A stretch of 64,000 nt of DNA from an uncultured Bifidobacteriaceae bacterium (GTDB taxonomy: Bacteria; Acidobacteriota; Vicinamibacteria; Vicinamibacterales; UBA2999): positions 80,435 to 144,434 of the forward strand of contig CAYJPQ010000001.1 of NCBI GenBank assembly GCA_964372085.1, in the 5' to 3' direction. This document shows positions 1 to 64,000 of the stretch, in pieces. Below the pieces are notes generated by a model. It saw only the letters and a program-made list of their open reading frames with translations, did not search any database and was not told where the DNA came from. Positions within the stretch are counted from its first letter, which is position 1; each line of letters opens with the position of its first letter. Both the position numbers and the translations under genes were made by a program.

Positions 1-95
1 TTGCGGATGATCAGGTCGTAAGGCGCGCCGGCCTGGCCATGAAGCAGGACGGGGCCGGACAGGAGCAGAAGGAGAACGACATTCCGCACGCGCAT
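1..95 (-). CDS. 5' fragment (31 codons) of a secreted protein running off the left edge; amidohydrolase-like N-terminus (tentative)
   Basis: Reverse-strand ATG at 93-95 with GAGGG a few nt upstream. It reads MRVRNVVLLLLLSGPVLLHGQAGAPYDLIIR and then leaves the window. The N-terminus is signal-peptide-like, and YDLIIR resembles the first strand of secreted metal-dependent amidohydrolases (weak). It is not in the ORF track because no stop lies in the window. Confidence 0.4.
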   Translation of the reverse strand, partial: MRVRNVVLLLLLSGPVLLHGQAGAPYDLIIR

Positions 96-103
96 GACCA
101 CCC

Positions 104-131
104 TCACCCTTTCACTTTTCACTTTTCACCT
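104..131. repeat. 4 x 7-nt tandem array (TCACCCT TTCACTT TTCACTT TTCACCT)
   Basis: Read directly from the sequence. The reverse-strand gltA stop codon (126-128) lies inside the last unit. The array fills the spacer between gltA and the next reverse-strand gene. Confidence 0.8.
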
Positions 132-1301
132 TTGCTCCATCGGCACCCAGTTCTGCGGATACGCGGGCCCGGTGTAGTCGGCGCGCGGCCGGATCAGGCG
201 GTTGTGGGTCAGTTGCTCCAGCACGTGCGCCGTCCAGCCGCTGATGCGGCTCACGGCGAAGATGGGCGTGTAGAGGTCGATGGCGATGCCCATTGTGTAG
301 TACGCCGACGCTGAATAGAAGTCCACGTTCGGGTAGAGATTCTTCTCGGCCTTCACCATCGCCTCGATGCGCTCGCTCATGTCGAACCAGCGCGTGTCGC
401 CCGCCTGCTGGCCGAGCGCCTTCGACATCTGGCGCAGGTGCGTGGCCCGGGGATCCCCGGTCTTGTAGACACGGTGGCCGAAGCCGCTGATCTTCTCCTT
501 CCGCGCGAACTTCCCCTTCACGTAGGCGTCGATGCGCTCGGCCGGCGCGTCCGGGCCGATGTCGATCAGCATCTTCATCACCTCGGCGTTGGCGCCGCCG
601 TGCAGCGGCCCCTTCAGCGTGCCGATGCCGGCGACGATGGCCGAGTGGACGTCGGTGAGCGTGGCCGCCGCCACGCGCGCCGCGAAGGTGGACGCGTTCA
701 GCTCGTGGTCGGCATGCAGCGTCAGCGCCACATCCATCGTCTTGATGTGCATCGCGCTGGGCCGCTGGCCGGTGAGCATGTAGAGGAAGTTGGCCGCATG
801 GCCCATGGCCGGATCGGGGGCGATGGGGCCGCCGCCCTGCTGCATGCGCCCCCACGTGGCCACGAGGCTGGCAATCTGGCCGGTGAGCCGCACCGCCTTG
901 CGATAGGACGCCGCCAGTGAGTTGTCGGAGGCATCCGGATCGTAGTGGCCCAGGGCGGAGGTGAGCGTGCGCAGCGCGTCCATGCCGTCATTCCCCAGCG
1001 CGGATGCCGCGCTGGGGGCCCCGCCGCCCGGCGGCAACATGTTCATCAGCCGGATGATGGCCTCGGGCAGCGGGCGAGCGGCGGCGAGCTGCGACTGCAG
1101 GTCGCCCAGCTCAGCGCGGTTGGGCAGCCGGCCGTGCCACAGCAGGTAGCACGTCTCCTCGAAGGTGGCGTGGCGCGCCAGGTCGTGAATGTCGTGGCCG
1201 CAATAGGCAAGCACGCCCCGGTCGCCATCCAGAAAACAGATGCGCGACGAGGTCGCGACGACGTCTTCGAGCCCGCCCTTGGGTTTTGCTTCTGCAGCCA
1301 T
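126..1301 (-). CDS. gltA: citrate synthase
   Basis: 391 aa, full length. Citrate synthase hallmarks TLHADHELNAST and GFGHRVYKTGDPRA. Confidence 0.93.
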   Translation of the reverse strand: MAAEAKPKGGLEDVVATSSRICFLDGDRGVLAYCGHDIHDLARHATFEETCYLLWHGRLPNRAELGDLQSQLAAARPLPEAIIRLMNMLPPGGGAPSAASALGNDGMDALRTLTSALGHYDPDASDNSLAASYRKAVRLTGQIASLVATWGRMQQGGGPIAPDPAMGHAANFLYMLTGQRPSAMHIKTMDVALTLHADHELNASTFAARVAAATLTDVHSAIVAGIGTLKGPLHGGANAEVMKMLIDIGPDAPAERIDAYVKGKFARKEKISGFGHRVYKTGDPRATHLRQMSKALGQQAGDTRWFDMSERIEAMVKAEKNLYPNVDFYSASAYYTMGIAIDLYTPIFAVSRISGWTAHVLEQLTHNRLIRPRADYTGPAYPQNWVPMEQR

Positions 1302-1331
1302 ACGGACGATTCTATCCGAAGGGCTGACGGC

Positions 1332-2762
1332 TTACGGCTTCGGCTCGGGAATCGGCTTCCCGTTGATGTCCACGAACGTAGCGTTGGTGAAGGCGCCGAG
1401 CTGGTCCTTCACCTTCGCGTAGTCGCCCACGATCACCACCACCGAATCCTCGGATCCCAGCAGCATCTCGGCGCCGGTCTTGATGGCCTCGGCCGACGGC
1501 TGCGAGATCTTGTCCTGGAACGTCTCGGGGTAGTCGGTGGGCAACCCGAACGTGTGCACCGTGTTCACCGTGTTCGCAAAGCCACTCTGGGTGGCGTTTT
1601 GCAGCAGGAACACGCCGCGCGAGTACTGCTTGGCGTCGGAGAGCTCCTCGGTCTCGGGCCCGCCCGCTCGCAGCTTGTCGATCTCCCCGTAGATCTCCTT
1701 GAGCGTGGCGCCGGTCACGTCGTTGCGCACGTCGGCCACGGCGCGATAGAAGCCGCCCTCGGCCATGGCCTGGAAGATGGATCCGGGCGAATAGGTGTAG
1801 CCCTTCTCCTCGCGGATGTTCCGCACCAGACGCGAGTCGAACGCGGCGCCGTAGATCTGGTTGGTGAGCTGCAGCGTGAACCACCGCTCATCGTCGCGCC
1901 GAATCGCGAAGTTGCCCACCGAGATGGACGACTGCACGCTGTTGGGCCGCTGCACGAACACGAGGCGACGGCCCTTCATCACGGGCATGGCCGAGGCCTT
2001 GGGCTCGGGCACCGCACCTCGCTGCCAGCCGCCAAACGCCTGCTCGGCGGCGGCAAACACCGCCTCGGGCGCGGCATCGCCAATCACCACCAGGAAGGCG
2101 TTGTTCGGGCGGTAGTAGGTCGTGTGGTACTCGACGATAGACGGGCGGTCGATGGCGGGGAGCGTCTCGAGCGTCGCCCCCGTGCGCGCGTAGGGATGGT
2201 CGCCAAAAAGAGACTGGCGGAACATCTTGTTGGACACGAACTGCGGCGAGGCCAGTTGCGCCTGCAGTTGCTGGGTCATGTTGGCCTTGAGCAGGTCCAC
2301 CTCCGCCTGCGGGAAGGTGGGGTGGCGCACCACGTCGGCGATGAGCGCCAGCATCCGCGGCATCGATTCCGCCAGCCCGCGCATCTGGAACGTGGAAGCG
2401 TCCTGGCCCGCGGCGCCCGAGAGCGACGCGCCCAGCGCGAACACCTCGCGCTTGAGCTGTTCGCTCGACCGCGTGGCGGTGCCTTCCTGCGCCGAGTCGG
2501 CCACGAACTGCGCGAGGCCCGCCTTGGCGGGCGGATCCACCGCCAGCCCCGCCTTCACGGTGAGCATGGCCGTGACCTTCGGCACGGTGGGGTAGCGGAC
2601 CGCGATCACGCGCAGGCCGTTGGTGAGCGTGCGCTCCACCCGCGGCGGCGGGGCAAAGGGCTTCTCGGGGCCTACCTCGGGCTTGGGCAACGCCTGCGCG
2701 GAGGCGAGGCCGGCCGCGGCGACAAGTCCCGCCAGGGTGAGCGAAAGCGTGCGGCGCATCAC
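1332..2762 (-). CDS. M16 (pitrilysin/insulinase) family peptidase, non-catalytic partner
   Basis: 476 aa with signal peptide MMRRTLSLTLAGLVAAAGLASAQA. No HxxEH zinc motif. Its start (GTG 2762 or ATG 2759) overlaps the stop of the upstream M16 gene, the typical two-gene M16 arrangement. Confidence 0.85.
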   Translation of the reverse strand: MMRRTLSLTLAGLVAAAGLASAQALPKPEVGPEKPFAPPPRVERTLTNGLRVIAVRYPTVPKVTAMLTVKAGLAVDPPAKAGLAQFVADSAQEGTATRSSEQLKREVFALGASLSGAAGQDASTFQMRGLAESMPRMLALIADVVRHPTFPQAEVDLLKANMTQQLQAQLASPQFVSNKMFRQSLFGDHPYARTGATLETLPAIDRPSIVEYHTTYYRPNNAFLVVIGDAAPEAVFAAAEQAFGGWQRGAVPEPKASAMPVMKGRRLVFVQRPNSVQSSISVGNFAIRRDDERWFTLQLTNQIYGAAFDSRLVRNIREEKGYTYSPGSIFQAMAEGGFYRAVADVRNDVTGATLKEIYGEIDKLRAGGPETEELSDAKQYSRGVFLLQNATQSGFANTVNTVHTFGLPTDYPETFQDKISQPSAEAIKTGAEMLLGSEDSVVVIVGDYAKVKDQLGAFTNATFVDINGKPIPEPKP

Positions 2763-4156
2763 TGGACACCTCCCGCCGCCGGCTTGGCCAGGGGGCGGCT
2801 GTCGATCGACGTGCGGTTGGCGGGCACCAGCCAGCGCCCGGCGGCGGCCTTCACGTCGTCCACGGTCACCTTGTCGAGTTCATCGAGGATGGTGTTGATG
2901 CGGCCCGGGTTGTCGTCGAAGAGGGCGAAGGCCGCCAGCAGGTTGGCGCGCCCGAACCGCGGCATGCCGCCGCTTTCGAGCTCGTCGAGAAAGGCCGAGC
3001 GGATGGCCGTCTTCGCCTGCTGCAGCTCTCCCGGCGTGACGCCCTTGTCGCGCACCTCGGCCAGCACGCTCTCGATGGCGGCCAGCACCTGGTCAGCCGT
3101 CTTGTCGTTGAAGTAGTCCACGCGCATCGTGTAGAGCATGGGGCCCTTCATGTCCCAGTTGCTGCCCAGGAAGTTGAAGCCGCCGCTCGAGGCCATGGCC
3201 AGGCGCTCGTCGCGCACGAGCTTGCGATACATGCGGGCGCTGTCGTCGCTGTTGAGCAGCGGATCGAGCACGCTCAGGGCGAAGAAGTCTTTCGTGAAGC
3301 GCGGGGGCAGGTGCCAGGCCGCGGCCATGGCGGGCGTGCGGGCCAGCTTGTCTTCGCGGGTAGAGTGCTTCGGCGCGGTTTGCGGCGGCTCGGACAAATC
3401 GGCCGGCGGCGGCGGCGGCTGGCGCGGGATGGAGCCGAAGTGCTTCTCGGCCAGCCGGCGCACCTCGGCGGCCGTGGTGTCGCCCACCACCACCAGCACC
3501 GCGTTGTTGGGCGCGTAGTACGTCGTGAAGAAGCCGCGCACGTCCTCGAGCGTGGCGGCCTCGAGCTCGGTGAGGTCGCCGTAGAAGTTGTGGGCGTTGT
3601 GCCAGTTGGTGTTGGCCCGCTCCCAGATCTCGATCCAGTCGAACGCGCCGTGCGGCTGGTTGAGCACGTTGACGCGCACCTCCTCGCCCACCACGTTCTG
3701 CTGGTTCTTGAGGTTCTCGGCGCTCACGTCGAGCGAGCGCATGCGGTCGGCCTCGAGCCACAGCGCGCGCTCCAGCGCGTTGGCGGGCAGGGCCTGAAAG
3801 TAGTTGGTGTAGTCGAAGCGCGTCGAGCCGTTGACGACGCCGCCCGCCTCCTGCATCAGCGAGACGTGCTCCATCTTCTTCACCTGCGCCGAGCCCTGGA
3901 ACATCATGTGCTCGAAGAGGTGGGCGAAGCCCGTGCGCCCCCTGGGCTCCACGCGGAAGCCGATGTTGTACATCACCTCCACCAGCACCACCGGGGCGGC
4001 GTGGTCTTCGCTGACCACCACCTTCAGCCCGTTGGGCAGCGTGAAGTCGTCCACGGGCACCGTGAAGCCCTGCGCCGATGCCGGCGGCGCGGCCATCGCC
4101 AGCAGCAACGCCGCCAGCAACCCAATCCATCGTGTTCGCATATCGGTCCTTTTCAT
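2759..4156 (-). CDS. M16 family zinc peptidase (catalytic subunit)
   Basis: Internal start of the 943-aa track ORF: ATG at 4156 gives MKRTDMRTRWIGLLAALLLAMAAPPASAQ (signal peptide), 465 aa. HxxEH zinc motif in GFAHLFEHMMFQGS. The upstream part of the track ORF is Arg/Gly-rich shadow sequence antisense to the gene at 4232-5614. Confidence 0.88.
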   Translation of the reverse strand: MKRTDMRTRWIGLLAALLLAMAAPPASAQGFTVPVDDFTLPNGLKVVVSEDHAAPVVLVEVMYNIGFRVEPRGRTGFAHLFEHMMFQGSAQVKKMEHVSLMQEAGGVVNGSTRFDYTNYFQALPANALERALWLEADRMRSLDVSAENLKNQQNVVGEEVRVNVLNQPHGAFDWIEIWERANTNWHNAHNFYGDLTELEAATLEDVRGFFTTYYAPNNAVLVVVGDTTAAEVRRLAEKHFGSIPRQPPPPPADLSEPPQTAPKHSTREDKLARTPAMAAAWHLPPRFTKDFFALSVLDPLLNSDDSARMYRKLVRDERLAMASSGGFNFLGSNWDMKGPMLYTMRVDYFNDKTADQVLAAIESVLAEVRDKGVTPGELQQAKTAIRSAFLDELESGGMPRFGRANLLAAFALFDDNPGRINTILDELDKVTVDDVKAAAGRWLVPANRTSIDSRPLAKPAAGGVQ

Positions 4157-4231
4157 CCCAGGAGGTATAGACGTGCAAAGGGTGGCGACGGTTTCCCTTC
4201 CCCGGCCCTTCAATGCTAGCGTCATCTCCAC

Positions 4232-5614
4232 ATGTCCGAGCTGTTCGATGTGCTGATCACGGGGGCCCAGGTTGTCACTGGTCCCACCATTGGCCCCGCC
4301 ACGCTCGCGATGGCCGACGGCCGCATCGCCGCCATCCTGGACGCCGACGCCCGTCCGCCGGCCGCCGGCATCGTCGACGCCAGGGGCTTGCACGCCCTGC
4401 CCGGCCTCATCGACACGCACGTCCATACGCGCCATCCCGGCATCGCCGAGCGCGAGGACTTCCGGTCGGGCACGGCCGCAGCCGCCGCCGGGGGCATCAC
4501 CACGCTCTTCGAGATGCCTATTTCCAAGGTGCCGGCCAACAGCGGCGACGGGGTGCGGCGCCGCGTGGCGGCCATGACGCCGGAGGCCCACATCGATTTT
4601 GCGCTGTATGGGGGCGCCGGGCACGAGAACCTGCACGATATCGCGGGGCAGGCCGCAGCCGGCGTGGCGGCCTTCAAGACCTTCTTGCAGCCGCCCCCGC
4701 CCGCGCGCCTCGACGAGTTCGTCGGCCTGTGGTGCACCGACCATGCCGCCCTGCGGGGCGTGATGGCCAACGTGGCGGCCACCGGTTTGCGGCACTGCTT
4801 CCACTGCGAAGACGCGCCGATGTTCCAGTCGCTGCAGGCGGCGCTCGCGGCGGCCGGCCGGTGCCGCGGAAGGGCCCACGCCGACAGCCGTCCCCCCATC
4901 GTCGAAGAGGTGTCGGTGGCGATCGTGCTGGCGCTGGCGGCGGAGTGCGGCGGCCCGGTGGGCGTGGTGCACTGCTCCAGCGCCCGGTCCGCCCAGCTCG
5001 TGGCCGAGGCGCGTGCGCGCGGCCTCGACGCCACGGTGGAGACCTGCCCGCCATACCTGTTCTTCACGGACGAGGCGCTCGATCGGATCGGCCCGTTCGC
5101 CAAGTGCAATCCACCCCTGCGCTCGGCCGAGGGCGTGCAGGCGCTGTGGCGCACGCTCGAGGCCGGCCAGGTCGACTACATCGGCACGGACCATTCGCCG
5201 TTTCTCGAGCACGAGAAGTCGGCCGCGGCCGACGACATCTTCAAGGCGCCGCCCGGGTTGTGCGGGCTCGAGGTGATGGCGCCGCTGATGCTCACCGCCG
5301 TGGCCGAAGGACGACTGTCGCTGCCGCGCATGGTGGAGTTGTGCTCCACGCGGGCCGCCCGGGTCTTCGGGCTCGCGCAGAAGGGGCGCATCGAGGTGGG
5401 CGCCGATGCCGACCTCACGCTGGTGGATCTCGACGCGGCCTGGACCTACGACAGCCGGCAGGCCCTCACGAAGTCGCGCGCCAACATGGCCATCTACGAC
5501 GGATTCGCGATGCGGGGCCGGGTGGTCTCGACGTTCGTGCGCGGTGTGCGCGTGTTCCACGAGGGCCAGGTCACCGGCGCGGCTGGCCACGGTCGCTTCG
5601 TGAGGCCCGCATGA
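4232..5614 (+). CDS. cyclic amidohydrolase (dihydroorotase / allantoinase / hydantoinase superfamily)
   Basis: 460 aa. HxH metal motif in PGLIDTHVHTRHPG, and GTDHSPF near the C-terminal third. Substrate not assignable by eye. Confidence 0.85.
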   Translation: MSELFDVLITGAQVVTGPTIGPATLAMADGRIAAILDADARPPAAGIVDARGLHALPGLIDTHVHTRHPGIAEREDFRSGTAAAAAGGITTLFEMPISKVPANSGDGVRRRVAAMTPEAHIDFALYGGAGHENLHDIAGQAAAGVAAFKTFLQPPPPARLDEFVGLWCTDHAALRGVMANVAATGLRHCFHCEDAPMFQSLQAALAAAGRCRGRAHADSRPPIVEEVSVAIVLALAAECGGPVGVVHCSSARSAQLVAEARARGLDATVETCPPYLFFTDEALDRIGPFAKCNPPLRSAEGVQALWRTLEAGQVDYIGTDHSPFLEHEKSAAADDIFKAPPGLCGLEVMAPLMLTAVAEGRLSLPRMVELCSTRAARVFGLAQKGRIEVGADADLTLVDLDAAWTYDSRQALTKSRANMAIYDGFAMRGRVVSTFVRGVRVFHEGQVTGAAGHGRFVRPA

Positions 5615-6291
5615 AGCCCGTCCTGGGCATCGTCACCATCGGGCAGACGCCACGTCCGGACCTGGCGGAGGCGTTTGGCGCCGAGGCGCCGCACGCGGAG
5701 ATACGAGTGGCCGGCGCGCTCGACGGCATCTCCCCTGACGACCTGGCCGCCCTTCAAGACCTCAGGACCTCAAGACCTCAGGACCTCGAGTATCCCCTCC
5801 TCGTGCGCCTGGCCACCGGCGTGCACATCGAGGTGCCGCTGGCGCGCCTGGCGCCACGCGTCACGGCCGCCGCGCGCATGCTGGCCGCGGATGGCGCGGC
5901 GATGATCGTCATCGCGTGTGCGGGCGCGTTTCCTGACGTGCCGTGCCCGGTTCCGGTGCTGCTCCCTGGCCGCATCGTGCCCGCGGTAGCGGGCGCGCTC
6001 AGCCGTACGCGTCGCGTCGGCATCGTCACCCCCAACCGCGCGCAAGCGCCGTATGCCGAGCGCAAGTGGCGGGAAGACGGCTTCGAGCCGACGGTCACGT
6101 GGGCGTCGCCCTCACGAGACGACGAGATGGCGCGCGCCGCAGACGAGCTGCGCGCCGCAGACATCGATCTCATCGTGATCGATTGCATGGGGCACGCCGA
6201 CGATGCGCGGAGGGCGATGGCGAAGTGGACAGGCCGGCCGGTGGTCGCGGCGCAGTCGCTGGTGGCGCGGGTGGCCGGGGCGATGGTGTGA
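5611..6291 (+). CDS. AroM family protein (Asp/Glu/hydantoin racemase-like fold)
   Basis: ATG 5611 overlaps the upstream stop (ATGA). 226 aa. Colinear with E. coli AroM as remembered: N-terminal LGIVTIGQTP and C-terminal DLIVIDCMGH...VVAAQSLVARVAG. Confidence 0.7.
   Translation: MKPVLGIVTIGQTPRPDLAEAFGAEAPHAEIRVAGALDGISPDDLAALQDLRTSRPQDLEYPLLVRLATGVHIEVPLARLAPRVTAAARMLAADGAAMIVIACAGAFPDVPCPVPVLLPGRIVPAVAGALSRTRRVGIVTPNRAQAPYAERKWREDGFEPTVTWASPSRDDEMARAADELRAADIDLIVIDCMGHADDARRAMAKWTGRPVVAAQSLVARVAGAMV
5753..5792. repeat. 5 x 8-nt tandem array inside the AroM-like CDS
   Basis: TTCAAGAC CTCAGGAC CTCAAGAC CTCAGGAC CTCGAGTA, equivalent to 2.5 x 16 nt. It encodes LQDLRTSRPQDLEY. Confidence 0.8.
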
Positions 6292-6408
6292 TTCGGCGCC
6301 TTGCCAAGTGGGCGGTTCCCACATTGACCAAGGTGGAAGGCGGGGCTAGACCGCGCGGGGGTTGCGAGGGGTGCGGTATCCCCTCACCGTCTTGCCACAG
6401 ATGACACA

Positions 6409-6441
6409 CAGAAGGCCGTGGTCTCAAGGGCTGGCCTTCTG
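6409..6441 (+). terminator. candidate intrinsic terminator hairpin
   Basis: CAGAAGGCC-N15-GGCCTTCTG (9-bp stem) followed by T-rich TAGTTCTGTCGGTGTTTC. It lies 118 nt downstream of the AroM-like stop, in a 292-nt spacer between convergent genes. Confidence 0.35.
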
Positions 6442-6583
6442 TAGTTCTGTCGGTGTTTCATCTGTGGCCCTGATGTCTTGTCCGTGGCCTTGATCCGTCG
6501 TTGTCGCCAGCTTCTTGGTTGGTGGGCGGTAACCCGGGAGGAGGGGCCCGGCGGATGACCGCGGGTCCGGCGGAAGCCGAACA

Positions 6584-8335
6584 CTACGGCAGTTGTGCAT
6601 CGTGCACGATCCGGCCGCCCACCATGGTGAGCCGGATCCGCCCCTTCAGCAGGTCCTCCGGCTTGGTTGATCCCACGACCAGCGGATCAATGTCCATCAC
6701 CGTGATGTCGGCCGCGCGTCCCGCGGCCAGAGTGCCGCGGTCGGCCTCGGCAAACGCGGCGTAGGCGGCCCACGTGGAGTAGCCGCGCAGGGCCTCCTCG
6801 GGCGTCATGCGTTGGGCTGGGAACCACCCGCCCTCGGGCTGCAGCGTCTTGTCGCGGCGCGTCACCGCCGAGTGCAGGCCATAGAAGATGGTGTGGTCTG
6901 AGCCGACAAGATCCGAGTTGAAGATCAGGCGGACGCCGCCCTGGCGGAACGTGCGCCACGCGTAGGCGCCCTTCACGCGATCGGCGCCGAGCCGCACTTC
7001 GGCCCAGGGCCGGTCCTCCACCGCGTGCGGCGGCTCCATCGATGCGATCACGCCGAGCGAGGCAAACCGCCTGAAGTCGTCGGGGTGCACCACCTGCGCG
7101 TGCTCGATGCGGTTGCGGTGGTCGCGCACCGTGGCGTCGCGCGCCTCCACCGACTGGATGAAGTCGAGGGTCTCGCGGTTGCCGGCGTCGCCAATGGCGT
7201 GAATGCCCACCTGGAAGCCGGCCAGCATCATGTCGGCCACCAGCGCCTGGTCGAAGCCGTAGTTGCCGCCGCTCACGCCGCGGTGGCCCTTCTGGTCCGC
7301 GTAATCGTCGATCAGGCGCGCGCCGCGCGAGCCAAGTGAGCCGTCGTAGTAAGCCTTCACCGACCGCACGGTGAGCATGGCGGCCGGGTCGAGGCGGGGG
7401 CCCTTCTGCAGCCACGCGCGGCTGAGCGCCGTGTCGCGCGCCGACAGCATCGCGTACACGCGCACGGGCAGCTCGTTGGCGGCATCCAGCGACTCGAACG
7501 CCGTCATCAGCTCGGTGTCGGCGCCGGCCTCATGCACGCCGGTGAACCCGTCGCGCGCCATCCGCTTGAGGCCCGCCAGCACCCAGGCGCGGGCCTGGTC
7601 CGGCGTCGGCGGCGGAATGGCCGACTCCAACAGCGTGACCGCGCGGTTCAGCAGCGTGCCCGAGGGCTCACCGTTTGCGTCCTGCAAAATCTCGCCGCCC
7701 ACCGGCGCCCTGGTAGCGCGCGTGATGCCGGCCTTCTCGAACGCCAGCGTGTTGCCCCACACGGCAAACCCGTGCAGGCTGTCGAGCACCACCGGGTGGT
7801 CGGGCACGCGCTCGCTCAGCAGCCGCAGGGTGGGATAGCGGCCGGCCCATGCACCCTCGTCCCACCCGCGTCCCACCACCCACTCGCCCTTGGGCACCGT
7901 GGCCGCGTACGCCGCGGCGCGCTCGACGGCTTCCTCTTCGGTGGCGACGCCGGTGAGATCCAGCTGCGTCTCGGCCTGGCCGAGTTCCCGGATGTGCACG
8001 TGCGAATCCACGAGGCCCGGCATGGCCGTCGCGCCCTTCAGATCCACGACGCGCGTGGAAGGGCCGCGGTAGGCCTCGGCCTCCTGCGACGGGCCGGTGA
8101 AGACGATGCGGCCGGCGCGGATGGCGACGGCCTCGGCATCGGGCCGCCAGCCCTCGGCGGTGTGTGGGGCGTTGGCGGCGGGCGTGCCGTCAGCGGCGGG
8201 GTCGTCCCAGGCCAACGTGTAGACGCGGCCGTTGGTGAGCAGGGTGTCGGCGGGCTCTACCGCGGGCGCGCTGGTGCACGCGGCCGCCCACACGAGCGCG
8301 CAACCAACGGTCAGTCTGCTTGGAAGAATGGTCAT
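6584..8335 (-). CDS. Amidohydrolase_3 / YtcJ-like metal-dependent hydrolase, secreted or lipoprotein
   Basis: Internal start ATG 8335 (MTILPSRLTVGCALVWAAAC...), 583 aa. HxH in PGLVDSHVHIRELG, and HAIGDAGNRETLD. The 5' remainder of the track ORF overlaps the GT2 gene in another frame and is rejected. Confidence 0.85.
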   Translation of the reverse strand: MTILPSRLTVGCALVWAAACTSAPAVEPADTLLTNGRVYTLAWDDPAADGTPAANAPHTAEGWRPDAEAVAIRAGRIVFTGPSQEAEAYRGPSTRVVDLKGATAMPGLVDSHVHIRELGQAETQLDLTGVATEEEAVERAAAYAATVPKGEWVVGRGWDEGAWAGRYPTLRLLSERVPDHPVVLDSLHGFAVWGNTLAFEKAGITRATRAPVGGEILQDANGEPSGTLLNRAVTLLESAIPPPTPDQARAWVLAGLKRMARDGFTGVHEAGADTELMTAFESLDAANELPVRVYAMLSARDTALSRAWLQKGPRLDPAAMLTVRSVKAYYDGSLGSRGARLIDDYADQKGHRGVSGGNYGFDQALVADMMLAGFQVGIHAIGDAGNRETLDFIQSVEARDATVRDHRNRIEHAQVVHPDDFRRFASLGVIASMEPPHAVEDRPWAEVRLGADRVKGAYAWRTFRQGGVRLIFNSDLVGSDHTIFYGLHSAVTRRDKTLQPEGGWFPAQRMTPEEALRGYSTWAAYAAFAEADRGTLAAGRAADITVMDIDPLVVGSTKPEDLLKGRIRLTMVGGRIVHDAQLP

Positions 8336-8355
8336 CGAGGCCCCTAGACGCAGAA

Positions 8356-8375
8356 GGGCGGCCACCCGGCCGCCC
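8356..8375 (-). terminator. GC-rich hairpin downstream of the GT2 gene
   Basis: GGGCGGCC-ACCC-GGCCGCCC (8-bp stem). On the reverse strand it follows the GT2 stop by about 30 nt and is followed by TTCTGCGTCT. Confidence 0.45.
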
Positions 8376-8380
8376 CCCAC

Positions 8381-8408
8381 TCTGAACTCTGAACTCTGAA
8401 CTCTTACG
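8381..8408. repeat. 3-4 x 7-nt tandem array (TCTGAAC)
   Basis: TCTGAAC TCTGAAC TCTGAAC TCTTACG. The reverse-strand GT2 stop codon (8404-8406) is inside the last, degenerate unit. Confidence 0.8.
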
Positions 8409-9900
8409 CCTCTTTCCCCTGCGCCACCTGCACGACGGCGTCGCCGCCGTACTGCTGGAACAGCGAGAGGAGGCCGGTGTAGAGGAAGCCCACCTGGAAG
8501 AGCATCAGGAACGGCACCGTGCCGTAGATGCCGTTGGCGAGCGCGTAGAAGAGCGTGGCGGTGAAATAGAGGCCCAGCGCCAGCTCGATCATCGGCTGGA
8601 CGGCCACCGACTGGCGGTACTTCTTGCCGCTCCACTCGTCGCCGTTGGCCTCCACGGCGTACTTCGGCGTGCGGACGAACTCGCTGGGCTTCCCGAACAG
8701 CGCCTCGAACACGGCCTTGGTGTTGTTCACGGCGAGGCCGATGCCGATGGACATCAGCAGCGGCAGGTACTTGAGCCGCTCGGTCCACGTCTTCGGGTAC
8801 AGCTCGCGCTGGCACACCATGTAGAAGTTGGCCACCGACGCCGTCGCCGCGAAGAACAGCGGGATGTCGATGAGCAGCATCTCGTACCACCCCATGTTGT
8901 AGCGGATGATCATCGAGGGCGCCATCAGAATGGACAGCACGCACATCAGCGGGTAATTGAAGTTGGCCGACAGGTGGAAGAACGCCTCGGCCTTCACCTT
9001 GAAGGGCTGATCCGACTGCAGGATGCGCGGCATCAGCTTGAGGAAGGTCTGGATGGAGCCCTTCGCCCAACGGTGCTGCTGCGACTTGAAGGCGTTCATC
9101 TCCACGGGCAGCTCGGCCGGCGCCACGTGATCCTGGATGAAGACGAACTGCCAGCCCCGCAGCTGCGTGCGGTAACTCAGGTCCAGATCCTCGGTGAGCG
9201 TGTCGTGCTGCCAGCCGCCACCGTCGGCAATGGCGGTCTTGCGCCAGATGCCCGCGGTGCCGTTGAAGTTGAAGAACAGCCCGGCGCGATTGCGGCTGCC
9301 GTGCTCGAGCACGAAGTGCGCATCGAGCAGCACGCTCTGGATCTTGGTGAGGAGCGAGTAGTCCTCGTTGATGTGGCCCCAGCGCGCCTGCACCAGCGCC
9401 ACCTTGGGGTTCGAGAAGAAGTGCACCGACTGCATCAGGAAGTCGGGCTTGGGGATGAAGTCGGCGTCGAAGATGGCCACGAACTGGCCGCGGGCCACCT
9501 TGAGCCCCTCTTCGAGCGCGCCCGCCTTGTAGCCGGTGCGGTCTTCACGGTGGAGGTACTTGATGTCGACGCCCTGCGCGGCGTGCCGGCGCACCGCCAG
9601 CTCGGCGATCTGCCGCGTTTCGTCGGTGGAGTCGTCCAGCACCTGGATTTCCAGCAGCTCGCGCGGGTAGTCGATCTGGCACACCGCGTCCACCAGCCGG
9701 TCCACCACGTACATCTCGTTGTAGAGCGGCAGCTGGATGGTGACGACCGGCAGCGGGTCGAGGGTGAAGTGAGGAACGGGCTGCTCGTGCTTGTGCTTCA
9801 TGTAGGCGTACACCAGGTAATACCGGTGCCATCCATACACGGCCAAGATCAGCAGCACGAAGAAGTACGATGCGAGAATGAGCGTTTCGACTGGCGTCAT
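8404..9900 (-). CDS. membrane-embedded processive family-2 glycosyltransferase (CesA/CslA/BcsA-like)
   Basis: 498 aa. N-terminal TM helix, DxD (FDADFIP), the QxxRW motif of processive GT2 enzymes (QQHRWAKG), and several C-terminal TM helices. Confidence 0.9.
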   Translation of the reverse strand: MTPVETLILASYFFVLLILAVYGWHRYYLVYAYMKHKHEQPVPHFTLDPLPVVTIQLPLYNEMYVVDRLVDAVCQIDYPRELLEIQVLDDSTDETRQIAELAVRRHAAQGVDIKYLHREDRTGYKAGALEEGLKVARGQFVAIFDADFIPKPDFLMQSVHFFSNPKVALVQARWGHINEDYSLLTKIQSVLLDAHFVLEHGSRNRAGLFFNFNGTAGIWRKTAIADGGGWQHDTLTEDLDLSYRTQLRGWQFVFIQDHVAPAELPVEMNAFKSQQHRWAKGSIQTFLKLMPRILQSDQPFKVKAEAFFHLSANFNYPLMCVLSILMAPSMIIRYNMGWYEMLLIDIPLFFAATASVANFYMVCQRELYPKTWTERLKYLPLLMSIGIGLAVNNTKAVFEALFGKPSEFVRTPKYAVEANGDEWSGKKYRQSVAVQPMIELALGLYFTATLFYALANGIYGTVPFLMLFQVGFLYTGLLSLFQQYGGDAVVQVAQGKEA

Positions 9901-9988
9901 CTATGATGAGGCTTCAGGCCCTTGAATCCAAACAGGCATTATACGCAGCCAATTCCCTTAAAGTCAACGAAACACGGGCGATAGCACG

Positions 9989-10744
9989 ATGACACCGGCA
10001 GAACTCAGGCATATTCTCGACAGCGTCCGCGAGGGGCGGATTGACCCCGCGCGGGCCCACGAACAGGTGCTCGCGGCCCTGCGGGACCAGCCCTACACCG
10101 ACCTGGGGTTTGCCAAGGTCGACCATCACCGCTCCGTCCGGCAGGGCTTTCCCGAGGTGATTCTCGGCCTGGGCAAGACGCCCGAGCAGATTGCCACCAT
10201 CGGCCGGCAGATCGTCGACCGCGGGCATCCCTTGCTGGTGACCCGCGCCACCGAGGAGGCCTGGGCGCTGCTCCACGCTGGGCTTCCCGATGCCGAGTTC
10301 CACCCGGTGGCCCGCGTCATCACGGTGCGCCGCCCGGCGCCCGAGGGCCACGGCACCATCCTGCTGGCCACCGGAGGCACCGCCGACCTTCCCGTGGCCG
10401 AGGAGGCCGCCGTCACGGCCGAGCTGATGGGCAACCGCGTCGACCGGCTCTACGATGTGGGCGTGGCGGGCATCCACCGCGTGCTGAGCGAGCGCGCGCG
10501 CCTCGAAACCGCCCGCGTCATCATCGTGGTGGCCGGCATGGAAGGCGCGCTGCCGAGCGTGGTGGCCGGCATGGTGAACGTCCCGGTGGTCGGCGTGCCC
10601 ACCAGCATCGGCTATGGCGCCAGTTTCGGCGGCATCGCGGCGCTGCTCGGCATGCTCAACTCGTGCGCCAACGGCGTGAGCGTGGTGAACATCGACAACG
10701 GCTACGGCGCCGGGTGCATCGCCAGTATGATCAACCACCTGTAA
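9989..10744 (+). CDS. larB: nickel-pincer cofactor biosynthesis protein LarB (PurE-like carboxylase/hydrolase)
   Basis: 251 aa. N-terminal LarB-specific extension followed by a PurE-like domain with GTADLPVAEEA and VVAGMEGALPSVVAGMV. Confidence 0.85.
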   Translation: MTPAELRHILDSVREGRIDPARAHEQVLAALRDQPYTDLGFAKVDHHRSVRQGFPEVILGLGKTPEQIATIGRQIVDRGHPLLVTRATEEAWALLHAGLPDAEFHPVARVITVRRPAPEGHGTILLATGGTADLPVAEEAAVTAELMGNRVDRLYDVGVAGIHRVLSERARLETARVIIVVAGMEGALPSVVAGMVNVPVVGVPTSIGYGASFGGIAALLGMLNSCANGVSVVNIDNGYGAGCIASMINHL

Positions 10745-10863
10745 CACGTACGGGCCACAGAGGCACAGAGACACCGAGAACAACACATTCAAGGGCAGCC
10801 ACGAAGACACGAAGCACACGAAGACCATTCTGGATTCCTCTGTGTCTCTGTGGCCCGTACGTG
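10745..10863. repeat. 119-nt inverted-repeat element filling the entire larB-mutS2 spacer
   Basis: Perfect 18-bp arms CACGTACGGGCCACAGAG (10745-10762) and CTCTGTGGCCCGTACGTG (10846-10863), extendable to about 26 bp with mismatches. The loop contains CACGAAGA-type tandem units (10800-10825). The element begins 1 nt after the larB stop and ends 5 nt before the mutS2 ATG. Confidence 0.85.
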
Positions 10864-10867
10864 ATTA

Positions 10868-13267
10868 ATGTTGGCAACCCGCACCCTCGAGTTCGATCGC
10901 ATCGTCGACGCCGTCACCGCGCTGGCGCTGACGCCGCTCGGGTCGGCGGCGCTCGCCGAGCTGGCGCCCTCCACCGATCCGCGGGTGGTGGCGCAGGCGC
11001 AGGCCGGCACCACCGAGACGGTGGCCTTCCTCGAGCGGCACCAGCTCTTCCCGCTCCGCGCGGGCGAGGCGCTGCCCGAGACGCTCGAGGCGCTGGCCGG
11101 CGAGGGGCGTCCGCTCGAGCCGTTGCAGCTCCGCGGGCTCGCCGACTTCGTCGACTCGGTGGATCAGACGCGCGCGGGCATCCTGCGCGCGGGCGCCGAC
11201 TTTCCCATCTTGGGCGGCCTCGCCCGCCAGGTGGCGTCGTTTGCTGACGAGGTGACCGCCGTCCGCCGCGCCATCGACGCCGGCGGCGAGGTGCAGGACG
11301 AGGCCAGCCCCGAGTTGCGGCGCATCCGCAACGAGCTGCGACAGAAGCGGGGCAAGCTGCGCGGCACCCTGGAATCGTTCACCCGCGGCAAGGACACCTC
11401 CAAGTACCTGCAGGACGAGGTGGTCACCGAGCGCAACGGCCGCTTCGTGCTGATGGTGCGCGCCGAGCACCGCGGCCACGTGCCCGGCATCGTGCACGGC
11501 AGCTCCGCCAGCGGCGCCACGCTCTTTCTCGAGCCGGCCGCCACCGTCGAACTCAATAACGACATCGTCGAGCTCGAGGAGAGGGAGCGGGCGGAGATCT
11601 TCCGCATCCTGTTGGAACTCACCGACCGCTTCCGCCACCGGCCGGCCGACCTGCGCGTGCTGCGGGAGGTGGCCTCGGCCGTGGACGTACTGCAGGCCAA
11701 GGCCCGGCACAGCGCGCGGGTGAACGGCATCGAGCCGGCGTTCACGGCCGACACCTCCCTGGAGCTGACCGGGGCGCGGCACCCGCTGCTCGAGCGCGCC
11801 GTGCCGGTGGACGTGCGCCTCGACCCGCCCAACCGCGTGCTGCTCATCACGGGCCCCAACACGGGCGGCAAGACCGTGGCGCTCAAGACGGCGGGGCTCT
11901 TCGCGCTGATGGCCCAGGCGGGCCTGCACGTGCCGGCCGCCACCGCGCGGCTGCCTGTGTTCCGCAGCGTGTTCGCCGACATCGGCGACGAGCAGTCGAT
12001 CACGGCGAGCCTCAGCACCTTCTCGGCGCACATCACCAACCTGGTGTCGATGGACCGCGAGCTGGCGCTGCCCGCGCTGGTGCTGCTCGACGAGGTGGGC
12101 ACCGGCACCGATCCCAACGAGGGCGGCGCCCTGGCCACCGCCATCGTGCAGCACTTCCGCCAGCGCGGCGCGCTGGTGGTGGCCACGACGCACTTCGACG
12201 CGGTGAAGACGTGGGGCATCGGCACCGAGGGCGTGGCGGTGGCGGCGTTTGCCTTCGACCCGCAGGACTTCGCGCCCACCTACCGCCTGATCTACGGCGC
12301 GCCCGGGCGCAGCCTCGCCATTGAGATGGCGCAGCGGCTGGGGCTGCCTGCCTCGGTGGTGACGGCGGCCCGCGGCCTCCTCAGTGACGACCAGAAGCGG
12401 CTGCAGGCGCACCTGTCGCGCATCGATGCGCAGGCGCGCGCCCTCGAGGCCGACCGCGTGAAGCTGGAACGCGATCGCCGCACGCTCCACGAGGCCACCG
12501 CGGCCCTGCAGCAGCGCGACCGATCGCTCACCGAGCGCGAGGAGGTGTTCAAGAAGCGCCTCAACGAGCGGCTCGACGATCGGCTGCGCCAGGCGCGCCG
12601 AGAGATCGACAGCGTCATCGAGCAGATGCGCGAGAAGTCGGACGCGCTGGTGGAGAAAGCCAGCCTGCGCGCCGCCCTCAACACGGGCGACGCCGGCGCC
12701 GTGCGGGGCGAGGCGCGCAGCGCGATTGACCGGATCGTGGACGGGCTGCGGCACTTTGGTGCGGCCGGGGCTGAAGCCCCGGCGACACCCGTCGTCGGCT
12801 CCAGGGTGGCCATCGGCGGGATGGGCCTCGAAGGCGTCGTCGTGTCGATCGACGGCAACCAGGCCGAAATCGACATGCGCGGCAAGCGCGTGCGGGCGAA
12901 GGTGAAGGAACTGCGGGTGCTGTCGGCTCCTCAGGGCGCCCCGCCGTCGCGCGAGGCCTCGGCCGGGCAAGCCCCGCAGGGCAGGGTCCGAGTCACTGTC
13001 GACCTCGCGCCGCGCGAGGGCATGCTCAGCGAGCTGAAAGTCATCGGGATGACCGTGGACGAGGCCATCGACCGCGTGGCGCGCTTCCTCGATGACACGC
13101 TCGTCACCGGCATCCAGGAGGTGCGCATCGTCCACGGCCACGGCACGGGACAGTTGCGCAAGGGCCTGCACGCGTACCTCAGGACGAACCCGCTCGTGCG
13201 GAAGTACTACGCCGCCCCGGAGAACCAGGGCGGGGGCGGCGCCACGATCGTGGAGCTCACCGAGTAG
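10868..13267 (+). CDS. mutS2: endonuclease MutS2 (MutS-II ATPase with C-terminal Smr domain)
   Basis: 799 aa. Walker A GPNTGGKT, DEVGTGTDPNEG, and C-terminal Smr (RIVHGHGTGQLRKGLHAYL). Confidence 0.95.
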   Translation: MLATRTLEFDRIVDAVTALALTPLGSAALAELAPSTDPRVVAQAQAGTTETVAFLERHQLFPLRAGEALPETLEALAGEGRPLEPLQLRGLADFVDSVDQTRAGILRAGADFPILGGLARQVASFADEVTAVRRAIDAGGEVQDEASPELRRIRNELRQKRGKLRGTLESFTRGKDTSKYLQDEVVTERNGRFVLMVRAEHRGHVPGIVHGSSASGATLFLEPAATVELNNDIVELEERERAEIFRILLELTDRFRHRPADLRVLREVASAVDVLQAKARHSARVNGIEPAFTADTSLELTGARHPLLERAVPVDVRLDPPNRVLLITGPNTGGKTVALKTAGLFALMAQAGLHVPAATARLPVFRSVFADIGDEQSITASLSTFSAHITNLVSMDRELALPALVLLDEVGTGTDPNEGGALATAIVQHFRQRGALVVATTHFDAVKTWGIGTEGVAVAAFAFDPQDFAPTYRLIYGAPGRSLAIEMAQRLGLPASVVTAARGLLSDDQKRLQAHLSRIDAQARALEADRVKLERDRRTLHEATAALQQRDRSLTEREEVFKKRLNERLDDRLRQARREIDSVIEQMREKSDALVEKASLRAALNTGDAGAVRGEARSAIDRIVDGLRHFGAAGAEAPATPVVGSRVAIGGMGLEGVVVSIDGNQAEIDMRGKRVRAKVKELRVLSAPQGAPPSREASAGQAPQGRVRVTVDLAPREGMLSELKVIGMTVDEAIDRVARFLDDTLVTGIQEVRIVHGHGTGQLRKGLHAYLRTNPLVRKYYAAPENQGGGGATIVELTE

Positions 13268-15143
13268 GCGGGAGCACGCCCACCCCGACCGACGAGGGCA
13301 GGGCCTTGGTGCGGAAGACGCGCTGTGTCGTCGTCCGGAAGTCCGCCTCGCCCGCCTGGTAGATGTTGAGGAAGGTGCCGGGGTTGATATCGATGAGCGG
13401 GAACCACGTGCTCTGGATCTGCACCATGATGCGGTGGCCGCGCCGGAACGTGTGGAACAGGTCCGACACCTCGAACTCCACCTTCGTCGGCACGCCGGGT
13501 TCGAAAGGCTCGGGCCGCTCGAGGCTCCGGCGGAACTTGCCGCGCATCACCTCGCCGCGCACGAGCTGCTGGTAATCCCCGAGCGGGTTCAGGAGATTCC
13601 CCGTCACATCGGGATAGCGGCTCGGGTACACGTCGATGAGCTTCACCACGAAGTCCTGGTCGGTGCCGGTCGTCGACACGCTGAGGCTGGGCCGGATGGG
13701 GCCGGCGAGGGTGATGTCCTCGGCGAGGGCGTCGGTCTGGTACACCAGCACGTCGGGGCGGCGCGCGGCGTGGCGCTGGTCATCCACCATGTAGCGCTGC
13801 TCCATGCCGCGGTAGATGCCGGGGGTGAGCGGCACGGGCCGCTTCGGGTCGGTCGTGTACTCGTCGTAGCCGGGCGCGGCATCGGCGGCGGGCGGGTCGA
13901 ACGACAGGCGTCCCCCCGCGTGCAGGTAGAGCGCGCGGGCCTGCACGGTCGCCGGCGGCCACTCCGCGAACTGCCGCCACTGGTTGGCGCCGGTCTCGAA
14001 GACGGTGGCCTCGGGCAGCCGCATCGGCCCCTTGTCCTTGAGGTAGTGGTTGAAGAACGGCAGCTCGACGTGCCGGCGGTACCACTCGGCGGTGTTGGCG
14101 TCGAAGCGCACGTCGCCGAGCGTGTCGCCGTTTCCCCGCGCCCAGCCGCCGTGCACCCACGGCCCCATCACGAGGGTGTTCGGGACGCCCGGGTTCTGCC
14201 GCTCGGTGCTGCGGTACACGGCGAGCGCGCCGTACAGGTTCTCGGCGTCGTACCAGCCGCCGACGGTCATCACGGCCGCGCGCACGTTCTTCAGGTGCGG
14301 GTTGATGTCGCGGGCCTGCCAGAACGCATCCTTCGCGTCGTGCTCCATCATCTGGTTCCAGAACGGCATCTCGCGCTTGAAATGGCGCTCGTTGGCGTTC
14401 CGGACGGGGCCCAGGTTCAGGTAGAACTGGTAGCCGTCGTTGGTGCCGAGGTCGATGGGCGTGCCCGATCTGACCGGCGACGGCCGCGTGAACGGCCAGC
14501 CGTTGCCCGCGAACCAGCCAAAGGCGTGCGCGATCAGAAACGCGCCGTTGTGGTGCCAGTCGTCGGCCGAAAACCAGTCCGACACCGGCGCCTGCGGCGA
14601 GGCCGCCTTGAGCGCCGGGTGCGAATCGATCATGCCGGCGGCCGTGTAGAAGCCCGGATACGAAATCCCCCACATCCCGACCCGGCCGGTGTGGTTGTCG
14701 ACGTGCGTCAGCAGCCACTCGATGGTGTCGTAGGTGTCGGTGCTCTCGTCGATGTCCTTCGGCCCGGCCTTGCGGGTGAGGTGCGGGCGCATGTCGTCGA
14801 AGGCTCCCTCCGACATCCATCGCCCGCGCACGTCCTGGTACACGAAGATGTAGCCCTCGTCGGCGAAGAGCGGCGACGGCCCCACGCCGGACCGGTACTG
14901 GTCCGACCCGTACGGCGCCACGCTGTAGGGCGTCCGCGAGAGCATGATGGGGTACGCCGTCGAGCGGTCCTTGGGCGTGTAGATGGAGGTGAACAGCCGG
15001 ACCCCGTCCCGCATGGGGACGTAGATCTCCTGCTTGGTGTAGCGCGCCTTGACCTGCTCCAGCCCCTGCGGCTGGAGCGGAATCGCGGCGGCCAGCGCGA
15101 AGGCGACGATGAGCGCGAGACGAGAGAGATGGCGAAGCGGCAT
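13257..15143 (-). CDS. CocE/NonD family hydrolase (S15 X-Pro dipeptidyl-peptidase-like), secreted
   Basis: Internal start ATG 15143 (MPLRHLSRLALIVAFALAAAIPLQ), 628 aa. Nucleophile elbow GISYPGFY. The 3' end overlaps mutS2 by 11 nt (convergent). Confidence 0.88.
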   Translation of the reverse strand: MPLRHLSRLALIVAFALAAAIPLQPQGLEQVKARYTKQEIYVPMRDGVRLFTSIYTPKDRSTAYPIMLSRTPYSVAPYGSDQYRSGVGPSPLFADEGYIFVYQDVRGRWMSEGAFDDMRPHLTRKAGPKDIDESTDTYDTIEWLLTHVDNHTGRVGMWGISYPGFYTAAGMIDSHPALKAASPQAPVSDWFSADDWHHNGAFLIAHAFGWFAGNGWPFTRPSPVRSGTPIDLGTNDGYQFYLNLGPVRNANERHFKREMPFWNQMMEHDAKDAFWQARDINPHLKNVRAAVMTVGGWYDAENLYGALAVYRSTERQNPGVPNTLVMGPWVHGGWARGNGDTLGDVRFDANTAEWYRRHVELPFFNHYLKDKGPMRLPEATVFETGANQWRQFAEWPPATVQARALYLHAGGRLSFDPPAADAAPGYDEYTTDPKRPVPLTPGIYRGMEQRYMVDDQRHAARRPDVLVYQTDALAEDITLAGPIRPSLSVSTTGTDQDFVVKLIDVYPSRYPDVTGNLLNPLGDYQQLVRGEVMRGKFRRSLERPEPFEPGVPTKVEFEVSDLFHTFRRGHRIMVQIQSTWFPLIDINPGTFLNIYQAGEADFRTTTQRVFRTKALPSSVGVGVLPPTR

Positions 15144-15298
15144 AGGGATCCCCACGACAACACCGGCGGTGGCGGCTGGCCAGCAGTATACCCGCGGCGG
15201 TCGGCGCGCGCGGACGGGCGCCGGGCGCGGTACAATGCGTGATCGATTCCATGGCGACCCGGCTGTCCCCTGCCGGCCGCCCGTGTCCGGCCGCACCG

Positions 15299-17551
15299 AT
15301 GTCCAGAATCACGCTGCTCGCTGCCCTGCTCGCTTCGCACGTCGCCGCCTCGGCCGCCGCCGCCCAGCTGGCGGACACCCGGGACGGGGCCACCCCGCCA
15401 GGGTCGGCCGCCGCGCGCTCTCCTGACGGCCGGCTGCTCGTCGTGGCGGCGGAGACCGCCTCGCCCGTGGTCGTGGACGGCGCGCTCGACGAGGACGTGT
15501 GGCAGCGGGCGCAGCCGGTGGGCGGGTTCGTGCAGAGCGAACCGCGGGACGGCCAGCCGGCAACCGAGCGCACCGAGGTCCGGCTGGCATACGACGGCAG
15601 CCACCTTTACATCGCCGCCACGCTCCACGACAGCGAGCCCGGCCTGGGCATGATCAACGAGATCCGCAAGGACTTCCGGGGCACCGACCAGGACACCTTC
15701 GAGGTGATCATCGATCCGTTCGCCGACCGGCGGAACGGCTTCGTGTTCATCACCAACCGCGAGGGGGCGCGCGCCGATCAGCAGGTGGCCAACGAAGGGC
15801 GCGAGATCAACACGAGCTGGGATGCGGTGTGGTATGTCCGCACGCGGCAGGACGCCGACAAGTGGACGGTGGAGATGGCCGTGCCGTTCCGGTCGCTCCG
15901 CTTCGACCGGGGCCTTCAGGACGTGTGGGGCATCAACTTCAGCCGCCGCATCCGGCGCAAGAACGAGGTGGACTTCTGGTCGCCCGTGCCGCGGGCCTAC
16001 AACCTGGCCCGCGTGTCGCTGGCGGGCGATCTGGCCGGCCTGCCCGCGGTGTCGCCGGGGCGCAACCTCCAGGTGAAGCCCTACCTGCTCGGCAAGACGG
16101 TGCGGCCCACCGGGCTCGGCACCACGTTCGATCCCGACGCCAGCGTCGGCCTCGACGTGAAGTGGGGGGTCACGCCGGCCCTCACGCTCGACCTGGCGGC
16201 CAACCCCGACTTCGCGCAGGTGGAGGCCGACGAGCTCACGGTGAACCTCACGCAGTTCAGCACCTTCTATCCCGAGAAGCGCGACTTCTTCATCGAGAAC
16301 TCCGGCACCTTCTATGTCGGCGACGCGGCGCGCAACAACCGCGTCACGACCACGCCCACGCCCGACGAGAATCTCCTGCTCTTCCACAGCCGGCGCATCG
16401 GCCTGGGGGCCGACGGCACGCCCATTCCCATCTACGGCGGCGCACGGCTGACGGGCCGCGCGGGCGACTTCGAGGTGGGGCTCCTCAGCCTGCAGGTGCA
16501 GTCGACCCGTGCGACGCCCGGCAACAACTACACGGTGCTCCGGGCACGGCGCAACCTGCGGCCGGGCTCCGATCTCGGGGCCATCTTCATGAGCCGCCAG
16601 TCGGCTGAATCGGGCCGCGACTACAACCGGGTGTACGGCGTCGACGCGAACATCCGGTTTCTGGGGGCGACCGACTGGAATTCGTACGCGATCCGGACCG
16701 ACACACCCGGTGTCACCGCGGGCCAGTACGCCTGGCGCACGTCGCTGAACCGGGAGAGCAACTTCTTCCACGGCAAGGGCGGCATCATGTCGATCGGCGA
16801 GGGCTTCAACGACGAGATGGGCTACTACCGCCGGGTCGGCGCGCGGAAGTGGTTTCTCGACACGGGCATCCGCCCGAGGCCGGCGGCGTGGCAGCGGCGG
16901 GGCGTGCGCGAGTTTCATCCACACGTCTTGTGGAACTACTACACCGACATGAGCGGCCGGATGGTCGGCAAGCGGCTGCACAACGGGGTGACGGTGTTCT
17001 TCAACAACGGGGGCTACACGGAGCTGTCGTGGAACCCCGAGTTCAACGAGATCACCGCGCCGTTGCGGATCGCGTCGAAGGTGCGGCCGGTCGCGCCGGG
17101 CGGCTACGCGTGGGACGAGTGGCAGCTCCGCTTCAGCAGCGACCCGAGCCGCCGGCTGTCGGTGACCTTCACCGGCATCGCCGGGGGGCTGTGGAGCGGC
17201 CAGCAGCGCACGGTGGCGGCCGGCCTGACGTGGCGTCCGACCTACCGCCTCCGCATGACCGCGAGCCTCAACCGGACCAGCGCCGACCTGGGCGTGCCGG
17301 GCACCGAGTTTGTCACGGCGGTCTGGACGGCGCGGGCGAACTACTCGTTCTCGACCAACATGTTCCTCGACTCGCTGCTCCAGTACGACCAGGACCGGCA
17401 CCGCTTCAACGCGAACCTGCGGTTCAACTTCATCCACCGGCCGCTCAGCGATCTCTTCGTCGTGTTCAACGAGCAGGAGATCACCAACGACCCCGCCATC
17501 GCGCCTGGCCGCGGCCTCGTGGTGAAGTTCACGAGGATGATGGCGTTTTGA
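15299..17551 (+). CDS. DUF5916 / carbohydrate-binding family 9-like outer-membrane-type protein
   Basis: Start taken at MSRITLLAALLASHVAASAAAAQ (signal peptide), 750 aa. N-terminal VVDGALDEDVW...YDGSHLYIA is CBM9-like. The long C-terminal part is beta-rich and ends in an aromatic residue (MMAF). Confidence 0.8.
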   Translation: MSRITLLAALLASHVAASAAAAQLADTRDGATPPGSAAARSPDGRLLVVAAETASPVVVDGALDEDVWQRAQPVGGFVQSEPRDGQPATERTEVRLAYDGSHLYIAATLHDSEPGLGMINEIRKDFRGTDQDTFEVIIDPFADRRNGFVFITNREGARADQQVANEGREINTSWDAVWYVRTRQDADKWTVEMAVPFRSLRFDRGLQDVWGINFSRRIRRKNEVDFWSPVPRAYNLARVSLAGDLAGLPAVSPGRNLQVKPYLLGKTVRPTGLGTTFDPDASVGLDVKWGVTPALTLDLAANPDFAQVEADELTVNLTQFSTFYPEKRDFFIENSGTFYVGDAARNNRVTTTPTPDENLLLFHSRRIGLGADGTPIPIYGGARLTGRAGDFEVGLLSLQVQSTRATPGNNYTVLRARRNLRPGSDLGAIFMSRQSAESGRDYNRVYGVDANIRFLGATDWNSYAIRTDTPGVTAGQYAWRTSLNRESNFFHGKGGIMSIGEGFNDEMGYYRRVGARKWFLDTGIRPRPAAWQRRGVREFHPHVLWNYYTDMSGRMVGKRLHNGVTVFFNNGGYTELSWNPEFNEITAPLRIASKVRPVAPGGYAWDEWQLRFSSDPSRRLSVTFTGIAGGLWSGQQRTVAAGLTWRPTYRLRMTASLNRTSADLGVPGTEFVTAVWTARANYSFSTNMFLDSLLQYDQDRHRFNANLRFNFIHRPLSDLFVVFNEQEITNDPAIAPGRGLVVKFTRMMAF

Positions 17552-17553
17552 AG

Positions 17554-17588
17554 AGAAGTTAGAAGTACGAAGTCAGAAGTACGAAATC
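17554..17588. repeat. 5 x 7-nt tandem array filling the gap between two convergent stop codons
   Basis: AGAAGTT AGAAGTA CGAAGTC AGAAGTA CGAAATC. It is bounded by the TGA at 17549-17551 (+ gene) and the reverse-strand stop at 17587-17589. Confidence 0.85.
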
Positions 17589-19095
17589 AGGGATCGCCGC
17601 GGGAAAAGCGGCCGCCGAGAAGCTGGATCGCCGAGGCCCGCCCCCGCTCGTCGAGCACGAAGGTCGCCAGCGCCGGGCCGCGCCAGCGCGCCTCCCAGGC
17701 GGCCTTGAACGTGTCGTAGTGCCAGTGCTCGAGGGGACCGACCCACGCGCCGCCGTAGCGCGCGTGGAGGCGCCCGCCATCAACGGTCACCACCACTTCG
17801 CCGCGCAGCGCGTCGCGGTAGGTACCGGCATACTCGGCAAGCGGCAGTGAGGGTTTCGTCCCCGCCACGCGCGCCTCCTCCACCTTGCGCCGGGCCTCAT
17901 CGCCTTCACGCTCGAGGCCGTCGTAGAGCCCCTTGAGCTCGACGCTCCAGTCGCGGCGGGCGCCGCCGATGTAGCGGTCGAAGACGTCGAGCACGATTGC
18001 GTGCCTCACCTCGGCGTGGTCGCGATTGGCCAGCACCATCACGCCCAGCCGCTCGTCGCGAAGCAGCGCGTGGATGGCCACCATGCCGTCGATGCTGCCC
18101 GTGTGAAAGTCCACCGCCCGGCCGCGGTAATCCTGCTGGAACCAGCCGAGCCCGTAGGTCGTCCACTTCGGCTTGGTCAGCCGCGCGGTCGGGTAGAACG
18201 CTTCGGCGGTCACGATCGTCTGCGGCTTGAACAGCTCGGCGACCGTGCCGGGCTGGAGAAGCACGGCCCCGCCGGCGGCGCCGCCGTTCAGCAGCATCCC
18301 CATCCAGCGCGACATCTCGCTGACGCTCGACCACACGCTGCCGGCCGCCGCCACGTTGTCGACACTCGCGTTCTCGATCGGGACCAGCGCGCCACCGACC
18401 ATGGCGTGGGGCCGCGCCACGTTCGGCCTCGTGGCAAGCGCCGCCGCGGTCGGCTGCGTGTCGGTCATGCCGAGCGGATCGAGCACGCGCGCGCGCAGCA
18501 TCTCGTCCCACGGCCGGCCGCCGACCGCCTCGACGAGCGCGCCCGCCGCGGCGTACATCACATTCTGGTAGACGAACGAGGCCCTGAACGAGTAGGCCGG
18601 CTCGATGAGCGCCGCGCGCTGGAGGATCTCGCGCGCGTTGGCCGCCTGGCCGTACCAGAGGAAGTCGGCGTTGCCCAACCCGGCCCGGTGCGTCAGCACG
18701 TCGCGCACCGTTACCTCGCGTGTCGCGTACGGATCCTTCAAGCGGAACCACGGCAGGTGGCGCGCGACCGGATCGTCCCACGAGACCTTCTTCTCGTCGA
18801 CCAGCATGCCCACGAGCGCCGCGGTCATGGCCTTGGTCGTCGACCCGATGGCGAAGAGCGTGCGGTCGTCGACGGGGTCGGCCGCCCGGAGCGCGCGCAC
18901 GCCGTAGCCCTTGCTGAAGACGACCTGCCCGTCCTTCATCACGAGCACGGCCAGCCCAGGCACCTTCCAGTCGGCCACGGCCCGCGCCACCCACGGGTCG
19001 AACCCGTCGAGCGGCGCCTGGGCCAGCGCGGGGCGCGCGGCCGCGAGGGCGCAAACAAGTGCGAGCAGCGAGGCGATGAGCGTCGAGCGGCGCAT
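17587..19095 (-). CDS. serine hydrolase, beta-lactamase/transpeptidase-like (class C family), secreted
   Basis: 502 aa with signal peptide. SxxK (GSTTKAM) and YxN (YQNVMY) motifs, plus an extra C-terminal beta domain. Confidence 0.88.
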   Translation of the reverse strand: MRRSTLIASLLALVCALAAARPALAQAPLDGFDPWVARAVADWKVPGLAVLVMKDGQVVFSKGYGVRALRAADPVDDRTLFAIGSTTKAMTAALVGMLVDEKKVSWDDPVARHLPWFRLKDPYATREVTVRDVLTHRAGLGNADFLWYGQAANAREILQRAALIEPAYSFRASFVYQNVMYAAAGALVEAVGGRPWDEMLRARVLDPLGMTDTQPTAAALATRPNVARPHAMVGGALVPIENASVDNVAAAGSVWSSVSEMSRWMGMLLNGGAAGGAVLLQPGTVAELFKPQTIVTAEAFYPTARLTKPKWTTYGLGWFQQDYRGRAVDFHTGSIDGMVAIHALLRDERLGVMVLANRDHAEVRHAIVLDVFDRYIGGARRDWSVELKGLYDGLEREGDEARRKVEEARVAGTKPSLPLAEYAGTYRDALRGEVVVTVDGGRLHARYGGAWVGPLEHWHYDTFKAAWEARWRGPALATFVLDERGRASAIQLLGGRFSRGDP

Positions 19096-19102
19096 GGCGC
19101 GG

Positions 19103-19963
19103 CTACCGCCAGCTCGACAGTTCGTGCTCCGCGGCGATGAACGCGAGCGCCGGCCAGGCGCTCGTCGACACCGCCCGCTCGAAGTGCCTGCGCGCCGCGG
19201 CGCGCTCGTTCTCGATCAAACGGAATGCCCCGACGCCGTAGGCCAGCGTCGTCACCTCGATGTCCGAGAGGTTGGCGCCCGGCAAGTCGGACTCGCCGAT
19301 CCGGCCCTGGTAGAAGAGCAGGCGGTTGAAGTACAGCCGCGAGTTGCCTTCCACCTCGAGGCCGGGCGTCACGCGCGCGGCAAGGGCGCGCGCCTTGTCG
19401 TGCTCGCCCCCTCGGCGATACGAGAGATAGAGCCAGTCGACCGCGGCAATGCCCTTGACGATGTCGTCGCCCTTGAGCGCCAGGTTGCGCGCATAGTGGG
19501 CGGCGGCGCGGTCGTAGCGCCCGTCGAGGTATTCGAGAAGGCCGAGGTAGTAGTAGGCGTCGACGAGAGACGCGTCGAGTGCGACGGCGCGCTCCAGGTC
19601 CGCGCGCGCCAGGTCGAACTGGCGAATCGACAGCCGCCGGTGGCCGCGCTGTTGGAGCGCGAGCGCGTGGCGATCGCGGCCCGCGAGGATGCGGTCGTAC
19701 ACGGCGATGGCCTCGCGGTGATTCCAGAGGGCCGCCCACGCGTCGCCAAGCGCAAGCTGCGCCTCCACGCTCTCGGGCTCGGCCTCGGCGCGGGCGCGCG
19801 CCTTGGCGACGACGCCGTTGGCGTCGGGCAGCGACGTGTAGCTTCGGCCCGATGGGGCCGTGTACTGCGGAGCTCCCTGTCCCCCCTGCCCCTTGACGAC
19901 GGTCACCAACAACGCCAGCGCGGCAATCCCCGCCACGGCTGCGATTCGAACTCGCATGGTCAT
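19103..19963 (-). CDS. secreted TPR-repeat protein
   Basis: Internal start ATG 19963 (MTMRVRIAAVAGIAALALLVTVV), 286 aa. Repeated A..Y......A....GD..A TPR-like helices. It lies 7 nt upstream of the hydrolase gene, so it is probably co-transcribed. Confidence 0.75.
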   Translation of the reverse strand: MTMRVRIAAVAGIAALALLVTVVKGQGGQGAPQYTAPSGRSYTSLPDANGVVAKARARAEAEPESVEAQLALGDAWAALWNHREAIAVYDRILAGRDRHALALQQRGHRRLSIRQFDLARADLERAVALDASLVDAYYYLGLLEYLDGRYDRAAAHYARNLALKGDDIVKGIAAVDWLYLSYRRGGEHDKARALAARVTPGLEVEGNSRLYFNRLLFYQGRIGESDLPGANLSDIEVTTLAYGVGAFRLIENERAAARRHFERAVSTSAWPALAFIAAEHELSSWR

Positions 19964-20013
19964 GCCCCGACCCTCCCCTGGTCGGCCGGAAGTGTAGCTG
20001 ATTTCCAGGGAAC

Positions 20014-20048
20014 TTGACGTCACTGTCGACCGTAGTCTATTATGACTA
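20014..20048 (+). promoter_or_regulatory. candidate sigma-70 promoter with overlapping inverted repeat (possible TetR operator)
   Basis: TTGACG (20014-20019), an 18-nt spacer, then TATTAT (20038-20043). The -10 element is bracketed by TAGTC (20033-20037) and GACTA (20044-20048). This is the AT-richest patch of the divergent spacer. Confidence 0.3.
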
Positions 20049-20074
20049 TGGTCATTTGTGGAAATTGGTCGCCT

Positions 20075-20680
20075 ATGAGCACACTTCAACCGTCTCGCGT
20101 CGAGCGCCGGATGCAGCAGACCCGGGAGCGGATCTACCGCGCCGCTCTGGCGCTCTTCGAGAGGAAGGGTCTCGACGAGACGACCGTGGCCGAAATTGCC
20201 GAGGCCGCCGATGTGGGAAAGGGCACCTTCTTCACCTACTACCCCACCAAGGAATCGGTCTTCGTCGAAGTGAGCGCCGAGCTGGTGGACCGGATGACGA
20301 CGCGGCTCGAGGAGGCGTCGGCGCGGGGCGCGTCGTTCGAGGCGCGCGTGGCGGCCTACTTTGCCCCCGCCATCGAGTGGCACGCGAGCCACCCGGTGCT
20401 GAGCCGCGCGATGCTCGCAGCCTTCGTCCGGGATGCGGCGTATGTGAGCGCCGACCGCCCGCTGCAGCAGCGTCTCTACGAGCGGCTCGGGCGCCTGCTG
20501 GCCGAGGCGCAGGCCAGAGGCGACGTCAGCGCCGGCATCGCCGTCGAGTCCGCGGTGACCGCGCTCAGCGGCACTTACTTCGGCAGCCTGGGCGCCTGGC
20601 ACGCCGCCGGGGCGCACACGCCGCTGCAAGCCGACTTCGAGCGCTCGATCGCGATCGTGCTGAGGGGGCTGAGGCCATGA
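20075..20680 (+). CDS. TetR/AcrR family transcriptional regulator
   Basis: HTH signature ETTVAEIAEAADVGKGTFFTYYPTKE. The start is set at ATG 20075 (MSTLQPS...) because the track start at 20042 lies inside the putative -10/operator. The stop overlaps the next gene (ATGA). Confidence 0.88.
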   Translation: MSTLQPSRVERRMQQTRERIYRAALALFERKGLDETTVAEIAEAADVGKGTFFTYYPTKESVFVEVSAELVDRMTTRLEEASARGASFEARVAAYFAPAIEWHASHPVLSRAMLAAFVRDAAYVSADRPLQQRLYERLGRLLAEAQARGDVSAGIAVESAVTALSGTYFGSLGAWHAAGAHTPLQADFERSIAIVLRGLRP

Positions 20681-21975
20681 CACTCCGGGGGACGCTCCGG
20701 GCGGCGCTCGTCCGCGTCCTGTGGCTGCTGGTGCCGGTGGCGCCGGCAGCCGCGTTCGCCCAGGACGCTGGCGGGCCGCCGCTCGCCGTGCGCGCCAACG
20801 TCCAGTGGATCGGCGCCGCGATGGCGGCCACTCCGGCCGAGACCTGGCTGAACCCGGCCAACGGCGTGCTGGGCATCCCCCAGGCCACGTGGCTCGGCGA
20901 GGCGCGAGGGGACATCCGCGTGAGCCGCGGCGACCGCCTGCGCCTGGTGCTGCGTCCTAGGGTGCGCGCGTCGGCGGAGGGCACCCGCGCCGGAGATCTC
21001 GCGCGCGCGTGGAACCACGAAGCGACCTTCGAGATGACCGAGGCGTATCTGGCGTGGCGGCCCTCCGATTCGGTGGGGGTCACCTACGGCCTGCAGAACT
21101 TCCAGTGGGGCCCGTCGGAACTGATGAGCCCGAGCAACCGGCTCTTCCACGAGATCGGCGTGTTCCGCGATCCGCTCTACTCGGTGCGAGGCAAGCACCT
21201 GCTGCGACTCAACCTCTCGGCGGGCCGCCAGTGGAGCCTCGTGGCGCTCGGCGAGCTTGGCGCCACGAGCGAAGCGCCGTTTCGCGCGGGCGCGCCCTTC
21301 CGCCGCGCGGCCCAGGCCAAGGTCGAGTACACGACCGCGTCGGGCGCGCATTACGTCGGCCTCACCGCGGGCGTGCGCGGCGGCGAGCCGCCGTGGGCGG
21401 GTGGGTACGCTGCCTTCGAGCTGCCCGCGGGCGTGTCGCTCTACGCCGACTTCTCCGTTCAGCAGGGCTCGCAGGCCTGGTACCCGGTGGACGGCGCCGC
21501 GGGCCGCCTCGCGTTCGACACCTCCGATCGCCGCGGCGAACTGCGCGGCCTCGCGCTCGGTGGCGTGCGCTACACCCACTCGGGGTCCTTCGACGCGCGC
21601 CTCGAGGTACTCGGCCACGGCGCCGGCTACACGCGCGCGCAGGTATCGGTCGCGCCGCTCGCCGTCGCCGCCGACCCGTCGCCCGAATCGGTGGCTCGCT
21701 GGCTCAACCCGGGCCTCGAGTTCCTGGGCCGCTCCGTCGTGCTCGTGGCGTTGTCGGGCCACGACCTGCTGGCGGCCGACCGGGTGGACGTGCTTGCCCG
21801 CTACGTGGGCTCGCTCACCGATCGCTCCGGCGCCGCGTTCGCCACGACGACGGTCGACCTGGCCGGCGCCGTCGTCGCCTTCGGCTCGCTGCTCGTGACC
21901 CACGGCGGCGAGCTCACCGAGTTTGCCCGCCTTGCCGGCGCCGCCGCGGTCGCCGGCCTCATCTGGAGCTGGTGA
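20677..21975 (+). CDS. putative outer-membrane beta-barrel protein (uncharacterised)
   Basis: Internal ATG 20677 (MTLRGTLRAALVRVLWLLVPVAPAAAFAQ signal peptide), 432 aa. Alternating beta-strand-like pattern and a terminal aromatic (IWSW). Translationally coupled to the TetR gene. Confidence 0.7.
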   Translation: MTLRGTLRAALVRVLWLLVPVAPAAAFAQDAGGPPLAVRANVQWIGAAMAATPAETWLNPANGVLGIPQATWLGEARGDIRVSRGDRLRLVLRPRVRASAEGTRAGDLARAWNHEATFEMTEAYLAWRPSDSVGVTYGLQNFQWGPSELMSPSNRLFHEIGVFRDPLYSVRGKHLLRLNLSAGRQWSLVALGELGATSEAPFRAGAPFRRAAQAKVEYTTASGAHYVGLTAGVRGGEPPWAGGYAAFELPAGVSLYADFSVQQGSQAWYPVDGAAGRLAFDTSDRRGELRGLALGGVRYTHSGSFDARLEVLGHGAGYTRAQVSVAPLAVAADPSPESVARWLNPGLEFLGRSVVLVALSGHDLLAADRVDVLARYVGSLTDRSGAAFATTTVDLAGAVVAFGSLLVTHGGELTEFARLAGAAAVAGLIWSW

Positions 21976-21978
21976 GTC

Positions 21979-22689
21979 ATGTCCACGCCGTTCATCTCGC
22001 TCGTCGACGTTCACAAGTCTTACCGCCTCGGCGACACGCGCGTGCGCGCGCTCGCCGGCGCGTCGCTCGATCTGCATCGCGGCGAGTTCACCGCGCTCGT
22101 CGGCCCGTCGGGCTCCGGCAAGAGCACCCTGCTCAACATGGTGGGTCTCATCGACCAACCCGACACGGGCGGCGTCATGCTCGAGGGCCGCGACGTCTCG
22201 CGATGGTCGGACGACGACCGCGCGCGGCTGCGCAACGAGAAGATCGGCTTCATCTTCCAGTCGTTCAACCTTATTCCGGTGCTCACCGTCTACGAAAACG
22301 TCGAGCTGCCCCTGCTCATCAACACGGCGATACCCGTGAACGAACGCCGCGGCCGCATCGAGCAGGCGCTCGCCGACGTGCACCTCTCCGACTTCGCGCG
22401 CCAGCTCCCCGACAAGCTCTCCGGCGGTCAGCGCCAGCGGGTGGCCATCGCGCGCGCGCTCGTCACGTCTCCGCTCCTCGTGCTGGCCGACGAGCCCACG
22501 GCCAACCTCGATTCCGAGACGACCCACCGCATCGTAGACCTGATGCTGGCGCTCAACCAGAGCCGGCAGGTGACGTTCCTCTTCTCGACCCACGACGAGA
22601 AGCTCATGTCGCGCGTCGCGCGCGTCGTGCACATCGTGGACGGCGCCATCGCGGAGGCGGCGGCCGTAGCGGCCGGGGGGCGCGCATGA
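21979..22689 (+). CDS. ABC transporter ATP-binding protein (MacB/LolD-type)
   Basis: 236 aa. Walker A GPSGSGKST, signature LSGGQRQRVAIARAL, Walker B LLVLADEPT. Confidence 0.93.
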   Translation: MSTPFISLVDVHKSYRLGDTRVRALAGASLDLHRGEFTALVGPSGSGKSTLLNMVGLIDQPDTGGVMLEGRDVSRWSDDDRARLRNEKIGFIFQSFNLIPVLTVYENVELPLLINTAIPVNERRGRIEQALADVHLSDFARQLPDKLSGGQRQRVAIARALVTSPLLVLADEPTANLDSETTHRIVDLMLALNQSRQVTFLFSTHDEKLMSRVARVVHIVDGAIAEAAAVAAGGRA

Positions 22690-24047
22690 GGGGCGCCTGG
22701 CGCATCGCGGCGCGCAACCTCGGGCGCAACCGCCGGCGCAACCTGGCCACCGGCCTCGCCGTGGCTCTGGGTTTTGCCGGGCTCGCGCTGCTCGGCGGCT
22801 ACGTCACGCGCGTCGAGGCCTTCCTCCGCACCAATGCGGTCTACCTGCAGCACGGCGGGCACGTCGCCGTGTACGGCCGCGGCGGCCTCGACCGCGCCGT
22901 GGCCCGGCCGTCGCGGTACAGCCTCTCGGCGGCCGACCAGGCCGCCATCACCAGCGCCGTGGCCGGCGATGCGCGCGTGGCCTTCGTCGCGCCCTACCTG
23001 CGCGGCATGGGGCTCGCGGGCAACGGCTGCCGCAGCCTCCCGTTCTCGGCGCTCGGCATCGACCCGGCGCTCGAAGCGCGCATCCTGGCGCACCCCGACG
23101 TCATCCGCTACAGCCCCGACCTGGCCCGGCCGCTCAGGGGGCGCCACCTGTTCGAGACCGAATCGGTCGGCGACCGCGTGGCCCTGGCCGCGGGGCTGGC
23201 CGCGCTGCTCGGCAAGTCGCGCGTGCTCGACGACTTCGCGGGAGAGGTGCCGATCGTGCGCGTGCCCGTCTGCGCGGGGCCGGAGCGGGCGGGGTCGCTC
23301 GCCGCCGACGCCAACGTGCAACTGGCCGGCCTGGCCTTTGACGGCTCGATGGCGGCGCTCGACGCCGAGGTCGTCGCGCTCTTCCACACGCCGTCGACCG
23401 ACACCGAGGACCAGGCGCTCCACGTGCCCCTCGCCACGCTGCGGCGGCTCTACGACACCGACGCGGCCACCTACGTCGCGCTCTTCCTGCACGACTGGCG
23501 CGACGCGCCGCGGGTGGCGGCCGGCCTCAGGACGCGTCTCGCCGCGGCCGGCGTGGCGGCCGAGGTCCACGAGTACTCCGATGGCCGCGTCAACCCGTAC
23601 TACACCGGCACGATGGCCTTCCTCGGCTCGATGGCCGGCTTCATCGTGCTGGTCGTCTCCGCGGTCGTCGTGCTCGGCGTGATGAACGCGACGACGCTGA
23701 CCGTCTACGAGCGCAGCCGCGAGCTGGGCACGCTCAGGGCCGTGGGGTTCACGCGCCGCCAGGCGGCCGGCCTCGTCGTGCGCGAGGTCGCGCTCGTGGC
23801 CGCGCTCGGCATCGCCGCCGGGTTCGTGCTGGCCCACGCCGTGGCGGCCGCCGTCGTGCAGGCCGATGTGCGCGTCAGCCCGCCGGGCGTGCCGGGCACG
23901 CTGCAGGTGGTGGTGACGCCGCCGGCCATGGTGGCGCTCGCGCTGGCCGCCGCGCTCGTGCCGCTGGCGCTCGTCGTGGCCTGGGCCGTGGCCCGGCGGC
24001 GGCTGGCCGAGCGCACCGCCGACCTGCTCATCGCCGTCAACGCCTGA
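22686..24047 (+). CDS. ABC transporter permease, FtsX/MacB-like
   Basis: Internal ATG 22686 overlaps the ATPase stop (ATGA). 453 aa. N-terminal WRIAARNLGRNRRRN, a large periplasmic loop, and a C-terminal FtsX-type 3-TM bundle. Confidence 0.88.
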   Translation: MRGAWRIAARNLGRNRRRNLATGLAVALGFAGLALLGGYVTRVEAFLRTNAVYLQHGGHVAVYGRGGLDRAVARPSRYSLSAADQAAITSAVAGDARVAFVAPYLRGMGLAGNGCRSLPFSALGIDPALEARILAHPDVIRYSPDLARPLRGRHLFETESVGDRVALAAGLAALLGKSRVLDDFAGEVPIVRVPVCAGPERAGSLAADANVQLAGLAFDGSMAALDAEVVALFHTPSTDTEDQALHVPLATLRRLYDTDAATYVALFLHDWRDAPRVAAGLRTRLAAAGVAAEVHEYSDGRVNPYYTGTMAFLGSMAGFIVLVVSAVVVLGVMNATTLTVYERSRELGTLRAVGFTRRQAAGLVVREVALVAALGIAAGFVLAHAVAAAVVQADVRVSPPGVPGTLQVVVTPPAMVALALAAALVPLALVVAWAVARRRLAERTADLLIAVNA

Positions 24048-24069
24048 GATCGAGAAGGAGTCGTCCGTC

Positions 24070-24834
24070 ATGTTTCGCTCCCCGCGTTCCGCTGCCGCCG
24101 GCCTCTCCGCCGTGCTGCTGTTCTTCGTGATCGCCGCCGCAACGCCCGGCGCGCAGGCGCCCGAGGTCGACGCGCTGCTGCGCGACACCGACCGCGCCCG
24201 CGGCGGCGTCGCCACGGGCATCACCTGGACCACCACCGTCGAGGCCGACGAGGACGGCCGCACCTCGGTGCGCACCTTCCTCGTCAAGGCGCGCGGCGAC
24301 GATGCGCTGGTCGAATCGCTCGCGCCGGCGAGGCACAAGGGTGAGACCATGCTGTTCAACGACCGCGTGATCTGGTTCGTCAAGCCCGGCCTGCGGCGCC
24401 CCGTGTCGATCTCGGCCCGACAGCGGCTGTCGGGCGACGCCGCCAACGGCGACATCGCCAGCACGAACTACGCGCGCGACTACGAGGGCGTGCTCGAGGG
24501 CGAGGAGACCCTCGGCGGCGAACCGACGTACCGGCTGGCGCTCAAGGCCCGGTCGAAGCAGGTCACCTACGACCGGATCACCTACTGGGTCGCCAAGCGG
24601 CGGCGCCTCGCGGTGAAGGCTGCGTTTCTCACCGTGGGCGGCGATGTCTTCAAGACCGCCACGTTCGAATACGGCAACACGCTGGCCTCATCCGGCGGTC
24701 CGCTGCCCTTCGTGAGCCGCATGACGATCACCGACGCCACGGGCGCGGGCACGGTGACGCGCATCACCTTCGACCAGCCGCGCGCCGAGACGCACGCGCC
24801 GAGCCTCTTCAACATCAACAACGTGCTCCGCTGA
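24070..24834 (+). CDS. LolA-like outer-membrane lipoprotein-sorting family protein, secreted
   Basis: 254 aa with signal peptide. Sequence of the type GEPTYRLALKARSKQVTYDRITYWVAKRRRLAVKAAF, as seen in LolA_like proteins encoded between FtsX permease genes. Confidence 0.75.
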   Translation: MFRSPRSAAAGLSAVLLFFVIAAATPGAQAPEVDALLRDTDRARGGVATGITWTTTVEADEDGRTSVRTFLVKARGDDALVESLAPARHKGETMLFNDRVIWFVKPGLRRPVSISARQRLSGDAANGDIASTNYARDYEGVLEGEETLGGEPTYRLALKARSKQVTYDRITYWVAKRRRLAVKAAFLTVGGDVFKTATFEYGNTLASSGGPLPFVSRMTITDATGAGTVTRITFDQPRAETHAPSLFNINNVLR

Positions 24835-24853
24835 CACGGTACGGACCGACGCC

Positions 24854-26185
24854 ATGACCAGACTGCCGCTCGCTCGCATCGCGTGGCGCAACGTGCGCCG
24901 CAACTGGCGCCACAGCCTCGGCTCGATGCTCTCCATCGTCGTGGGCTTCGTGGCCATCGCGCTCTTCCAGGGCTACCTGGGCGACCTCGAGGACATCCAG
25001 GCCCGCTGGAACGAAGAGCGGGGCATGCTGGGTTCGCTCGTCGTCGAGCGCGAGGGCGCCTCGAGCGGCGAGGGGCGACAGGACCCGATGGCTTTCGCGC
25101 TCTCGTCGGCCGACCAGGCGTTTGTCGACGGCTTCATCGAGGAACGGCGCGCCGAGATCGCCGCGCGCATGAGGGTGCTGGCCGTCGGGGGCCTCGTCTC
25201 GGCCGGCCGGGCCTCGGCGATGTTCGTCGGCTGGGGGCACGACGTCGACGAGGCCGCGCGCATGCGCGGCGACTGGACGTGGAACGCGGTGGCCGGGCGG
25301 CCGCTGCACCTCGCCGAGCCGCGCGAGGCCGTGCTGCTCGGCGGACGGTTGGCGCGGCTGCTCGACTGCGATGGCCCGCCGGTGACGGCGGCCGTCGGCC
25401 GCGGCGGCGGCTTCATCGCCGCCGAGCGGGCCTTCTCGTGCCCCGGGCCCCGCGTGCAACTCTCCTCGGCCACGGCCTCGGGTCAGTTGAACGCCGTCGA
25501 CCTGCCGGTGGCCGGGCTCTTCGACGCGGGCCTCGGCGAGCTCGACGCACGCTTCGTGCTGATGCCGCTGCCGGTGGCCCAGCAACTGCTCGACACCGAC
25601 GAGGTGTCGGCGTATCACGTTGCGCTCGTCGACCGCGGCCCCGAGGCGGCGCGCCGCTTCGCGGCTGCGTTCACCGATCGCGCGCGCACGAGCGGCCTCC
25701 CGCTCGTCGCCATCCCGTGGCGCGAGCACCTCTACGGCGACATGTATCGCAAGGGCATGGGCGTGCTCGGCATCTACCGCGCCCTCGTCATCTTCATCGT
25801 CGTCACCATCGCCGGCATGTCGGTGTTCACGACGCTGGTCAAGGCGGTCAACGAGCGGGTGCGCGAGATCGGCACGCTCCGGAGCCTCGGGTTCCGCCGC
25901 ACGCACATCGTGCAGTTGTTCACCCTCGAAGGGGCCCTGCTCTCGATCGTCTCCTCGGCGGTCGGCCTGGTCGTGGCGGCGCTCGCCGTCGCCGCCATCA
26001 ACGCCGCCGGCGTCACCTACTCGGCCGGCGTGGCCTCGCAGCCCATCCCGCTGACGGTGAGCCTGCTGGCGGGCACGGCCGCCGCGGCAGCGGCGTTCCT
26101 GGTGGCGGTGGCCGTCGGCGCGGCGTTCCTGCCGGCCCGGCGCGCGGCGCGGCTGGCAATTCCCGACGCGCTCGGCCAGGCGTGA
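24854..26185 (+). CDS. ABC transporter permease, FtsX/MacB-like (second copy)
   Basis: 443 aa. N-terminal IAWRNVRRNWRHS and C-terminal FtsX-type TM bundle. Confidence 0.88.
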   Translation: MTRLPLARIAWRNVRRNWRHSLGSMLSIVVGFVAIALFQGYLGDLEDIQARWNEERGMLGSLVVEREGASSGEGRQDPMAFALSSADQAFVDGFIEERRAEIAARMRVLAVGGLVSAGRASAMFVGWGHDVDEAARMRGDWTWNAVAGRPLHLAEPREAVLLGGRLARLLDCDGPPVTAAVGRGGGFIAAERAFSCPGPRVQLSSATASGQLNAVDLPVAGLFDAGLGELDARFVLMPLPVAQQLLDTDEVSAYHVALVDRGPEAARRFAAAFTDRARTSGLPLVAIPWREHLYGDMYRKGMGVLGIYRALVIFIVVTIAGMSVFTTLVKAVNERVREIGTLRSLGFRRTHIVQLFTLEGALLSIVSSAVGLVVAALAVAAINAAGVTYSAGVASQPIPLTVSLLAGTAAAAAAFLVAVAVGAAFLPARRAARLAIPDALGQA

Positions 26186-26197
26186 CAAGAGCCCGGC

Positions 26198-29100
26198 TCA
26201 GCCATCGAGGCTTCGGCGCACGACGTCGAGCAACTGGTGGATGGAGTAGGGCTTCTGCAGGAAGTTGCGTCCTTCCTCGATCACCAGCTCGCGGCCGGCC
26301 AGATCGGCGCTGTAACCGCTGGTGAAGATCACCTTGAGGCCGGGCCGGCTCGCCTGCAGTTGCTCGGCAAGCTCCCAGCCCTTCATCCCGCCCGGCATGA
26401 CGAGATCCGTGAACAGGAGGTCGACGGCGCCGGCGTGGCGGCCGGCCACGCCGATCGCGTCGGCGCCCGACGAGGCCGCGATCGCACGGTAGCCGTACCG
26501 CTCGAGCACCGCCACGGTCAGCAGCCGCACGTCCGGCTCGTCCTCGACGACCAGAATCGTCTCGCCGGCGCCGCGCTGCAGCGCCGGGGCCGCGCCGGGG
26601 GCCACCTCGTCGGGCGCCGCGTCGCTCGCCGGCAGCAGCACCTCGAACGTCGTGCCCGCGCCCACTTCGCTCCGCACCGCCACCGAGCCCCGGTGCTGCC
26701 TGGCGATGCCAAACACGGTGGCCAGGCCGAGGCCCGTGCCCTTGCCGACGCCCTTGGTCGTGAAGAAGGGCTCGAAGATATGCGGCAAGTGCTCGGGCGC
26801 GATCCCGCTGCCCGTGTCGGTGACGCGCACCGACACGTAGGAGCGTGACGAAGCGTCCGGAATGCGCTCGGCCTCCTCGGGGGCCAGGCTCCTGGGCCCG
26901 GTGGCGATGACGAGGCGGCCCCCCTCGGGCATGGCGTCACGAGCGTTCACCGCCAGGTTCATCAGAACCTGGTCCAGCATTCCCGCGTCGGCCCTGACCA
27001 CGAGCGGCGCCGGGTGCAGGTCGAGCTGGAGCTGCACGTCCTCGCCCAGGATGCGGTGGAGCATCCGCGACAGGCCCCTGATGCTCTCGTTCACGTCGAG
27101 CTGGCGGGGCTGCATCACCTGGCGCCGCCCGAACGCGAGGAGCTGGCGGGTAAGGCCAGCCGCCCGCTCGGCCGCGGCCCCGATCTCGCCAAGATTGTGC
27201 CGGATTTCGTCGGGCACGGAGGGCGCCATCAACGACAGCTCGACCTGCGTCATCATCGCCAGCAGGATGTTGTTGAAGTCGTGGGCCACGCCGCCGGCGA
27301 GCTGGCCGATGGCCTCCATCTTCTGCGCCTGGCGGAACTGCTCCTCCAGCGTTCGGCGATCGGTGATATCGCGCGCGTTGACCACCACGACCGGCTCGCC
27401 CCCGTCGATCATGCGGCGCCCGATGACCTCGAGCGTCCGCCAGGCGCCGTCCGCCCGGCGGAACCGAGCCTCGATGTGCCGCGCCTGGCCCACCTCCGCC
27501 TGCGCGCGCGTCAGCCCCGCCTTGACCTTGGCGACGTCATCGGGGTGCACGAACTCGAACACCGGGCGTCCCGTGATCTCGTCCGGCGCGTATCCCAAAA
27601 TGTGCCGGCTCGACGGGCTCTGGAACCGGGCGACGCCGTTGGCATCGACGACGGTGATGAGGTCATGGGCGTGCTCGATGAGCGATCGGAACCGTTGCTC
27701 TTTGGCCCGCATCGCCTCTTCGCTGAGTTGCAGGCGCTGCTCCACCTCGCGCCGCTCGGCCTCCAACCGCAACTCCCGATCGAGCTGCCGGTAGCGGTCG
27801 CAGAGCGCACCGAGCTGGCGGACGAGCAGGCCAAGCACCTCCTGGTCCTCGGCGGAGTAGCCGCCGGGCCGGTTGGCCACGCCGATGATCCCGATGGCCG
27901 CGCCGGCCTGCACGATGGGCATGCCGAGGAAGCAGCGGAGCGGCGGGTGACCATCGGGCACGCCGCCGGATCGCGGATCGGTCGCCGGGTCGTTCGCCAT
28001 CACCACCTCGCCGGTTCTCAGCGCATGGCCGAAGAGGTTGTCGAAGCTCGTGAAGGCGACGTAGCCCTGCTCGGCGTACGCCCGCAGCGCCCCGTCGAAT
28101 AGCTCGCGGTTGACGGTATCGTGCCAGCCGAAGCCCTCGTGGACCAGCACGCGCAGGGGGCCCCCATCCATCATCACGCCGACAAAGCCGTACTCGCTCG
28201 CGGTCTGTCGCAGGGCCTCGCGCAGCAGCGCGCCCATCGCGGCGGACCAGTCGCGCCGCTCCAGGTACGCCGTCAGCCCCTCGGACACCGCCGCCAGCAG
28301 TTGGTTCTTGCGCTGCAGCGCCTCGTCGGCAAGCCGGCGCGCCGTGATGTCCTGCTTGATGGCGATAAAGTGCGTCACCTCGCCAGCGGCGTCCGCGACC
28401 GGCGTGATCGTCTCCTGCTCGTAGTAGCGCGTGCCGTCCTTGCGGAGGTTCACCAGCTCCGAGTCCCAGACGCGCCCGGCCAGGATGGTCGTCCAGAGGG
28501 ATTGGTAGAAGGCGTCGTCCTGCGCGCCCGACTTCAGGAAGCGCGGGTTGCGTCCGATTGCTTCGTCGGCCGCATAGCCGGTCAGCGCACACCAGGCGGG
28601 GTTGACCCACTCGATGGTGCCGTTGCGATCGGCGATCATGATGGCATTGCCGGCCGCGTTGAGCGCGGCCGAACGCAGCGTGAGGGCGTCCTCCGCCCGC
28701 TTGACGCTGCGCGCGCTGATGATCCCGATCGCCGCCACGGTCACGGCCACCACCGCGGCAACGAGGGTGAGCATCCCGAGCGTGGATTCGACGTCCTGCA
28801 TCACGGCGCGCTCGATCGCCGCCGACTCGGCGGTGGTGACCGCCACCATGTGGTCGATCGCCGTACGGTGCCTCTGGTAGGCCGCGGCGAGCGGGCCGTC
28901 GATGATTCGCCCCAGCGCCTCGGCGTTGCCACGCCGGGACGCGGGGACGACCTCGCCTTCGATGGCCGCCAGCAGCACCTCCGCCGACGGCGCGACCTCG
29001 TCCAGCAGCACGCGCCGCCGCCCGTCGTCTTCGGCCAGCGTCGCCGTCCAGTGCCGCACGCGCTCGTCGTACTGGGCCCGCAGGCCGGCGAGGCGTTCGC

Positions 29101-29446
29101 GGATCGCCTGCTGCCTCTCGGCCGGGGGTGTCTGCCGGAGTTCGAGCGCCAGAAGGTATGACTCGATGGCGTAGAGGGGCGGCGGAAGGATGTCGGCCGT
29201 CAGCGCATGGCTGGCCACCGCGTCACGGTAGAGGCGACCACCAACCTTGATGTGTTCTGCGGTGACGAAGGTCAACTCGATGAACACGACCAGCCCAACC
29301 ACGCCGGCCCCGGTGATGAGGACCAGCTTGGCCAACGTGGGCACGCCGCCGGGCCACAGCCTACCCGAGCGGGGGGGGGACATGAGGGCGATTCTAGCCG
29401 AAGGCGCCAGGGCAAGAAGCACCATGTTCCAACCCTGGCGCGCCAC
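26198..29446 (-). CDS. hybrid sensor histidine kinase / response regulator (2 TM, PAS-GAF-PAS-HisKA-HATPase-REC)
   Basis: 1082 aa. H-box AGGVAHDFNNIL, G2 box GTGLGLATV, and a receiver with DLLFTDLVMPGG. The start is uncertain, with Met codons at 29446, 29425 and 29383. Confidence 0.9.
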   Translation of the reverse strand: MARQGWNMVLLALAPSARIALMSPPRSGRLWPGGVPTLAKLVLITGAGVVGLVVFIELTFVTAEHIKVGGRLYRDAVASHALTADILPPPLYAIESYLLALELRQTPPAERQQAIRERLAGLRAQYDERVRHWTATLAEDDGRRRVLLDEVAPSAEVLLAAIEGEVVPASRRGNAEALGRIIDGPLAAAYQRHRTAIDHMVAVTTAESAAIERAVMQDVESTLGMLTLVAAVVAVTVAAIGIISARSVKRAEDALTLRSAALNAAGNAIMIADRNGTIEWVNPAWCALTGYAADEAIGRNPRFLKSGAQDDAFYQSLWTTILAGRVWDSELVNLRKDGTRYYEQETITPVADAAGEVTHFIAIKQDITARRLADEALQRKNQLLAAVSEGLTAYLERRDWSAAMGALLREALRQTASEYGFVGVMMDGGPLRVLVHEGFGWHDTVNRELFDGALRAYAEQGYVAFTSFDNLFGHALRTGEVVMANDPATDPRSGGVPDGHPPLRCFLGMPIVQAGAAIGIIGVANRPGGYSAEDQEVLGLLVRQLGALCDRYRQLDRELRLEAERREVEQRLQLSEEAMRAKEQRFRSLIEHAHDLITVVDANGVARFQSPSSRHILGYAPDEITGRPVFEFVHPDDVAKVKAGLTRAQAEVGQARHIEARFRRADGAWRTLEVIGRRMIDGGEPVVVVNARDITDRRTLEEQFRQAQKMEAIGQLAGGVAHDFNNILLAMMTQVELSLMAPSVPDEIRHNLGEIGAAAERAAGLTRQLLAFGRRQVMQPRQLDVNESIRGLSRMLHRILGEDVQLQLDLHPAPLVVRADAGMLDQVLMNLAVNARDAMPEGGRLVIATGPRSLAPEEAERIPDASSRSYVSVRVTDTGSGIAPEHLPHIFEPFFTTKGVGKGTGLGLATVFGIARQHRGSVAVRSEVGAGTTFEVLLPASDAAPDEVAPGAAPALQRGAGETILVVEDEPDVRLLTVAVLERYGYRAIAASSGADAIGVAGRHAGAVDLLFTDLVMPGGMKGWELAEQLQASRPGLKVIFTSGYSADLAGRELVIEEGRNFLQKPYSIHQLLDVVRRSLDG

Positions 29447-29488
29447 GGCCAGGCGCTTACTTGGGGAGACGCGCGGGCGTCCGCCTCG

Positions 29489-31165
29489 CTACGGCCGCGG
29501 GATGCCGAAACAGCGCAGGTTGGTCTGCACGTTTTCGAGCCCGGGCAGCGGGGCCGGCGGACACGGCGCCTCTTGCTTGGGTGGTGGCGGCGGAGGGGGC
29601 GCTGGCTTGGGCGGCTCCTGCTTCGGCGGCTCCTGCTTGGGCGGCGGCGGCGCCTCGGCCGGCGGGGGCGGGGGGGGCGCCTCCTCGACGGCTTCCACCA
29701 TCACGCTGCGCTGCGCCACGACGTCGGTGATGCGGCCCGCGTCGGTCACGCCCGCATCGGGCAGCGTCACCGTGAAGCGCACCGGCCCCGGCTCTTTCGG
29801 CGCCGTGAAGACGAGCGTGGCCTCGCCCGACTTCGAGAGCGGCCACACCGCCTTGTCCAGCTCGCCGCGCGACGCCGTCGCCCGCACGTGGTCGCCGATC
29901 TTCAGCCCCGGCGGCGCCACCACTTTGACCGCGATCCCCAGCATGCCGCCCGGGATGATCGTCGTCGAGCTCTTCAGCTCGATCCGGATGTTGCGGCGCG
30001 CGGTAGCCTCCTCCGCCGCCTGCTCGCGGAGCCACTCCTCGTCGGCGCGGTCCTGATCGGCCCGTTCCTGCTCGGCGCGCTCTCTTGCCTCGCGCTCGCG
30101 CTCCAGCCGTGCCGCCTCCGCGGCCGCGGCCTTCGCCTGTGCCGCGGCGCCTTCCTGGCCCAGCTGCTTCCAGCGATCCGTCGAGGGCTTCGACGGCGCG
30201 GCGGCGGCTTGTGGCTTCGCGTCGTCGTCGGCGCCAATCCGCTTCGCCCGCTGCTGGCGCGCGCGCGCGGCCGCCGCGGCGGCATCGGCCCTGGCCCTGT
30301 CGGTGTCGGCGGCAACCGCAGCAGGCGTGGCTGCGGGCTTCGCGCCGGCGGCCGGCTCGGGCCTGGGCACAGTGTGCGTCACCCAGTTGCCGATCGCCAC
30401 CGACTCGTGGAGCTTGGCGTCCACGCCCTGGATGCGCAGCACCAGTTGCTGCAGGTACGAGTCCACCTGGCCGACGTTCACATTGGTGGTGGAGGCGATG
30501 ACCTCGCCTCCCTGCTTGAGCAACACGTCGCCCAGTCCTTCCATCAACTTGCGCCCCTGCTCGCCGTTGCCGGCCCCGCAGTTGATGAGCACGACCTTGG
30601 CGTTCGGCGCCAGGGCGTGGCCCACCGAGTCCAAGATGGCCAGGCGGTTCTCGAGCCTGGCGATGTGGCTCTCGATCCCGGTCACATCGCGCCGCGGGTC
30701 CTTCTCCCACTGCTTGAGCCGGCCCTTGTAGAGCGCCAGGTCCGAGCGGATGTCCTTGATGTCGAGGTGGCTGGCGAAGAGGCCGCCCTCGGGGAACGAG
30801 ATGTTCGGGCTCGACGGGGTCCCGTGTCCGGCGATGACGAGCAGGTTGATGCGCTTGTTCGTCTTCTGGTACTTGGCCAGCGTCTCGAACATCTCGTCGC
30901 CGCTCGACGGGTGGACGATTTGCCGGATCCGCCGCTCCTGGCCCAGAAACTCCAGGGCCTTCTGCTCGGCCTCGTCCGGGTCGATCCCGGCCGTCGACAC
31001 GCCCACGCCGATGTACTCGACGGGCGGGCGCGGCGCAGCCGGCCGCGGCTGCCCGGCGGCGGCGGTGCCGCCCGGCCCGGCCAGCAGCACGCCAAGCAGA
31101 CAGGCCGAAATGGCCGGCGATGCGAAACCCTTCGAGCGCTTCGACACGACGCTATCCTCGAACAC
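29489..31165 (-). CDS. secreted hypothetical protein: DUF4347-like N-domain, Ala/Glu/Arg coiled coil, Ig-like domain, Pro-rich tail
   Basis: 558 aa. Signal peptide (ISACLLGVLLAGPGGTAAAG), INLLVIAGHG motif, about 110 aa of AEAARLEREREARERAEQERADQDRADEE-type sequence, and C-terminal PPPPPPAEAPPPPKQEPPKQEPPKPAPPPPPPPK. It ends 42 nt upstream of the hybrid kinase gene. Confidence 0.7.
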   Translation of the reverse strand: MFEDSVVSKRSKGFASPAISACLLGVLLAGPGGTAAAGQPRPAAPRPPVEYIGVGVSTAGIDPDEAEQKALEFLGQERRIRQIVHPSSGDEMFETLAKYQKTNKRINLLVIAGHGTPSSPNISFPEGGLFASHLDIKDIRSDLALYKGRLKQWEKDPRRDVTGIESHIARLENRLAILDSVGHALAPNAKVVLINCGAGNGEQGRKLMEGLGDVLLKQGGEVIASTTNVNVGQVDSYLQQLVLRIQGVDAKLHESVAIGNWVTHTVPRPEPAAGAKPAATPAAVAADTDRARADAAAAAARARQQRAKRIGADDDAKPQAAAAPSKPSTDRWKQLGQEGAAAQAKAAAAEAARLEREREARERAEQERADQDRADEEWLREQAAEEATARRNIRIELKSSTTIIPGGMLGIAVKVVAPPGLKIGDHVRATASRGELDKAVWPLSKSGEATLVFTAPKEPGPVRFTVTLPDAGVTDAGRITDVVAQRSVMVEAVEEAPPPPPPAEAPPPPKQEPPKQEPPKPAPPPPPPPKQEAPCPPAPLPGLENVQTNLRCFGIPRP

Positions 31166-31245
31166 ACCGAGCGTACCAGAATCCTGCGCAATCCCTCAAT
31201 CGCCGAATTAAGATCAGGCGACCATCAGGTCACGAGATCACCAGC

Positions 31246-33024
31246 GTGAAATTCCCCCAATCCTTCATCGACGAAGTGCGCGCGGCCGCCGACATCGTGG
31301 CCGTGGTGTCGGATTCCGTCTCGTTGCGCAAGGCCGGCAGCACCTACAAGGGCCTCTGCCCGTTCCACGGCGAGAAGACCCCGTCGTTCACGGTGAACCG
31401 CGACAAGGGCTTCTTCCATTGTTTCGGCTGCGGCGTGGGCGGCGACGTGTTCAAGTTCGTGGAGCTGCAGGAGAAGATTGGCTTCGTCGACGCCCTGCGC
31501 CTGCTCGCGCAGCGCTTCGGCATCCCCATCCCCGAAACCGAGGCAGGCGACGCGCCCCGCGAGAGCGCCGCCGAGCGCGAGGCGCTCACGAAGATCCACG
31601 AGGTGGCCGCGCAGCACTTCCGGGAGCAACTCGAGTCTCCCGCCGGCGCGCGCATCCGCCAGTACCTGCTCACGGAGCGCGGCCTCACCGAGGAGACCAT
31701 CGCCAAGCTGCAACTGGGCTACGCGCCGCCCGGCCGCGACCTGCTGCGCCAGCGCCTGCTGAAGCAGGGCTTCTCGCCGCTGCAGCTCGTGACGAGCGGT
31801 CTCGTCAGCCGGCGGGACGATGGGTCGGAGGTGGACCGGTTCAGGAACCGGCTGATGATTCCCATCGCGCGCGACACGGGCACCATCATCGCCTTCGGCG
31901 GCCGCGCGCTCGACGCCGACCAGCAGCCGAAGTACCTCAACTCGCCCGAGACGCCCATCTACACGAAGAGCCGCACGCTCTACGGCCTGAACCTGACGAA
32001 GGGTGACATCCGCAAGCGCAACTTCGCGATGGTCGTGGAGGGCTACTTCGACTTCGCGCAGGTGTACCAGACGGCGGAACTGCCGGTGGTGGCCACGTGC
32101 GGCACGGCGCTCACGCCGCAACAGGCGCAGGCGCTGCACCGCTTCGCGACCAAGGTGGTGCTCTGTTACGACCCCGACCGCGCGGGCCAGACGGCCGCGG
32201 AGCGCAGCTCGGAACTGCTGGTGGCCGAGGGCTTCGTGGTGAATGTCATCTCGCTGCCCGGGGGCGGCGACCCCGACACCTTCCTGCAGAAGCAGGGCCG
32301 CGAGGCGTTCGTGGCCGAGCTCAAGCGGTCGCGGCCCTACCTGGAGTTCCTGCTCGACCGCGCCGCGGCCGAGCACGACCTGTCGCGCGACGACAGCCGG
32401 CGTGCATTTCTGAGCAGGATGCTGGGGGTGGCGGCCCGTATCCCCGACCCGGCCGTGCGCGACCAGTTTGCCGACCGCCTGGCCCACAAGGCCCGGGTCA
32501 CGGAGGCCGTGGTGCGGTCAGAAATCCGGAAAGCCGCCGCCGAACGGAAGACCGAGCTCCCGGCCGAGCGCCTGCCGAGCCTCGTCACCCGGCTCCGGCC
32601 GGCTGAGAAAGGCCTCCTCTGGACGCTGATTCACCAGCCGGTGGAAACCGTGCCCTGGCTAAGGATGCTGGAACCCGAAGATATACAAGGACTTAGGTCA
32701 GAGAACGTCCTTCGGATTGCCCTGGGCCTGGAAATTTCGCCCGCGGATGTGCCGGCCGCGCTGATGGAGCGTCTAAGTACTCAGGAGGCCGAGATGCTCG
32801 CCGCCATCGCGGCGGAGGCCTCTTCCCCCGTTCTCCGGCCCGACGTCAGCGTTTTCTCCCTCAAACGCCTGCGCCTCGAGCGCGAGCAGGCCGAGGTTCA
32901 GCGGGAAATCGACCGCTTGCAGGCGGCCGGCGAGAAGGGCGCGGACCTGACGGCGCTGCTCCGGCGAAAGATGTCGGTGCAGCGCGACCTGGAGGCCATG
33001 TCCCGGTCGGACGAGATACAATAG
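31246..33024 (+). CDS. dnaG: DNA primase
   Basis: GTG 31246 ([11 protein letters not shown]...), 592 aa. Zinc finger [34 protein letters not shown] and TOPRIM (MVVEGYFD). Confidence 0.95.
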
Positions 33025-33092
33025 AGGGCTCCCCGCGAACGGAAGCGGGTTCCTTCCCGGCTGCAGTCATTTGGTTGGAGGTCGCACGCAAT

Positions 33093-34805
<1,713 letters not shown>

Positions 34806-34868
34806 GGAACCGGCGGGCCTGCCCCGCCGTAGTCCGCCTCGCGCGGAGCGCTCTGGCGAGACGAAGGC

Positions 34869-34941
34869 GGGCCCATAGCTCAGCGGTTAGAGCGGCCGGC
34901 TCATAATCGGTTGGTCCCTGGTTCGAATCCAGGTGGGCCCA
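34869..34941 (+). tRNA. tRNA with CAU anticodon, elongator type (tRNA-Met, or tRNA-Ile2 if lysidine-modified)
   Basis: Hand-folded cloverleaf: acceptor GGGCCCA/TGGGCCC, D arm GCTC-AGCGGTTA-GAGC, anticodon arm GCCGG-CTCATAA-TCGGT, variable TGGTC, T arm CCTGG-TTCGAAT-CCAGG, discriminator A. 73 nt with no encoded CCA. It is not an initiator: positions 1:72 are paired and the anticodon stem lacks the GGG/CCC pairs. Confidence 0.9.
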
Positions 34942-34947
34942 CTCTTT

Positions 34948-35038
34948 GGAAGTGAGAAGTCACAAGTGAGAAGTTGGAAGGAACCCATGCCACAGCGCTC
35001 GCCGCTTCTCACTTCTCACTTCTCACGTCTCACTTCAC
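34948..35038. repeat. imperfect inverted repeat whose arms are 7-nt tandem arrays (GTGAGAA / TTCTCAC)
   Basis: Left arm GGAAGTGAGAAGTCACAAGTGAGAAGTTGGAAGG (34948-34981). Right arm CTTCTCACTTCTCACTTCTCACGTCTCACTTCAC (35005-35038). About 21 of 25 positions are complementary. It begins 7 nt after the tRNA and ends 4 nt before the next ATG. Confidence 0.8.
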
Positions 35039-35042
35039 TGTG

Positions 35043-35837
35043 ATGCTTCCAGATCTTGAGAGACTGATAGAGCTTCAAGAGATCGAAACGCGGGCGGGCG
35101 CGGCGGCCAGGACCATCGCCGAGGCCCCGGCCCGCGTTGCCGCCCTCGACGCCCTCCTGCTGGGCGCCACCACCGCCCTCGCCACCGCCAAGCAAGCCCT
35201 GGCCGACAACCAGGCCGCCCGCCGCAGCATCGACAAGGACCTCCTCTCCGCCCAGCAGCGCCAGAGCAAGTACAAGGAACAGCTCATGGCGGTGAAGACC
35301 AACGACGAGTACCATGCGATGCAGCACCAGATCACCGCCGTGGGCGTTGAGGTGGGCCAGTGCGAGGAGAAGGTGCTCATCAACATGATGGAGGCCGACG
35401 AGATCAACGCCGCCATCAAGAAGGCCGAGGCCGCCCTCAAGGCGGCGCAGGCCAAGGTGGCCGCCGAGCGCGCCGCCATCGAGCAGGAAGTGGCCGCCAG
35501 CCAGGGCGTGGCCGCCGAGTGCGCCACCGCCCGCGCCGGCGTGGTGGCCGCCATGGCCGACAAGGGCATGGTCGAGACCTTCATGCGCATCGCCAAGGTG
35601 CGCGGCACGGCCGTGGCCCGCGCCGAGCACGAGCGCTGCACGGTGTGCCAGGTGCGCCTGCGCCCGGCCGTGTTCGTCAACGTGCTCAAGAACGACCAGA
35701 TCGTGCAGTGCGACAGCTGCAACCGCATCCTGTACTTCGTGCCGCCCGCCTCCGCTCGCCCCGCTGCACCCGCTGCACCCGTTGCACCCGTTGCACCCGC
35801 TGCACCCGCTGCACCCGCTGCACCCACCCAATCGTGA
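35043..35837 (+). CDS. coiled-coil / C4 zinc-ribbon protein (COG1579, DUF164-type)
   Basis: Internal ATG 35043 (MLPDLERLIELQEIE...), 264 aa. Long coiled coil followed by CTVC...CDSC. The same gene pairing with RNase H occurs in actinobacteria (M. tuberculosis Rv2229c/Rv2228c, from memory). Confidence 0.85.
   Translation: MLPDLERLIELQEIETRAGAAARTIAEAPARVAALDALLLGATTALATAKQALADNQAARRSIDKDLLSAQQRQSKYKEQLMAVKTNDEYHAMQHQITAVGVEVGQCEEKVLINMMEADEINAAIKKAEAALKAAQAKVAAERAAIEQEVAASQGVAAECATARAGVVAAMADKGMVETFMRIAKVRGTAVARAEHERCTVCQVRLRPAVFVNVLKNDQIVQCDSCNRILYFVPPASARPAAPAAPVAPVAPAAPAAPAAPTQS
35763..35825. repeat. 7 x 9-nt in-frame tandem repeat (GCTGCACCC / GTTGCACCC)
   Basis: Encodes AAPAAPVAPVAPAAPAAPAAP at the extreme C-terminus of the zinc-ribbon protein, ending 9 nt before its stop and the rnhA start overlap. 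Confidence 0.9.
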
Positions 35838-36235
35838 TCACGGCGTATTTTGACGGCGGCTCGCGCGGCAACCCCGGCCTCGCCGGCTGGGGTGCGTTCA
35901 TCGTCCACGCCGACGGCACCGTGCTCGCGGAGCTGTCGGGCGCGCTGGGCGTGGCCACCAACAACGTGGCCGAGTACCACGGCCTCATCGCCGCACTGCA
36001 GTGGGCGGTAGACAACGACGTCACCGCGCTCACGGTGAAGGGCGACTCGTTGCTGCTCGTGGAGCAGATGCGCGGCAACTACAAGGTGAAGAACGAGGGC
36101 CTCAAGCCCCTGCACGTGCAGGCGCGCCTGCTGGTGATGCAGATCGGCAACGTCTCGTTCCACCACGTGCCGCGCGAGAAGAACAAGGACGCCGACCGGC
36201 TCTCCAACGTCGGCATGGACGCCAACGGAGCATAG
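35834..36235 (+). CDS. rnhA: ribonuclease HI
   Basis: GTG 35834 overlaps the upstream stop (GTGA). 133 aa. DGGSRGNPG, NNVAEYHGLIAAL and REKNKDAD supply the DEDD catalytic residues. Confidence 0.88.
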   Translation: MITAYFDGGSRGNPGLAGWGAFIVHADGTVLAELSGALGVATNNVAEYHGLIAALQWAVDNDVTALTVKGDSLLLVEQMRGNYKVKNEGLKPLHVQARLLVMQIGNVSFHHVPREKNKDADRLSNVGMDANGA

Positions 36236-36263
36236 CGCTCGCGCCGAGTCCGTTCGCGCTACA

Positions 36264-36473
36264 ATGAGCCCTCACATGACGGACGCTTGGGTGCGGAAAC
36301 ACAGCTCCTTCGACGACGACCGGCGCGCGGATCGTGAGTTCTGGCGTACGGTGCCGGCCGACGCCCGCGTGGCCGCCGTCGAAGATCTCCGCAGGCAATG
36401 GGCGCGGTTCCAGGGGGCCGATGACGAAGGACTTCGAAGAACTGTTCGCGTGCTTGAGGCGCCGGAGCGTTAA
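36264..36473 (+). CDS. small hypothetical protein, putative antitoxin-like partner of the downstream NTase-like gene
   Basis: 69 aa (or 65 aa from ATG 36276). It overlaps the next CDS by 53 nt. No recognisable DNA-binding motif by eye. Confidence 0.5.
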   Translation: MSPHMTDAWVRKHSSFDDDRRADREFWRTVPADARVAAVEDLRRQWARFQGADDEGLRRTVRVLEAPER

Positions 36474-36855
36474 GGCCCTCGTCGTGGGAGGCTATGCCGT
36501 CGCCTTCCACGGCCAGCCGCGGTTCACGAAGGACATCGACGTGTTTGTCGAGCCCTCTCCAGACAACGCCGAGCGCCTGCTGGCCGCGCTCTCGGACTTT
36601 GGCTTTGGCGGTCTGGGCCTGACCGTGGCCGATTTCGCGACTCCGGGGAAGATCGTCCAACTCGGCGTGGCGCCGAACCGCGTGGACGTGTTGACGACGA
36701 TCGACGGCGTGACGTTTGACGAAGCCTGGCCCGGCCGGGTGTCGGGCCACTACGGCACCGAGGCCGTGGACTACATCGGCCGCGCGGAGCTCATTCGCAA
36801 CAAACGTGCGAGCGGGCGGCCACAGGACCTGCTGGACATCGAAGCGCTCGAGTAG
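36421..36855 (+). CDS. small nucleotidyltransferase-fold-like protein (DUF6036-like; uncharacterised TA-type family)
   Basis: Internal ATG 36421 (MTKDFEELFACLRRRSVKALVVGGYAVAFHG...TKDIDVFV), 144 aa. G-x-A...D-x-D spacing reminiscent of minimal NTases. Confidence 0.7.
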   Translation: MTKDFEELFACLRRRSVKALVVGGYAVAFHGQPRFTKDIDVFVEPSPDNAERLLAALSDFGFGGLGLTVADFATPGKIVQLGVAPNRVDVLTTIDGVTFDEAWPGRVSGHYGTEAVDYIGRAELIRNKRASGRPQDLLDIEALE

Positions 36856-37120
36856 GGCCGCCTCAGCCTGGCGGTGCGTGGCCGAGGCGCCGTGGAGGAA
36901 GACCTTGTCGCCGCTCTTGATGACCGCGACCGCGTCATCGGCGCTGATTGCACGTTGCCTCCAGGCGTCGCCCGTCGATGCCATGTTCCCTGGGATACCG
37001 TGCGTCGGCCGCCGGGTGCGGACAGGGCGGCGTTGAGGTAACGTCGTAGTCCTGACACGTCACCCATCGCGATCCCGCTGGACGACCGGCGACTATCTCA
37101 CCCACCGCTTCAATCCCGAA

Positions 37121-39613
37121 TTGGGGATCGGCCGGGTCGCCGCAATCGAGGCCCGTGCGATTGTGGTGGAGTTCCCGCGCTCGGGCGCCACGCTCCGGCT
37201 GGCCGCCGGCGCGGATGTCCTGCTCCCCGTCGACCTGAGCCCGGGACGGCCGGTCCGCATCACGGCCACCCAGCAAGACACGACGATCACCGCACGCCTG
37301 CCGGACGGCACCCTGCGGCTCGCGAACGGGCGCTCGGCATCTCCCCACGAGCTGTGGCCGCTGGAACTCGAAGGCGCGCTCCTCGAACGCCTCGCCGCCG
37401 GGGAACTCGACGACGTCGAGGACTTCATCACGCGGATGAACATTCTGCACCTCCTGGGCATTCGCGAGGCCGACGGCCTGGGGTCGTTCCTGGGCGGGCG
37501 CGTCCGGCTGTTCCCGCACCAGCTTCACGTGGCGGAGCGGGCCACGGCCACCGATCCCGTGCGCTGGCTGCTCGCCGACGAGGTGGGCCTCGGCAAGACC
37601 ATCGAGGCCTCGCTCATCCTCAACAGGCTCGTCCACGCCGGCAAGGTCACGCGCTGCCTGGTGGTGGCGCCGGAGACCCTCACCGTGCAGTGGCTCGGCG
37701 AGCTGTGGCGGAAGTATCACCAGGTGTTCACCCTGCTCGACTCGGAGCGCCTCGGCGACGTGGCGCACGACTTCGGTGAAGGCTTCAACCCCTTCGAACT
37801 CCACCGCCGGTCGGTCGTCTCGCTCGAGATGCTGATGGCCCGCCCGCACCTCACCGAACAGGCCGTGCAGGCCGGCATCGACCTGCTCGTGGTGGACGAG
37901 GCGCAACGGCTCCGGCGGCCGCCCGGCCACCCCGGCGATGCGGCCTGGCGCGCCGTCGCGCCCATCGCGGGCCTGGGTCGCCACGTGCTGCTCCTGAGCG
38001 CCACGCCGCTCGAAGACGACGCGCACGGGTTCTTCCGGCTGCTGCAGTTGCTGCGCCCGAACGAGTTTCCAGAAGACACGAGCTTCGAGGCACGGCTCGC
38101 CCAAGGCACCCCCCTGCCCGCCTGCACCAGCTCGACCCGCCGGGCCGACATCGGCGGCTTGCCGCCGCGGGTGGGGATTCCGATTGAACTCGGCGACCCC
38201 AGGAGCGGGACGCTGCGAGCCGCCGTCGAGAAGGCGGTGCGATCCACGGTGGCGCCGCATGCGGTCGCGGCACGCGAGAAGATCGATCGCGTCCGCCGTG
38301 CGCTCGCGTCAGGCGCCGCGCTCGGCGCGGTGCTGGGCCCGGACGACGCGGATCTGCGGAAGCAGGCCGAGGCCATGGACGCCAGGGATGCCCGCGTCCA
38401 GTGGCTGGCCTCGCAGGCGCCCGCGTGGCGCAAGGCGGGAGAGAAGACCCTGGTCTTCGTGGCGCATCGCGAGACCCTCGAGATGCTCCGCACGGCCTTG
38501 AGCCAGCGGGCCCAGTTGGCCACCGGCGTCTTTCACGAGGACCTCTCGTCGGCGCGCCGCGACACCGAGGTGGCGCGGTTTCGCGAGTCGGACGGTCCCA
38601 GCCTGCTCGTGTCCACCGAGTGCGGCGGCGAGGGCCGCAACTTCGAGTTCTGCCGCCGCCTGATCCTGTTCGACCTGCCCTGGAAGCCGTCGGTGGTGGA
38701 ACAGCGCATCGGGCGGCTCGACCGGATTGGCCGCCGCATTCCCGTGGAGGTGGTCTACTTTCGCCCGCCCGGCGGGATTGGCCGCGATGTCGTGAGGCTC
38801 TTCGAGGCGCTGGGCCTGTTCCGCGAGCCGCTCGCGGGGCTCGAGCCGCAGCTCGCCCCCGTGGAGGGCGCGCTCGATGAGATCGCGCTCGACCCGGACG
38901 CCTCGCTCTCGGAGGCGCGCTTCGAGGCGCTCGTGGCCGAGGCCCAGGCGGCGCACACCCGCATCCGCGAAGCGGCGTACCAGCAGCTCCATCGCGACCC
39001 GTATCGCGCGGACATGGCCGACGGCATCCTCGCGCGGGTGCCCAAGGAGCTCGACGCGCTCAACGAGGAGGTGGTCGTCACGGCCTCCATCGGCCTGGGG
39101 TTCACCATTGCGCATCCGCCGGGCCACCGGGTGTTCTCGATCGAGCTCGGCAGCGGCTCCCGCGTGGAGGGCTTGCCCGGCGTTCCGGCGGGCGCGAGCT
39201 ACGTCGGCACCTTCGATCGCGAGGAGGCCGTGGAAAACGAGTTCATCGACTTCTTCGCTTCTGGGCACCCGCTCGTGGAGGGCCTCTTCGCCCACTACGA
39301 GGAGGGCTCGCTTGGCCGGGCCGTGCGGTTCGAGATGGCCATCGGTGGGGACACCGGCGAGGGGCTCGTGGCCCTCTACAAGGACGGGCCGGCCTTCGAG
39401 GTGATCGCGCTCGACTCCACCGGCGCCCCACGGCTGGACTGGGCGGCCGCGATCTGCCGGCGGCCGATCCTGGCGCGCCCCGTCACCGGCAAGGCGGCCC
39501 AGGATCCCGACTGGCGGAGCATGGTCCGCCTCCTCGGCGCCCAACTCGACCCCACCCGCCGCCTGCACGCGCTCGCCGCCATCGTCGTCAGGCCTACCGC
39601 CACGGCTCTGTAG
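37121..39613 (+). CDS. rapA: RNA polymerase-associated SNF2 ATPase RapA (HepA)
   Basis: 830 aa from TTG 37121. Colinear with E. coli RapA as remembered: ELGIGRV Tudor-like N-terminus, LFPHQL, LLADEVGLGKTIEA, VVDEAQRL, LLLSATP, EGRNFEF...LFDLPW.PSVVEQRIGRLDRIG, FDREEAV. The true start is probably upstream of 37121 (see findings). Confidence 0.92.
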   Translation: MGIGRVAAIEARAIVVEFPRSGATLRLAAGADVLLPVDLSPGRPVRITATQQDTTITARLPDGTLRLANGRSASPHELWPLELEGALLERLAAGELDDVEDFITRMNILHLLGIREADGLGSFLGGRVRLFPHQLHVAERATATDPVRWLLADEVGLGKTIEASLILNRLVHAGKVTRCLVVAPETLTVQWLGELWRKYHQVFTLLDSERLGDVAHDFGEGFNPFELHRRSVVSLEMLMARPHLTEQAVQAGIDLLVVDEAQRLRRPPGHPGDAAWRAVAPIAGLGRHVLLLSATPLEDDAHGFFRLLQLLRPNEFPEDTSFEARLAQGTPLPACTSSTRRADIGGLPPRVGIPIELGDPRSGTLRAAVEKAVRSTVAPHAVAAREKIDRVRRALASGAALGAVLGPDDADLRKQAEAMDARDARVQWLASQAPAWRKAGEKTLVFVAHRETLEMLRTALSQRAQLATGVFHEDLSSARRDTEVARFRESDGPSLLVSTECGGEGRNFEFCRRLILFDLPWKPSVVEQRIGRLDRIGRRIPVEVVYFRPPGGIGRDVVRLFEALGLFREPLAGLEPQLAPVEGALDEIALDPDASLSEARFEALVAEAQAAHTRIREAAYQQLHRDPYRADMADGILARVPKELDALNEEVVVTASIGLGFTIAHPPGHRVFSIELGSGSRVEGLPGVPAGASYVGTFDREEAVENEFIDFFASGHPLVEGLFAHYEEGSLGRAVRFEMAIGGDTGEGLVALYKDGPAFEVIALDSTGAPRLDWAAAICRRPILARPVTGKAAQDPDWRSMVRLLGAQLDPTRRLHALAAIVVRPTATAL

Positions 39614-39766
39614 CAGGAAATGCTACGGGATTCGGCCACTCCTGTCGCAGGATCTGCGATCCCCGAGATTCCTGATCCGCGATTTGCTCGGAAATGTGAC
39701 CGGCACGCGATTCGCACCATTCAGTGCGCCGCTGCCGATCGAATCCGGGGGAGAGGGGATGGTAGG

Positions 39767-40360
39767 ATGAGCCGCATGGCCGGGCATCAGCACACGGACG
39801 AGGCCCGCGCGTCCACGCGCAAGCTCACGTACGTAGACTTCCTTGAGTTCCCCGACGATGGGCAGCGGCACGAGCTCATCGATGGGGAGCACTACGTGAC
39901 GCCGTCGCCGTTCCTGAGGCACCAGGAGCTGTCAAGGAGACTGACCGTCGAGCTGGAACTGCACCTCCGCCAGCATGGGGGTGGGCGGGTGTTTTATGCC
40001 CCGCTCGATTGTGTCTTCACCGACTTCGACGTCGTCGAGCCCGACATCCTGCTGGTGACAGCGGACCAGTTCCACATCCTCACCGAGGAGCACATCCAGG
40101 GCGCGCCGGCATTGGTGGTGGAAATCCTCTCCAAGGGCACGAGGAAGGTGGACGAGACGATCAAGCGCGACCTGTACGATAGGGTCGGTGTCCGCGAGTA
40201 TTGGCTGGTGGACCCGGCGGGACAGCGGATCACCGTCTACGCGCGAAGCGGCGACCGCCTCGGTCGCCAGCAGCACCTGTCCGCCGAACGACACGATACG
40301 CTGACTACGACCCTGCTACCAGGGTTTGCGTTGTCGCTCTCGGACTACTTCTTGCCGTAG
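39767..40360 (+). CDS. Uma2 family (DUF820) restriction-endonuclease-fold protein
   Basis: Internal ATG 39767 preceded by GGTAGG. 197 aa. Motifs VVEPDILLV, VVEILSKGTRKVDETIKRDLYDRVGVREYWLVDP. Confidence 0.85.
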   Translation: MSRMAGHQHTDEARASTRKLTYVDFLEFPDDGQRHELIDGEHYVTPSPFLRHQELSRRLTVELELHLRQHGGGRVFYAPLDCVFTDFDVVEPDILLVTADQFHILTEEHIQGAPALVVEILSKGTRKVDETIKRDLYDRVGVREYWLVDPAGQRITVYARSGDRLGRQQHLSAERHDTLTTTLLPGFALSLSDYFLP

Positions 40361-40380
40361 CTGTGCGATGATGCACAGCC

Positions 40381-41370
40381 ATGACCGCTCACACCCTGAC
40401 CTCCCTTGCCGTCGCCGGCACCCTGGCGCTCGCCGCCCTGCCGGCGGCCGGCCAGACCATCACCTACGAGCCCACCGCGGGCGTGCCCACCTTCGCGGTG
40501 CGAGAGCCGGTGCTGCGCCTCACGCCGGGCACGACGGTGCAGACGCGCACCTTCTCGAAGCCGGGCGACTATTACGATCCGACCGTGGCGGGCCCCTGGC
40601 CGGGCGAGGTGGGACCGTTCCACATCGAGGGCGCGGCCCCTGGTGACACGCTGGTGGTGCGCGTGCTGCGGCTCAGGCCCAACCGCGACATCGCCATCTC
40701 CAACGTCACGCCGGGCGGCATCAGCGGGGTGGCGGCCGACAGCCGCACGCGGCTGCTGAACGAGCCGCTGCCGGCGCGCCGCTTCGTGTGGCAGCTCGAC
40801 CGGGCGCGCAACGTGGGCATCATCGACCTGCCCAACTCGGCGATCAAGAAGATGGAGATCCCGCTGCGGCCGATGCTGGGCCGCGTGGCCACGGCGCCGG
40901 CGGGCGAAGAGGAGTTCGGCGGCCTGTGGCCGGGCGACTTCGGCGGCAACATGGACGCCTCCGACGTCACCGAGGGCGCCACGGTGTACCTGCCGGTGTT
41001 CCACCCGGGCGGACAGTTCTACTTCGGCGACTTTCACGCCGCGCAGGGCGACGGCGAGATCGCCGGCTCGGGCCTCGAGTCGACGGCCGATGTCACCTTC
41101 CAGTTCGACGTCATCAAGGGCAGGCGCCTCCGCTGGCCGCGGCTCGAGAACGACGAGTACATCATGGTGCTGGGCAGCCAGCGGCCGCTGATCGACGCGC
41201 TGCGCATCGCCTACGTCGAGCTGATCGAGTGGATGGTGGCCGACTACGGCTTCGACAAGATGGAGGCGTACCAGGTGGCCTCGCAGGCGGGCGTGGTGCG
41301 CGTGGCCAACGTGGTGGACCCGCACTACACGGTGGTGGCGAAGTTTCCGAAGGCGCTGCTCAAGCGGTAG
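40381..41370 (+). CDS. acetamidase/formamidase family protein, secreted
   Basis: 329 aa with signal peptide. GGNMDASDVTEGATVYLPV and GDFHAAQGDGEIAGSGLE are typical FmdA/AmdA motifs. Confidence 0.88.
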   Translation: MTAHTLTSLAVAGTLALAALPAAGQTITYEPTAGVPTFAVREPVLRLTPGTTVQTRTFSKPGDYYDPTVAGPWPGEVGPFHIEGAAPGDTLVVRVLRLRPNRDIAISNVTPGGISGVAADSRTRLLNEPLPARRFVWQLDRARNVGIIDLPNSAIKKMEIPLRPMLGRVATAPAGEEEFGGLWPGDFGGNMDASDVTEGATVYLPVFHPGGQFYFGDFHAAQGDGEIAGSGLESTADVTFQFDVIKGRRLRWPRLENDEYIMVLGSQRPLIDALRIAYVELIEWMVADYGFDKMEAYQVASQAGVVRVANVVDPHYTVVAKFPKALLKR

Positions 41371-41381
41371 CCGCGCGCATT

Positions 41382-41414
41382 GTGATATCACATCTTTTCA
41401 TGAAGTGATATCAT
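41382..41414 (+). promoter_or_regulatory. two copies of a 10-bp palindrome (GTGATATCAC / GTGATATCAT); candidate operator of the RHH-MNT gene
   Basis: Copies at 41382-41391 and 41405-41414, 23 nt centre to centre. The second copy overlaps the ATG at 41413. This is an AT-rich island in a GC-rich context. Confidence 0.5.
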
Positions 41415-41997
41415 GCAGGCAATGGTTGCCGCCAGCCGCCGGACGCCGCCCGTGGCCCGGGTGCTGCTGCGCCTTCCGGCCGACCTCCACCGGTCGCTGA
41501 CCCGGGCCGCCGAGGCGGATGGGCTCTCGTTCAACGAGTTTTGCGTACGGCGTTTGCGCACGCCCGCCCAGCCGCAGCAGATGTCCGCGGCCCGGACCGC
41601 GGTGGTGCACCGCGCCCAGGCCGCCTTTGGCCCGCGCCTGCTCGGTGTGTTGGCGCTCGGCTCGTGGGCCCGCGGCGAGGCTGGGGCCGCCTCCGACATC
41701 GACGCGCTCATCGTGATCGATCCGAACACGCCGCTCACGCGCGACCTCTACCGAGCCTGGGATCGGGATCCCCTGGCCGTGGAGGGCCGCGTGGTCGACG
41801 CGCACTTCGCGCACCCGTCCCCGGCGGGAACCACGCCCGGTGCTGTGTGGTGCGAGGCCGCGGTGGACGGCCTGTTATGGTACGACCGGGACGGGCAGAT
41901 TCAGCAGCGCCTGGGGGAGATCCGCCGGGCGATCGCGGAGCGCCGCGTGGTGCGGAGCTTCGCGCACGGACAACCGTATTGGAAGGGAGCGGCGTGA
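41413..41997 (+). CDS. ribbon-helix-helix (HicB/Arc-like) domain fused to a minimal nucleotidyltransferase (MNT) domain
   Basis: 194 aa. N-terminal VLLRLPADLHRSLTRAAEADGLSFNEFCVRRL (RHH-type) followed by GSWARGEAGAASDIDALIV (GS-x9-D-x-D NTase motif). Confidence 0.85.
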   Translation: MQAMVAASRRTPPVARVLLRLPADLHRSLTRAAEADGLSFNEFCVRRLRTPAQPQQMSAARTAVVHRAQAAFGPRLLGVLALGSWARGEAGAASDIDALIVIDPNTPLTRDLYRAWDRDPLAVEGRVVDAHFAHPSPAGTTPGAVWCEAAVDGLLWYDRDGQIQQRLGEIRRAIAERRVVRSFAHGQPYWKGAA

Positions 41998-42521
41998 TGC
42001 ACAACCGGGAGTTGGCCGCCGACCACCTGCGCCGGGCCGGCGCCCGCCTTCGCGCGCTCGACGTGCTGCACGAGGCCGGCAGCTGGGCCGACGTCGTCCG
42101 CGAGTCGCAGGAAATTGTGGAGCTCACGTTGAAGGGACTGCTGCGCGCCTTTGGGGTGGACCCGCCGCGGATCCACGACGTGGCCGACGTGCTCATTGCC
42201 GAGCGCGAGCGCCTCCCGAAGGACTTGTGGCCACACCTCGATCGATTGGCCACCGTCTCGAGGACCCTGCGGCGCGATCGCGAGCTGGCGTTCTACGGCG
42301 CCGAAGACCTGACGCCCTCGTCGTTTTATCGCGAGGCCGACGCGGTGAGCGCGCGCGACAGCGCGCGCGACGTCGTGGGGGGGGGGGGGGGGCGCGGGGG
42401 CCCCCCCGCGGGGGGGGCGCCGCCGCCCCCCCCCCCCCCCCCCGCCGGCGGGTCACCGGGCGCGGGCTCTCGCCCGAGGTGCCCGCGCGGCGCGCCTCCG
42501 CCTCGTCACTGCACGCAGTAG
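41997..42521 (+). CDS. HEPN domain protein; genuine sequence ends about 42376 and the rest is read-through of a G/C low-complexity tract
   Basis: ATG 41997 overlaps the MNT stop (TGATG). The first 127 aa are HEPN-like (LRRDRELAFYG). From 42377 the frame reads GGGGGRGGPPAGGAPPPPPPPP..., so the natural C-terminus and stop are missing. Confidence 0.7.
   Translation: MHNRELAADHLRRAGARLRALDVLHEAGSWADVVRESQEIVELTLKGLLRAFGVDPPRIHDVADVLIAERERLPKDLWPHLDRLATVSRTLRRDRELAFYGAEDLTPSSFYREADAVSARDSARDVVGGGGGRGGPPAGGAPPPPPPPPAGGSPGAGSRPRCPRGAPPPRHCTQ
42377..42443. repeat. composite G/C homopolymer tract (junction 1)
   Basis: Counted by hand: G16-CGC-G5-C7-GC-G8-CGCCGCCG-C18. It shares GGGGGCGCGGGGG+C-run and G8-9-CGCC+C-run modules, in the same order and orientation, with 52352-52424. 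Confidence 0.9.
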
Positions 42522-43033
42522 AGCCCGCTGGCGTTGCCGACCTCTTCGCACGACCAGAACGTGGGGCAGTCGGTGAAGTCCATGCAGGTCTTCGAGCAGT
42601 AGCCGAACTGGGTGTCCGGCGCGAACAGGCAGGCGTCGTACATGCAATCGGCGTTGTCCTGACACTGGCTCCCGAGATCGTCGCCTCCGCCGCCGGTCGT
42701 CGTGGACGTGTTGCCTCCCGACGACGTCGAGCCGCCGGTGGTGCTGCCGCCGCACGAGCCCGGCGTCGGCGAGCAGGCCGAAGGATCGAAGTCGTTGAAG
42801 CACTGGTCGACGGCGCCCTGCGACGGGCAGGTGAAGTGCTCGTCGTTGAGGCAGCACTCGAAGCTCGACGAGCCGGAGCCGCTGGTGGAGCCGTTGCCCG
42901 AGCCGCTGCTCGAGCCGTTGCCCGAGCCGTTCGTGTTGTCGCCGCCCGCGCCGCCGCCGCCGCTCTCGCCGCCGCAGCCGATCACCACCGCGCAGATCCC
43001 GATCCCGACCAAGCCAACGAAACGCGTGAACAT
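42506..43033 (-). CDS. Cys-rich lipoprotein (uncharacterised)
   Basis: Internal ATG 43033 (MFTRFVGLVGIGICAVVIGCGG, lipobox VIGC), 175 aa. Gly/Ser/Asn linker followed by a Cys-rich module CQDNADCMYDAC...YCSKTCMDFTDCP...C. Confidence 0.7.
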   Translation of the reverse strand: MFTRFVGLVGIGICAVVIGCGGESGGGGAGGDNTNGSGNGSSSGSGNGSTSGSGSSSFECCLNDEHFTCPSQGAVDQCFNDFDPSACSPTPGSCGGSTTGGSTSSGGNTSTTTGGGGDDLGSQCQDNADCMYDACLFAPDTQFGYCSKTCMDFTDCPTFWSCEEVGNASGLYCVQ

Positions 43034-43208
43034 CGCTCTCTCCTCGTGGAAATGGAGGCACCCGCGCACCGCGCGCGCGTCCCTCGCTGGACCTCGCCGC
43101 GCGGCGCCCGTCGGGGGCTCTCCGCTCGGCTCATCGGTACGACGCGCCGGGGCGGGCGCTGTAACACGAATTTTTTGGTGAGCCGGAAACGTCCGCGCGT
43201 TCGCGTGC

Positions 43209-44039
43209 TTACCCGCGCGGCGTGTCCGCCTCGGGGGCGAGGAGCCGATCGAGGCTGACGTCGAGCTGGCTGAGGCAGAGGCGCGTCACGCTGGCGAGCT
43301 CGGCCTCGTCGAGCTGGAGGCGATCGCGGAGGAGGGCGCGGGTGCCGTCGAGCAGCTTCTGCCGCGTCTGCCCCAGCCAGCGCGCCACGCTCACCCGGTG
43401 GACGCCGTAGATCCCGGCCACCTCGTCGGCGGTGAGGCCGTCGGTGTAGACCAGGCGGAGCACGTTGCGATCCTTCGGGGAGAGACCGGTGAGCGCGTCG
43501 CGGAACGCCTGGCTGAACGGCTCGGCGTAGCGCGCGCGCACCTGGGCGAGCTCGGGATCGTCGTCCGCCGCGAGCTCGCCGAGCGCCGAGTCGCCGGCGT
43601 GGTCGTCGCGCGCCTGCTTGCGGTACTCGCTCAGCGCCTCGTGCACCGTGAGCGCCCTCAGCCAGGCGCGGATCGGCCCCTTGCCCGTGTAGGTCACGAT
43701 CCTCGGCTCGGCGCCCTCGGCGGCGACGAAGAGCTTGTGGCGGATGCGCTGGAGGATCTCGTCGTTCGCCGCGCCGCGGAGCCGCAGGCGCGCGAGCGCC
43801 CTCGGCGCCTCGAGCGCGAGCTCGGCCTCGAACGCCGCGAGCGCGGCCGGATCGCCCTCGGCGCAGCAGGCGGCGAGGTAGAGATCGGGCAGGTGGAGCG
43901 CGCCGGTCGCGGCGCCCGCCTCGAGGTGCGACGCCAGCCGTCGCGCGAAGCGCCCGTCGCCCCCGGCGAGGCCGGGCCGGGAGGCCCGGGCCGAGGCGAG
44001 CGCCTGGGCGATCATGCCCTGGGGACCGACATCGACCAC
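43209..44039 (-). CDS. ECF-type sigma-70 family factor with extended N-terminus (Myxococcales-type subfamily)
   Basis: 276 aa (GTG 44039; alternative ATG 44015). Region 2-like PIRAWLRALTVHEAL and region 4 LVYTDGLTADEVAGIYGVHRVSVARWL. The N-terminal LHLPDLYLAACCAEGDPAALAAFE is typical of the myxobacterial ECF group I recall as TIGR03001-like. Confidence 0.82.
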   Translation of the reverse strand: MVDVGPQGMIAQALASARASRPGLAGGDGRFARRLASHLEAGAATGALHLPDLYLAACCAEGDPAALAAFEAELALEAPRALARLRLRGAANDEILQRIRHKLFVAAEGAEPRIVTYTGKGPIRAWLRALTVHEALSEYRKQARDDHAGDSALGELAADDDPELAQVRARYAEPFSQAFRDALTGLSPKDRNVLRLVYTDGLTADEVAGIYGVHRVSVARWLGQTRQKLLDGTRALLRDRLQLDEAELASVTRLCLSQLDVSLDRLLAPEADTPRG

Positions 44040-44076
44040 GCGCTCACGCTAGCAACAAACGACTATCCTGGCCCGG

Positions 44077-45144
<1,068 letters not shown>

Positions 45145-45157
45145 CGGCGCGCCGCGG

Positions 45158-46168
45158 TCAGGGCGCGCGGACCACCCAGCCGAGGCCGCCGCCGTCGAGC
45201 GCGGGCCGCTCCGGATCCGGGCGCGTCGCGGCGTACGTGGTGACGGCGGCGCCCGCCACGACGACGGCCGCCGCGCCCCAGAACCACCAGCGCGTGAGCA
45301 GGCTGGGCTGGTGCGGTTTGAGCGGCGCCGAGAGATCGACGCGCTGCCCCGCCTTCAGCGTCGTCGAGACCTCGTAGGGATCGAAGCCCGGCTTGCGGAC
45401 GAGGACCCGGTGGGCGCCGGCGCCGCGCTCCACGGACACCGGCGCGATGCCGACGTCGAGCCCATCGACGGCGACGACGGCGTCGCGCTCGTTCGAGGAG
45501 ACGCGCAGCATGGCAGGGAGCCGCTCGACCGCGAGGCGCAGCGCTCGCCGCTCGCCGGGGCGGACCGTCTCGCGGTGGAGCGCGTCGGCGAAGCCCTCGC
45601 GGGCGATGAGGAACACGTGCGGCCCGGGATCGAGCACGAGCCGGAACACCGGCGCCGGCGGAGGCTTGCCCGGCCCCGCCGGGAGCGTTCCCGCGAGCAG
45701 CGTCGGCCGATCGCCGCCCTCGGTCGGCTCGAGCGGCTGGCCGTCGACGGTGATCGCCGCGTCGCCGGGCTCGAGCGTCACCTCGAGCGTGGCCACGATC
45801 CGGTCGATCTCGGCGATGAACCGCTCGGTGTCGGTCACCGTCGCCTCGGGGAGATCGGCGTCGGGCTTGCGCTCGGCGAGCGCGCGGCCGAACGTGCGGC
45901 GCGCGCGGACGTACTGGCCGAGCGCGCGCTCGCACACCCCCATGTTGTACGTGGTCCAGGCGTGCGGCCGGCGGCGAGCGGAGCGCTCGAAGGCGGCGAG
46001 CGCCGCGCCCCACTGCGCGTCCTTCGCGAGCTCGGCGCCGCGGGCGAAGTCGGCGCGGGCCTCGGCCACGCCGTCGGCGTCCTGCGCCGTCGCCGGCGGC
46101 GCGGCGGAGGCGAGCGCGACGGCGAGCGCCATCGCCGCGAAGGACCGCTCGACACGTGCGGGAGCCAC
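45158..46168 (-). CDS. PEGA domain protein with N-terminal TPR-like region and C-terminal TM anchor
   Basis: 336 aa from GTG 46168 (alternative ATG 46132), with signal peptide. PEGA-like modules (ITVDGQP..., VAVDGLDVGIAPV...VLVRKPGFDPYE) and the TM segment WWFWGAAAVVVAGAAV. Confidence 0.75.
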   Translation of the reverse strand: MAPARVERSFAAMALAVALASAAPPATAQDADGVAEARADFARGAELAKDAQWGAALAAFERSARRRPHAWTTYNMGVCERALGQYVRARRTFGRALAERKPDADLPEATVTDTERFIAEIDRIVATLEVTLEPGDAAITVDGQPLEPTEGGDRPTLLAGTLPAGPGKPPPAPVFRLVLDPGPHVFLIAREGFADALHRETVRPGERRALRLAVERLPAMLRVSSNERDAVVAVDGLDVGIAPVSVERGAGAHRVLVRKPGFDPYEVSTTLKAGQRVDLSAPLKPHQPSLLTRWWFWGAAAVVVAGAAVTTYAATRPDPERPALDGGGLGWVVRAP

Positions 46169-46182
46169 GCTCCGTGTGTCCC

Positions 46183-47544
46183 TCAGAACGGGACCTTTGT
46201 CAGCAGCTTTGTCGGGGCCGCGTCGGAGCTCGCCGGAGGCGCCGCGGTCGCATTCGCCGACGCCGCGCTCGCCGTGGGCGCCGGCGCCGGCGGCGTCTTC
46301 GCGGGCGGCTGGGGCGGGATCGCGCGATCGGCGCGCGCGGTCGACGCCGGCGGCACCGTGGGCGCACCCGACGGCGTCGAGGGACTGGCGGAGGTCGACG
46401 AGGCTGCGTTCGCGGCGGGCTCCCGCGCGGAGACGACCGCGCTCGGGGCGGGCTCCGCCGGCTCGGGGGGCGCCGTCGCGACCACGGCCGACGTGGCCGC
46501 GTCCGGCGACGGAGACGCCGGCTTCCCGAACGCGAGCACCCCGAGCGCGACGGCCGCGACCACGCCCGCGGCGGCGACGGCGACACGCGAGCGCGGCCGG
46601 GGGCTCCCCGCCGCGCCGCCGGTGGTCTCGCCGCTCGGGTTCGGCGTCGGCGCGGCCGAGAGGAATCGCGCCGGCGCGGCCCGGCCCACCCGCGCGCCGG
46701 CCGCGGCGCTCGGCGCTCCGGCGAGCGCCTCGAGGACCTCGCGCGCAGTGCCCGGCCGATCCGCGGGATCGATCGAGAGCAGCTCGCCGACGAGCCGCGC
46801 CACCGGCTCGGGCGTCGTGGGCACGCGCGCGGCGAGCGGCTCCAGCTTGCCGTTGGTCAAGAGGCGCAGCACCTGCCCGAGGTTCTCGGCCTGCGTCGGC
46901 GGCGCGCCGGCCAGGCACTCGTAGAGGATGACCCCGACGGCCCAGAGGTCGGCGCGCGCGTCGATGGGATCGCCGAACGCCTGCTCGGGCGCCATGTAGT
47001 AGGGCGTGCCGATCATCGCGCCCGTCGCGGTGAGCGCGCCGGACGCGCCGGGGACGCCCTCGGGGGCGACCACCTTGGCGACGCCGAAGTCGAGGATCTT
47101 CACCTCGCCGCCGTCGAGGAGGAAGAGGTTGTCCGGCTTGAGATCGCGGTGGACGATCCCGGCGGCATGCGCGGCCTCGAGCCCGCCGAGCACGGCGCGC
47201 ACGATGCGCAGCGCCTCGTCCAGGGGAAGCACCCGCTCGCGCGCGAGGCGCGCGCGCAGCGACTCGCCCTCGAGCAGGTCCATCACCAGGACCGGCGATC
47301 CGTCGTCGGCCTCGAGCACGTCGTGGACCGCGAGGATGCTCGGGTGGAGGGCGGCGCAGGCGGCCCGCGCCTCGCGCAGCATCCGCCGGCGGGCGCTCGC
47401 GTCGTCGCCGGTCGCGTGGAGGAGCTTGAGGGCGAAGGCCTTGCCCGTGACCGTGTGCCGCGCCGCCCAGACGCTGCCCATCCCGCCCTTGCCGAGAAGG
47501 CGCTCGAGGCGGTAGCGCTGGGCGATGACGTCTCCCGGCCCCAT
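46183..47544 (-). CDS. Ser/Thr protein kinase with Ala/Pro-rich C-terminal region
   Basis: 453 aa. GKGGMGSVW, ALK, HRDLKPDN, DFG, APE, and a low-complexity tail. Confidence 0.88.
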   Translation of the reverse strand: MGPGDVIAQRYRLERLLGKGGMGSVWAARHTVTGKAFALKLLHATGDDASARRRMLREARAACAALHPSILAVHDVLEADDGSPVLVMDLLEGESLRARLARERVLPLDEALRIVRAVLGGLEAAHAAGIVHRDLKPDNLFLLDGGEVKILDFGVAKVVAPEGVPGASGALTATGAMIGTPYYMAPEQAFGDPIDARADLWAVGVILYECLAGAPPTQAENLGQVLRLLTNGKLEPLAARVPTTPEPVARLVGELLSIDPADRPGTAREVLEALAGAPSAAAGARVGRAAPARFLSAAPTPNPSGETTGGAAGSPRPRSRVAVAAAGVVAAVALGVLAFGKPASPSPDAATSAVVATAPPEPAEPAPSAVVSAREPAANAASSTSASPSTPSGAPTVPPASTARADRAIPPQPPAKTPPAPAPTASAASANATAAPPASSDAAPTKLLTKVPF

Positions 47545-47588
47545 GGGCCCGGTGTAGCACCGGGCGGCGCGGGAAGGGATGACCTCAC

Positions 47589-47612
47589 CCCCTCTCCCTC
47601 ACGGGAGAGGGG
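47589..47612 (-). terminator. perfect 10-bp GC-rich hairpin downstream of uvrD
   Basis: CCCCTCTCCC-TCAC-GGGAGAGGGG, 25 nt past the reverse-strand uvrD stop. No U-tract. Confidence 0.4.
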
Positions 47613-47636
47613 AAGGAGCGGAGAGAGCGGGGTTCG

Positions 47637-50009
47637 TCAGAGGCGCAGGAACCGGAGCTTGATCCGCTTCACGCCCCAGCCGGGGAACTGGACCGAGGCG
47701 GTCGGGTCGTCGCCGCCGTCGACGCTCACGAGCTTGCCGGTGCCGAACTTCTCGTGGCTGACGCGGGCGCCGGGGCGCAGCGGGCCGTGGCCGCTTTCAT
47801 CCACGCCGGGGTCGCGCTCGACGTAGCGCTCGCCCGGAGCGTGGGACGGCTCCTCGCGGGCACGCGACGAGGCGGGCGCGTCGTAGCGCCGCTCTTCGAT
47901 GCGGGATCGGGGGCCGCCGTCGTCGGGGCCCGCGTGACCGCCGGACCGCGCCTGCGGGTGCGTCCAGGCGTCGCGGAGCCGGTCGAAGCTCGGGAGCCGA
48001 TCGACGCGGCGCTCGCCCACGCCCATCTGGCGCGCGGTGTCGGTCGCCATCGGCCGCACCGACGTCTTCGGGAGATCGCGGAGGAAGCGGCTGGGCACGC
48101 CGTAGCGGGTGGTGCCGAAGATCATCCGCCGCTGGGCGTGGGTGACGAAGAGGCGCTCGCGGGCGCGCGTGACGGCGACGTAGGCGAGGCGACGCTCCTC
48201 CTCGAGCTCCTCGGCTTCCTTCGGGTCGAGCCCGCGGAAGGGGAAGATCTCCTCCTCCATCCCGGTGAGGAACACGGCGTGGAACTCGAGCCCCTTGGCC
48301 GCGTGCACCGTCATCATCGCGACCTTGGGCGCGTCGGCGAGCTGATCGACGTCGCTCGAGAGCGTGACGCGCTCGAGATAGCCGTCGAGCGTCCCCACCT
48401 CGCCCGCCGCCGCGGCCTCCTCCTCGTACTCGGCGATGGAGCCGAGGAGCTCGTCGAGGTTCTGCAGTCGCGCCTCGCTCTCGGCGCTGTCGTCCTCGGC
48501 GAGCCAGCTCGCGTAGCCGGTCCGCTCCAGCACCTCCTCGGCGAGCACGTGCGGCGAGGCCGTCCGCGCCTCGCCGATGAGCCCCTGGAGCAGATCGCGG
48601 AAGGCGAGCAGGCTCTTCTTGGCCGCGGTCCCGACCGCCCCGCTCTGGCATGCCGGCTCGATGGCGTCGTAGAGCGACGTCTTGCGCTCGTCGGCGACCG
48701 CCGTCACGCGCGCCATCGTGGTGTCGCCGATCTTTCGGGAGGGCACGTTGACGATGCGGGCGAGGTCGACGTCGCTCCTCGGGTTGGAGATGACGCGGAG
48801 GTACGAGAGCAGGTCCTTGATCTCGGCGCGCTCGAAGAAGCGGGTGCCCCCGATGATCTGGTAAGGGATCCGCGCCGCGCGCATCACCTCCTCGAGCACG
48901 CGCGACTGGGCGTGGACGCGGTAGAAGACCGCGATGTCGCGCGGCGAGATCCCGCGGTCGATGAGCTCCTTCAGCCGCTCGACCACCCACGCCGCCTCGT
49001 CGCGCTCGCTCTCGGCGGCGACGACGTGGATGGGCTCGCCGTCGTTGCGCGCCGTCCACAGCTCCTTCGGCTCGCGATCGCGGGCGGGGCGGATGACGCC
49101 GAGGCCGCCCTTCACGATGTGCCCGGTCGAGCGGTAGTTCTGCTCGAGCTTGATCACCGTCGCTTCCGGGAAGTCGCGCCGGAAGTTGCGGATGTTGCGC
49201 ACGTCGGCGCCGCGCCAGCGGTAGATGCTCTGGTCGTCGTCGCCGACCACGCAGAGGTTCTTCCGCTCGCCGGCGAAGGCGCGGACGAGGCGGTACTGGA
49301 CGAGGTTCACGTCCTGGAACTCGTCGACGAGCACGTAGCGGAAGCGCCGGCGGAGCTCCTCCCCCGCGGGGATCGTCGGGTCCTCGGCGATGCGGAGGAC
49401 GGCGAGCAAGAGGTCCTCGAAGTCGACCGCGTTCGCGTCGCGGAGGTGGCGCTGGTACGCCTCGAAGCAGCGCCCGATGGCGTCGTCGAGGTAGCCCTCG
49501 GCGACGAACTGCTCCGGGCCCCGCGCCTCCTGCTTCTCCTTGTGGATGCGCGCCAGGATCTGCCGGGGCGGGTAGCGCTTGTCGTCGAGGTCGAGCTCCT
49601 TGAGGACGCGGTTCATGACGGCGCGCTGGTCGGCGTCGTCGTAGATGACGAAGCTGCGCTCGAGCCCGGCCGCGTCGTGGTGGCGGCGCAGCAGCCGGGC
49701 GCACACCGCGTGGAAGGTGCCGACCCAGAGGTCCTTGGCGACCTCGACGCCGAGCAGGCCCTCGAGGCGGCGCTTCATCTCGCCCGCCGCCTTGTTGGTG
49801 AACGTCACCGCGAGCACCCGGTAGGGCGGGACGCGGTGGCCCGCGACCAGGTTGGCGATGCGGTAGGTGATGACGCGGGTCTTCCCGCTCCCGGCGCCCG
49901 CGAACACCAAGAGGGGTCCGTCGACGTGGGCGACGGCGCTCGCCTGCGGCTCGTTGAGCTCCGGCGGCCCCTCGGGCGGCTCGGGCGAGGAGAGCTCGGC
50001 GTCGATCAT
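47637..50009 (-). CDS. uvrD: ATP-dependent DNA helicase UvrD/PcrA
   Basis: Start set at ATG 50009 (MIDAELSS...), 790 aa. Walker A GAGSGKTRV, motif II VDEFQD, and a C-terminal Tudor-like GARVSHEKFGTGKLV. The track start at 50183 would overlap the divergent gene. Confidence 0.93.
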   Translation of the reverse strand: MIDAELSSPEPPEGPPELNEPQASAVAHVDGPLLVFAGAGSGKTRVITYRIANLVAGHRVPPYRVLAVTFTNKAAGEMKRRLEGLLGVEVAKDLWVGTFHAVCARLLRRHHDAAGLERSFVIYDDADQRAVMNRVLKELDLDDKRYPPRQILARIHKEKQEARGPEQFVAEGYLDDAIGRCFEAYQRHLRDANAVDFEDLLLAVLRIAEDPTIPAGEELRRRFRYVLVDEFQDVNLVQYRLVRAFAGERKNLCVVGDDDQSIYRWRGADVRNIRNFRRDFPEATVIKLEQNYRSTGHIVKGGLGVIRPARDREPKELWTARNDGEPIHVVAAESERDEAAWVVERLKELIDRGISPRDIAVFYRVHAQSRVLEEVMRAARIPYQIIGGTRFFERAEIKDLLSYLRVISNPRSDVDLARIVNVPSRKIGDTTMARVTAVADERKTSLYDAIEPACQSGAVGTAAKKSLLAFRDLLQGLIGEARTASPHVLAEEVLERTGYASWLAEDDSAESEARLQNLDELLGSIAEYEEEAAAAGEVGTLDGYLERVTLSSDVDQLADAPKVAMMTVHAAKGLEFHAVFLTGMEEEIFPFRGLDPKEAEELEEERRLAYVAVTRARERLFVTHAQRRMIFGTTRYGVPSRFLRDLPKTSVRPMATDTARQMGVGERRVDRLPSFDRLRDAWTHPQARSGGHAGPDDGGPRSRIEERRYDAPASSRAREEPSHAPGERYVERDPGVDESGHGPLRPGARVSHEKFGTGKLVSVDGGDDPTASVQFPGWGVKRIKLRFLRL

Positions 50010-50166
50010 CCCCTGCTCGGTTAGCACGGCGGGGCGCGCTTGGGGAGCGGCGGAGGGCGCACCGCCGGACGGCGCGACGCGCGCATGATCGCCGTGGGAT
50101 CCGGACAAACTGTGGAGAGTTGTGCTCTTGACGCGGGCGCGCAGGCCCATCACGGGAGAGGGCGAC

Positions 50167-52284
50167 ATGCGCATCGCGCTCACCTACAACCTGAAGCTCA
50201 GCGGCTCCGCCGAAGAGGCGGAGTTCGACAGCCCGGAGACCATCGACGCGCTCGCCGCAGCGCTCTCCCGGGCCGGACACGAGGTCGAGCGCATCGAGGT
50301 CTCGGGGCCTCCCTCGCGCGTGGTCGCGCGCCTCGAGGCGCTCGCGCCCGACCTCATCTTCAACACCGCCGAGGGCCACAAGGGCAAGACGCGCGAGGCG
50401 TTCTACCCCGCGCTCTTCGACGAGCTCGGGATCCCGTACACCGGCTCGGACGCGTACGCGCTCTGCGTGACGCTCGACAAGCTCCTCACCAAGCGCATCC
50501 TCTCGAGCTACGGCGTCCCCACGCCCCGCGCGCGGCTGGTCACGCGCGCCACCATCGAGAGCGGCGCGCTCGACGACATGATCTTCCCGGCCATCGTCAA
50601 GCCCAACTTCGAGGGCTCGTCCAAGGGCATCAGCGAGTCGAGCGTGGTCGAGGACGCCTACGAGCTCTCCTCGCGCGTCGACCGCCAGCTCGATCGCTAC
50701 GAGGCGGGCCTCCTCGTCGAGCGCTACGTGCCCGGGACCGACGTGTCCTGCTCCTTCGTCGACGGCATCGAGCCCGACGGCGTCCTCGAGCCGATCGAGT
50801 ACGTGATCGATCCCCAGTTCGCCGGCGCGTACAACGTCTACGACTACAACCTCAAGAACATCAAGCCCGAGCACGTCACCCTGCGCCCCGCCGAGTTCCC
50901 GCGCGCGGTGATCGAGCGCATCCAGGCGCTCACCCGCCGCATCGTCCGCGCCCTCGACCTCAAGGACCACGCCCGCTGCGAGTTCCGGGTCACCCCCGGC
51001 TCGGCGAGCCGGGGCCCCGAGGTGCAGTTCCTCGAGGTCGACGCCCTCCCCAGCCTCGAGAACGGCCTGGGCACGTTCATCTCGGCGAAGCGGCGCGGCG
51101 TCGACTACGACGGCGTGGTCCGCGCCATCGTCAAGAGCGCCTGCAAGCGCCGCGGCATCCCGCTCGGCGAGCCGGGCGCGACCAAGAAGCGCCGCGCCGC
51201 CGCCGCGCTCCGGGTGGGCCTCACCTTCAACATGAAGCGCATCGACACGTCGGGCGGCGACGACGCCGAGGCCGAGTTCGACTCCCCGAAGACGATCCAG
51301 GCGATCAGCCGCGCCATCGAGAGCTACGGCCACACCGTGGTGATGCTCGAGGCGAACGCCGACCTGCCCCACGCGCTCACCGCCGCCGCGCCCGACGTCG
51401 TCTTCAACATCGCCGAGGGCCACCACGGCCGCGGCCGCGAGGCGCACGTGCCGGCGCTCTGCGAGCTCCTCGGCATCCCCTACAGCGGCTCGGACGCGAC
51501 GACGCTCTCGCTCTGCCTCGACAAGGGCCTCACCAAGCAGATCCTCCGCGCCGCCGGGATCCAGACGCCCGAGTGGCAGATGCTCACCACCGGCCGCGAG
51601 AAGCTCCGCGCCTTCCGCTACCCTGTCATCGTCAAGCCGAACGCCGAGGGCACCTCGAAGGGCATCACCTCGGCCTCGGTGGTCGAGGACGAGGCCGCCG
51701 CGCGCGCCGCGGCCAAGGCGCTCGTCGACAAGTACGGCCAGCCCGCCCTCGTCGAGGAGTACGTCGACGGGCGCGAGCTCACCGTGGGCCTCCTCGGCGA
51801 GCGCCGGCCCAAGGTGCTCCCGCCGATGGAGGTCGTCTTCGTCGATCCCTCGGCCCACCCCGTCTACGGCTTCGAGGAGAAGCAGGCCGACACCACCAAG
51901 GTGCGCTTCGAGTGCCCGGCGCAGCTCTCGCCGGCCGAGCTCAAGCGAGTGGAGAAGGTCGTCCGCGACACCTTCGCCGCGCTCGACTGCCGCGACGTGG
52001 CGCGCATCGATCTCCGCCTCGCCAAGGACGGCACGGTCTACGTCATCGAGGTCAACCCGCTCCCCGGCCTCACCCCGGACTTCAGCGATCTCTGCGTCAT
52101 CGCCAAGGTCGTGGGGATGGACCACCGCACGCTCATCGGCGAGATCCTCGCGCCGTCGATCAAGCGCCATCGCGAGGCCAAGGCCGCCGCTGCTCCCACG
52201 AACGGCGACGCGCCGCCGCCCGGCGCGCGGAGCTCGGATCGCCCCCCGACCGTGCAGGCCGTGAAGCTCGCGAACGGCCACTGA
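50167..52284 (+). CDS. tandem double D-Ala-D-Ala-ligase-like ATP-grasp protein
   Basis: Internal ATG 50167 (MRIALTYNLK...), 705 aa. Two colinear Ddl-like halves, each beginning (I/V)(A/G)LT(Y/F)N(L/M)K...AEFDSP(E/K)TI...FN(T/I)AEGH.G..REA..PAL.E.LGIPY(T/S)GSD. Confidence 0.85.
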   Translation: MRIALTYNLKLSGSAEEAEFDSPETIDALAAALSRAGHEVERIEVSGPPSRVVARLEALAPDLIFNTAEGHKGKTREAFYPALFDELGIPYTGSDAYALCVTLDKLLTKRILSSYGVPTPRARLVTRATIESGALDDMIFPAIVKPNFEGSSKGISESSVVEDAYELSSRVDRQLDRYEAGLLVERYVPGTDVSCSFVDGIEPDGVLEPIEYVIDPQFAGAYNVYDYNLKNIKPEHVTLRPAEFPRAVIERIQALTRRIVRALDLKDHARCEFRVTPGSASRGPEVQFLEVDALPSLENGLGTFISAKRRGVDYDGVVRAIVKSACKRRGIPLGEPGATKKRRAAAALRVGLTFNMKRIDTSGGDDAEAEFDSPKTIQAISRAIESYGHTVVMLEANADLPHALTAAAPDVVFNIAEGHHGRGREAHVPALCELLGIPYSGSDATTLSLCLDKGLTKQILRAAGIQTPEWQMLTTGREKLRAFRYPVIVKPNAEGTSKGITSASVVEDEAAARAAAKALVDKYGQPALVEEYVDGRELTVGLLGERRPKVLPPMEVVFVDPSAHPVYGFEEKQADTTKVRFECPAQLSPAELKRVEKVVRDTFAALDCRDVARIDLRLAKDGTVYVIEVNPLPGLTPDFSDLCVIAKVVGMDHRTLIGEILAPSIKRHREAKAAAAPTNGDAPPPGARSSDRPPTVQAVKLANGH

Positions 52285-52346
52285 AGAGGAGTCGGACAAT
52301 CGTCCGACCCACGCCGCTCGAGGCCCGAGGTCCGACGCCTCTTCAG
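52281..52346 (+). terminator. 17-bp (one mismatch) stem-loop starting on the stop codon of the ATP-grasp gene
   Basis: CTGAAGAGGAGTCGGAC (52281-52297) pairs with GTCCGACGCCTCTTCAG (52330-52346). An alternative inner hairpin is GTCGGAC-AATC-GTCCGAC (52291-52308). The G/C tract begins 5 nt downstream. Confidence 0.45.
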
Positions 52347-52351
52347 TCCCC

Positions 52352-52424
52352 GGGGGCGCGGGGGGGCCCCCCCCCCCCCCGCCCCCCCCCCGCGGGCGGG
52401 GGGGGGGGCGCCCCCCCCCCCCCC
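52352..52424. repeat. composite G/C homopolymer tract (junction 2)
   Basis: Counted by hand: G5-CGC-G7-C14-G-C10-GC-G3-C-G9-CGC-C16. It shares modules, order and orientation with 42377-42443. Confidence 0.9.
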
Positions 52425-52555
52425 CCTCGCGACCGCCGCATGGATCAGACCAACACGCCTCGCGCAGCGCGGACGGATGCGGTCCGTCGCGCGCGAAGCG
52501 CACACCCCGCCCGGCGCGCGGCTTGCGACGGTTCGATCCGTCGGGGGTCTCGCGC

Positions 52556-52951
52556 ATGGGGGTGTTCGCCAGCAGAAACAGGAAGCGCGCCGCGGCGGGC
52601 GCGGCGCTCCTCGTCGCCGCCGCGGCCGCCGGCTCGTGCGCGCTCGAGCGCCGGCCGTACCTGCCCGATCCGCGGCCCGGCGTGCCGGCCTACTGGGAGT
52701 CCAGCCTCCCGCCGAGCGCGACCGAGGCGGTGGACGAAGACGGTGGCGCGTCCGACGCCGCGATGGACGGCGCCGCGGGCGAGAAGCGCGACGCGGCGCC
52801 CTCTCCGCCGCCGCCCGAGAAGTACCTCTGGGAGGACCCGCCCGCGCCGACGGTGCCGGTGATCGAGCGGCCGCCGCCGCCCGGCCCGCCCGATTCGCAG
52901 ATCCCGCTGCGCGACGACGTGCAGCACGACGTCGAGCCTCTCAAACATTAG
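52556..52951 (+). CDS. small Pro-rich lipoprotein (hypothetical)
   Basis: ATG 52556 (MGVFASRNRKRAAAGAALLVAAAAAGSC, lipobox-like), 131 aa. Very high third-position GC in this frame. No recognisable domain. Confidence 0.5.
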   Translation: MGVFASRNRKRAAAGAALLVAAAAAGSCALERRPYLPDPRPGVPAYWESSLPPSATEAVDEDGGASDAAMDGAAGEKRDAAPSPPPPEKYLWEDPPAPTVPVIERPPPPGPPDSQIPLRDDVQHDVEPLKH

Positions 52952-52970
52952 CGCCGCTCGCCTGCAACCG

Positions 52971-53043
52971 CGGGCAATTGACCCGACCGAAGCGAAGCGG
53001 AGGGCGGGTGTCCGGCCGGCGCGAGCCGGCCGGCAATTGCCCG
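52971..53043. terminator. nested palindromes between convergent genes (candidate bidirectional terminator)
   Basis: Outer pair CGGGCAATTG (52971-52980) and CAATTGCCCG (53034-53043). Inner hairpin CCGGCCGG-CGCGAG-CCGGCCGG (53012-53033). A further hairpin GGGGGC-GGA-GCCCCC lies at 53052-53066. Confidence 0.4.
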
Positions 53044-53077
53044 GGGGGTTTGGGGGCGGAGCCCCCATGTTGGGAGA

Positions 53078-54643
53078 TCAGTCGAGCACGGGCAGCGGGT
53101 TCGCCGAGTCGGGGAACATCTCGTGCGCCGCCATCTGGCGGGCGTCGAGGCGCGCCGCGAGCTTGGCCCGGCCCTTCGAGGTGGTCAGCTGCGCGGTCGC
53201 CTTCTCGAAGCGCAGCTTCGCCTCGGCGAAGTACGCGGCCCGGGGCTTCGCCAGCGAGGCGTCGGGGATGGCGCCGTCGAGGAGCGCGGCCAGGTAGGCC
53301 GAGCGCGGCGCCGACATCGCCGGGAGCGCGCCGGCCGCGTGCTTGGCAAGGAGCAGCTTGCGCAGGTGCGCGTCGACGTCGGCCGGCGCCGCCGGCAGGC
53401 CCTCCACCGCCTCGGCGTGGAGCGCGCAGCGCGCGCTCGAGAAGATGTCGTTCTCGTCGTCGACGAGGCGGATCGCCGTGATCGTCCGCGCCGTGAGGTA
53501 GCCCGTCTTCTGCAAGAAGGCCTCGATGCGCTTGTCCATCTCGGAGCGCACCGGCAGGAGCTCGAACGGCTCGGAGGGGTAGGCCGTCGGCTTCACGAAC
53601 CCTGCGCCCGACACCGCCGCCGGATCGACGAAGAGCTCGAGGGGCACGGTGTCCGACGAGCTCATGAAGCCGAGCTCGGTCTGGCAGAAGACCGACCGGA
53701 GCATCTGCGGCATCCCGCCCGGCTGCGTGCCGTCGAGCATCATCTGTCCGAAGCCCGAGCCGGCGGCGTCGCTCGCGCCGTACACCCAGGTCCGGATCGC
53801 GGCGCGCATGGTCTGCTCGAGATCGTTGGCGAGCGAGGAGCGCGAGTGCTCGCCGTGGAGCGCCGCCGCCTCGGTCACGATCGACGCCGTCTCGCCCGTC
53901 AGGCTCGACTCCTCGGGCAGCATCTTGTGGGTGCTGACCCAGTTGGTCCACGGCTCGGTCATCTCGTTCATGAGCGGGCCGCCGGCGACGTGGCAGTTGA
54001 AGCACCGGCGGTCCTCGCTGACGCGCTTGGTCGCGGCCTTGCCCGGGAGCTTCTCGAGCTCGAGCACCCGATCGGTGGCGTCGCGCATGATGCGCGTCAC
54101 GGTGCCGGGCTTGCCGCTGCCGTTCGACTCGAACACGTAGAAGTTGTAGAGGCCGGTCTTGGTGTCGAGGGCCATCACCTCGACCGGCTCGAGCACCATC
54201 GGATCCCCCTCGGCCGCGTGGGGCGCGTCGGGGCTCGAGACGAGCGCGACCATCAGGCTGAACGACTGGCGCACCGACTCGGGGTCCTGCCGGTCGGTGT
54301 TGCAGCCGGTGATCACGGCGCGCGGGAGCACCTGGCTCGTCGACTCCTGCTCGCCGGTGGCGCGGCTCGAGGGCTCCTCGACGACGAAGATCTCCTTCGA
54401 GTCCTGGCGGGCGCAGGCGCGCCCGATGCCGAAGAGCTTCTCCACCTCGGGGTAGGTGCCCGGGACCTTGTCCGGGCTCTTCTTGAGCACGTCGGCGACG
54501 CGGTCGTTGCCCCAGAGCGTCACCTTCTCGCGGACGTCCTGCTCGTCGCCCACGCCGGCGTCGTCGCCGCCGCAGCCGACCGCGGCCGCGGCGGACGCCG
54601 CCACGGCGAGCACGAGCCCCGCGAGACGCCGGGCCGTGCTCAC
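53078..54643 (-). CDS. lipoprotein with a single CxxCH motif (uncharacterised)
   Basis: GTG 54643 (VSTARRLAGLVLAVAASAAAAVGCGG, lipobox AVGC), 521 aa. One c-type-haem-like CFNCH. The start overlaps the stop of the upstream gene (GTGA). Confidence 0.75.
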   Translation of the reverse strand: MSTARRLAGLVLAVAASAAAAVGCGGDDAGVGDEQDVREKVTLWGNDRVADVLKKSPDKVPGTYPEVEKLFGIGRACARQDSKEIFVVEEPSSRATGEQESTSQVLPRAVITGCNTDRQDPESVRQSFSLMVALVSSPDAPHAAEGDPMVLEPVEVMALDTKTGLYNFYVFESNGSGKPGTVTRIMRDATDRVLELEKLPGKAATKRVSEDRRCFNCHVAGGPLMNEMTEPWTNWVSTHKMLPEESSLTGETASIVTEAAALHGEHSRSSLANDLEQTMRAAIRTWVYGASDAAGSGFGQMMLDGTQPGGMPQMLRSVFCQTELGFMSSSDTVPLELFVDPAAVSGAGFVKPTAYPSEPFELLPVRSEMDKRIEAFLQKTGYLTARTITAIRLVDDENDIFSSARCALHAEAVEGLPAAPADVDAHLRKLLLAKHAAGALPAMSAPRSAYLAALLDGAIPDASLAKPRAAYFAEAKLRFEKATAQLTTSKGRAKLAARLDARQMAAHEMFPDSANPLPVLD

Positions 54644-55794
54644 TGCGCCGCCCCCGCGTAGGCCTTGCAGAAGGCCGCGTCCTGCTTGCAGGTGTCCGGC
54701 TTCTCGAGGAGGCGGATGGGCGCCTTCATCACGAGCTCGGTCGAGAAGCGGTCGTGGCAGAAGCCCTGGAGATCGCCGCTCCACTCGGCGTTCGTCTGCA
54801 GGTCCTCGTACTCGCCCGCGCTCGCCTCGCAGATGACGAGGTGCTTGTACTCGGCGCCGTCGACCTTGGCGTAGCGGCAGCCGGTGGGGAGCTGGTCGTT
54901 GGTCCAGCCGGTGAAGGTGAAGCCCTCGACCGCGACCGGGATCGCGTTGTAGTCGCAGGAGCACTCGCTGGTGGCGCGCACGACGCGGCCGCAGATCATC
55001 GGGTCGGAGTTGCGCCAGGTCGCGGGCGAGGCGACGTGGGTGCGCACGCAGCCGGCGATGTCGCGCTGCGCCTCGTAGTTGGCGTCGCCGGGGACGGCGA
55101 CCTTGGCGCCGAGGGCGACGGCCTTCTTCCAGCGCGCCTCGTCGGCGAGGTTCTGGCCGCGGCAGAGCTTGTCGAGCTTCTTTCCCTTCGTGCCGCCGAC
55201 GAGGCTGGCCTGGTAGCAGGCGGCCTGGCGGATCTCGTCGAGGGGCTGGTCGTAGCCGTCGTGGCAGTCTTCGATGAGGGCCGTCGCGGCGCCGCGCGAG
55301 TTGAAGCCCTTCTCCATCCGGACGACGCGCGTCTCGCTCGGCTTCGCGCCGAGGTTGGCCTTGTCGGCCATCGCCGTCTTCAGCTTCGTGTCCTTGCCCG
55401 TCATGTCTTGATAGACCCCGGTGAACACGCACTGGATCTTGGCGCCCGAGGGGACCTCGCCGATGCTCTGCACCACCTTGCCGCCGGCGACGGCGTGGTA
55501 CTCGCAGTACTCCTGGCCGCGATCCTGATCGGTCACGCCGGCGACGTCGCCGCAGTTCCAGCGGATGGTGCCGTCCTTCAGATCCGTCGTGCGGACCGTC
55601 GAGTGGCGCTTGAGGATGGCGTCGCAGACGCCGGCCTGATCGAAGAGCGTCTCGGCGGCGGCCGGCACCACGTTGTCCTCGTCGCCGGTCACGGCGGACT
55701 CCTCGGCGCCGCAGCCCGTCGCGATGGGCGCGGCGAGGAGGAGCAGCGCGCTGATCGTCCGGAGGGGCGAGAAGCTCTTCTTCGAAGCGTGCAT
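54640..55794 (-). CDS. Cys-rich lipoprotein (uncharacterised)
   Basis: ATG 55794 (MHASKKSFSPLRTISALLLLAAPIATGCG, lipobox ATGC), 384 aa. About 20 Cys residues and no recognisable domain by eye. Confidence 0.75.
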   Translation of the reverse strand: MHASKKSFSPLRTISALLLLAAPIATGCGAEESAVTGDEDNVVPAAAETLFDQAGVCDAILKRHSTVRTTDLKDGTIRWNCGDVAGVTDQDRGQEYCEYHAVAGGKVVQSIGEVPSGAKIQCVFTGVYQDMTGKDTKLKTAMADKANLGAKPSETRVVRMEKGFNSRGAATALIEDCHDGYDQPLDEIRQAACYQASLVGGTKGKKLDKLCRGQNLADEARWKKAVALGAKVAVPGDANYEAQRDIAGCVRTHVASPATWRNSDPMICGRVVRATSECSCDYNAIPVAVEGFTFTGWTNDQLPTGCRYAKVDGAEYKHLVICEASAGEYEDLQTNAEWSGDLQGFCHDRFSTELVMKAPIRLLEKPDTCKQDAAFCKAYAGAAQ

Positions 55795-56281
55795 CGTCGG
55801 GATCCTCGTCGGATGAGAGCGGCGTGGTTGAAGTTGACGCCCGTCAAGCACACATCAGGCCACATCGCCCGGGCCGCCGCGGCGCGGCGCCATGGCGCCG
55901 ACTTTGTCCCGCGGTCACCAGCAGTTGCCCTTCGCCGCTTCGCCGAACACCCCGTCTCCCGCCCGCAGCCGTTTCCCGCCGCTCGAGGTGGGAGCATGGA
56001 TCACCACTGGCTCATGTGGATCCCGACGTGACCACACAAACGCCTACATCGGCGACGCACTCCGAGGCCCTGACGGGATCGCATCGCCGGCGCGCCTGGA
56101 GATCGACGAGGGACGCTCGCGAACGCGGCACGCGCGACGCCTCGGCGACCACCGGGCGTGCTCCTTGCAGTCCGGCCGACCCGCCCACGCCCGCTCCGAG
56201 CGAAGCGGCCCGCGCCTCGCTCGAGGAAGAGGGCGCGGGGAAGGGATCGGCCTCGGTTATAATGCGGCGCGTACATCCTTC

Positions 56282-57202
56282 ATGATCTCGGACTCGGCAC
56301 CTCGCTGGCTGGGCGCTCTGGCCGCAGCCGCCGCGCTGCTCACGGCGCCGGGGGCGGCGTCCGCCTACTGCCGCAGCACCACGTGCACCGGCGACTGCGA
56401 GCGCGATCCCGACACCGAGTGCAAGGTCACCGGCCACCCCCTCTACTGGCCGGGCATGTGCGTCGGCTTCAGCCTCCAGCGCGACGGCACGGTCAACATC
56501 CCGATGGACCAGGTGCGGCCGGTCATCGAGGCCTCGTTCATCGCCTGGTCCGACCTCGACTGCGGCGGGAGCACGGCGACGATCGCCTTCTCCGAGCTCG
56601 ACGACGTGGGCTGCCACCGGACCGAGTACAACGAGGAGGGGCCGAACGCGAACATCGTGCTCTTCCAGGACACGAAGTGGAGCTACAAAGGCGTCGACAA
56701 CACGCTGGCGAAGACCACGGTCACCTTCGACAACGACACCGGCGAGATCTTCGACGCCGACATCGAGATCAACCACGCGTACAACTTCTTCACCGTGGGC
56801 GACGTCGACGTGCACTACGACCTCGAGTCGGTCGTGACCCACGAGGTCGGCCACCTCATCGGCCTCGACCACACGCTCGAGATCGACGCGACCATGTTCG
56901 CTTCGTACGACGAGGGGTCGACCGAGCTCCGCACCCTCGCGCCCGACGACATCGACGCCGCCTGCGGCGTGTACCCGCCGGGGCGCGCGGCCGTGTGCGA
57001 TCCCACGCCCCGCCGCGGCCTCGCCGACGCGTGCGGCCCCGACGCGCCCGCCGCGGGCGCCGGCGACGAGGGCGGCTGCTCGGTCGCAGGCGCGCGCGGA
57101 GCCGCCGGCGCCGGCGCCTGCCTCCTCTTCCTCGGTGTCGCCGCCGTGGCACGGCGCCGCAAGCGCGAGGCTCGCCCCGTCGCCCTCATCCCCCGGAGCT
57201 GA
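56282..57202 (+). CDS. matrixin (M10) zinc metalloprotease with MYXO-CTERM-like sorting tail
   Basis: Internal ATG 56282, 306 aa, with signal peptide. HEVGHLIGLDH (HExxHxxGxxH). The C-terminal GGCSVAG...ACLLFLGVAAVARRRKR has the Cys / hydrophobic / basic layout of MYXO-CTERM. Confidence 0.88.
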   Translation: MISDSAPRWLGALAAAAALLTAPGAASAYCRSTTCTGDCERDPDTECKVTGHPLYWPGMCVGFSLQRDGTVNIPMDQVRPVIEASFIAWSDLDCGGSTATIAFSELDDVGCHRTEYNEEGPNANIVLFQDTKWSYKGVDNTLAKTTVTFDNDTGEIFDADIEINHAYNFFTVGDVDVHYDLESVVTHEVGHLIGLDHTLEIDATMFASYDEGSTELRTLAPDDIDAACGVYPPGRAAVCDPTPRRGLADACGPDAPAAGAGDEGGCSVAGARGAAGAGACLLFLGVAAVARRRKREARPVALIPRS

Positions 57203-57203
57203 A

Positions 57204-58004
57204 ATGCGCATCTCGCTCGTGCTCGGTCTTCTCTTCGTCGCCACGGCGGCGTCCGGTGCCTGCTCGGGAACCGAGAGCGCGACGCAGGAGACGCTCTGCA
57301 CGCCCGGCGAGAACATCTTCTGCCGCTGCCGCGGCGGCGCCCCCGGCACCAAGACGTGCAAGCCCGACGGCAACAGCTTCGAGGAGTGCGTCGGCGAGAA
57401 CGGCACCTGCCAGGAGGTCGTCGATCCGACGACGAGCACCGGCGATCCGGGCACGACCACCGGCGATCCCGTGACCACCGGCGGCGGCGGAGGCGGCACC
57501 GGGTCGCTGGCGCTGCTCGAGCCCTGCACCGCCGACGCCGACTGCAAGAGCGGCCTCTGCCCCATGGGCTTTTGCACCAAGGACTGCGCCTCGTACACCG
57601 AGTGCGTCGACGGGCAGGCGCAGGGCGAGTGCGTCCGGCTCAACGGCGACACGGTGCAGTGGTGCGTCGCCTACTGCATCGACCAGAGCGACTGCGCCGC
57701 GTTCGGGGCCGAGAGCCGCTGCGGCTTCGCCAAGACGCTCGACGGCGCGGGGCTCAAGGAGAACACCGGCGGCTACCCGGTCTGCGCCGACTGGGCCGAC
57801 GCCGTGAAGCTCCCGCCCGACGGCACCGACTGCCCCAACGACGCGCCCTGGAACGGCGACGAGGACACGATGTGCCACCTCGGCTTCGGCGGCGCCGAGC
57901 GGGTGTGCGCGTTCGGCAAGTGCACCGACGGCTGCCACGTCGACGAGGACTGCCCCGCGGGGCTCCTCTGCTCTTCGACGGGCTCGCTCGGGACCTGCAA
58001 CTGA
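57204..58004 (+). CDS. Cys-rich lipoprotein, paralogous module to the protein at 42506-43033
   Basis: ATG 57204 with GGAG at 57195 (MRISLVLGLLFVATAASGACSG), 266 aa. Gly/Thr linker followed by modules CTADADCKSGLCPMGFCTKDCASYTEC and CTDGCHVDEDCPAGLLC. Confidence 0.8.
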   Translation: MRISLVLGLLFVATAASGACSGTESATQETLCTPGENIFCRCRGGAPGTKTCKPDGNSFEECVGENGTCQEVVDPTTSTGDPGTTTGDPVTTGGGGGGTGSLALLEPCTADADCKSGLCPMGFCTKDCASYTECVDGQAQGECVRLNGDTVQWCVAYCIDQSDCAAFGAESRCGFAKTLDGAGLKENTGGYPVCADWADAVKLPPDGTDCPNDAPWNGDEDTMCHLGFGGAERVCAFGKCTDGCHVDEDCPAGLLCSSTGSLGTCN

Positions 58005-58050
58005 TCGCGATCGGCGAGCCGCGGCGACCGCGCGCTCCTCAGGAGGCCAC

Positions 58051-59142
58051 GTGACGAAGCGACCCGTTCTCTCGCCCCGCTCGCTCCTTACCGCGGTCAC
58101 GGCGCTGGGCCTCGCCGCCGCCGTCGCGCCCGCGGCGGGCTGCGGCGGCGACGACGGCGGCACCGGCGGCGGCGCGACGACGACGACGGGCACCGGCTCG
58201 CAGGCGTTCTGCGGCGACGGCCAGGTCGGCGACGACGAGGAGTGCGACGACGGCAACTCGGACGACGCCGACGACTGCTTGAACAGCTGCACCCTCGCCC
58301 GCTGCGGCGATCTCGTGGTCCACGCCGGGCTCGAGGAGTGCGACGACGGCAACCTCGACGACTCGGACGACTGCCTGACCTCGTGCGTGCACGCCAGCTG
58401 CGGCGACGGCTTCGTCTGGGCCAACACCGAGCAGTGCGACGACGGCAACGGCGAGGACGGCGACGCCTGCAGCAGCACGTGCACCGCCGGCGCCGGCTGC
58501 GGCAACGGCGTCACCGAGGCCGGCGAGGAGTGCGACGACGGCAACGCCTCGAACTCGGACGCGTGCCTCGCCGCCTGCGTCGCCGCCACCTGCGGCGACG
58601 GCTACGCCCAGCTCGGCGTCGAGGAGTGCGACGACGGCAACGCGGTCGACGACGACAACTGCACCAACGCCTGCACCGTCGGCCAGATGGCGTCGTTCGG
58701 CTGCCCCGGCACGGCGATCGCGGTCCCCGCCGACATGGAGGTGACCACCACCGGCGACACCTCGAGCGCCGCCGACGACGACGAGGGGAGCTGCGGCGGC
58801 TTCGGCGCGCCCGAGGTCGTCTACGAGGTGACGCCGCAGGCGAGCGGCGTGCTCACCATCGCCGTCGCGGGGCTGACCCAGGCGAGCGATCCGGTGCTCT
58901 ACGTGCGCAGCGGCTCGTGCCAGGGCGGCGGCGAGCTCGGCTGCGCCGACCAGTCCTTCGGCGGCGGCACCGAGACGCTGGTGCTCAACGTCACCGCCGG
59001 GACGCCGTACTGGGTCTTCGCCGACGGCTACGACGGCACCGCGGGCTCGTACGCGCTGACCCTCAGCCTGTCGACGAGCGTCGCGGGCGACGACTGCCCG
59101 GGCAACCCCGTCACCATTGCCCTCAACGAGAGCAAGACGTGA
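58051..59142 (+). CDS. lipoprotein with 5 Myxococcus-type cysteine-rich repeats plus a PPC-like beta domain; 5' part of a frameshifted gene
   Basis: GTG 58051 with AGGAGG at 58041. Lipobox AAGCGG. Five repeats of CGDG....EECDDGN...D.C...C. A C-terminal domain, then the start of a second copy (DDCPGNPVTIALNESKT) cut by the TGA at 59140. Confidence 0.85.
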   Translation: MTKRPVLSPRSLLTAVTALGLAAAVAPAAGCGGDDGGTGGGATTTTGTGSQAFCGDGQVGDDEECDDGNSDDADDCLNSCTLARCGDLVVHAGLEECDDGNLDDSDDCLTSCVHASCGDGFVWANTEQCDDGNGEDGDACSSTCTAGAGCGNGVTEAGEECDDGNASNSDACLAACVAATCGDGYAQLGVEECDDGNAVDDDNCTNACTVGQMASFGCPGTAIAVPADMEVTTTGDTSSAADDDEGSCGGFGAPEVVYEVTPQASGVLTIAVAGLTQASDPVLYVRSGSCQGGGELGCADQSFGGGTETLVLNVTAGTPYWVFADGYDGTAGSYALTLSLSTSVAGDDCPGNPVTIALNESKT

Positions 59143-59474
59143 GCGGCAACACCTCGGCGGCGCAGGCCGACCGCAAGGGGCCGCCGCCGTGCGACTCGGC
59201 CTCGACCAAGGAGATCGTCTACCAGGTGACGCCGAGCGCGAACGGCAAGCTCGCGGTGGCGATGGACCCGAGCTACGACGCCTCGCTCTACGCGCGCGCC
59301 GGGAGCTGCACCTCGACGATGCAGCAGCTCGCGTGCTCCGAGACGGGCGGCTCCGGCGTGCCCGAGGCGATCCTCTTCAACGTGACCGCCGGGACCAAGT
59401 ACTGGATCTTCGCCGACGGCCACCTCGGCTCGTCGGGCGCCTACTCGATGGACATCACGCTGCTGCCGCCGTGA
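59139..59474 (+). CDS. continuation (-1 frame) of the preceding gene: rest of the second PPC-like domain
   Basis: (V)SGNTSAAQADRKGPPPCDSASTKEIVYQVTPSANGKLAVAM... aligns residue for residue with TTGDTSSAADDDEGSCGGFGAPEVVYEVTPQASGVLTIAV... of the upstream domain. A GTG at 59139 overlaps the TGA. Confidence 0.7.
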   Translation: MSGNTSAAQADRKGPPPCDSASTKEIVYQVTPSANGKLAVAMDPSYDASLYARAGSCTSTMQQLACSETGGSGVPEAILFNVTAGTKYWIFADGHLGSSGAYSMDITLLPP

Positions 59475-59478
59475 GCCG

Positions 59479-59967
59479 TCAGCCGCCGCGCGCGTCGGCG
59501 CTGGCGCGATCGGCGGCGGCCTGGCTCGCCGCGTAGCGGGCGAACCGCTTCGTCCCGCCCATGAAGACGCGGCCCTGCTCCTTGAGCGCGCGGAGCGCCG
59601 AGGCGACCTCACCGCGCGCGAGCCCCGAGGCGCGCTCGATCTCGGAGACGCTCATCCCCGACGATCCGGCCACGACGCGCGCGACCTCGTCGAGCGACGC
59701 GGCGCGCTGCTCCGAGGTGGGCCGGCCGCGGCCGGCGCGGCGGGCAGGCGCACCGGCCGCCGGCTTCTCCCGCTTCTTGGCGGGCGCGGCGGGCGCCGCT
59801 TGACCGCGAGACCCCGCCGCTCGCGGGCGCCCGAGCCCCGTGAGCGCGCGGGCCGCGCCTCGCTCGATCCCGAGGCGCCCGAGGATGAGATCGGTCACCT
59901 CCTCGGTCAGCTCGCGCGCGTGCCTGGACACGAGGGCCTCGAGCTCCGCCTCGAACGGGGTCGCCAT
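59479..59967 (-). CDS. hypothetical protein with basic linker and C-terminal winged-helix-like DNA-binding region
   Basis: ATG 59967 (MATPFEAELEAL...), 162 aa. Lys/Arg/Ala-rich centre, and a C-terminal MSVSEIERASGLARGEVASALRALKEQGRV that is HTH-like. Confidence 0.55.
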   Translation of the reverse strand: MATPFEAELEALVSRHARELTEEVTDLILGRLGIERGAARALTGLGRPRAAGSRGQAAPAAPAKKREKPAAGAPARRAGRGRPTSEQRAASLDEVARVVAGSSGMSVSEIERASGLARGEVASALRALKEQGRVFMGGTKRFARYAASQAAADRASADARGG

Positions 59968-60117
59968 GGGCCCGGAACGTACCGCCAAGCGCCGAAAGGG
60001 TCGAGTGGGTCACCGGCCGTCGCCGATCCGAGCGCGCGGCGGGCGACGATCCGCACGAAAGGCAGGCGGTCGGTCGAACGTTCGACATTCACGATCGCTC
60101 ATCTAGACTGCGCCCCG

Positions 60118-60939
60118 ATGAGCTGGCTCGACGCCGCCCTGCTCGGAGTCCTCGAAGGGCTGACCGAGTTCCTGCCGGTGTCGTCCACCGGCCACCTCAT
60201 CCTCCTCGGCGGCCAGCTCGGACAGCACGACGAAGCGGCCAAGACGCTCGAGATCGTGATCCAGCTCGGGGCCGTGGTGGCCGTGATCGTCTACTACCGC
60301 GAGCGACTCAGGGATCTCGTGCAGGGCCTCTGGCGCCGCGACGAGGCGAGCGTGCGCCTCGCCACCGCGCTGATCGTCGCGTTCGTGCCCGCGGCCGCCG
60401 TCGGGCTCGCGCTCCACAAGGCGATCAAGGCGCACCTCTTCGGCCCGGTGCCGGTCGCGGCCGCGCTCATCGCCGGCGGCGTGGCCATGATCGCCATCGA
60501 GCGCCGCCGGCGCGGGCGCGGCGAAGAGGCGCTCCTCGGTCTCGAGCACGTCACCCCGCGGCGCGCCCTCTGGATCGGGCTCTCGCAGTGCCTGTCGCTC
60601 TGGCCGGGGGCGTCGCGTTCGATGACCACGATCGTCGGCGGGCAGCTTACCGGGCTCCACACCGCGACCGCGGCCGAGTTCTCCTTCCTGCTCGCCATCC
60701 CCACGCTCGGGGCCGCGACGCTCTTCGATCTCGCCAAGCACGGCCGCGAGCTCGTCGACGCGCCGGGCGGGGCGGTGTCGCTCGGGGTCGGCCTCGCCGT
60801 CTCCTTCGGGGTCGCGCTCGCCGTGATCGCGGCGTTCCTGCGTTACCTGCGCCGCTTCGGGCTCGCGCCCTTCGGCTTCTACCGGATCCTGCTCGGCCTC
60901 GTGGTGCTCGCCGCCGTCTGGCTCGGCGCCATCGCGTAG
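60118..60939 (+). CDS. uppP: undecaprenyl-diphosphate phosphatase
   Basis: Internal ATG 60118 (MSWLDAALLGVLEGLTEFLPVSSTGHLIL), 273 aa. BacA/UppP signature EFLPVSSTGH. Polytopic membrane protein. Confidence 0.92.
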   Translation: MSWLDAALLGVLEGLTEFLPVSSTGHLILLGGQLGQHDEAAKTLEIVIQLGAVVAVIVYYRERLRDLVQGLWRRDEASVRLATALIVAFVPAAAVGLALHKAIKAHLFGPVPVAAALIAGGVAMIAIERRRRGRGEEALLGLEHVTPRRALWIGLSQCLSLWPGASRSMTTIVGGQLTGLHTATAAEFSFLLAIPTLGAATLFDLAKHGRELVDAPGGAVSLGVGLAVSFGVALAVIAAFLRYLRRFGLAPFGFYRILLGLVVLAAVWLGAIA

Positions 60940-61003
60940 GTGGGCGCTCACGATGGGGGCTCCGCCCCCAAAACCAGGGCGGAACACGCTAAGCTCGCTC
61001 CCC

Positions 61004-64000
61004 ATGCATCGGCGCGCTCTCGCACGCTGCACCGGAGGCGCGGCCCTCACCCGCTCCCCGCGCGCAGGCCGGGTGTCCCCCTTCGTCCTCGGGCTGCTCG
61101 CCACCGGATCGGCGGCCTGCTCCGGGACGCCGGCGCCTCCGCCGACGGCGCTGCCCGCCCACGTCGACGTCACCCCCGCGCCCGCGCCGCCGCCGGTGAT
61201 CTCGGCGGCGCGCTGGGTCCGCGGCGGCGGCGCGACCACGCTCGGCCCGCTGGTCCCGGCGGGGCAGCTCGTCCTCCTCGGCGGCCGCCGCGCCCTCGTG
61301 GCCAAGGACGGCTCGGTGAAGGTCGAGACCGCGCCCGCGCCCGAGCCGATCCTGGAGCTCGCGCTCGTGCCGATCGGCCCGGGCGAGCGCCGCATCGTCG
61401 GCCGCGGCGCCCACGGCATCTACCGCTTCGACGATCCGCTCGGCGCGCCGGCGCTCCTCGCCCGCAGCGAGGTCGAGCTCAAGGGGCTCGGCTCGGGGCC
61501 GGGGCTGGTCGCGGTGTGGGACACGCAGTCGGAGCTGCCGCGCTTCCTCGATCTCGAGACCGGAAAGCCGGGCGCGTTCCCGAGCCTGCCCGCCCTGCCG
61601 GTGCGCGCGATGGCGTTCCGCAACGGCGAGGAGGGCGCGGCGCTCTTCCACGCCGCCGGCCTCGCCACCACCACCGACGGCGGCGCCAGCTGGCGGCCGG
61701 TCGCGGACACCGTCGGAGGCGACGCCCTCCGCGTGAACGGCCTGCGCCTGCGCGGCGACGAGGTCCGCGCCTTCCTCTACGACGTCGGCCGCGACGCCCT
61801 CGTCGATCCGGCGCAGGCGAAGCTCGGGACGCTCGACGAGCTCCCGCCCGCCGGCGACGAGCCCCCGCTGGTCCGCTGGATCCGCACCACCGGGCGCGAT
61901 CCGCTCGAGGCGGCGATCACGAGCGGCGCCCTCTCGGGGCCCACGCAGGCGACCGTCGCGAGCCACGGCCTCTTCGCGCGCGTCGATCTGAAGACGGGCC
62001 TGGTCGAGGACCTCGCCGAGTTCGCGCGCGGCGGCGGCGTCAACGCCTGCGCCGTCGGCCGCGCCGCGACCGCGGTCTGGGTCGGCTGCGCCCTCTCGGA
62101 GGAGAACGAGGGCGATCTCTACGATCCCTTCGGCGTCGTCGCCCTGCCGCTCACCGGCAAGCTCGTCAGCGAGCGCCCGGTCGTGGCCCGCAACGGCGAG
62201 GCCGAGCTCCGCACCTCGCCGAGCGGCGGCGCGATGCTCCTCTCCTCGTGCAACGCCGACGAGGACGGCTCGGCCTGCGTGCGCCAGCCGGACGGCCGCT
62301 GGCTCACGTTCAAGGTCGACACCGACATCGTCGAGCGCGGCGCCGGCCCGCTCGCCGACGGCCGCATGGCCTTCCTCCGCGGGCTCTACGAGGGCGACGA
62401 TCCGCCGGCCTCGGCCGACGCCGAGGGCGAAGGCGCGCCCGCCGGCGTGCGCGCGCCCTACCCCGTCGTCGTCGACGCGACCGGGGCCGAGCAGCGCTTC
62501 GCGCCCTCGATCTGGAGCGGCCGCGCCAGCGGCGACTTCCGCGTGGCAAGCCCCATCCAGGAGGACGCCGATCGCGCGCTCCACTTCGCCCTCGACAACG
62601 AGGAGGGCGTGTTCGTCTTCGTCCAGCAGCACGGCGGCGAGGGCTCCCACTTCAAGCGCCAGGACGGCGCCACGCGCGTCCGCCTCGCCGGCGATCACGG
62701 CATGGCCGTGGGCCCGCGCAAGGTCGAGGCGACGCTCGACGGCGGCCGCAGCTTCAGCGAGGTCCCGGCGCCGCGCCGGGTGATGGAGAGCATCGAGCGC
62801 CTCGGGGGGATGATCGACGAGCCCGGCGTCTTCGTGATCGGCGAGGTCGGCGCCAAGGTTGACTCCGAGCTCCGCCTCGGCTGGGGCCCGGCCGAGCCCG
62901 CGCCGCCCGAGCCGGCGCTCGCCGGCGGCTCGCTGCTCGAGCCGCGCCCCGGCGCCGCGCCGCTCGGGCCCGAGCAGGCGCTCTCGTGCAAGGCCGAGGG
63001 GCCGGCGGCGAGCACCCCGCCGCTCTTGGGCTCGCATCAGATCCGAGCGCTGCTCGCGACGACGCCCGCGGCGCCCAAGGGCACGCGGCGCGAGATCACC
63101 GCGACCGGGAGCGGCCGCACCTTCGAGCCGATCGCGGTGCTCGAGGAGCAAGGGCCGGCCAAGCCCGGCTCGACGCCCGCGACGTGGACGCTGCGCTGGC
63201 ACGATCCGCTCGAGATCGGCGGCAAGCCGCACACGTGGACGGGGCCGCCGCCCAAGGGCATGGGCTGGGGCGCGTCGCTGCGAACGGTGGCGGCGAGCGG
63301 CGGGCGCGCCGTGTTCTCGATCCGCGCCGGCGGCAAGTACCTGCTCGCGCGGACGAAGCCGGGAGGCGGGCTCGAGCTGCTCGAGGTGTCGTTCGCGGAG
63401 CTGCCCTCGTCCGACGTCGTGTTCGGCACCGATCGCGGCGAGCCGATCGCGTGGCTGCGCGAGACGACGCTCTACGTGTGGCTCGCCGGGGAGGCGCCGC
63501 GGCCGATCGGATCGATCGCGCAGCAGGCGCTGCGCACGCTGGGGCAGCCGACGAAGGACGGGGTTCCGGTGCTCGTGGGGGCGAGCGATTGGGCGGCGGC
63601 GCGGACGTTCGCGATCCCTGCGAAGGCGGCGGACAAGGCCAAGGACAAGGACAAAGACAAGGACAAGGACAAGGGCGACAAGGACAAGGCCGGGAAGGAC
63701 AAGCGGCCGCCGCCGCCTTCGCTCGACGGGTGGGTGCCGGTCGTGAACGTGCGCCGGGAGGCGGGGCGGCTCCCCGCGTGCGCCGACGCGCGCCAGGCGC
63801 CGGGGGCTTTCCGGCTCAGCGTCGCCCGCTCGGCGCTCGACGTCGCCGTCGACGCGCTGCCGGCGACGGCGCAGACCGCGCTCTACGAGGTGCGCCTCAC
63901 CCCGCCCGCGTCCGGCGCCGCGCCGGCGGCCGGGCAGGCGTGCGTCACGGGCCTGGCCGCGCTGGTGAGCCCGGCGCGCAAGGCGCCGCCCGCCGGCACC
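61004..64000 (+). CDS. large hypothetical (lipo)protein, 3' end beyond the window
   Basis: Not in the ORF track because it has no stop. I translated frame 2 from ATG 61004 to 64000 by hand and found 999 sense codons with GC-rich third positions. The N-terminus is MHRRALARCTGGAALTRSPRAGRVSPFVLGLLATGSAACSG. The track ORFs 60940-62862, 62859-63746 and 60989-63232(-) are shadow frames. Confidence 0.75.
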   Translation, partial: MHRRALARCTGGAALTRSPRAGRVSPFVLGLLATGSAACSGTPAPPPTALPAHVDVTPAPAPPPVISAARWVRGGGATTLGPLVPAGQLVLLGGRRALVAKDGSVKVETAPAPEPILELALVPIGPGERRIVGRGAHGIYRFDDPLGAPALLARSEVELKGLGSGPGLVAVWDTQSELPRFLDLETGKPGAFPSLPALPVRAMAFRNGEEGAALFHAAGLATTTDGGASWRPVADTVGGDALRVNGLRLRGDEVRAFLYDVGRDALVDPAQAKLGTLDELPPAGDEPPLVRWIRTTGRDPLEAAITSGALSGPTQATVASHGLFARVDLKTGLVEDLAEFARGGGVNACAVGRAATAVWVGCALSEENEGDLYDPFGVVALPLTGKLVSERPVVARNGEAELRTSPSGGAMLLSSCNADEDGSACVRQPDGRWLTFKVDTDIVERGAGPLADGRMAFLRGLYEGDDPPASADAEGEGAPAGVRAPYPVVVDATGAEQRFAPSIWSGRASGDFRVASPIQEDADRALHFALDNEEGVFVFVQQHGGEGSHFKRQDGATRVRLAGDHGMAVGPRKVEATLDGGRSFSEVPAPRRVMESIERLGGMIDEPGVFVIGEVGAKVDSELRLGWGPAEPAPPEPALAGGSLLEPRPGAAPLGPEQALSCKAEGPAASTPPLLGSHQIRALLATTPAAPKGTRREITATGSGRTFEPIAVLEEQGPAKPGSTPATWTLRWHDPLEIGGKPHTWTGPPPKGMGWGASLRTVAASGGRAVFSIRAGGKYLLARTKPGGGLELLEVSFAELPSSDVVFGTDRGEPIAWLRETTLYVWLAGEAPRPIGSIAQQALRTLGQPTKDGVPVLVGASDWAAARTFAIPAKAADKAKDKDKDKDKDKGDKDKAGKDKRPPPPSLDGWVPVVNVRREAGRLPACADARQAPGAFRLSVARSALDVAVDALPATAQTALYEVRLTPPASGAAPAAGQACVTGLAALVSPARKAPPAGT
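63632..63703. repeat. imperfect hexamer repeat (GACAAG)n encoding a (DK)n linker
   Basis: ADKAKDKDKDKDKDKGDKDKAGKDK inside the large ORF. It is seen as SLSLSLSL in the antisense track ORF 63472-63702. Confidence 0.85.

Follow-up and report, generated by a model that had tools for sequence, protein, structure and literature searches.

The window analysed here is a 64,000-nucleotide stretch of DNA. The region of interest within it (41997–43033) contains an open reading frame (ORF) for a HEPN-domain protein on the plus strand, a run of G and C homopolymers, and a gene for a 175-aa protein on the minus strand. The partner of the HEPN gene, an MNT-type nucleotidyltransferase gene (41413–41997, plus strand) with NTP_transf_2 and HicB-like matches (Pfam PF01909 and PF05534), is the final intact gene in the left part of the window, which we refer to as block A (1–42378). 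Block A is authentic chromosomal sequence, and ends within the HEPN gene at ...CGACGTCGTGG. The authentic portion of that gene spans 41997–42378 (~127 codons, plus strand) and includes a Pfam HEPN match at residues 8–126. Its true final ~14 codons (...ATVRPHVATGQPG*) are absent from the window. There is no stop codon ahead of the homopolymer run, and the ORF continues to position 42521 with a Gly/Pro-rich tail in its translation (GGGGGRGGPPAGGAPPPPPPPP...). This extension, which yields a 174-aa protein, is an artefact; the true 3ʹ end of the gene, GCGACGGTGCGTCCGCACGTCGCCACCGGCCAGCCGGGATGA, is present in loci L001, L002, L005 and L100 from independent assemblies described below.

The homopolymer run, tract 1, was located by a homopolymer scan at 42377–42443 (~65 bases) and includes runs of G16, C7, G8 and C18; the stretch attributable to neither block, which forms the breakpoint, is 42379–42442. 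The run is almost perfectly palindromic around 42408/42409, with gapless arms (42377–42408 and 42409–42440) that are 88% complementary. To its right lies block B (42443–52358), also authentic chromosomal sequence, which begins at GCCGGCGGGTCACC... in intergenic sequence on the 3ʹ side of the 175-aa gene. That gene (42506–43033, minus strand) is the first in block B. It encodes a Cys-, Gly- and Ser-rich protein that is predicted to be secreted or a lipoprotein, with a signal peptide ending in ...VIGC; Pfam and NCBIfam searches matched it to no known family. Farther right are a gene for a 268-aa ECF sigma factor of Myxococcales family 1 (43209–44015, minus strand), which matches TIGR03001 with 213.9 bits against a curated cut-off of 154.6, and a called gene of 705 aa around 50122–52284. 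A second G/C stretch of the same kind, tract 2 (52359–52426), was evident from the homopolymer scan and from the sequence, and lies between block B and block C (52427–64000). Tract 2 had been overlooked in a preliminary description of this DNA. Genes in block C encode a matrixin-type metalloprotease, a protein with five myxo_disulf_rpt matches (TIGR02232), and BacA/UppP (BacA by Pfam), and the block also contains a partial match to NF041905.

Sequence composition changes sharply at tract 1. On PC1 of the tetranucleotide profile, ten 4-kb chunks of 1–42376 scored between −2.9 and +1.1, and the four chunks to the right of tract 1 scored between +3.3 and +5.6. The split between left and right persists at matched GC, and blocks B and C are alike. 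For genes called by a GC-frame log-odds score, GC3 was 0.920 ± 0.032 on the left (n = 30) and 0.960 ± 0.018 on the right (n = 17; Mann-Whitney p = 9e-6); with a measured value of 0.92, the left side does not have the moderate GC3 attributed to it in the preliminary description. The step in GC3 is small, and the bigger shift at tract 1 is in the preference for C-ending versus G-ending codons. From left to right, the frequency of CTC among Leu codons goes from 0.44 to 0.77, and that of GTC among Val codons from 0.32 to 0.57. The synonymous codon distance between block A and blocks B/C was 0.703, and none of 2000 permutations of the gene labels gave a distance as large (0.207 ± 0.049). For comparison, the distance between blocks B and C was 0.206, and that between the two halves of block A was 0.298. 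Tandem arrays of heptamers occur at 108–128, 8378–8398, 34949–34969 and 35003–35036; all four are in block A, as previously described. A switch in PC1, GC3 and codon choice at the breakpoint is the pattern expected of a chimera between genomes. The tetranucleotide and GC3 comparison proposed in the preliminary description places the break at tract 1, and PC1, the codon distance, the heptamer arrays and the marker genes described below all bear out its claim of an abrupt shift in gene content, repeats and codon bias at 42.4 kb.

Marker genes indicate that the two flanks of tract 1 come from different organisms. We scanned GTDB species genomes with one fused query, consisting of DnaG from block A and UvrD from block B. 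The DnaG half was 76–80% identical to sequences from Vicinamibacterales/Acidobacteriota MAGs, the UvrD half was 53–57% identical to sequences from Polyangiaceae/Polyangiales/Myxococcales MAGs, and no locus in the GTDB species-genome scan matched both halves. Seven block A genes matched Acidobacteriota loci only, and three block B genes matched Myxococcota loci only, in a set of loci that is biased by having been chosen via DnaG and UvrD. Protein families give the same picture. On the left, identical proteins have Pfam matches to GT2, Peptidase_S15/PepX_C (CocE/NonD type), DUF5916, RpoD and DnaG; these confirm the rpoD, GT2, CocE/NonD and DUF5916 genes from which an Acidobacteriota-like protein set had been proposed for this side. 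On the right, the TIGR03001 ECF sigma factor, the five TIGR02232 myxo_disulf_rpt matches, two Pkinase genes and a PEGA protein agree with the Myxococcota hallmarks that had been listed, namely the sigma factor, cysteine-rich repeats, kinases and PEGA protein. The curated lineage families TIGR03001 and TIGR02232 were found on the right side only. One further proposed hallmark, a MYXO-CTERM-like tail on the protein encoded at 56282–57202, can be recognized by eye (GGCSVAG...LLFLGVAAVARRRKRE) but falls below every curated MYXO-CTERM model. The same protein is a partial match to a myxosortase-dependent metalloprotease family (121 bits, with a cut-off of 250). Based on these matches, we assign block A to a chromosome of Vicinamibacterales (Acidobacteriota) and block B to one of Polyangia (Myxococcota), with block C assigned to a further stretch of the same Polyangia chromosome. 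Per-gene taxonomy, which had been suggested as a check, thus points to a different phylum on each side.

Independent assemblies reveal the native neighbours of each flank. Exact-protein look-ups led to 45 independently assembled SPAdes contigs from one ENA study (ERZ136929xx–ERZ136931xx), and both populations were found in the contigs of this study at 99.3–99.98% nucleotide identity. Of the 23 contigs with an identical MNT protein, 22 lead, beyond the HEPN gene, to a cbb3 oxidase cluster (SoxA-type cytochrome c, FixO and COX1), and the remaining one has a third context consisting of HhH-GPD, KsgA, RNase J and FtsK; these tallies, and those for the other flank, depend on the grouping of similar contig places by their neighbouring genes. 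All 22 contigs with an identical 175-aa protein either have LigD_Prim-Pol/ArsR/MIP/LMWPc/rSAM-SPASM genes at this position or stop at the tract. The join between A and B is absent from all 45 contigs carrying either junction gene. The native flanks that are missing from the window resemble the block to which they belong: PC1 is −3.2/−2.7 for the cbb3 flank, on the A side, and +4.0/+2.6 for the LigD flank, on the B side. Hence, each flank has its own reproducible neighbour and the two differ, as expected for a chimera.

Alignments of the window to these loci end at the same place. By blastn, A-type loci (L001–L007) are 99.8–99.9% identical to the window only up to positions 42393–42424, and B-type loci (L008–L014) are 99.3–99.95% identical only from positions 42375–42420 onward. 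None of 36 fetched loci aligned across tract 1. Elsewhere, the window is collinear with independent contigs. The offset between block A and a 227-kb contig (NODE_68), derived from coordinates, is 112867 at both 8404 and 40381, and an 88-kb contig (NODE_229; L105) follows blocks B and C in the same order to the end of the window, at 99.9% identity, save for the length of tract 2. Nine independent loci hold both flanks of tract 2 in the same order, and blocks B and C are therefore truly adjacent. The B/C “island” is ordinary chromosome, with genes for UvrD, BacA and kinases, and in its own genome it extends left into the LigD/ars genes. One contig (L007/L104) wrongly connects the A site to a different A-like region (PC1 of −2.3/−2.4).

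What are the G/C tracts? Elsewhere in the ENA study, the A site reads ...CGACGTCGTGG, followed by junk (often N10) and then CGACGTCGTGGCGACGGTG...GGATGA, and the B site reads ...GCCGGCGGGTCACCGGGCGCGGG, followed by junk and then GCCGGCGGGTCACCGGGCGCGGGCTC.... The anchors around the junk are duplicated (CGACGTCGTGG in genome A and GCCGGCGGGTCACCGGGCGCGGG in genome B), which indicates that the true sequences are continuous and tract-free. Moreover, the content and length of the tracts vary in each assembly of strains that are 99.9% identical, with frequent N10 scaffold gaps. The differences between assemblies, together with the duplicated anchors, indicate that the tracts are non-templated. There are stray T and A runs within the junk, miscalls in the flanking bases rise toward the tract, and one study contig begins/ends in G43. 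Related Vicinamibacterales and Polyangia MAG loci that stem from other studies, 568 kb in total, contain no comparable tract. We conclude that tracts 1 and 2 are non-templated G/C sequencing junk: different assemblies of a single strain disagree on them, and the underlying sequence runs on uninterrupted once they are removed. We considered, and dropped, the possibility that the tracts are bidirectional terminator hairpins between convergent genes, since tract content varies by assembly and the anchors are duplicated. Similarly, we dropped the idea that tract 2 is a second chimeric breakpoint, given the nine loci with both flanks and the composition and codon usage shared by blocks B and C. Tract 2 lies in a true intergenic region and is harmless for the order of B and C.

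The abundances of the two flanks are also uncoupled. The DIFFERENTIAL coverage data are SPAdes contig values taken from record names, rather than from read mapping. Across seven samples, the ratio of A to B coverage was 0.30, 0.34, 0.49, 0.49, 0.69, 2.25 and 2.94. By comparison, pairs of contigs from the same sample and the same population had ratios of 1.03 (A/A) and 0.93 (B/C). For a single replicon, the ratio should be constant, whereas the observed A:B range is 9.8-fold. The differential coverage check that had been put forward in advance therefore shows that the flanks do not covary across samples, as would be expected if they belong to different genomes.

Together, these observations indicate that the window is almost certainly an inter-phylum chimeric contig, in which Vicinamibacterales sequence (block A, 1–42378) has been joined to Polyangia sequence (blocks B/C, 42443–64000) from the same community. 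We would expect read pairs spanning the junction to be lacking in the source sample. The preliminary description had favored a chimeric contig over recent inter-phylum transfer, and composition, taxonomy, coverage, native neighbours and the junk at the breakpoint all argue in the same direction. If the contig were correct, a Vicinamibacterales lineage would have taken up 21.6 kb or more of Polyangia chromosome, inserted at the HEPN 3ʹ end. Such a genuine and very recent transfer would account for the presence of both blocks on one contig and for the sharp switch in composition and taxonomy, as for foreign DNA that has not ameliorated. Toxin-antitoxin loci such as HEPN/MNT are, moreover, often located in variable regions. 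However, the junction of a genomic island should be seen wherever the recipient is assembled, and here it is not reproduced in any of the 36 loci or in any contig with a junction gene, even though both populations occur at 99.9% identity in many samples. Transfer also fails to explain a junction made of non-templated junk, the 9.8-fold decoupling of A and B coverage, or an “island” that is ordinary chromosome and continues leftward to LigD/ars in its own genome. Lastly, the boundary within the window (the far boundary is outside it) has no hallmarks of integration: the neighbours are the MNT, HEPN, Cys-rich protein and ECF sigma factor genes, with no integrase, no tRNA and no meaningful direct repeats, and the only tRNA found, a tRNA-Met (34869–34942), is 7.4 kb away. 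We therefore regard transfer, including one confined to the source sample, as very improbable.

Two other explanations would retain a single organism or a true sequence. If pieces of one genome had been assembled in the wrong order, there would be no cross-phylum contamination, and the A site that is misjoined to an A-like region in L007/L104 does show that junk-mediated joins occur within a genome. This is difficult to reconcile with marker genes from different phyla, with lineage families that are confined to the right and heptamer arrays that are confined to the left, with differences in codon usage and tetranucleotides far beyond the variation within blocks, or with a coverage ratio that moves between 0.30 and 2.94 across samples; we consider a misjoin within one genome to have next to no chance of being correct. 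Alternatively, the G/C tracts could be real elements, such as hypervariable homopolymer or G-quadruplex/i-motif loci, with the window representing one true allele. Consistent with this, the tracts recur at fixed sites in every sample and in two unrelated genomes, and the sites adjoin GC-rich hairpins. On the other hand, the duplicated anchors mean that the sequence is continuous without the junk; the N10 gaps, stray T/A runs, rising errors in the flanks and G43 contig ends point to degraded reads; and the 568 kb of relatives from other studies lack any such tract. Nor would real tracts change the fact that each flank of tract 1 has another native partner. It is thus highly unlikely that the window is a true allele.

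How might a chimeric contig with this structure have arisen? We propose that reads entering very GC-rich, hairpin-laden sites decay into non-templated runs of G and C. In genome A, decay would set in at the 3ʹ terminus of the HEPN gene; in genome B, it would do so in the intergenic spacer that separates the LigD primase-polymerase gene from the 175-aa gene. Junk tails would then lengthen the tips of contigs. In a de Bruijn graph, where a k-mer and its reverse complement form a single node, G-rich tails on the plus strand of A and the minus strand of B would converge in shared low-complexity nodes. An assembler path from A through G-junk and C-junk to B would yield the palindromic tract 1, and a palindrome is what one would expect to see after head-to-head fusion of two G-rich junk tips. 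At tract 2, the assembler would have happened to connect the right partners.

The cause of the read decay and the exact step in the graph are inferred to be as outlined here, with GC-rich inverted repeats, and possibly two-colour Illumina chemistry, as the candidate source of the decay. Runs consisting only of G and C would fit a partial loss of signal in two-colour chemistry. The reconstructed true A and B sites form back-to-back GC-rich hairpins in predicted structures (−47.9 and −43.0 kcal/mol), with z-scores of −2.6 and −1.9; these modest scores are suggestive of hairpins as the trigger of decay. The decay sites are non-random, recurring at fixed positions in two unrelated high-GC genomes and in every sample. 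We attach little credence to the broader idea that this recurrence reflects something physical in the DNA itself (extremely stable stacked GC hairpins or a base modification, for example) that obstructs sequencing-by-synthesis, and that such sites would systematically seed chimeras between genomes when high-GC metagenomes are assembled.

The break at 42.4 kb was introduced during assembly and is not a biological feature, and this has consequences beyond the window. Both blocks have proteins listed on a single 182,617-bp NCBI contig, so a deposited genome very probably includes tens of kilobases of DNA that belong to a different phylum. A chimera in a deposited genome would distort taxonomy, estimates of completeness and contamination, pangenome analyses and the inference of horizontal transfer. 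An ORF that runs across such a tract is fictitious; one example is the 174-aa “HEPN” product that ends in a Gly/Pro tail. A palindromic scar of G/C homopolymers is simple to screen for; in this window, one scar marks a true chimera (tract 1) and the other a gap-fill that is harmless for gene order yet corrupts genes (tract 2).

Comparison with known systems helps to place these observations. As with a horizontally acquired island, more than 20 kb of sequence departs abruptly from its neighbour in codon usage, composition and best-hit taxonomy. Unlike an acquired island, the right part of the window has no hallmarks of integration, its junction is not reproducible, its abundance is decoupled from that of the left part, and it continues into its own chromosome. 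The window also resembles known chimeric contigs: two unrelated genomes share a contig, composition, taxonomy and coverage all switch at the break, and each side has a different partner in independent assemblies. Known chimeras usually arise at sequences shared between genomes, such as rRNA genes, IS elements and conserved genes, whereas the shared element at the join described here is low-complexity G/C junk of non-templated origin, and the join leaves a visible palindromic scar.

Two types of sequencing error are also relevant. Poly-G tails are removed by read trimmers. Two-colour Illumina chemistry is known to produce poly-G artefacts (PMC13465854). The tracts resemble this artefact in having non-templated G runs at the ends of reads or contigs (C on the other strand), as in the study contig that ends in G43. 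They differ from textbook poly-G in that G and C are mixed, with occasional T/A, and in that their position is internal, at fixed, very GC-rich sites common to all samples, and not at the ends of short inserts. Sequence-specific Illumina errors, said to have been described by Nakamura et al. in 2011 in Nucleic Acids Res, are reportedly set off by inverted repeats and GGC motifs. The reported effect is a rise in miscalls, and not a full collapse to homopolymer junk. Nonetheless, decay in both cases is site-specific and directional, and the true A and B sites carry stacked GC-rich inverted repeats. By analogy, errors of the Nakamura type may be linked to the junk in this window.

The second G/C homopolymer tract (52359-52426), which separates the two Polyangia (Myxococcota) segments, blocks B and C, consists of runs of G7, C14, C10, G11 and C16. 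It is intergenic, lying between an ATP-grasp gene that ends at 52284 and a gene for a 131-aa protein that starts at 52556, and its length varies among assemblies, the largest difference being about 110 bp. In contrast to tract 1, the homopolymer junk at the breakpoint between blocks A and B, the flanks of tract 2 are genuinely adjacent in nine independent loci.

In L009, a block B-type contig (ERZ13692950 NODE_819), the region around locus positions ~17036-17153 shows two changes: a 200-bp stretch corresponding to 50900-51100 of the window is present in duplicate, and the ATP-grasp gene contains an extra junk tract. Together these lengthen the ATP-grasp ORF from 705 aa to 775 aa, one more local assembly fault in this data set. 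Within block A, the Vicinamibacterales (Acidobacteriota) segment, we compared window positions ~6584-13267 with loci L113, L117 and L114-L116. The MutS2/Smr gene, which encodes 799 aa in the window, is split in some assemblies, with a 351-aa ORF on the opposite strand; the gene for a 583-aa amidohydrolase is split in others, with an additional 153-aa ORF. These breaks may represent strain variation or more local assembly faults.

What lies at the end of block A, where the HEPN gene runs into tract 1? At 41413-42378, just downstream of genes for an SNF2 helicase (37121-39613) and a Uma2-family endonuclease (39767-40360), an MNT-type nucleotidyltransferase gene with a HicB-like N-terminal stretch and the HEPN gene overlap by one base (TGATG) and look like a putative HEPN/MNT toxin-antitoxin pair. 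In the contig ERZ13692960 NODE_473 (L007/L104), G/C junk at locus positions ~6612-6756 links the 3ʹ end of the HEPN gene to a third context, which includes genes for an HhH-GPD glycosylase, Zincin_1, KsgA, RNase J and FtsK. This context has an A-like tetranucleotide signature and heptamer-like repeats, and the join is probably a second misjoin at this site, within one genome.

A single NCBI contig of 182,617 bp lists proteins from block A (RpoD) together with proteins from blocks B and C. Hence, a deposited genome seems to include the chimeric contig. The kinase variant encoded at 46183-47544 was found only on this contig. The 175-aa protein of block B (42506-43033, minus strand) is conserved in the Polyangia population, where at least 22 contigs encode it. 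Its signal peptide resembles that of a lipoprotein, and the sequence following the signal-peptide cysteine contains 12 more cysteines. The protein also has long Gly/Ser/Thr linkers and matches no family in Pfam or NCBIfam.

Intergenic tandem heptamer arrays characterise block A (108-128, 8378-8398, 17555-17590, 34949-34969 and 35003-35036) and its Vicinamibacterales/Acidobacteriota relatives: in the comparison loci (L015-L094) there are 91 in 504 kb from the relatives, and none in 64 kb of Polyangia loci. The unit sequence varies from locus to locus. Many arrays lie directly upstream of dnaG, and an array is frequently followed by its reverse complement. The window's inverted pair, flanked by tRNA-Met (34869-34942) and a gene starting at 35040, has counterparts in the comparison loci L041 (CAAAGGG x4 / CCTTTTG x4) and L048 (AAGTCTG x4 / CAGACTT x4).

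Follow-up and report, generated by a model that had tools for sequence, protein, structure and literature searches.

The question raised by this locus is whether a HEPN gene and a putative lipoprotein gene, separated by a long run of G and C residues, are neighbors in one genome or were brought together by the assembly. The run occupies positions 42377–42443 (junction 1) of the window, the whole 64-kb stretch of DNA that was analysed. It comprises 67 nt with the layout G16-CGC-G5-C7-GC-G8-CGCCGCCG-C18. On the left side, the G run is attached straight to the ...GTCGTGG of the HEPN gene, and the HEPN open reading frame (ORF) crosses the tract as a Gly/Pro-rich sequence with a stop at 42521. On the right side, the reverse-strand lipoprotein gene (42506–43069) is a complete ORF with a signal peptide and a lipobox-like VIGC motif. 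The G/C-only stretch at junction 1 reaches 42452 and totals 76 nt because the true right flank itself starts with G and C bases. The only comparable stretch within the window is found at 52348–52426 (79 nt with C14, C10, G11 and C16 runs), and the longest G/C-only run after these two tracts is 28 nt. When the window was simulated 200 times with a first-order Markov model, the maxima were at most 42 nt for G/C-only runs and at most 13 nt for G or C homopolymers, compared with the observed lengths of 76–79 and 16–18 nt, respectively; the junction-1 tract is far beyond chance. A sequence-only reading of the window had described this composition, which matches the sequence exactly, and had claimed that such runs occur elsewhere only at 52352–52424, that the HEPN ORF reads through after DSARDVV as poly-Gly/poly-Pro to the stop at 42521 and that the tract ends 62 nt past the lipoprotein stop. 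Each of these descriptions was borne out.

The HEPN ORF matches Pfam PF05168 (E=9.9e-14) over profile positions 2–110 of 117 and is preceded on the forward strand by a nucleotidyltransferase (MNT-like) gene with a HicB-like N-terminus (41413–41997; NTP_transf_2, PF01909, E=2.4e-5; HicB, E=5.4e-5). The nucleotidyltransferase stop and the HEPN start at 41997 share one base (TGATG). Thousands of homologous HEPN proteins of 136–140 aa were found, all of which end in ...DVVATVRPHV.. or ...ARDSARDVVATVRPHV.., and this conserved end indicates that about 13 natural residues are missing from the window ORF. The genuine HEPN part covers residues 1–126 of 140 (41997–42376, forward strand), and the final 13 codons and the stop are lost to what is read below as a false join. 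Among 11 versions of the HEPN 3' end in the collection, one is intact. Ten proteins (P0001–P0005, P0126, P0128, P0129, P0131 and P0134) are identical or nearly identical to the first 126 residues of the window HEPN, and each carries a different G/P/R-rich tail, with total lengths of 140–197 aa. Exact look-ups with the read-through HEPN and with the lipoprotein gave no match; the read-through product is present as a cluster member, P0126 (174 aa), on an NCBI contig of 182,617 bp.

Locus L103 supplies the natural gene end: it passes cleanly through the HEPN site as ...gacgtcgtggcgacggtgcgtccgcacgtcgtcaccggccagccgggatga and encodes an intact 140-aa HEPN protein (P0132) ending in ...DVVATVRPHVVTGQPG. 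The true continuation of the gene in the acidobacterium reads ...GACGTCGTGG-CGACGGTGCGTCCGCACGTCGTCACCGGCCAGCCGGGATGA, giving the 140-aa protein, and a convergent cytochrome c/cbb3 oxidase cluster lies downstream of it. The claimed loss of the natural HEPN end is thus confirmed by the comparison with relatives and by the end recovered in L103. The gene pair resembles MNT–HEPN toxin-antitoxin pairs in that the HEPN gene and its upstream partner carry the domains of such pairs, with a 1-nt overlap; it differs in that it provides genomic context only, the pair being ordinary and intact in L103. As judged from these comparisons, the HEPN gene is an ordinary 140-aa predicted MNT–HEPN partner that is not truncated in the organism.

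The left flank (segment A, 1–42376) is assigned to Acidobacteriota (Vicinamibacterales-like) by its RpoD protein, GC content, tetranucleotides and matching loci. Contigs containing this flank were retrieved via the HEPN-tail proteins, and all of them are SPAdes assemblies (ENA ERZ13692942 to ERZ13692972). Six other assemblies of the same strains (L081–L084, L103 and L104) carry the left flank at 99.7–100% identity, and window positions 31997–42376 are 99.8–100% identical to L081–L084 and L103. The shared genes encode an SNF2 helicase, Uma2, formamidase, the nucleotidyltransferase and HEPN, and the nucleotidyltransferase–HEPN pair is found in all six. To the right of HEPN, a convergent cytochrome c gene is followed by FixO and COX1 of the cbb3 oxidase cluster in L081, L082, L084, L103 and L104; L083 instead continues into HhH-GPD, KsgA, RNase J and FtsK genes and represents a second, different chimera. 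The lipoprotein, sigma factor and kinase genes of the window follow HEPN in none of the six left-flank assemblies. Among them, L103 agrees with the window at 100.000% over 6619 bp, with the identity extending up to 42378, and lacks the junction-1 tract. This empty-site assembly differs from the 'filled' L104 at one base.

The second chimera was located at positions 6612–6800 of L083 (ENA ERZ13692960 NODE_473). It is independent of the window and has the identical HEPN break point, where the acidobacterial flank is followed by ∼190 nt of G/C junk with an TAAAAAACAAAA island and then by the HhH-GPD/KsgA/RNase J/FtsK locus.

The right flank (segment B, 42444–52347) is Polyangiaceae DNA according to its UvrD protein, its GC content and its 99.3–99.95% identity to L085–L091. 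At least 22 contigs encode a protein identical to the Ser/Thr kinase of 44077–45144, and seven loci were retrieved from them. By BLAST, window positions 42377–55033 match these loci, L085–L091, in the identity range given above, and nothing in the window corresponds to the far sides of the other assemblies' loci (cytochrome c, HhH-GPD and LigD regions). Six of the seven loci (L085–L087 and L089–L091) have a LigD Prim-Pol gene to the left of the lipoprotein gene, followed by ArsR, MIP and ArsC-type genes. HEPN is observed to the left of the lipoprotein gene in none of these six loci, which have a resolved left context, and the seventh contig (L088) begins inside the tract with 43 G's. Segment B opens with GCCGGCGGGTCACCGGGCGCGGG, which is what truly lies 3' of the lipoprotein gene, and the DNA truly left of 42444 in the myxobacterium is the upstream region of the LigD Prim-Pol gene. 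The spacer between the LigD and lipoprotein genes is itself a G/C mess, mostly with a 10-N scaffold gap, and the junction-1 layout resembles the right-hand tip of this tract in L085 (G25 CCC G7 C7 GCC G6 CCGG C22). Beyond the second tract, segment C (52427–64000) belongs to the same Polyangiaceae genome as segment B, with which it is contiguous in L085–L088 and shares its tetranucleotide usage. In a related Polyangiaceae MAG (L002), homologues of 55838–57202 and 59386–60939 adjoin UvrD with order and orientation kept.

The two flanks of junction 1 differ in marker proteins, base composition and abundance. The RpoD protein of segment A (33093–34805) is 95% identical to a protein of an 'Acidobacteria bacterium' MAG and 89% identical to 'Vicinamibacterales bacterium' proteins, with one stray label ('Acidimicrobiia') among its relatives. 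The UvrD protein of segment B is 66% identical to that of Sorangium cellulosum So ce56 and 61% identical to that of a Polyangiaceae MAG, compared with at most 47% for other genome hits. Named Polyangium, Sorangium, Byssovorax and Minicystis proteins match it at 64–68%; Chondromyces is also found among its named relatives, together with one stray label. The GC content is 0.697 in segment A versus 0.736 in segments B and C, and the tetranucleotide correlation is 0.90 between B and C versus 0.54–0.64 between A and either B or C. In ERZ13692972, the one sample that contains both sides, the coverage is 16.8 for the A-side contig versus 7.5 for the B-side contig. Because marker proteins, GC content, tetranucleotides and coverage all differ across the tract, junction 1 appears to fuse an acidobacterium to a myxobacterium. 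By these measures, the DNA up to 42376 is shown to be that of a Vicinamibacterales-like acidobacterium and the DNA from 42444 that of a Polyangiaceae myxobacterium of the same samples.

The flanks thus come from different genomes, and the join between them is missing elsewhere: at six A-side and six B-side loci of 99.3–100% identity, each flank continues otherwise. The junction-1 tract is very probably an assembly artefact, and the adjacency of the HEPN and lipoprotein genes very probably false. The comparison assemblies apparently belong to one ENA study and probably share the same data type, so they are not technologically independent.

The nature of the junk is apparent from assemblies in which more of it is resolved. 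At all three sites where it occurs and in all assemblies, the junk is G-rich beside the left flank and C-rich beside the right flank, and it differs from assembly to assembly. In L081, L082 and L104, an apparent insert of ∼85–160 bp interrupts HEPN, after which the natural gene end resumes. The apparent inserts are bracketed by a direct repeat of 9–12 nt (ACGTCGTGG to GCGACGTCGTGG), and the tract at the LigD site is bracketed by a 23-nt direct repeat, the same GCCGGCGGGTCACCGGGCGCGGG with which segment B begins. Aligned ungapped and in register, the 60 nt past the break match the true downstream sequence at 63% in L081 and 62% in L082, levels reached by 0 and 3 of 5000 decoys, respectively. 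The right part of the L081 insert mirrors the true upstream flank, with TTTTAT rendered as TTTTTTTA. At the LigD site, L090 (222x) gives an in-register match of 55–63% (4–5 of 5000 decoys). Mismatches in the inserts and the adjacent flanks are nearly all towards G or C; a single A>T was seen among the flank mismatches, in L084. The best-resolved apparent inserts are, on the evidence of these alignments, degraded, G/C-converted in-register readings of the flanks, and the direct repeats accordingly represent the stretch over which two broken contig ends overlap. The 67 nt of the window are too degenerate for such a comparison, with no in-register similarity to either true flank detectable (z about 0.4–1.3).

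Similar composites are found beyond these samples. An exact search of IMG/VR for G14C14 returned 11 contigs from unrelated organisms with a GC content of 46–71%. Most of the tracts lie at a terminus of the contig or retrieved locus or within ∼100 nt of it, and three or four lie well inside; one contains an AAAAAA island like the islands at the present sites. G14C14 composites constitute a generic artefact class. Five viral contigs (L092, L094, L098, L099 and L102) carry G14C14-type composites away from the very end, and by analogy these interior composites may also mark false joins.

The apparent inserts could alternatively represent a real G/C-rich, small mobile or palindromic (MITE-like) element at the HEPN and LigD/lipoprotein sites, between copies of which the assembler jumped. 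The direct repeats that bracket the tracts at both sites, the inverted-repeat-like ends (rich in G on the left side and in C on the right side), the recurrence of the outer ∼30–70 nt between assemblies and the empty HEPN site in more distant relatives agree with such an element, and the first two traits are those of MITEs and other small inserts with target-site duplications. However, the site is also empty in L103, which matches the window perfectly over 6.6 kb and is only one base from the 'filled' L104, and the interiors contain no foreign DNA, consisting instead of in-register degraded flank copies that differ in every assembly and include N gaps even at 222x. The repeat length is inconstant as well (9–12 versus 23 nt, with none at tract 2), and an acidobacterium and a myxobacterium would both need to carry the family. 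An A/T-rich 'core' was considered as a further mobile-element trait and rejected, since the 'T7 core' is the flank's own TTTTAT. A mobile element is, on balance, very unlikely.

A genuine adjacency, either through a Polyangiaceae-derived island acquired by the acidobacterium or through a rearrangement at a real G/C-rich recombination site, would account for the presence of the contig in the public record and for the otherwise high-quality sequence of both flanks. Yet the join is observed in none of the retrieved A-side or B-side assemblies, and segments B and C, which hold housekeeping genes such as that for UvrD and span at least 21 kb to the window end, are 99.3–99.95% identical to contigs that continue otherwise beyond the tract. 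The ∼2.2-fold coverage difference within one sample and the interruption of HEPN in a run of codons exactly at the junk position of other assemblies also count against it, leaving real adjacency extremely improbable. The tract could also be viewed as a structural or regulatory element, such as a G-quadruplex or i-motif, a phase-variable homopolymer or a bidirectional terminator, because it lies between convergent ORFs and folds into a long G:C hairpin (-50.8 kcal/mol, z=-2.1). This folding is only marginally above the composition expectation, however, and the two 'convergent genes' originate from different phyla. The tract is unreproducible between assemblies and missing from L103, and it has no T-run for a terminator. 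The hairpin, terminator and G-quadruplex readings were rejected on folding close to the composition expectation in both the L081 insert (z=-0.6) and the window tract, and a genuine element of this kind is scarcely conceivable.

The assembly artefact favored here would arise through the following steps. At both true loci, reads would lose signal just past a fixed position in both directions, and the signal-poor bases would be called increasingly as G, or as C on the opposite strand, as in two-colour Illumina chemistry. The assembler would retain the degraded read tails as contig tips, and all tips would meet on poly-G/poly-C k-mers, forming a hub that can join any tip to any other. Via this hub, the acidobacterial tip would be linked to the myxobacterial tip, generating the composite tract and the poly-Gly/Pro tail of HEPN. 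The same hub could elsewhere produce a pseudo-insertion with a pseudo target duplication, a 10-N scaffold gap or a different chimera.

No-signal poly-G tails of two-colour Illumina chemistry create poly-G/poly-C contig tips, for which read trimmers provide poly-G trimming. The present junk shares with these tails the G-rich tips on the strand read and C-rich tips on the opposite strand, flank errors almost only towards G or C, and G_nC_m composites at or near contig ends in unrelated assemblies. It differs in that the degradation sets in at fixed positions of the genome, whichever way the site is read and in many samples, and stays in register for at least 60 nt, unlike plain poly-G after a short insert. 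As in other inter-genome chimeric metagenome contigs, unrelated genomes are joined at a short low-complexity node with a composition shift, and the join is unreproduced; here, however, the shared node is sequencing junk and not a conserved gene, rRNA or IS element. A literature search on poly-G misassembly, myxobacterial MITEs and the ENA analysis accessions returned nothing specific. The sequence-only reading had attributed the join to no-signal poly-G reads and collapsed low-complexity k-mers, and this proposal is supported by the phylum mismatch, the unreproduced join, the recovered HEPN end, the assembly-specific junk and the degraded flank copies. It is refined in two respects: the join spans phyla, beyond two mere loci, and the tract at 52352–52424 is the same junk yet marks no false adjacency. 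Its fallback of a real G-quadruplex/i-motif element found no support, as the tract as written is not genomic sequence.

The breaks occur at identical positions in at least 10 assemblies or samples of two phyla with coverages from 5x to 222x. GC-dropout was rejected as the cause of the break sites, as the HEPN site has a GC content of 76% in 100 nt, which is only the 89th percentile. Short, G/C-rich inverted repeats flank the two sites: (GC)8-ACA-(GC)8 and CGACGGTGC..GCACGTCG at the HEPN site and GCGCGGCCGCGC and GCGCGGGC..GCCCGCGC at the LigD site. By themselves, these repeats were likewise rejected as the break cause, because their folding is no better than that of shuffled sequences (z=-0.9 and -1.7). 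Sequence-specific errors in Illumina reads are reportedly triggered by inverted repeats and GGC motifs. By analogy, such errors plausibly contribute to the breaks, given that both break sites are bracketed by inverted repeats and that the errors start past them in a direction-dependent manner. The present case differs in that correct k-mers spanning the site are almost completely lost, at coverages up to 222x, and the repeats are ordinary for a 70% GC genome by the same z values. It is also conceivable, although unlikely, that the fixed break points (the HEPN 3' end, the LigD/lipoprotein spacer and the spacer between a ddl-like gene and a 131-aa gene) harbor a property of the DNA, physical or intrinsic to its sequence, that blocks Illumina chemistry bidirectionally. 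The candidates are an unusually stable structure, breakage at a specific site or, in the case of tract 2, a real segment of extreme G/C richness that was never correctly read.

The second junk tract (52348–52426) is located in the last of these spacers and marks a genuine adjacency. Its flanks are the same in L085–L088, which indicates that the ddl-like gene and the 131-aa gene are true neighbors. The interior of the tract measures 79, 190, 96, 121 (including an N10 gap) and 177 nt in five assemblies, none of which agree. No in-register similarity to the flanks was detected within offsets of ±25 nt, and no direct repeat bracketing the tract is visible. The true sequence at this site could include a genuinely G/C-rich stretch. 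A stem-loop at 52283–52345, directly past the ddl-like stop and just before the tract, is formed by GAAGAGGAGTCGGAC...GTCCGACGCCTCTTC (-19.1 kcal/mol, z=-4.4, 0 of 200 shuffles) and is probably the terminator structure of the ddl-like gene. The ddl-like gene (50122–52284) encodes a protein of ∼705–720 aa with two D-Ala-D-Ala-ligase-like ATP-grasp modules and divergently adjoins UvrD (47637–50183). Sorangium cellulosum So ce56 retains this pair, with 74% identity for the ddl-like protein.

The public NCBI MAG contig of 182,617 bp, from which the window apparently derives, seems to combine acidobacterial DNA (at least 42 kb) with myxobacterial DNA (at least 21 kb), and its MAG is therefore likely contaminated across phyla. 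P0135 lies on this contig, as does P0126. At least 10 corrupted versions of one protein are now present in protein collections, as read-through of the junk alters gene calls and lets corrupted protein variants enter databases. False gene fusions arise from the same junk, and gene calls beside the tracts shift among L085–L091: the LigD Prim-Pol protein is called with 313, 346 or 364 aa and the ddl-like protein with 705 or 775 aa, the 346-, 364- and 775-aa calls being examples of such fusions. The junk pattern can also mimic a mobile-element insertion with a target-site duplication. G_nC_m composites inside contigs are worth screening as chimera markers. No new biology follows from the junction-1 tract, and its use lies in exposing a public contig as an inter-phylum chimera.

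Smaller irregularities were also observed away from the tracts. Relative to L103, mismatches are densely clustered at positions 2788–2863 of L084 and 12714–12915 of L081. The L084 cluster consists mostly of G>C or A>C changes and splits the SNF2 gene into two calls; the two clusters represent either further local error bursts or strain variation. In segment A of the window, a G9 run (29371–29379) and a 26-nt G/C-only stretch with a G8 run (29656–29681) lie near the boundary of two reverse-strand genes (26198–29488 and 29489–31195), and both are inside the range of the chance simulations.

Follow-up and report, generated by a model that had tools for sequence, protein, structure and literature searches.

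Two G/C-only tracts around a 9.9-kb block of a metagenomic contig as probable sequencing and assembly artefacts: a false join and a corrupted true adjacency

Two tracts composed solely of G and C bracket a 9.9-kb block in the 64,000-nt stretch of DNA analysed here (the window). We estimate a probability of about 0.93 that both are sequencing and assembly artefacts and not genomic sequence, with tract 1 marking a false join and tract 2 being junk deposited at a true gene adjacency. They are the only two S-only (G or C) tracts in the window, spanning 42377-42452 (76 nt) and 52348-52426 (79 nt). The junk proper is the 65 nt at 42379..42443 in tract 1, the site of the false join between blocks 1 and 2, and the 62 nt at 52365..52426 in tract 2, which would stand in place of ~12 native bases (CAGAGCCACCGC); positions 42444-42452 are genomic, though counted within tract 1. 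By the gene order of sibling contigs, the window's contig is a chimera joined at 42379-42443. On its left lies block 1 (1..42378; GC about 0.69), a segment of one population genome that ends with the genes FmdA, NT (MNT-like) and HEPN. On its right, blocks 2 and 3 form one contiguous Polyangiaceae segment (42444..64000), which reads lipoprotein, ECF sigma, kinase, PEGA, kinase, uvrD, double ATP-grasp, a 131-aa gene, and onwards.

The sibling loci were found by exact-protein look-ups and lie on more than 25 contigs from metaSPAdes assemblies (ENA ERZ136929xx-ERZ13693180). G/C filler was present at the same sites in these siblings, with a sequence and length that differed in each assembly, and often held an N10 scaffold gap or adjoined a duplicated native flank. 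Exact-protein look-ups of two starts of the ATP-grasp gene, and of the chimeric HEPN read-through ORF, returned no record; probably the start codons differ from those of the called genes, or the window's contig is unindexed. Two scans of JGI metagenomes, one with the native HEPN junction and one with the left flank of tract 2, found nothing, and that collection seems not to contain this species.

The earlier note had described the tracts as imperfect direct repeats. Local alignment of tract 1 with tract 2 scored 31 in direct and 29 in inverted orientation; shuffles that kept run lengths averaged 32 (sd 5.4), with 295 of 500 scoring at least as high as the observed pair, and tract 1 aligned to unrelated junk from sibling assemblies with a mean score of 29. 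The tracts are no better as a direct repeat than run-length shuffles. The motifs said to occur in the same order were partly borne out: GGGGGCGCGGGGG has exactly two copies in the whole window, at 42388 and 52352 on the + strand (chance expectation 0.02), and a run of C16-C18 forms the 3' end of each tract, but the G8-9 given for the run ahead of CGCC is G8 in the first tract and as long as G11 in the second. The 13-mer common to the two tracts is native at tract 2, where the sibling locus L060 holds a clean copy, and was also found in sibling junk in both orientations. Rfam at the gathering threshold gave no match between 41000 and 54000. Att-like direct repeats were considered and rejected, as there is no recombinase and the likeness does not rise above shuffles.

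Tract 1 begins inside the 3' end of the HEPN gene (41997..42378, + strand), whose last native bases are ...CGACGTCGTGG, and there is no stop ahead of the tract. The native continuation, CGACGGTGCGTCCGCACGTCGCCACCGGCCAGCCGGGATGA, comprising 13 codons plus the stop, is absent from the window, and the HEPN gene call there is corrupted by a false Gly/Pro-rich tail. The truncated product covers positions 2-106 of the 117 in the Pfam HEPN profile; the reconstructed native protein covers positions 2-114 and scores 55.2 bits, versus 52.0 for the read-through product of the window. All four tract flanks had been described, accurately, as non-coding or at a gene end (the lipoprotein stop lies 62 nt past tract 1, and the next gene starts 129 nt downstream of tract 2), except that HEPN is truncated and not just touched.

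Five sibling contigs (L001-L005) share the upstream gene order of block 1, and their HEPN sites carry five fillers, all different, with N10 gaps in L001-L003 and an 11-nt flank duplication in L004. In L001, L002 and L004 the junk gives way to the native HEPN tail, which has single-base errors in L004. Past its N10 gap, L002 restarts native sequence at the same 11-mer, CGACGTCGTGG, as does L004, and the HEPN ORF is completed after that 11-mer in both. In 22 of 23 sibling contigs HEPN runs on for its 13 further codons to a normal end, and a cbb3-oxidase cluster follows it; the remaining one, L005, is a different chimera and lends no support to the window's join.

The other side of the join was similarly informative. 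Native block 2 sequence (GCCGGCGGGTCACCGGGCGCGGGCTCTCGCCCGAGG...) resumes with a GC-rich hairpin region at 42444..42505, downstream of a Cys-rich lipoprotein gene of 175 aa (42506..43033, - strand), the first gene of block 2. In L007, L011/L064 and L063 the junk lies between two copies of a duplicated 23-nt native flank, GCCGGCGGGTCACCGGGCGCGGG. In exact-protein look-ups the lipoprotein gene was preceded by LigD Prim-Pol in 21 of 22 contigs and by HEPN in none; the remaining contig (L009/L067) terminates in junk, with a run of G43 in its tail. Judged from these neighbourhoods, the true upstream-side neighbour of the lipoprotein gene is LigD Prim-Pol, not HEPN. Native continuity at the HEPN and lipoprotein sites rests on the flank duplications and the resumed ORF, no clean uninterrupted read-through having been recovered. 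The suggestion that the assembler had made false joins holds for tract 1, where the contigs of both sides contradict the join in these proportions.

Coverage and composition also separate the two sides of tract 1. Contig names gave 4.8x for block 1 and 16.2x for block 2 in ERZ13692950 (ratio 0.30), and 16.8x and 7.5x in ERZ13692972 (ratio 2.25); the ratio flips between the two samples. Tetranucleotide correlations were 0.93-0.96 among block 1 chunks and 0.88-0.95 between these and blocks 2 and 3, and 0.96-0.97 among the chunks of blocks 2 and 3. Together, the two shared samples and the composition point to different source populations for block 1 and block 2.

These data bear on the possibility that the sampled strain truly underwent a rearrangement or insertion at tract 1, which would make the 9.9-kb block a mobile or recombined piece of DNA with the tracts as its ends. 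The join is, after all, present in the window, and similar-looking tracts lie on both edges of the block. We consider this very unlikely. The block carries no integrase, transposase or recombinase, its right boundary is an ordinary adjacency in every sibling locus, and the likeness of the tracts is no better than that of shuffles. The left breakpoints coincide exactly with the positions of junk in unrearranged assemblies, and the same sites yield a different chimera in L005 and a dead-end contig in L009. The loss of the last 13 codons and stop of HEPN, and the discordant coverage ratios of the two sides in shared samples, count against it as well. Under the preferred reading, tract 1 would fuse the HEPN 3' tail of one population genome to the lipoprotein tail of a different, Polyangiaceae, genome.

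At tract 2 the sibling loci told a different story from that at tract 1. The ATP-grasp gene is followed by the 131-aa gene in 13 of the 13 sibling loci examined, and gene order across the site is identical in L006-L009 and L055-L062. At the places shown for the 131-aa gene, which stand for all 23 contigs, the ATP-grasp gene precedes each copy. By exact-protein look-up, then, this predicted lipoprotein gene (52556..52951, + strand) is the true downstream neighbour of ATP-grasp. In the DNA fold, native sequence at 52282..52364 on the + strand forms a terminator-like stem-loop, TGAAGAGG...CCTCTTCA, and then continues with the G-run motif CCCCGGGGGCGCGGGGG, also native; the stem-loop proper lies at 52282-52345, and reads would begin failing in this stem-loop and G-run. 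All siblings agree in the left flank of the tract as far as ...CCCCGGGGGCG, and L060 has CCCCGGGGGCGCGGGGG complete. This locus, from the highest-coverage assembly (151x), is clean at the site and reads CCTCTTCAGTCCCCGGGGGCGCGGGGGCAGAGCCACCGCTCGCGACC, 27 nt versus 77 in the window. The two anchors are separated by anything from 27 to 188 nt over the 13 sibling loci, and in L008/L062 the site holds an N10 gap with A/T junk. If the tract is an artefact, the site would resolve to CCCCGGGGGCGCGGGGGCAGAGCCACCGCTCGCGACC after poly-G and low-complexity trimming. From these comparisons tract 2 is a true adjacency with ~12 native bases overwritten.

The false-join proposal consequently fails at tract 2, where the genes are adjacent in all of the sibling loci and L060 joins blocks 2 and 3 without any tract, the kind of contiguity that the earlier note had named as refuting. 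We give almost no credence to a three-way chimera in which both junctions would be false joins. The two tracts are indeed the same kind of junk, but the adjacency of ATP-grasp and the 131-aa gene in every sibling locus, including the clean L060, speaks against it, as do the shared tetranucleotide profile of blocks 2 and 3 (r = 0.96-0.97) and a related MAG (L039), in which a block 3 homologue lies 2.3 kb downstream of the ATP-grasp gene.

With a false join at tract 1 and a true junction at tract 2, there is no inserted block. The 9.9-kb block, proposed earlier as a possible real inserted segment, is instead the left end of the contiguous Polyangiaceae segment, whose true left neighbour is LigD Prim-Pol. 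The outer flanks of the block were never adjacent, as HEPN leads into the cbb3-oxidase cluster and the block leads leftwards into LigD. Pfam searches of the seven genes of the block found ECF sigma, kinase, PEGA/TPR, UvrD and ATP-grasp domains, with no match for the lipoprotein or the second kinase stretch; they found no integrase, transposase or recombinase, in agreement with the earlier observation.

We compared the block with related genomes. The ATP-grasp protein is 73-79% identical to proteins of Minicystis, Byssovorax, Polyangium and Sorangium. Conservation in related complete genomes is limited to the divergent pair of uvrD and ATP-grasp (64-79% amino-acid identity), and synteny is too diverged for testing either junction. 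A search of the related complete Polyangiaceae loci for G/C tracts, much as had been proposed, found no S-only run with long homopolymers, and a G or C homopolymer of at least 10 nt occurred once, in only one of these loci. An S-only run past the ATP-grasp match in another MAG (L015) was set aside as a candidate conserved tract, being ordinary Ala/Pro-rich coding sequence.

Could the tracts be genuine intergenic elements, as the earlier note allowed? They would then be hypervariable G/C homopolymer elements, resembling contingency loci or structure-forming intergenic DNA and poorly rendered by short reads, and the 27-nt version in L060 would be one allele. The sites do recur over more than 25 independent contigs, and a native G5CGCG5 motif lies at the left edge of tract 2. 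This explanation is nonetheless extremely improbable. The tract sequence differs in every assembly, fillers contain N10 gaps and stray A/T junk, and the version in the highest-coverage assembly is clean at 27 nt. At two sites the native flanks are duplicated, which means that nothing is missing between them. No such tracts occur in related complete genomes, the junk retains an in-register memory of native sequence (A to C and T to G), and one coding sequence carries a swap of identical length. Contingency loci in particular were rejected, as the differences take in the entire interior of the tracts, give a spacer of anywhere between 27 and 188 nt, and come with N gaps and duplicated flanks.

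That swap lies at a further failure-prone site in the ATP-grasp coding sequence, at the hairpin CCCCGGCTCGGCGAGCCGGGG (50998..51068, + strand), which is clean in the window. In L059, 71 nt of the ORF are swapped for G/C junk of the same length; L007/L061 has junk and an N10 gap at the site, and L055 and L060 are clean.

We reasoned from the errors themselves about how such junk could arise. When the native continuation was projected with A to C and T to G substitutions, the L004 junk matched it at 80% identity, compared with at most 58% in the best shifted register. In 31 unselected tails, native T was called G 60 times and C 18 times, and native A was called C 34 times and G 29 times. This bias has a Fisher p of 2e-4, an approximate value given that tails of different assemblies are not fully independent. 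Isolated A to C errors were found just outside the junk, and the overall spectrum runs from A to C and T to G to a subsequent C to G. The in-register signal was clear in several sibling tails and not significant in the window's own tracts (0.54-0.56 in register versus shifted maxima of 0.58-0.62). The junk tails carry the signature of an in-register A to C and T to G memory of native sequence, as in two-colour signal loss.

A mechanism built on this signature would run as follows. Short reads would lose signal at a few GC-rich hairpin or G-run sites and be called as G and C only. The chemistry, which we infer to be Illumina two-colour, would leave G dark and show C in red, T in green and A in both colours; the scheme behind poly-G tails is described for fastp (PMC6129281). 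Loss of signal would turn A into C and T into G, with calls later drifting to poly-G. Forward reads would add G-rich tails rightwards from the left flank, and reverse reads C-rich tails leftwards from the right flank. The tracts would look alike, and seem to share an orientation, because forward tails are G-rich and reverse tails C-rich. MetaSPAdes would extend contigs into these tails and then scaffold them with N10, or merge them via shared low-complexity k-mers; we infer the exact path through the assembly graph.

The junk could instead be artefactual without two-colour chemistry, arising from library-preparation tailing, read error correction, or gap closing with abundant low-complexity G/C k-mers, and would still leave a chimera at one tract and a corrupted gap at the other. 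The N10 gaps show that a scaffolder was involved, GGGGGCGCGGGGG and its reverse complement reappear in the junk of different sites, which suggests that low-complexity k-mers come from a common pool, and the window's tracts lack a significant in-register signal. We regard such a source as unlikely, since the in-register bias and the same-length swap in L059 both fit miscalls better than foreign sequence, and isolated A to C errors extend just outside the junk.

Inverted repeats and GGC are reported to trigger runs of Illumina miscalls that break assemblies (PMC3141275). All four junk sites lie in or beside GC hairpins or G-runs. The HEPN and lipoprotein sites rank among the strongest 0.05% of the window's 40-nt folds, and the 40-nt fold in the region 42444..42505 (-22.2 kcal/mol) is stronger than every background window; in 40-nt windows the tract 2 and intragenic sites come out at 3-5%. 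Other hairpins of equal strength in the window are clean (e.g. 59725 and 15191). Hairpin strength is thus a partial predictor of junk sites and is not sufficient. It had been argued that breakpoints of random poly-G artefacts would fall inside genes. That argument does not apply to sites that are placed non-randomly, at GC-rich hairpins and G-runs, which is why they are mostly intergenic; sibling assemblies also have junk inside the ATP-grasp gene at 50998-51068.

The window therefore contains no insertion, repeat element or mobile block, and its importance is one of quality control and not of biology. Two genomes have been joined in it, and ~12 intergenic bases are wrong at 52365-52426. The same failure sites recur in dozens of public assemblies of one ENA series and have given other chimeras, for example ERZ13692960 NODE_473, and the false joins can pass into any bins, gene catalogues and synteny analyses that draw on these data. 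S-only tracts of at least 40 nt with long G or C homopolymers offer a cheap flag for splitting contigs.

Our searches of the literature for poly-G-driven misassemblies found nothing specific, and the closest known systems each match in part. An attL/attR genomic island is similar only superficially, in having two similar tracts around ~10 kb. Here there is no recombinase, the repeat is at chance level and not reproducible between assemblies, and the two boundaries differ in kind, an ordinary adjacency on the right and a misjoin on the left. As in phase-variable homopolymeric tracts, G and C homopolymer length varies between samples, but interiors differ wholly and not in the copy number of one unit, N gaps intervene, a tract-free version exists, and the tracts are not in promoters or 5' coding regions. 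Tract 1 resembles the inter-genome chimeric contigs that de Bruijn-graph metagenome assemblies build via shared repeat or low-complexity k-mers in that its sides disagree in neighbours, coverage and composition, although the shared node is sequencing junk and not the usual IS element or rRNA. The two-colour poly-G tails of NextSeq and NovaSeq (PMC6129281) share with these tracts the G-runs directly 3' of the last good base along the read, the C-runs on the opposite strand, and an error spectrum in keeping with the colour code given above. The tails differ here in starting at genomic sites and not at late cycles, on an instrument that is presumed, and in mixing G and C in place of pure poly-G. 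Finally, the miscall runs of Nakamura et al. 2011 (PMC3141275) likewise begin at fixed positions beside inverted repeats, with coverage loss and assembly gaps; that study used a four-colour Genome Analyser and reported mismatches and gaps, whereas the long G/C-only filler that we find within contigs is undescribed there.

Exactly two long G/C-only tracts occur in the 64-kb window, tract 1 at 42377-42452 (76 nt) and tract 2 at 52348-52426 (79 nt), and there is no G or C homopolymer of at least 10 nt elsewhere in the 64 kb. We conclude, with a probability of about 0.93 for this reading as a whole, that the tracts are present in the window but are sequencing junk taken into the assembly: tract 1 marks a chimeric join and tract 2 fills a genuine junction with corrupted sequence, with no direct repeat, no 9.9-kb insertion and no new element. 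What doubt is left bears mostly on how exactly the junk arose technically, rather than on its status as an artefact. Elsewhere, a G9 run (29371-29379) and a G/C-only stretch containing G5CG8 (29656-29681) lie near a gene boundary at ~29.4-29.7 kb.

The earlier note had described the flanks accurately. Tract 1 starts within the 3' end of the HEPN gene, with the lipoprotein stop 62 nt beyond it; a stem-loop (TGAAGAGG...CCTCTTCA, 52282-52345, 64 nt) precedes tract 2, beyond which the next gene begins at 52556. The note also read the tracts as imperfect direct repeats. Each contains one + strand copy of the 13-mer GGGGGCGCGGGGG, two in all against a chance expectation of 0.02 for the whole window, and each closes with a C16-C18 run. 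As repeats, the tracts failed a matched control: their alignment scored 31 in direct and 29 in inverted orientation, against a mean of 32 (sd 5.4) for run-length-preserving shuffles, 295/500 of which attained the observed score, and tract 1 aligned to unrelated junk of other assemblies with a mean score of 29.

Exact-protein look-ups of the flanking genes retrieved sibling loci (L-numbers below) on metaSPAdes contigs from ENA assemblies ERZ13692936 through ERZ13693180, which carry NODE_ names with coverage values. At the tract 2 site, the ATP-grasp gene is followed by the gene for a predicted 131-aa lipoprotein (52556..52951, + strand), with invariant flanks, in 13/13 sibling loci. The spacer interior varies between assemblies, measuring 27, 94, 119, 139, 163, 175 or 188 nt from anchor to anchor, and 77 nt in the window. 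L008/L062 has a ten-N scaffold gap and A/T junk here; L060 (ERZ13693049, 151x coverage) is clean, reading through the junction without the tract as CCTCTTCAGTCCCCGGGGGCGCGGGGGCAGAGCCACCGCTCGCGACC. This clean sequence indicates that GGGGGCGCGGGGG at the left edge of tract 2 is native and that 52365-52426 is junk replacing about 12 native bases; together with the shared adjacency, it shows that blocks 2 and 3 (42444-64000, divided at tract 2) are truly adjacent, a finding that the note had listed in advance as a refutation. The variable filler and the clean locus argue against the proposal that the tracts are genuine intergenic elements. One of the two origins offered in the note, false joins by the assembler, does not hold for tract 2, where all 13 loci agree, and holds for tract 1, where the neighbours conflict.

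The HEPN gene (41997 onwards) has no stop codon ahead of tract 1. G/C filler begins at one base, after ...CGACGTCGTGG, in 5/5 displayed contigs (L001-L005), is distinct in every one, and contains a ten-N gap in L001-L003. Past the filler, L002 and L004 restart with an identical 11-mer and then CGACGTCGTGGCGACGGTGCGTCCGCACGTCGCCACCGGCCAGCCGGGATGA, with single-base errors in L004. This native continuation is in frame, adds 13 codons and a stop, and lets the Pfam HEPN profile (117 positions) align over 2-114 instead of 2-106. A cbb3-type oxidase cluster lies 3' of HEPN in L001-L004 and in 22/23 contigs overall, a count that includes 18 contigs collapsed under L001, mostly with the same neighbouring genes. 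L005 (ENA ERZ13692960 NODE_473, locus 6540-6870) passes from HEPN to HhH-GPD, Zincin_1, RsmA, RNase J and FtsK genes through junk that differs from the other fillers and contains TAAAAAACAAAA; it is another chimera at the same HEPN breakpoint. The HEPN gene itself belongs to an MNT/HEPN-type pair (41413-42378) in a toxin-antitoxin-like arrangement, preceded by a 194-aa protein with a HicB-like N-terminus and an NTP_transf_2 domain, the stop of which overlaps the HEPN start.

On the other side of tract 1, a LigD Prim-Pol gene adjoins the lipoprotein gene in 21/22 sibling contigs, the remaining one (L009/L067) terminates in a junk tail with a G43 run, and HEPN stands beside the lipoprotein gene in 0/22. 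A 23-nt native flank, GCCGGCGGGTCACCGGGCGCGGG, is duplicated around the junk in L007, L011/L064 and L063; the native sequence is therefore continuous at this site, the junk being an insertion between the two copies, and 42444-42452 (GCCGGCGGG) is genomic. With these bases removed, the true junk of tract 1 is 42379-42443. The conflicting neighbours on each side mark tract 1 as a false join, and it probably links two different genomes. SPAdes coverage of block 1 (1-42378) and block 2 was 4.8x vs 16.2x in ERZ13692950 and 16.8x vs 7.5x in ERZ13692972, an order that reverses between the only two samples with both blocks. GC content is ~0.69 in block 1 and ~0.72-0.76 in blocks 2 and 3 (peak 0.80 at 46-47 kb), and tetranucleotide profiles of block 2/3 chunks correlate at 0.96-0.97 mutually and at 0.90-0.94 vs block 1; this composition step between 1-42378 and 42444-64000 fits two source genomes. 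Block 2 comes from the Polyangiaceae: the ATP-grasp proteins of Minicystis rosea, Byssovorax, Polyangium and Sorangium share 73-79% identity with the one that it encodes. The 9.9-kb block carries no recombinase, in agreement with the note, and the tract region had no Rfam match. The block is not an inserted segment, since its left neighbour is LigD Prim-Pol and its right junction is genuine. The contig should be divided at tract 1.

The junk retains the true sequence in degraded form. Inside the ATP-grasp ORF, 50998-51068 carries no junk in the window, L055 or L060; it is a G/C-only replacement of identical length in L059, and junk with a ten-N gap in L007/L061. The HEPN-site filler of L004 matches the native continuation at 80% of positions when A->C and T->G are applied (at most 58% in the best shifted register); the same match is 0.74 (L008) and 0.78 (L059) at the tract 2 site, and 0.78 (L006) and 0.82 (L011) at the lipoprotein site. 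Over the first 30 nt of all 31 distinct unselected tails, G outnumbered C by 60 to 18 among the calls at native T, and C outnumbered G by 34 to 29 at native A (Fisher p = 2e-4, approximate as the tails are not fully independent). Isolated A->C errors stand immediately beyond the junk in L001, L003, L005 and L061. In two-colour Illumina sequencing C is red only, T green only, A both and G dark (PMC6129281), so that loss of green signal gives A->C and T->G, and full loss gives G. We infer that this chemistry lies behind the junk. Failing forward reads would leave a G-run right of the left flank and failing reverse reads a C-run left of the right flank, which would explain the common tract architecture, a G-run and then a C-run.

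No comparable tract occurred in about twenty 22-kb loci of complete Sorangium and Minicystis genomes, which held one G or C homopolymer of at least 10 nt in total and G/C-only runs of 41-45 nt without long homopolymers. A similar G/C-only run in a public metagenome-assembled genome (MAG; L015) was considered as a counterpart and rejected as ordinary GC-rich coding sequence. An end of the same unrelated Polyangiaceae contig (binchicken_co16_22, NODE_6070, 16039-16090) runs into C-rich low-complexity junk, placing the same class of artefact in other deposited MAGs. At the distance of these related genomes, the divergent uvrD and ATP-grasp pair alone is syntenic. This pair (47637-52284; L013-L051) is kept in many Polyangiaceae loci, including Sorangium, Polyangium, Chondromyces and several MAGs; uvrD was undetected beside the Minicystis ATP-grasp gene. 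The 706-aa partner has two tandem D-Ala-D-Ala-ligase-like ATP-grasp modules.

Each of the four native sites falls within a GC-rich inverted repeat or a G-run: GCGCGCGCGACAGCGCGCGC then GTGGCGACG...CGTCGCCAC at the HEPN site, GGCGGCCGCGCTGCAAGAGCGCGGCCGC at the lipoprotein site, the 64-nt stem-loop then C4G5CGCG5 at the tract 2 site, and the hairpin CCCCGGCTCGGCGAGCCGGGG at the intragenic ATP-grasp site (50998-51068). By 40-nt DNA fold, the HEPN and lipoprotein sites belong to the strongest 0.05% of the window, and the tract 2 and intragenic sites rank at 3-5%. Other strong hairpins of the window are free of junk; hairpins thus correlate with failure but do not suffice to cause it. A further failure-prone site lies at ~53040-53080, 3' of the 131-aa gene, where the four sibling contigs L059-L062 terminate either at, or no more than ~50 nt from, GGCCGGCGCGAGCCGGCCGGCAATTGCCCGG, a GC-rich inverted repeat intact in the window, with an A->C miscall at the L061 end. 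The earlier expectation that artefact breakpoints would fall inside genes is answered by terminators, where GC-rich hairpins concentrate; moreover, of the four sites, that in the ATP-grasp gene is intragenic and that at HEPN is coding. Nakamura et al. (PMC3141275) reported that inverted repeats and GGC motifs set off series of miscalled bases in Illumina reads, with broken assemblies as the result.
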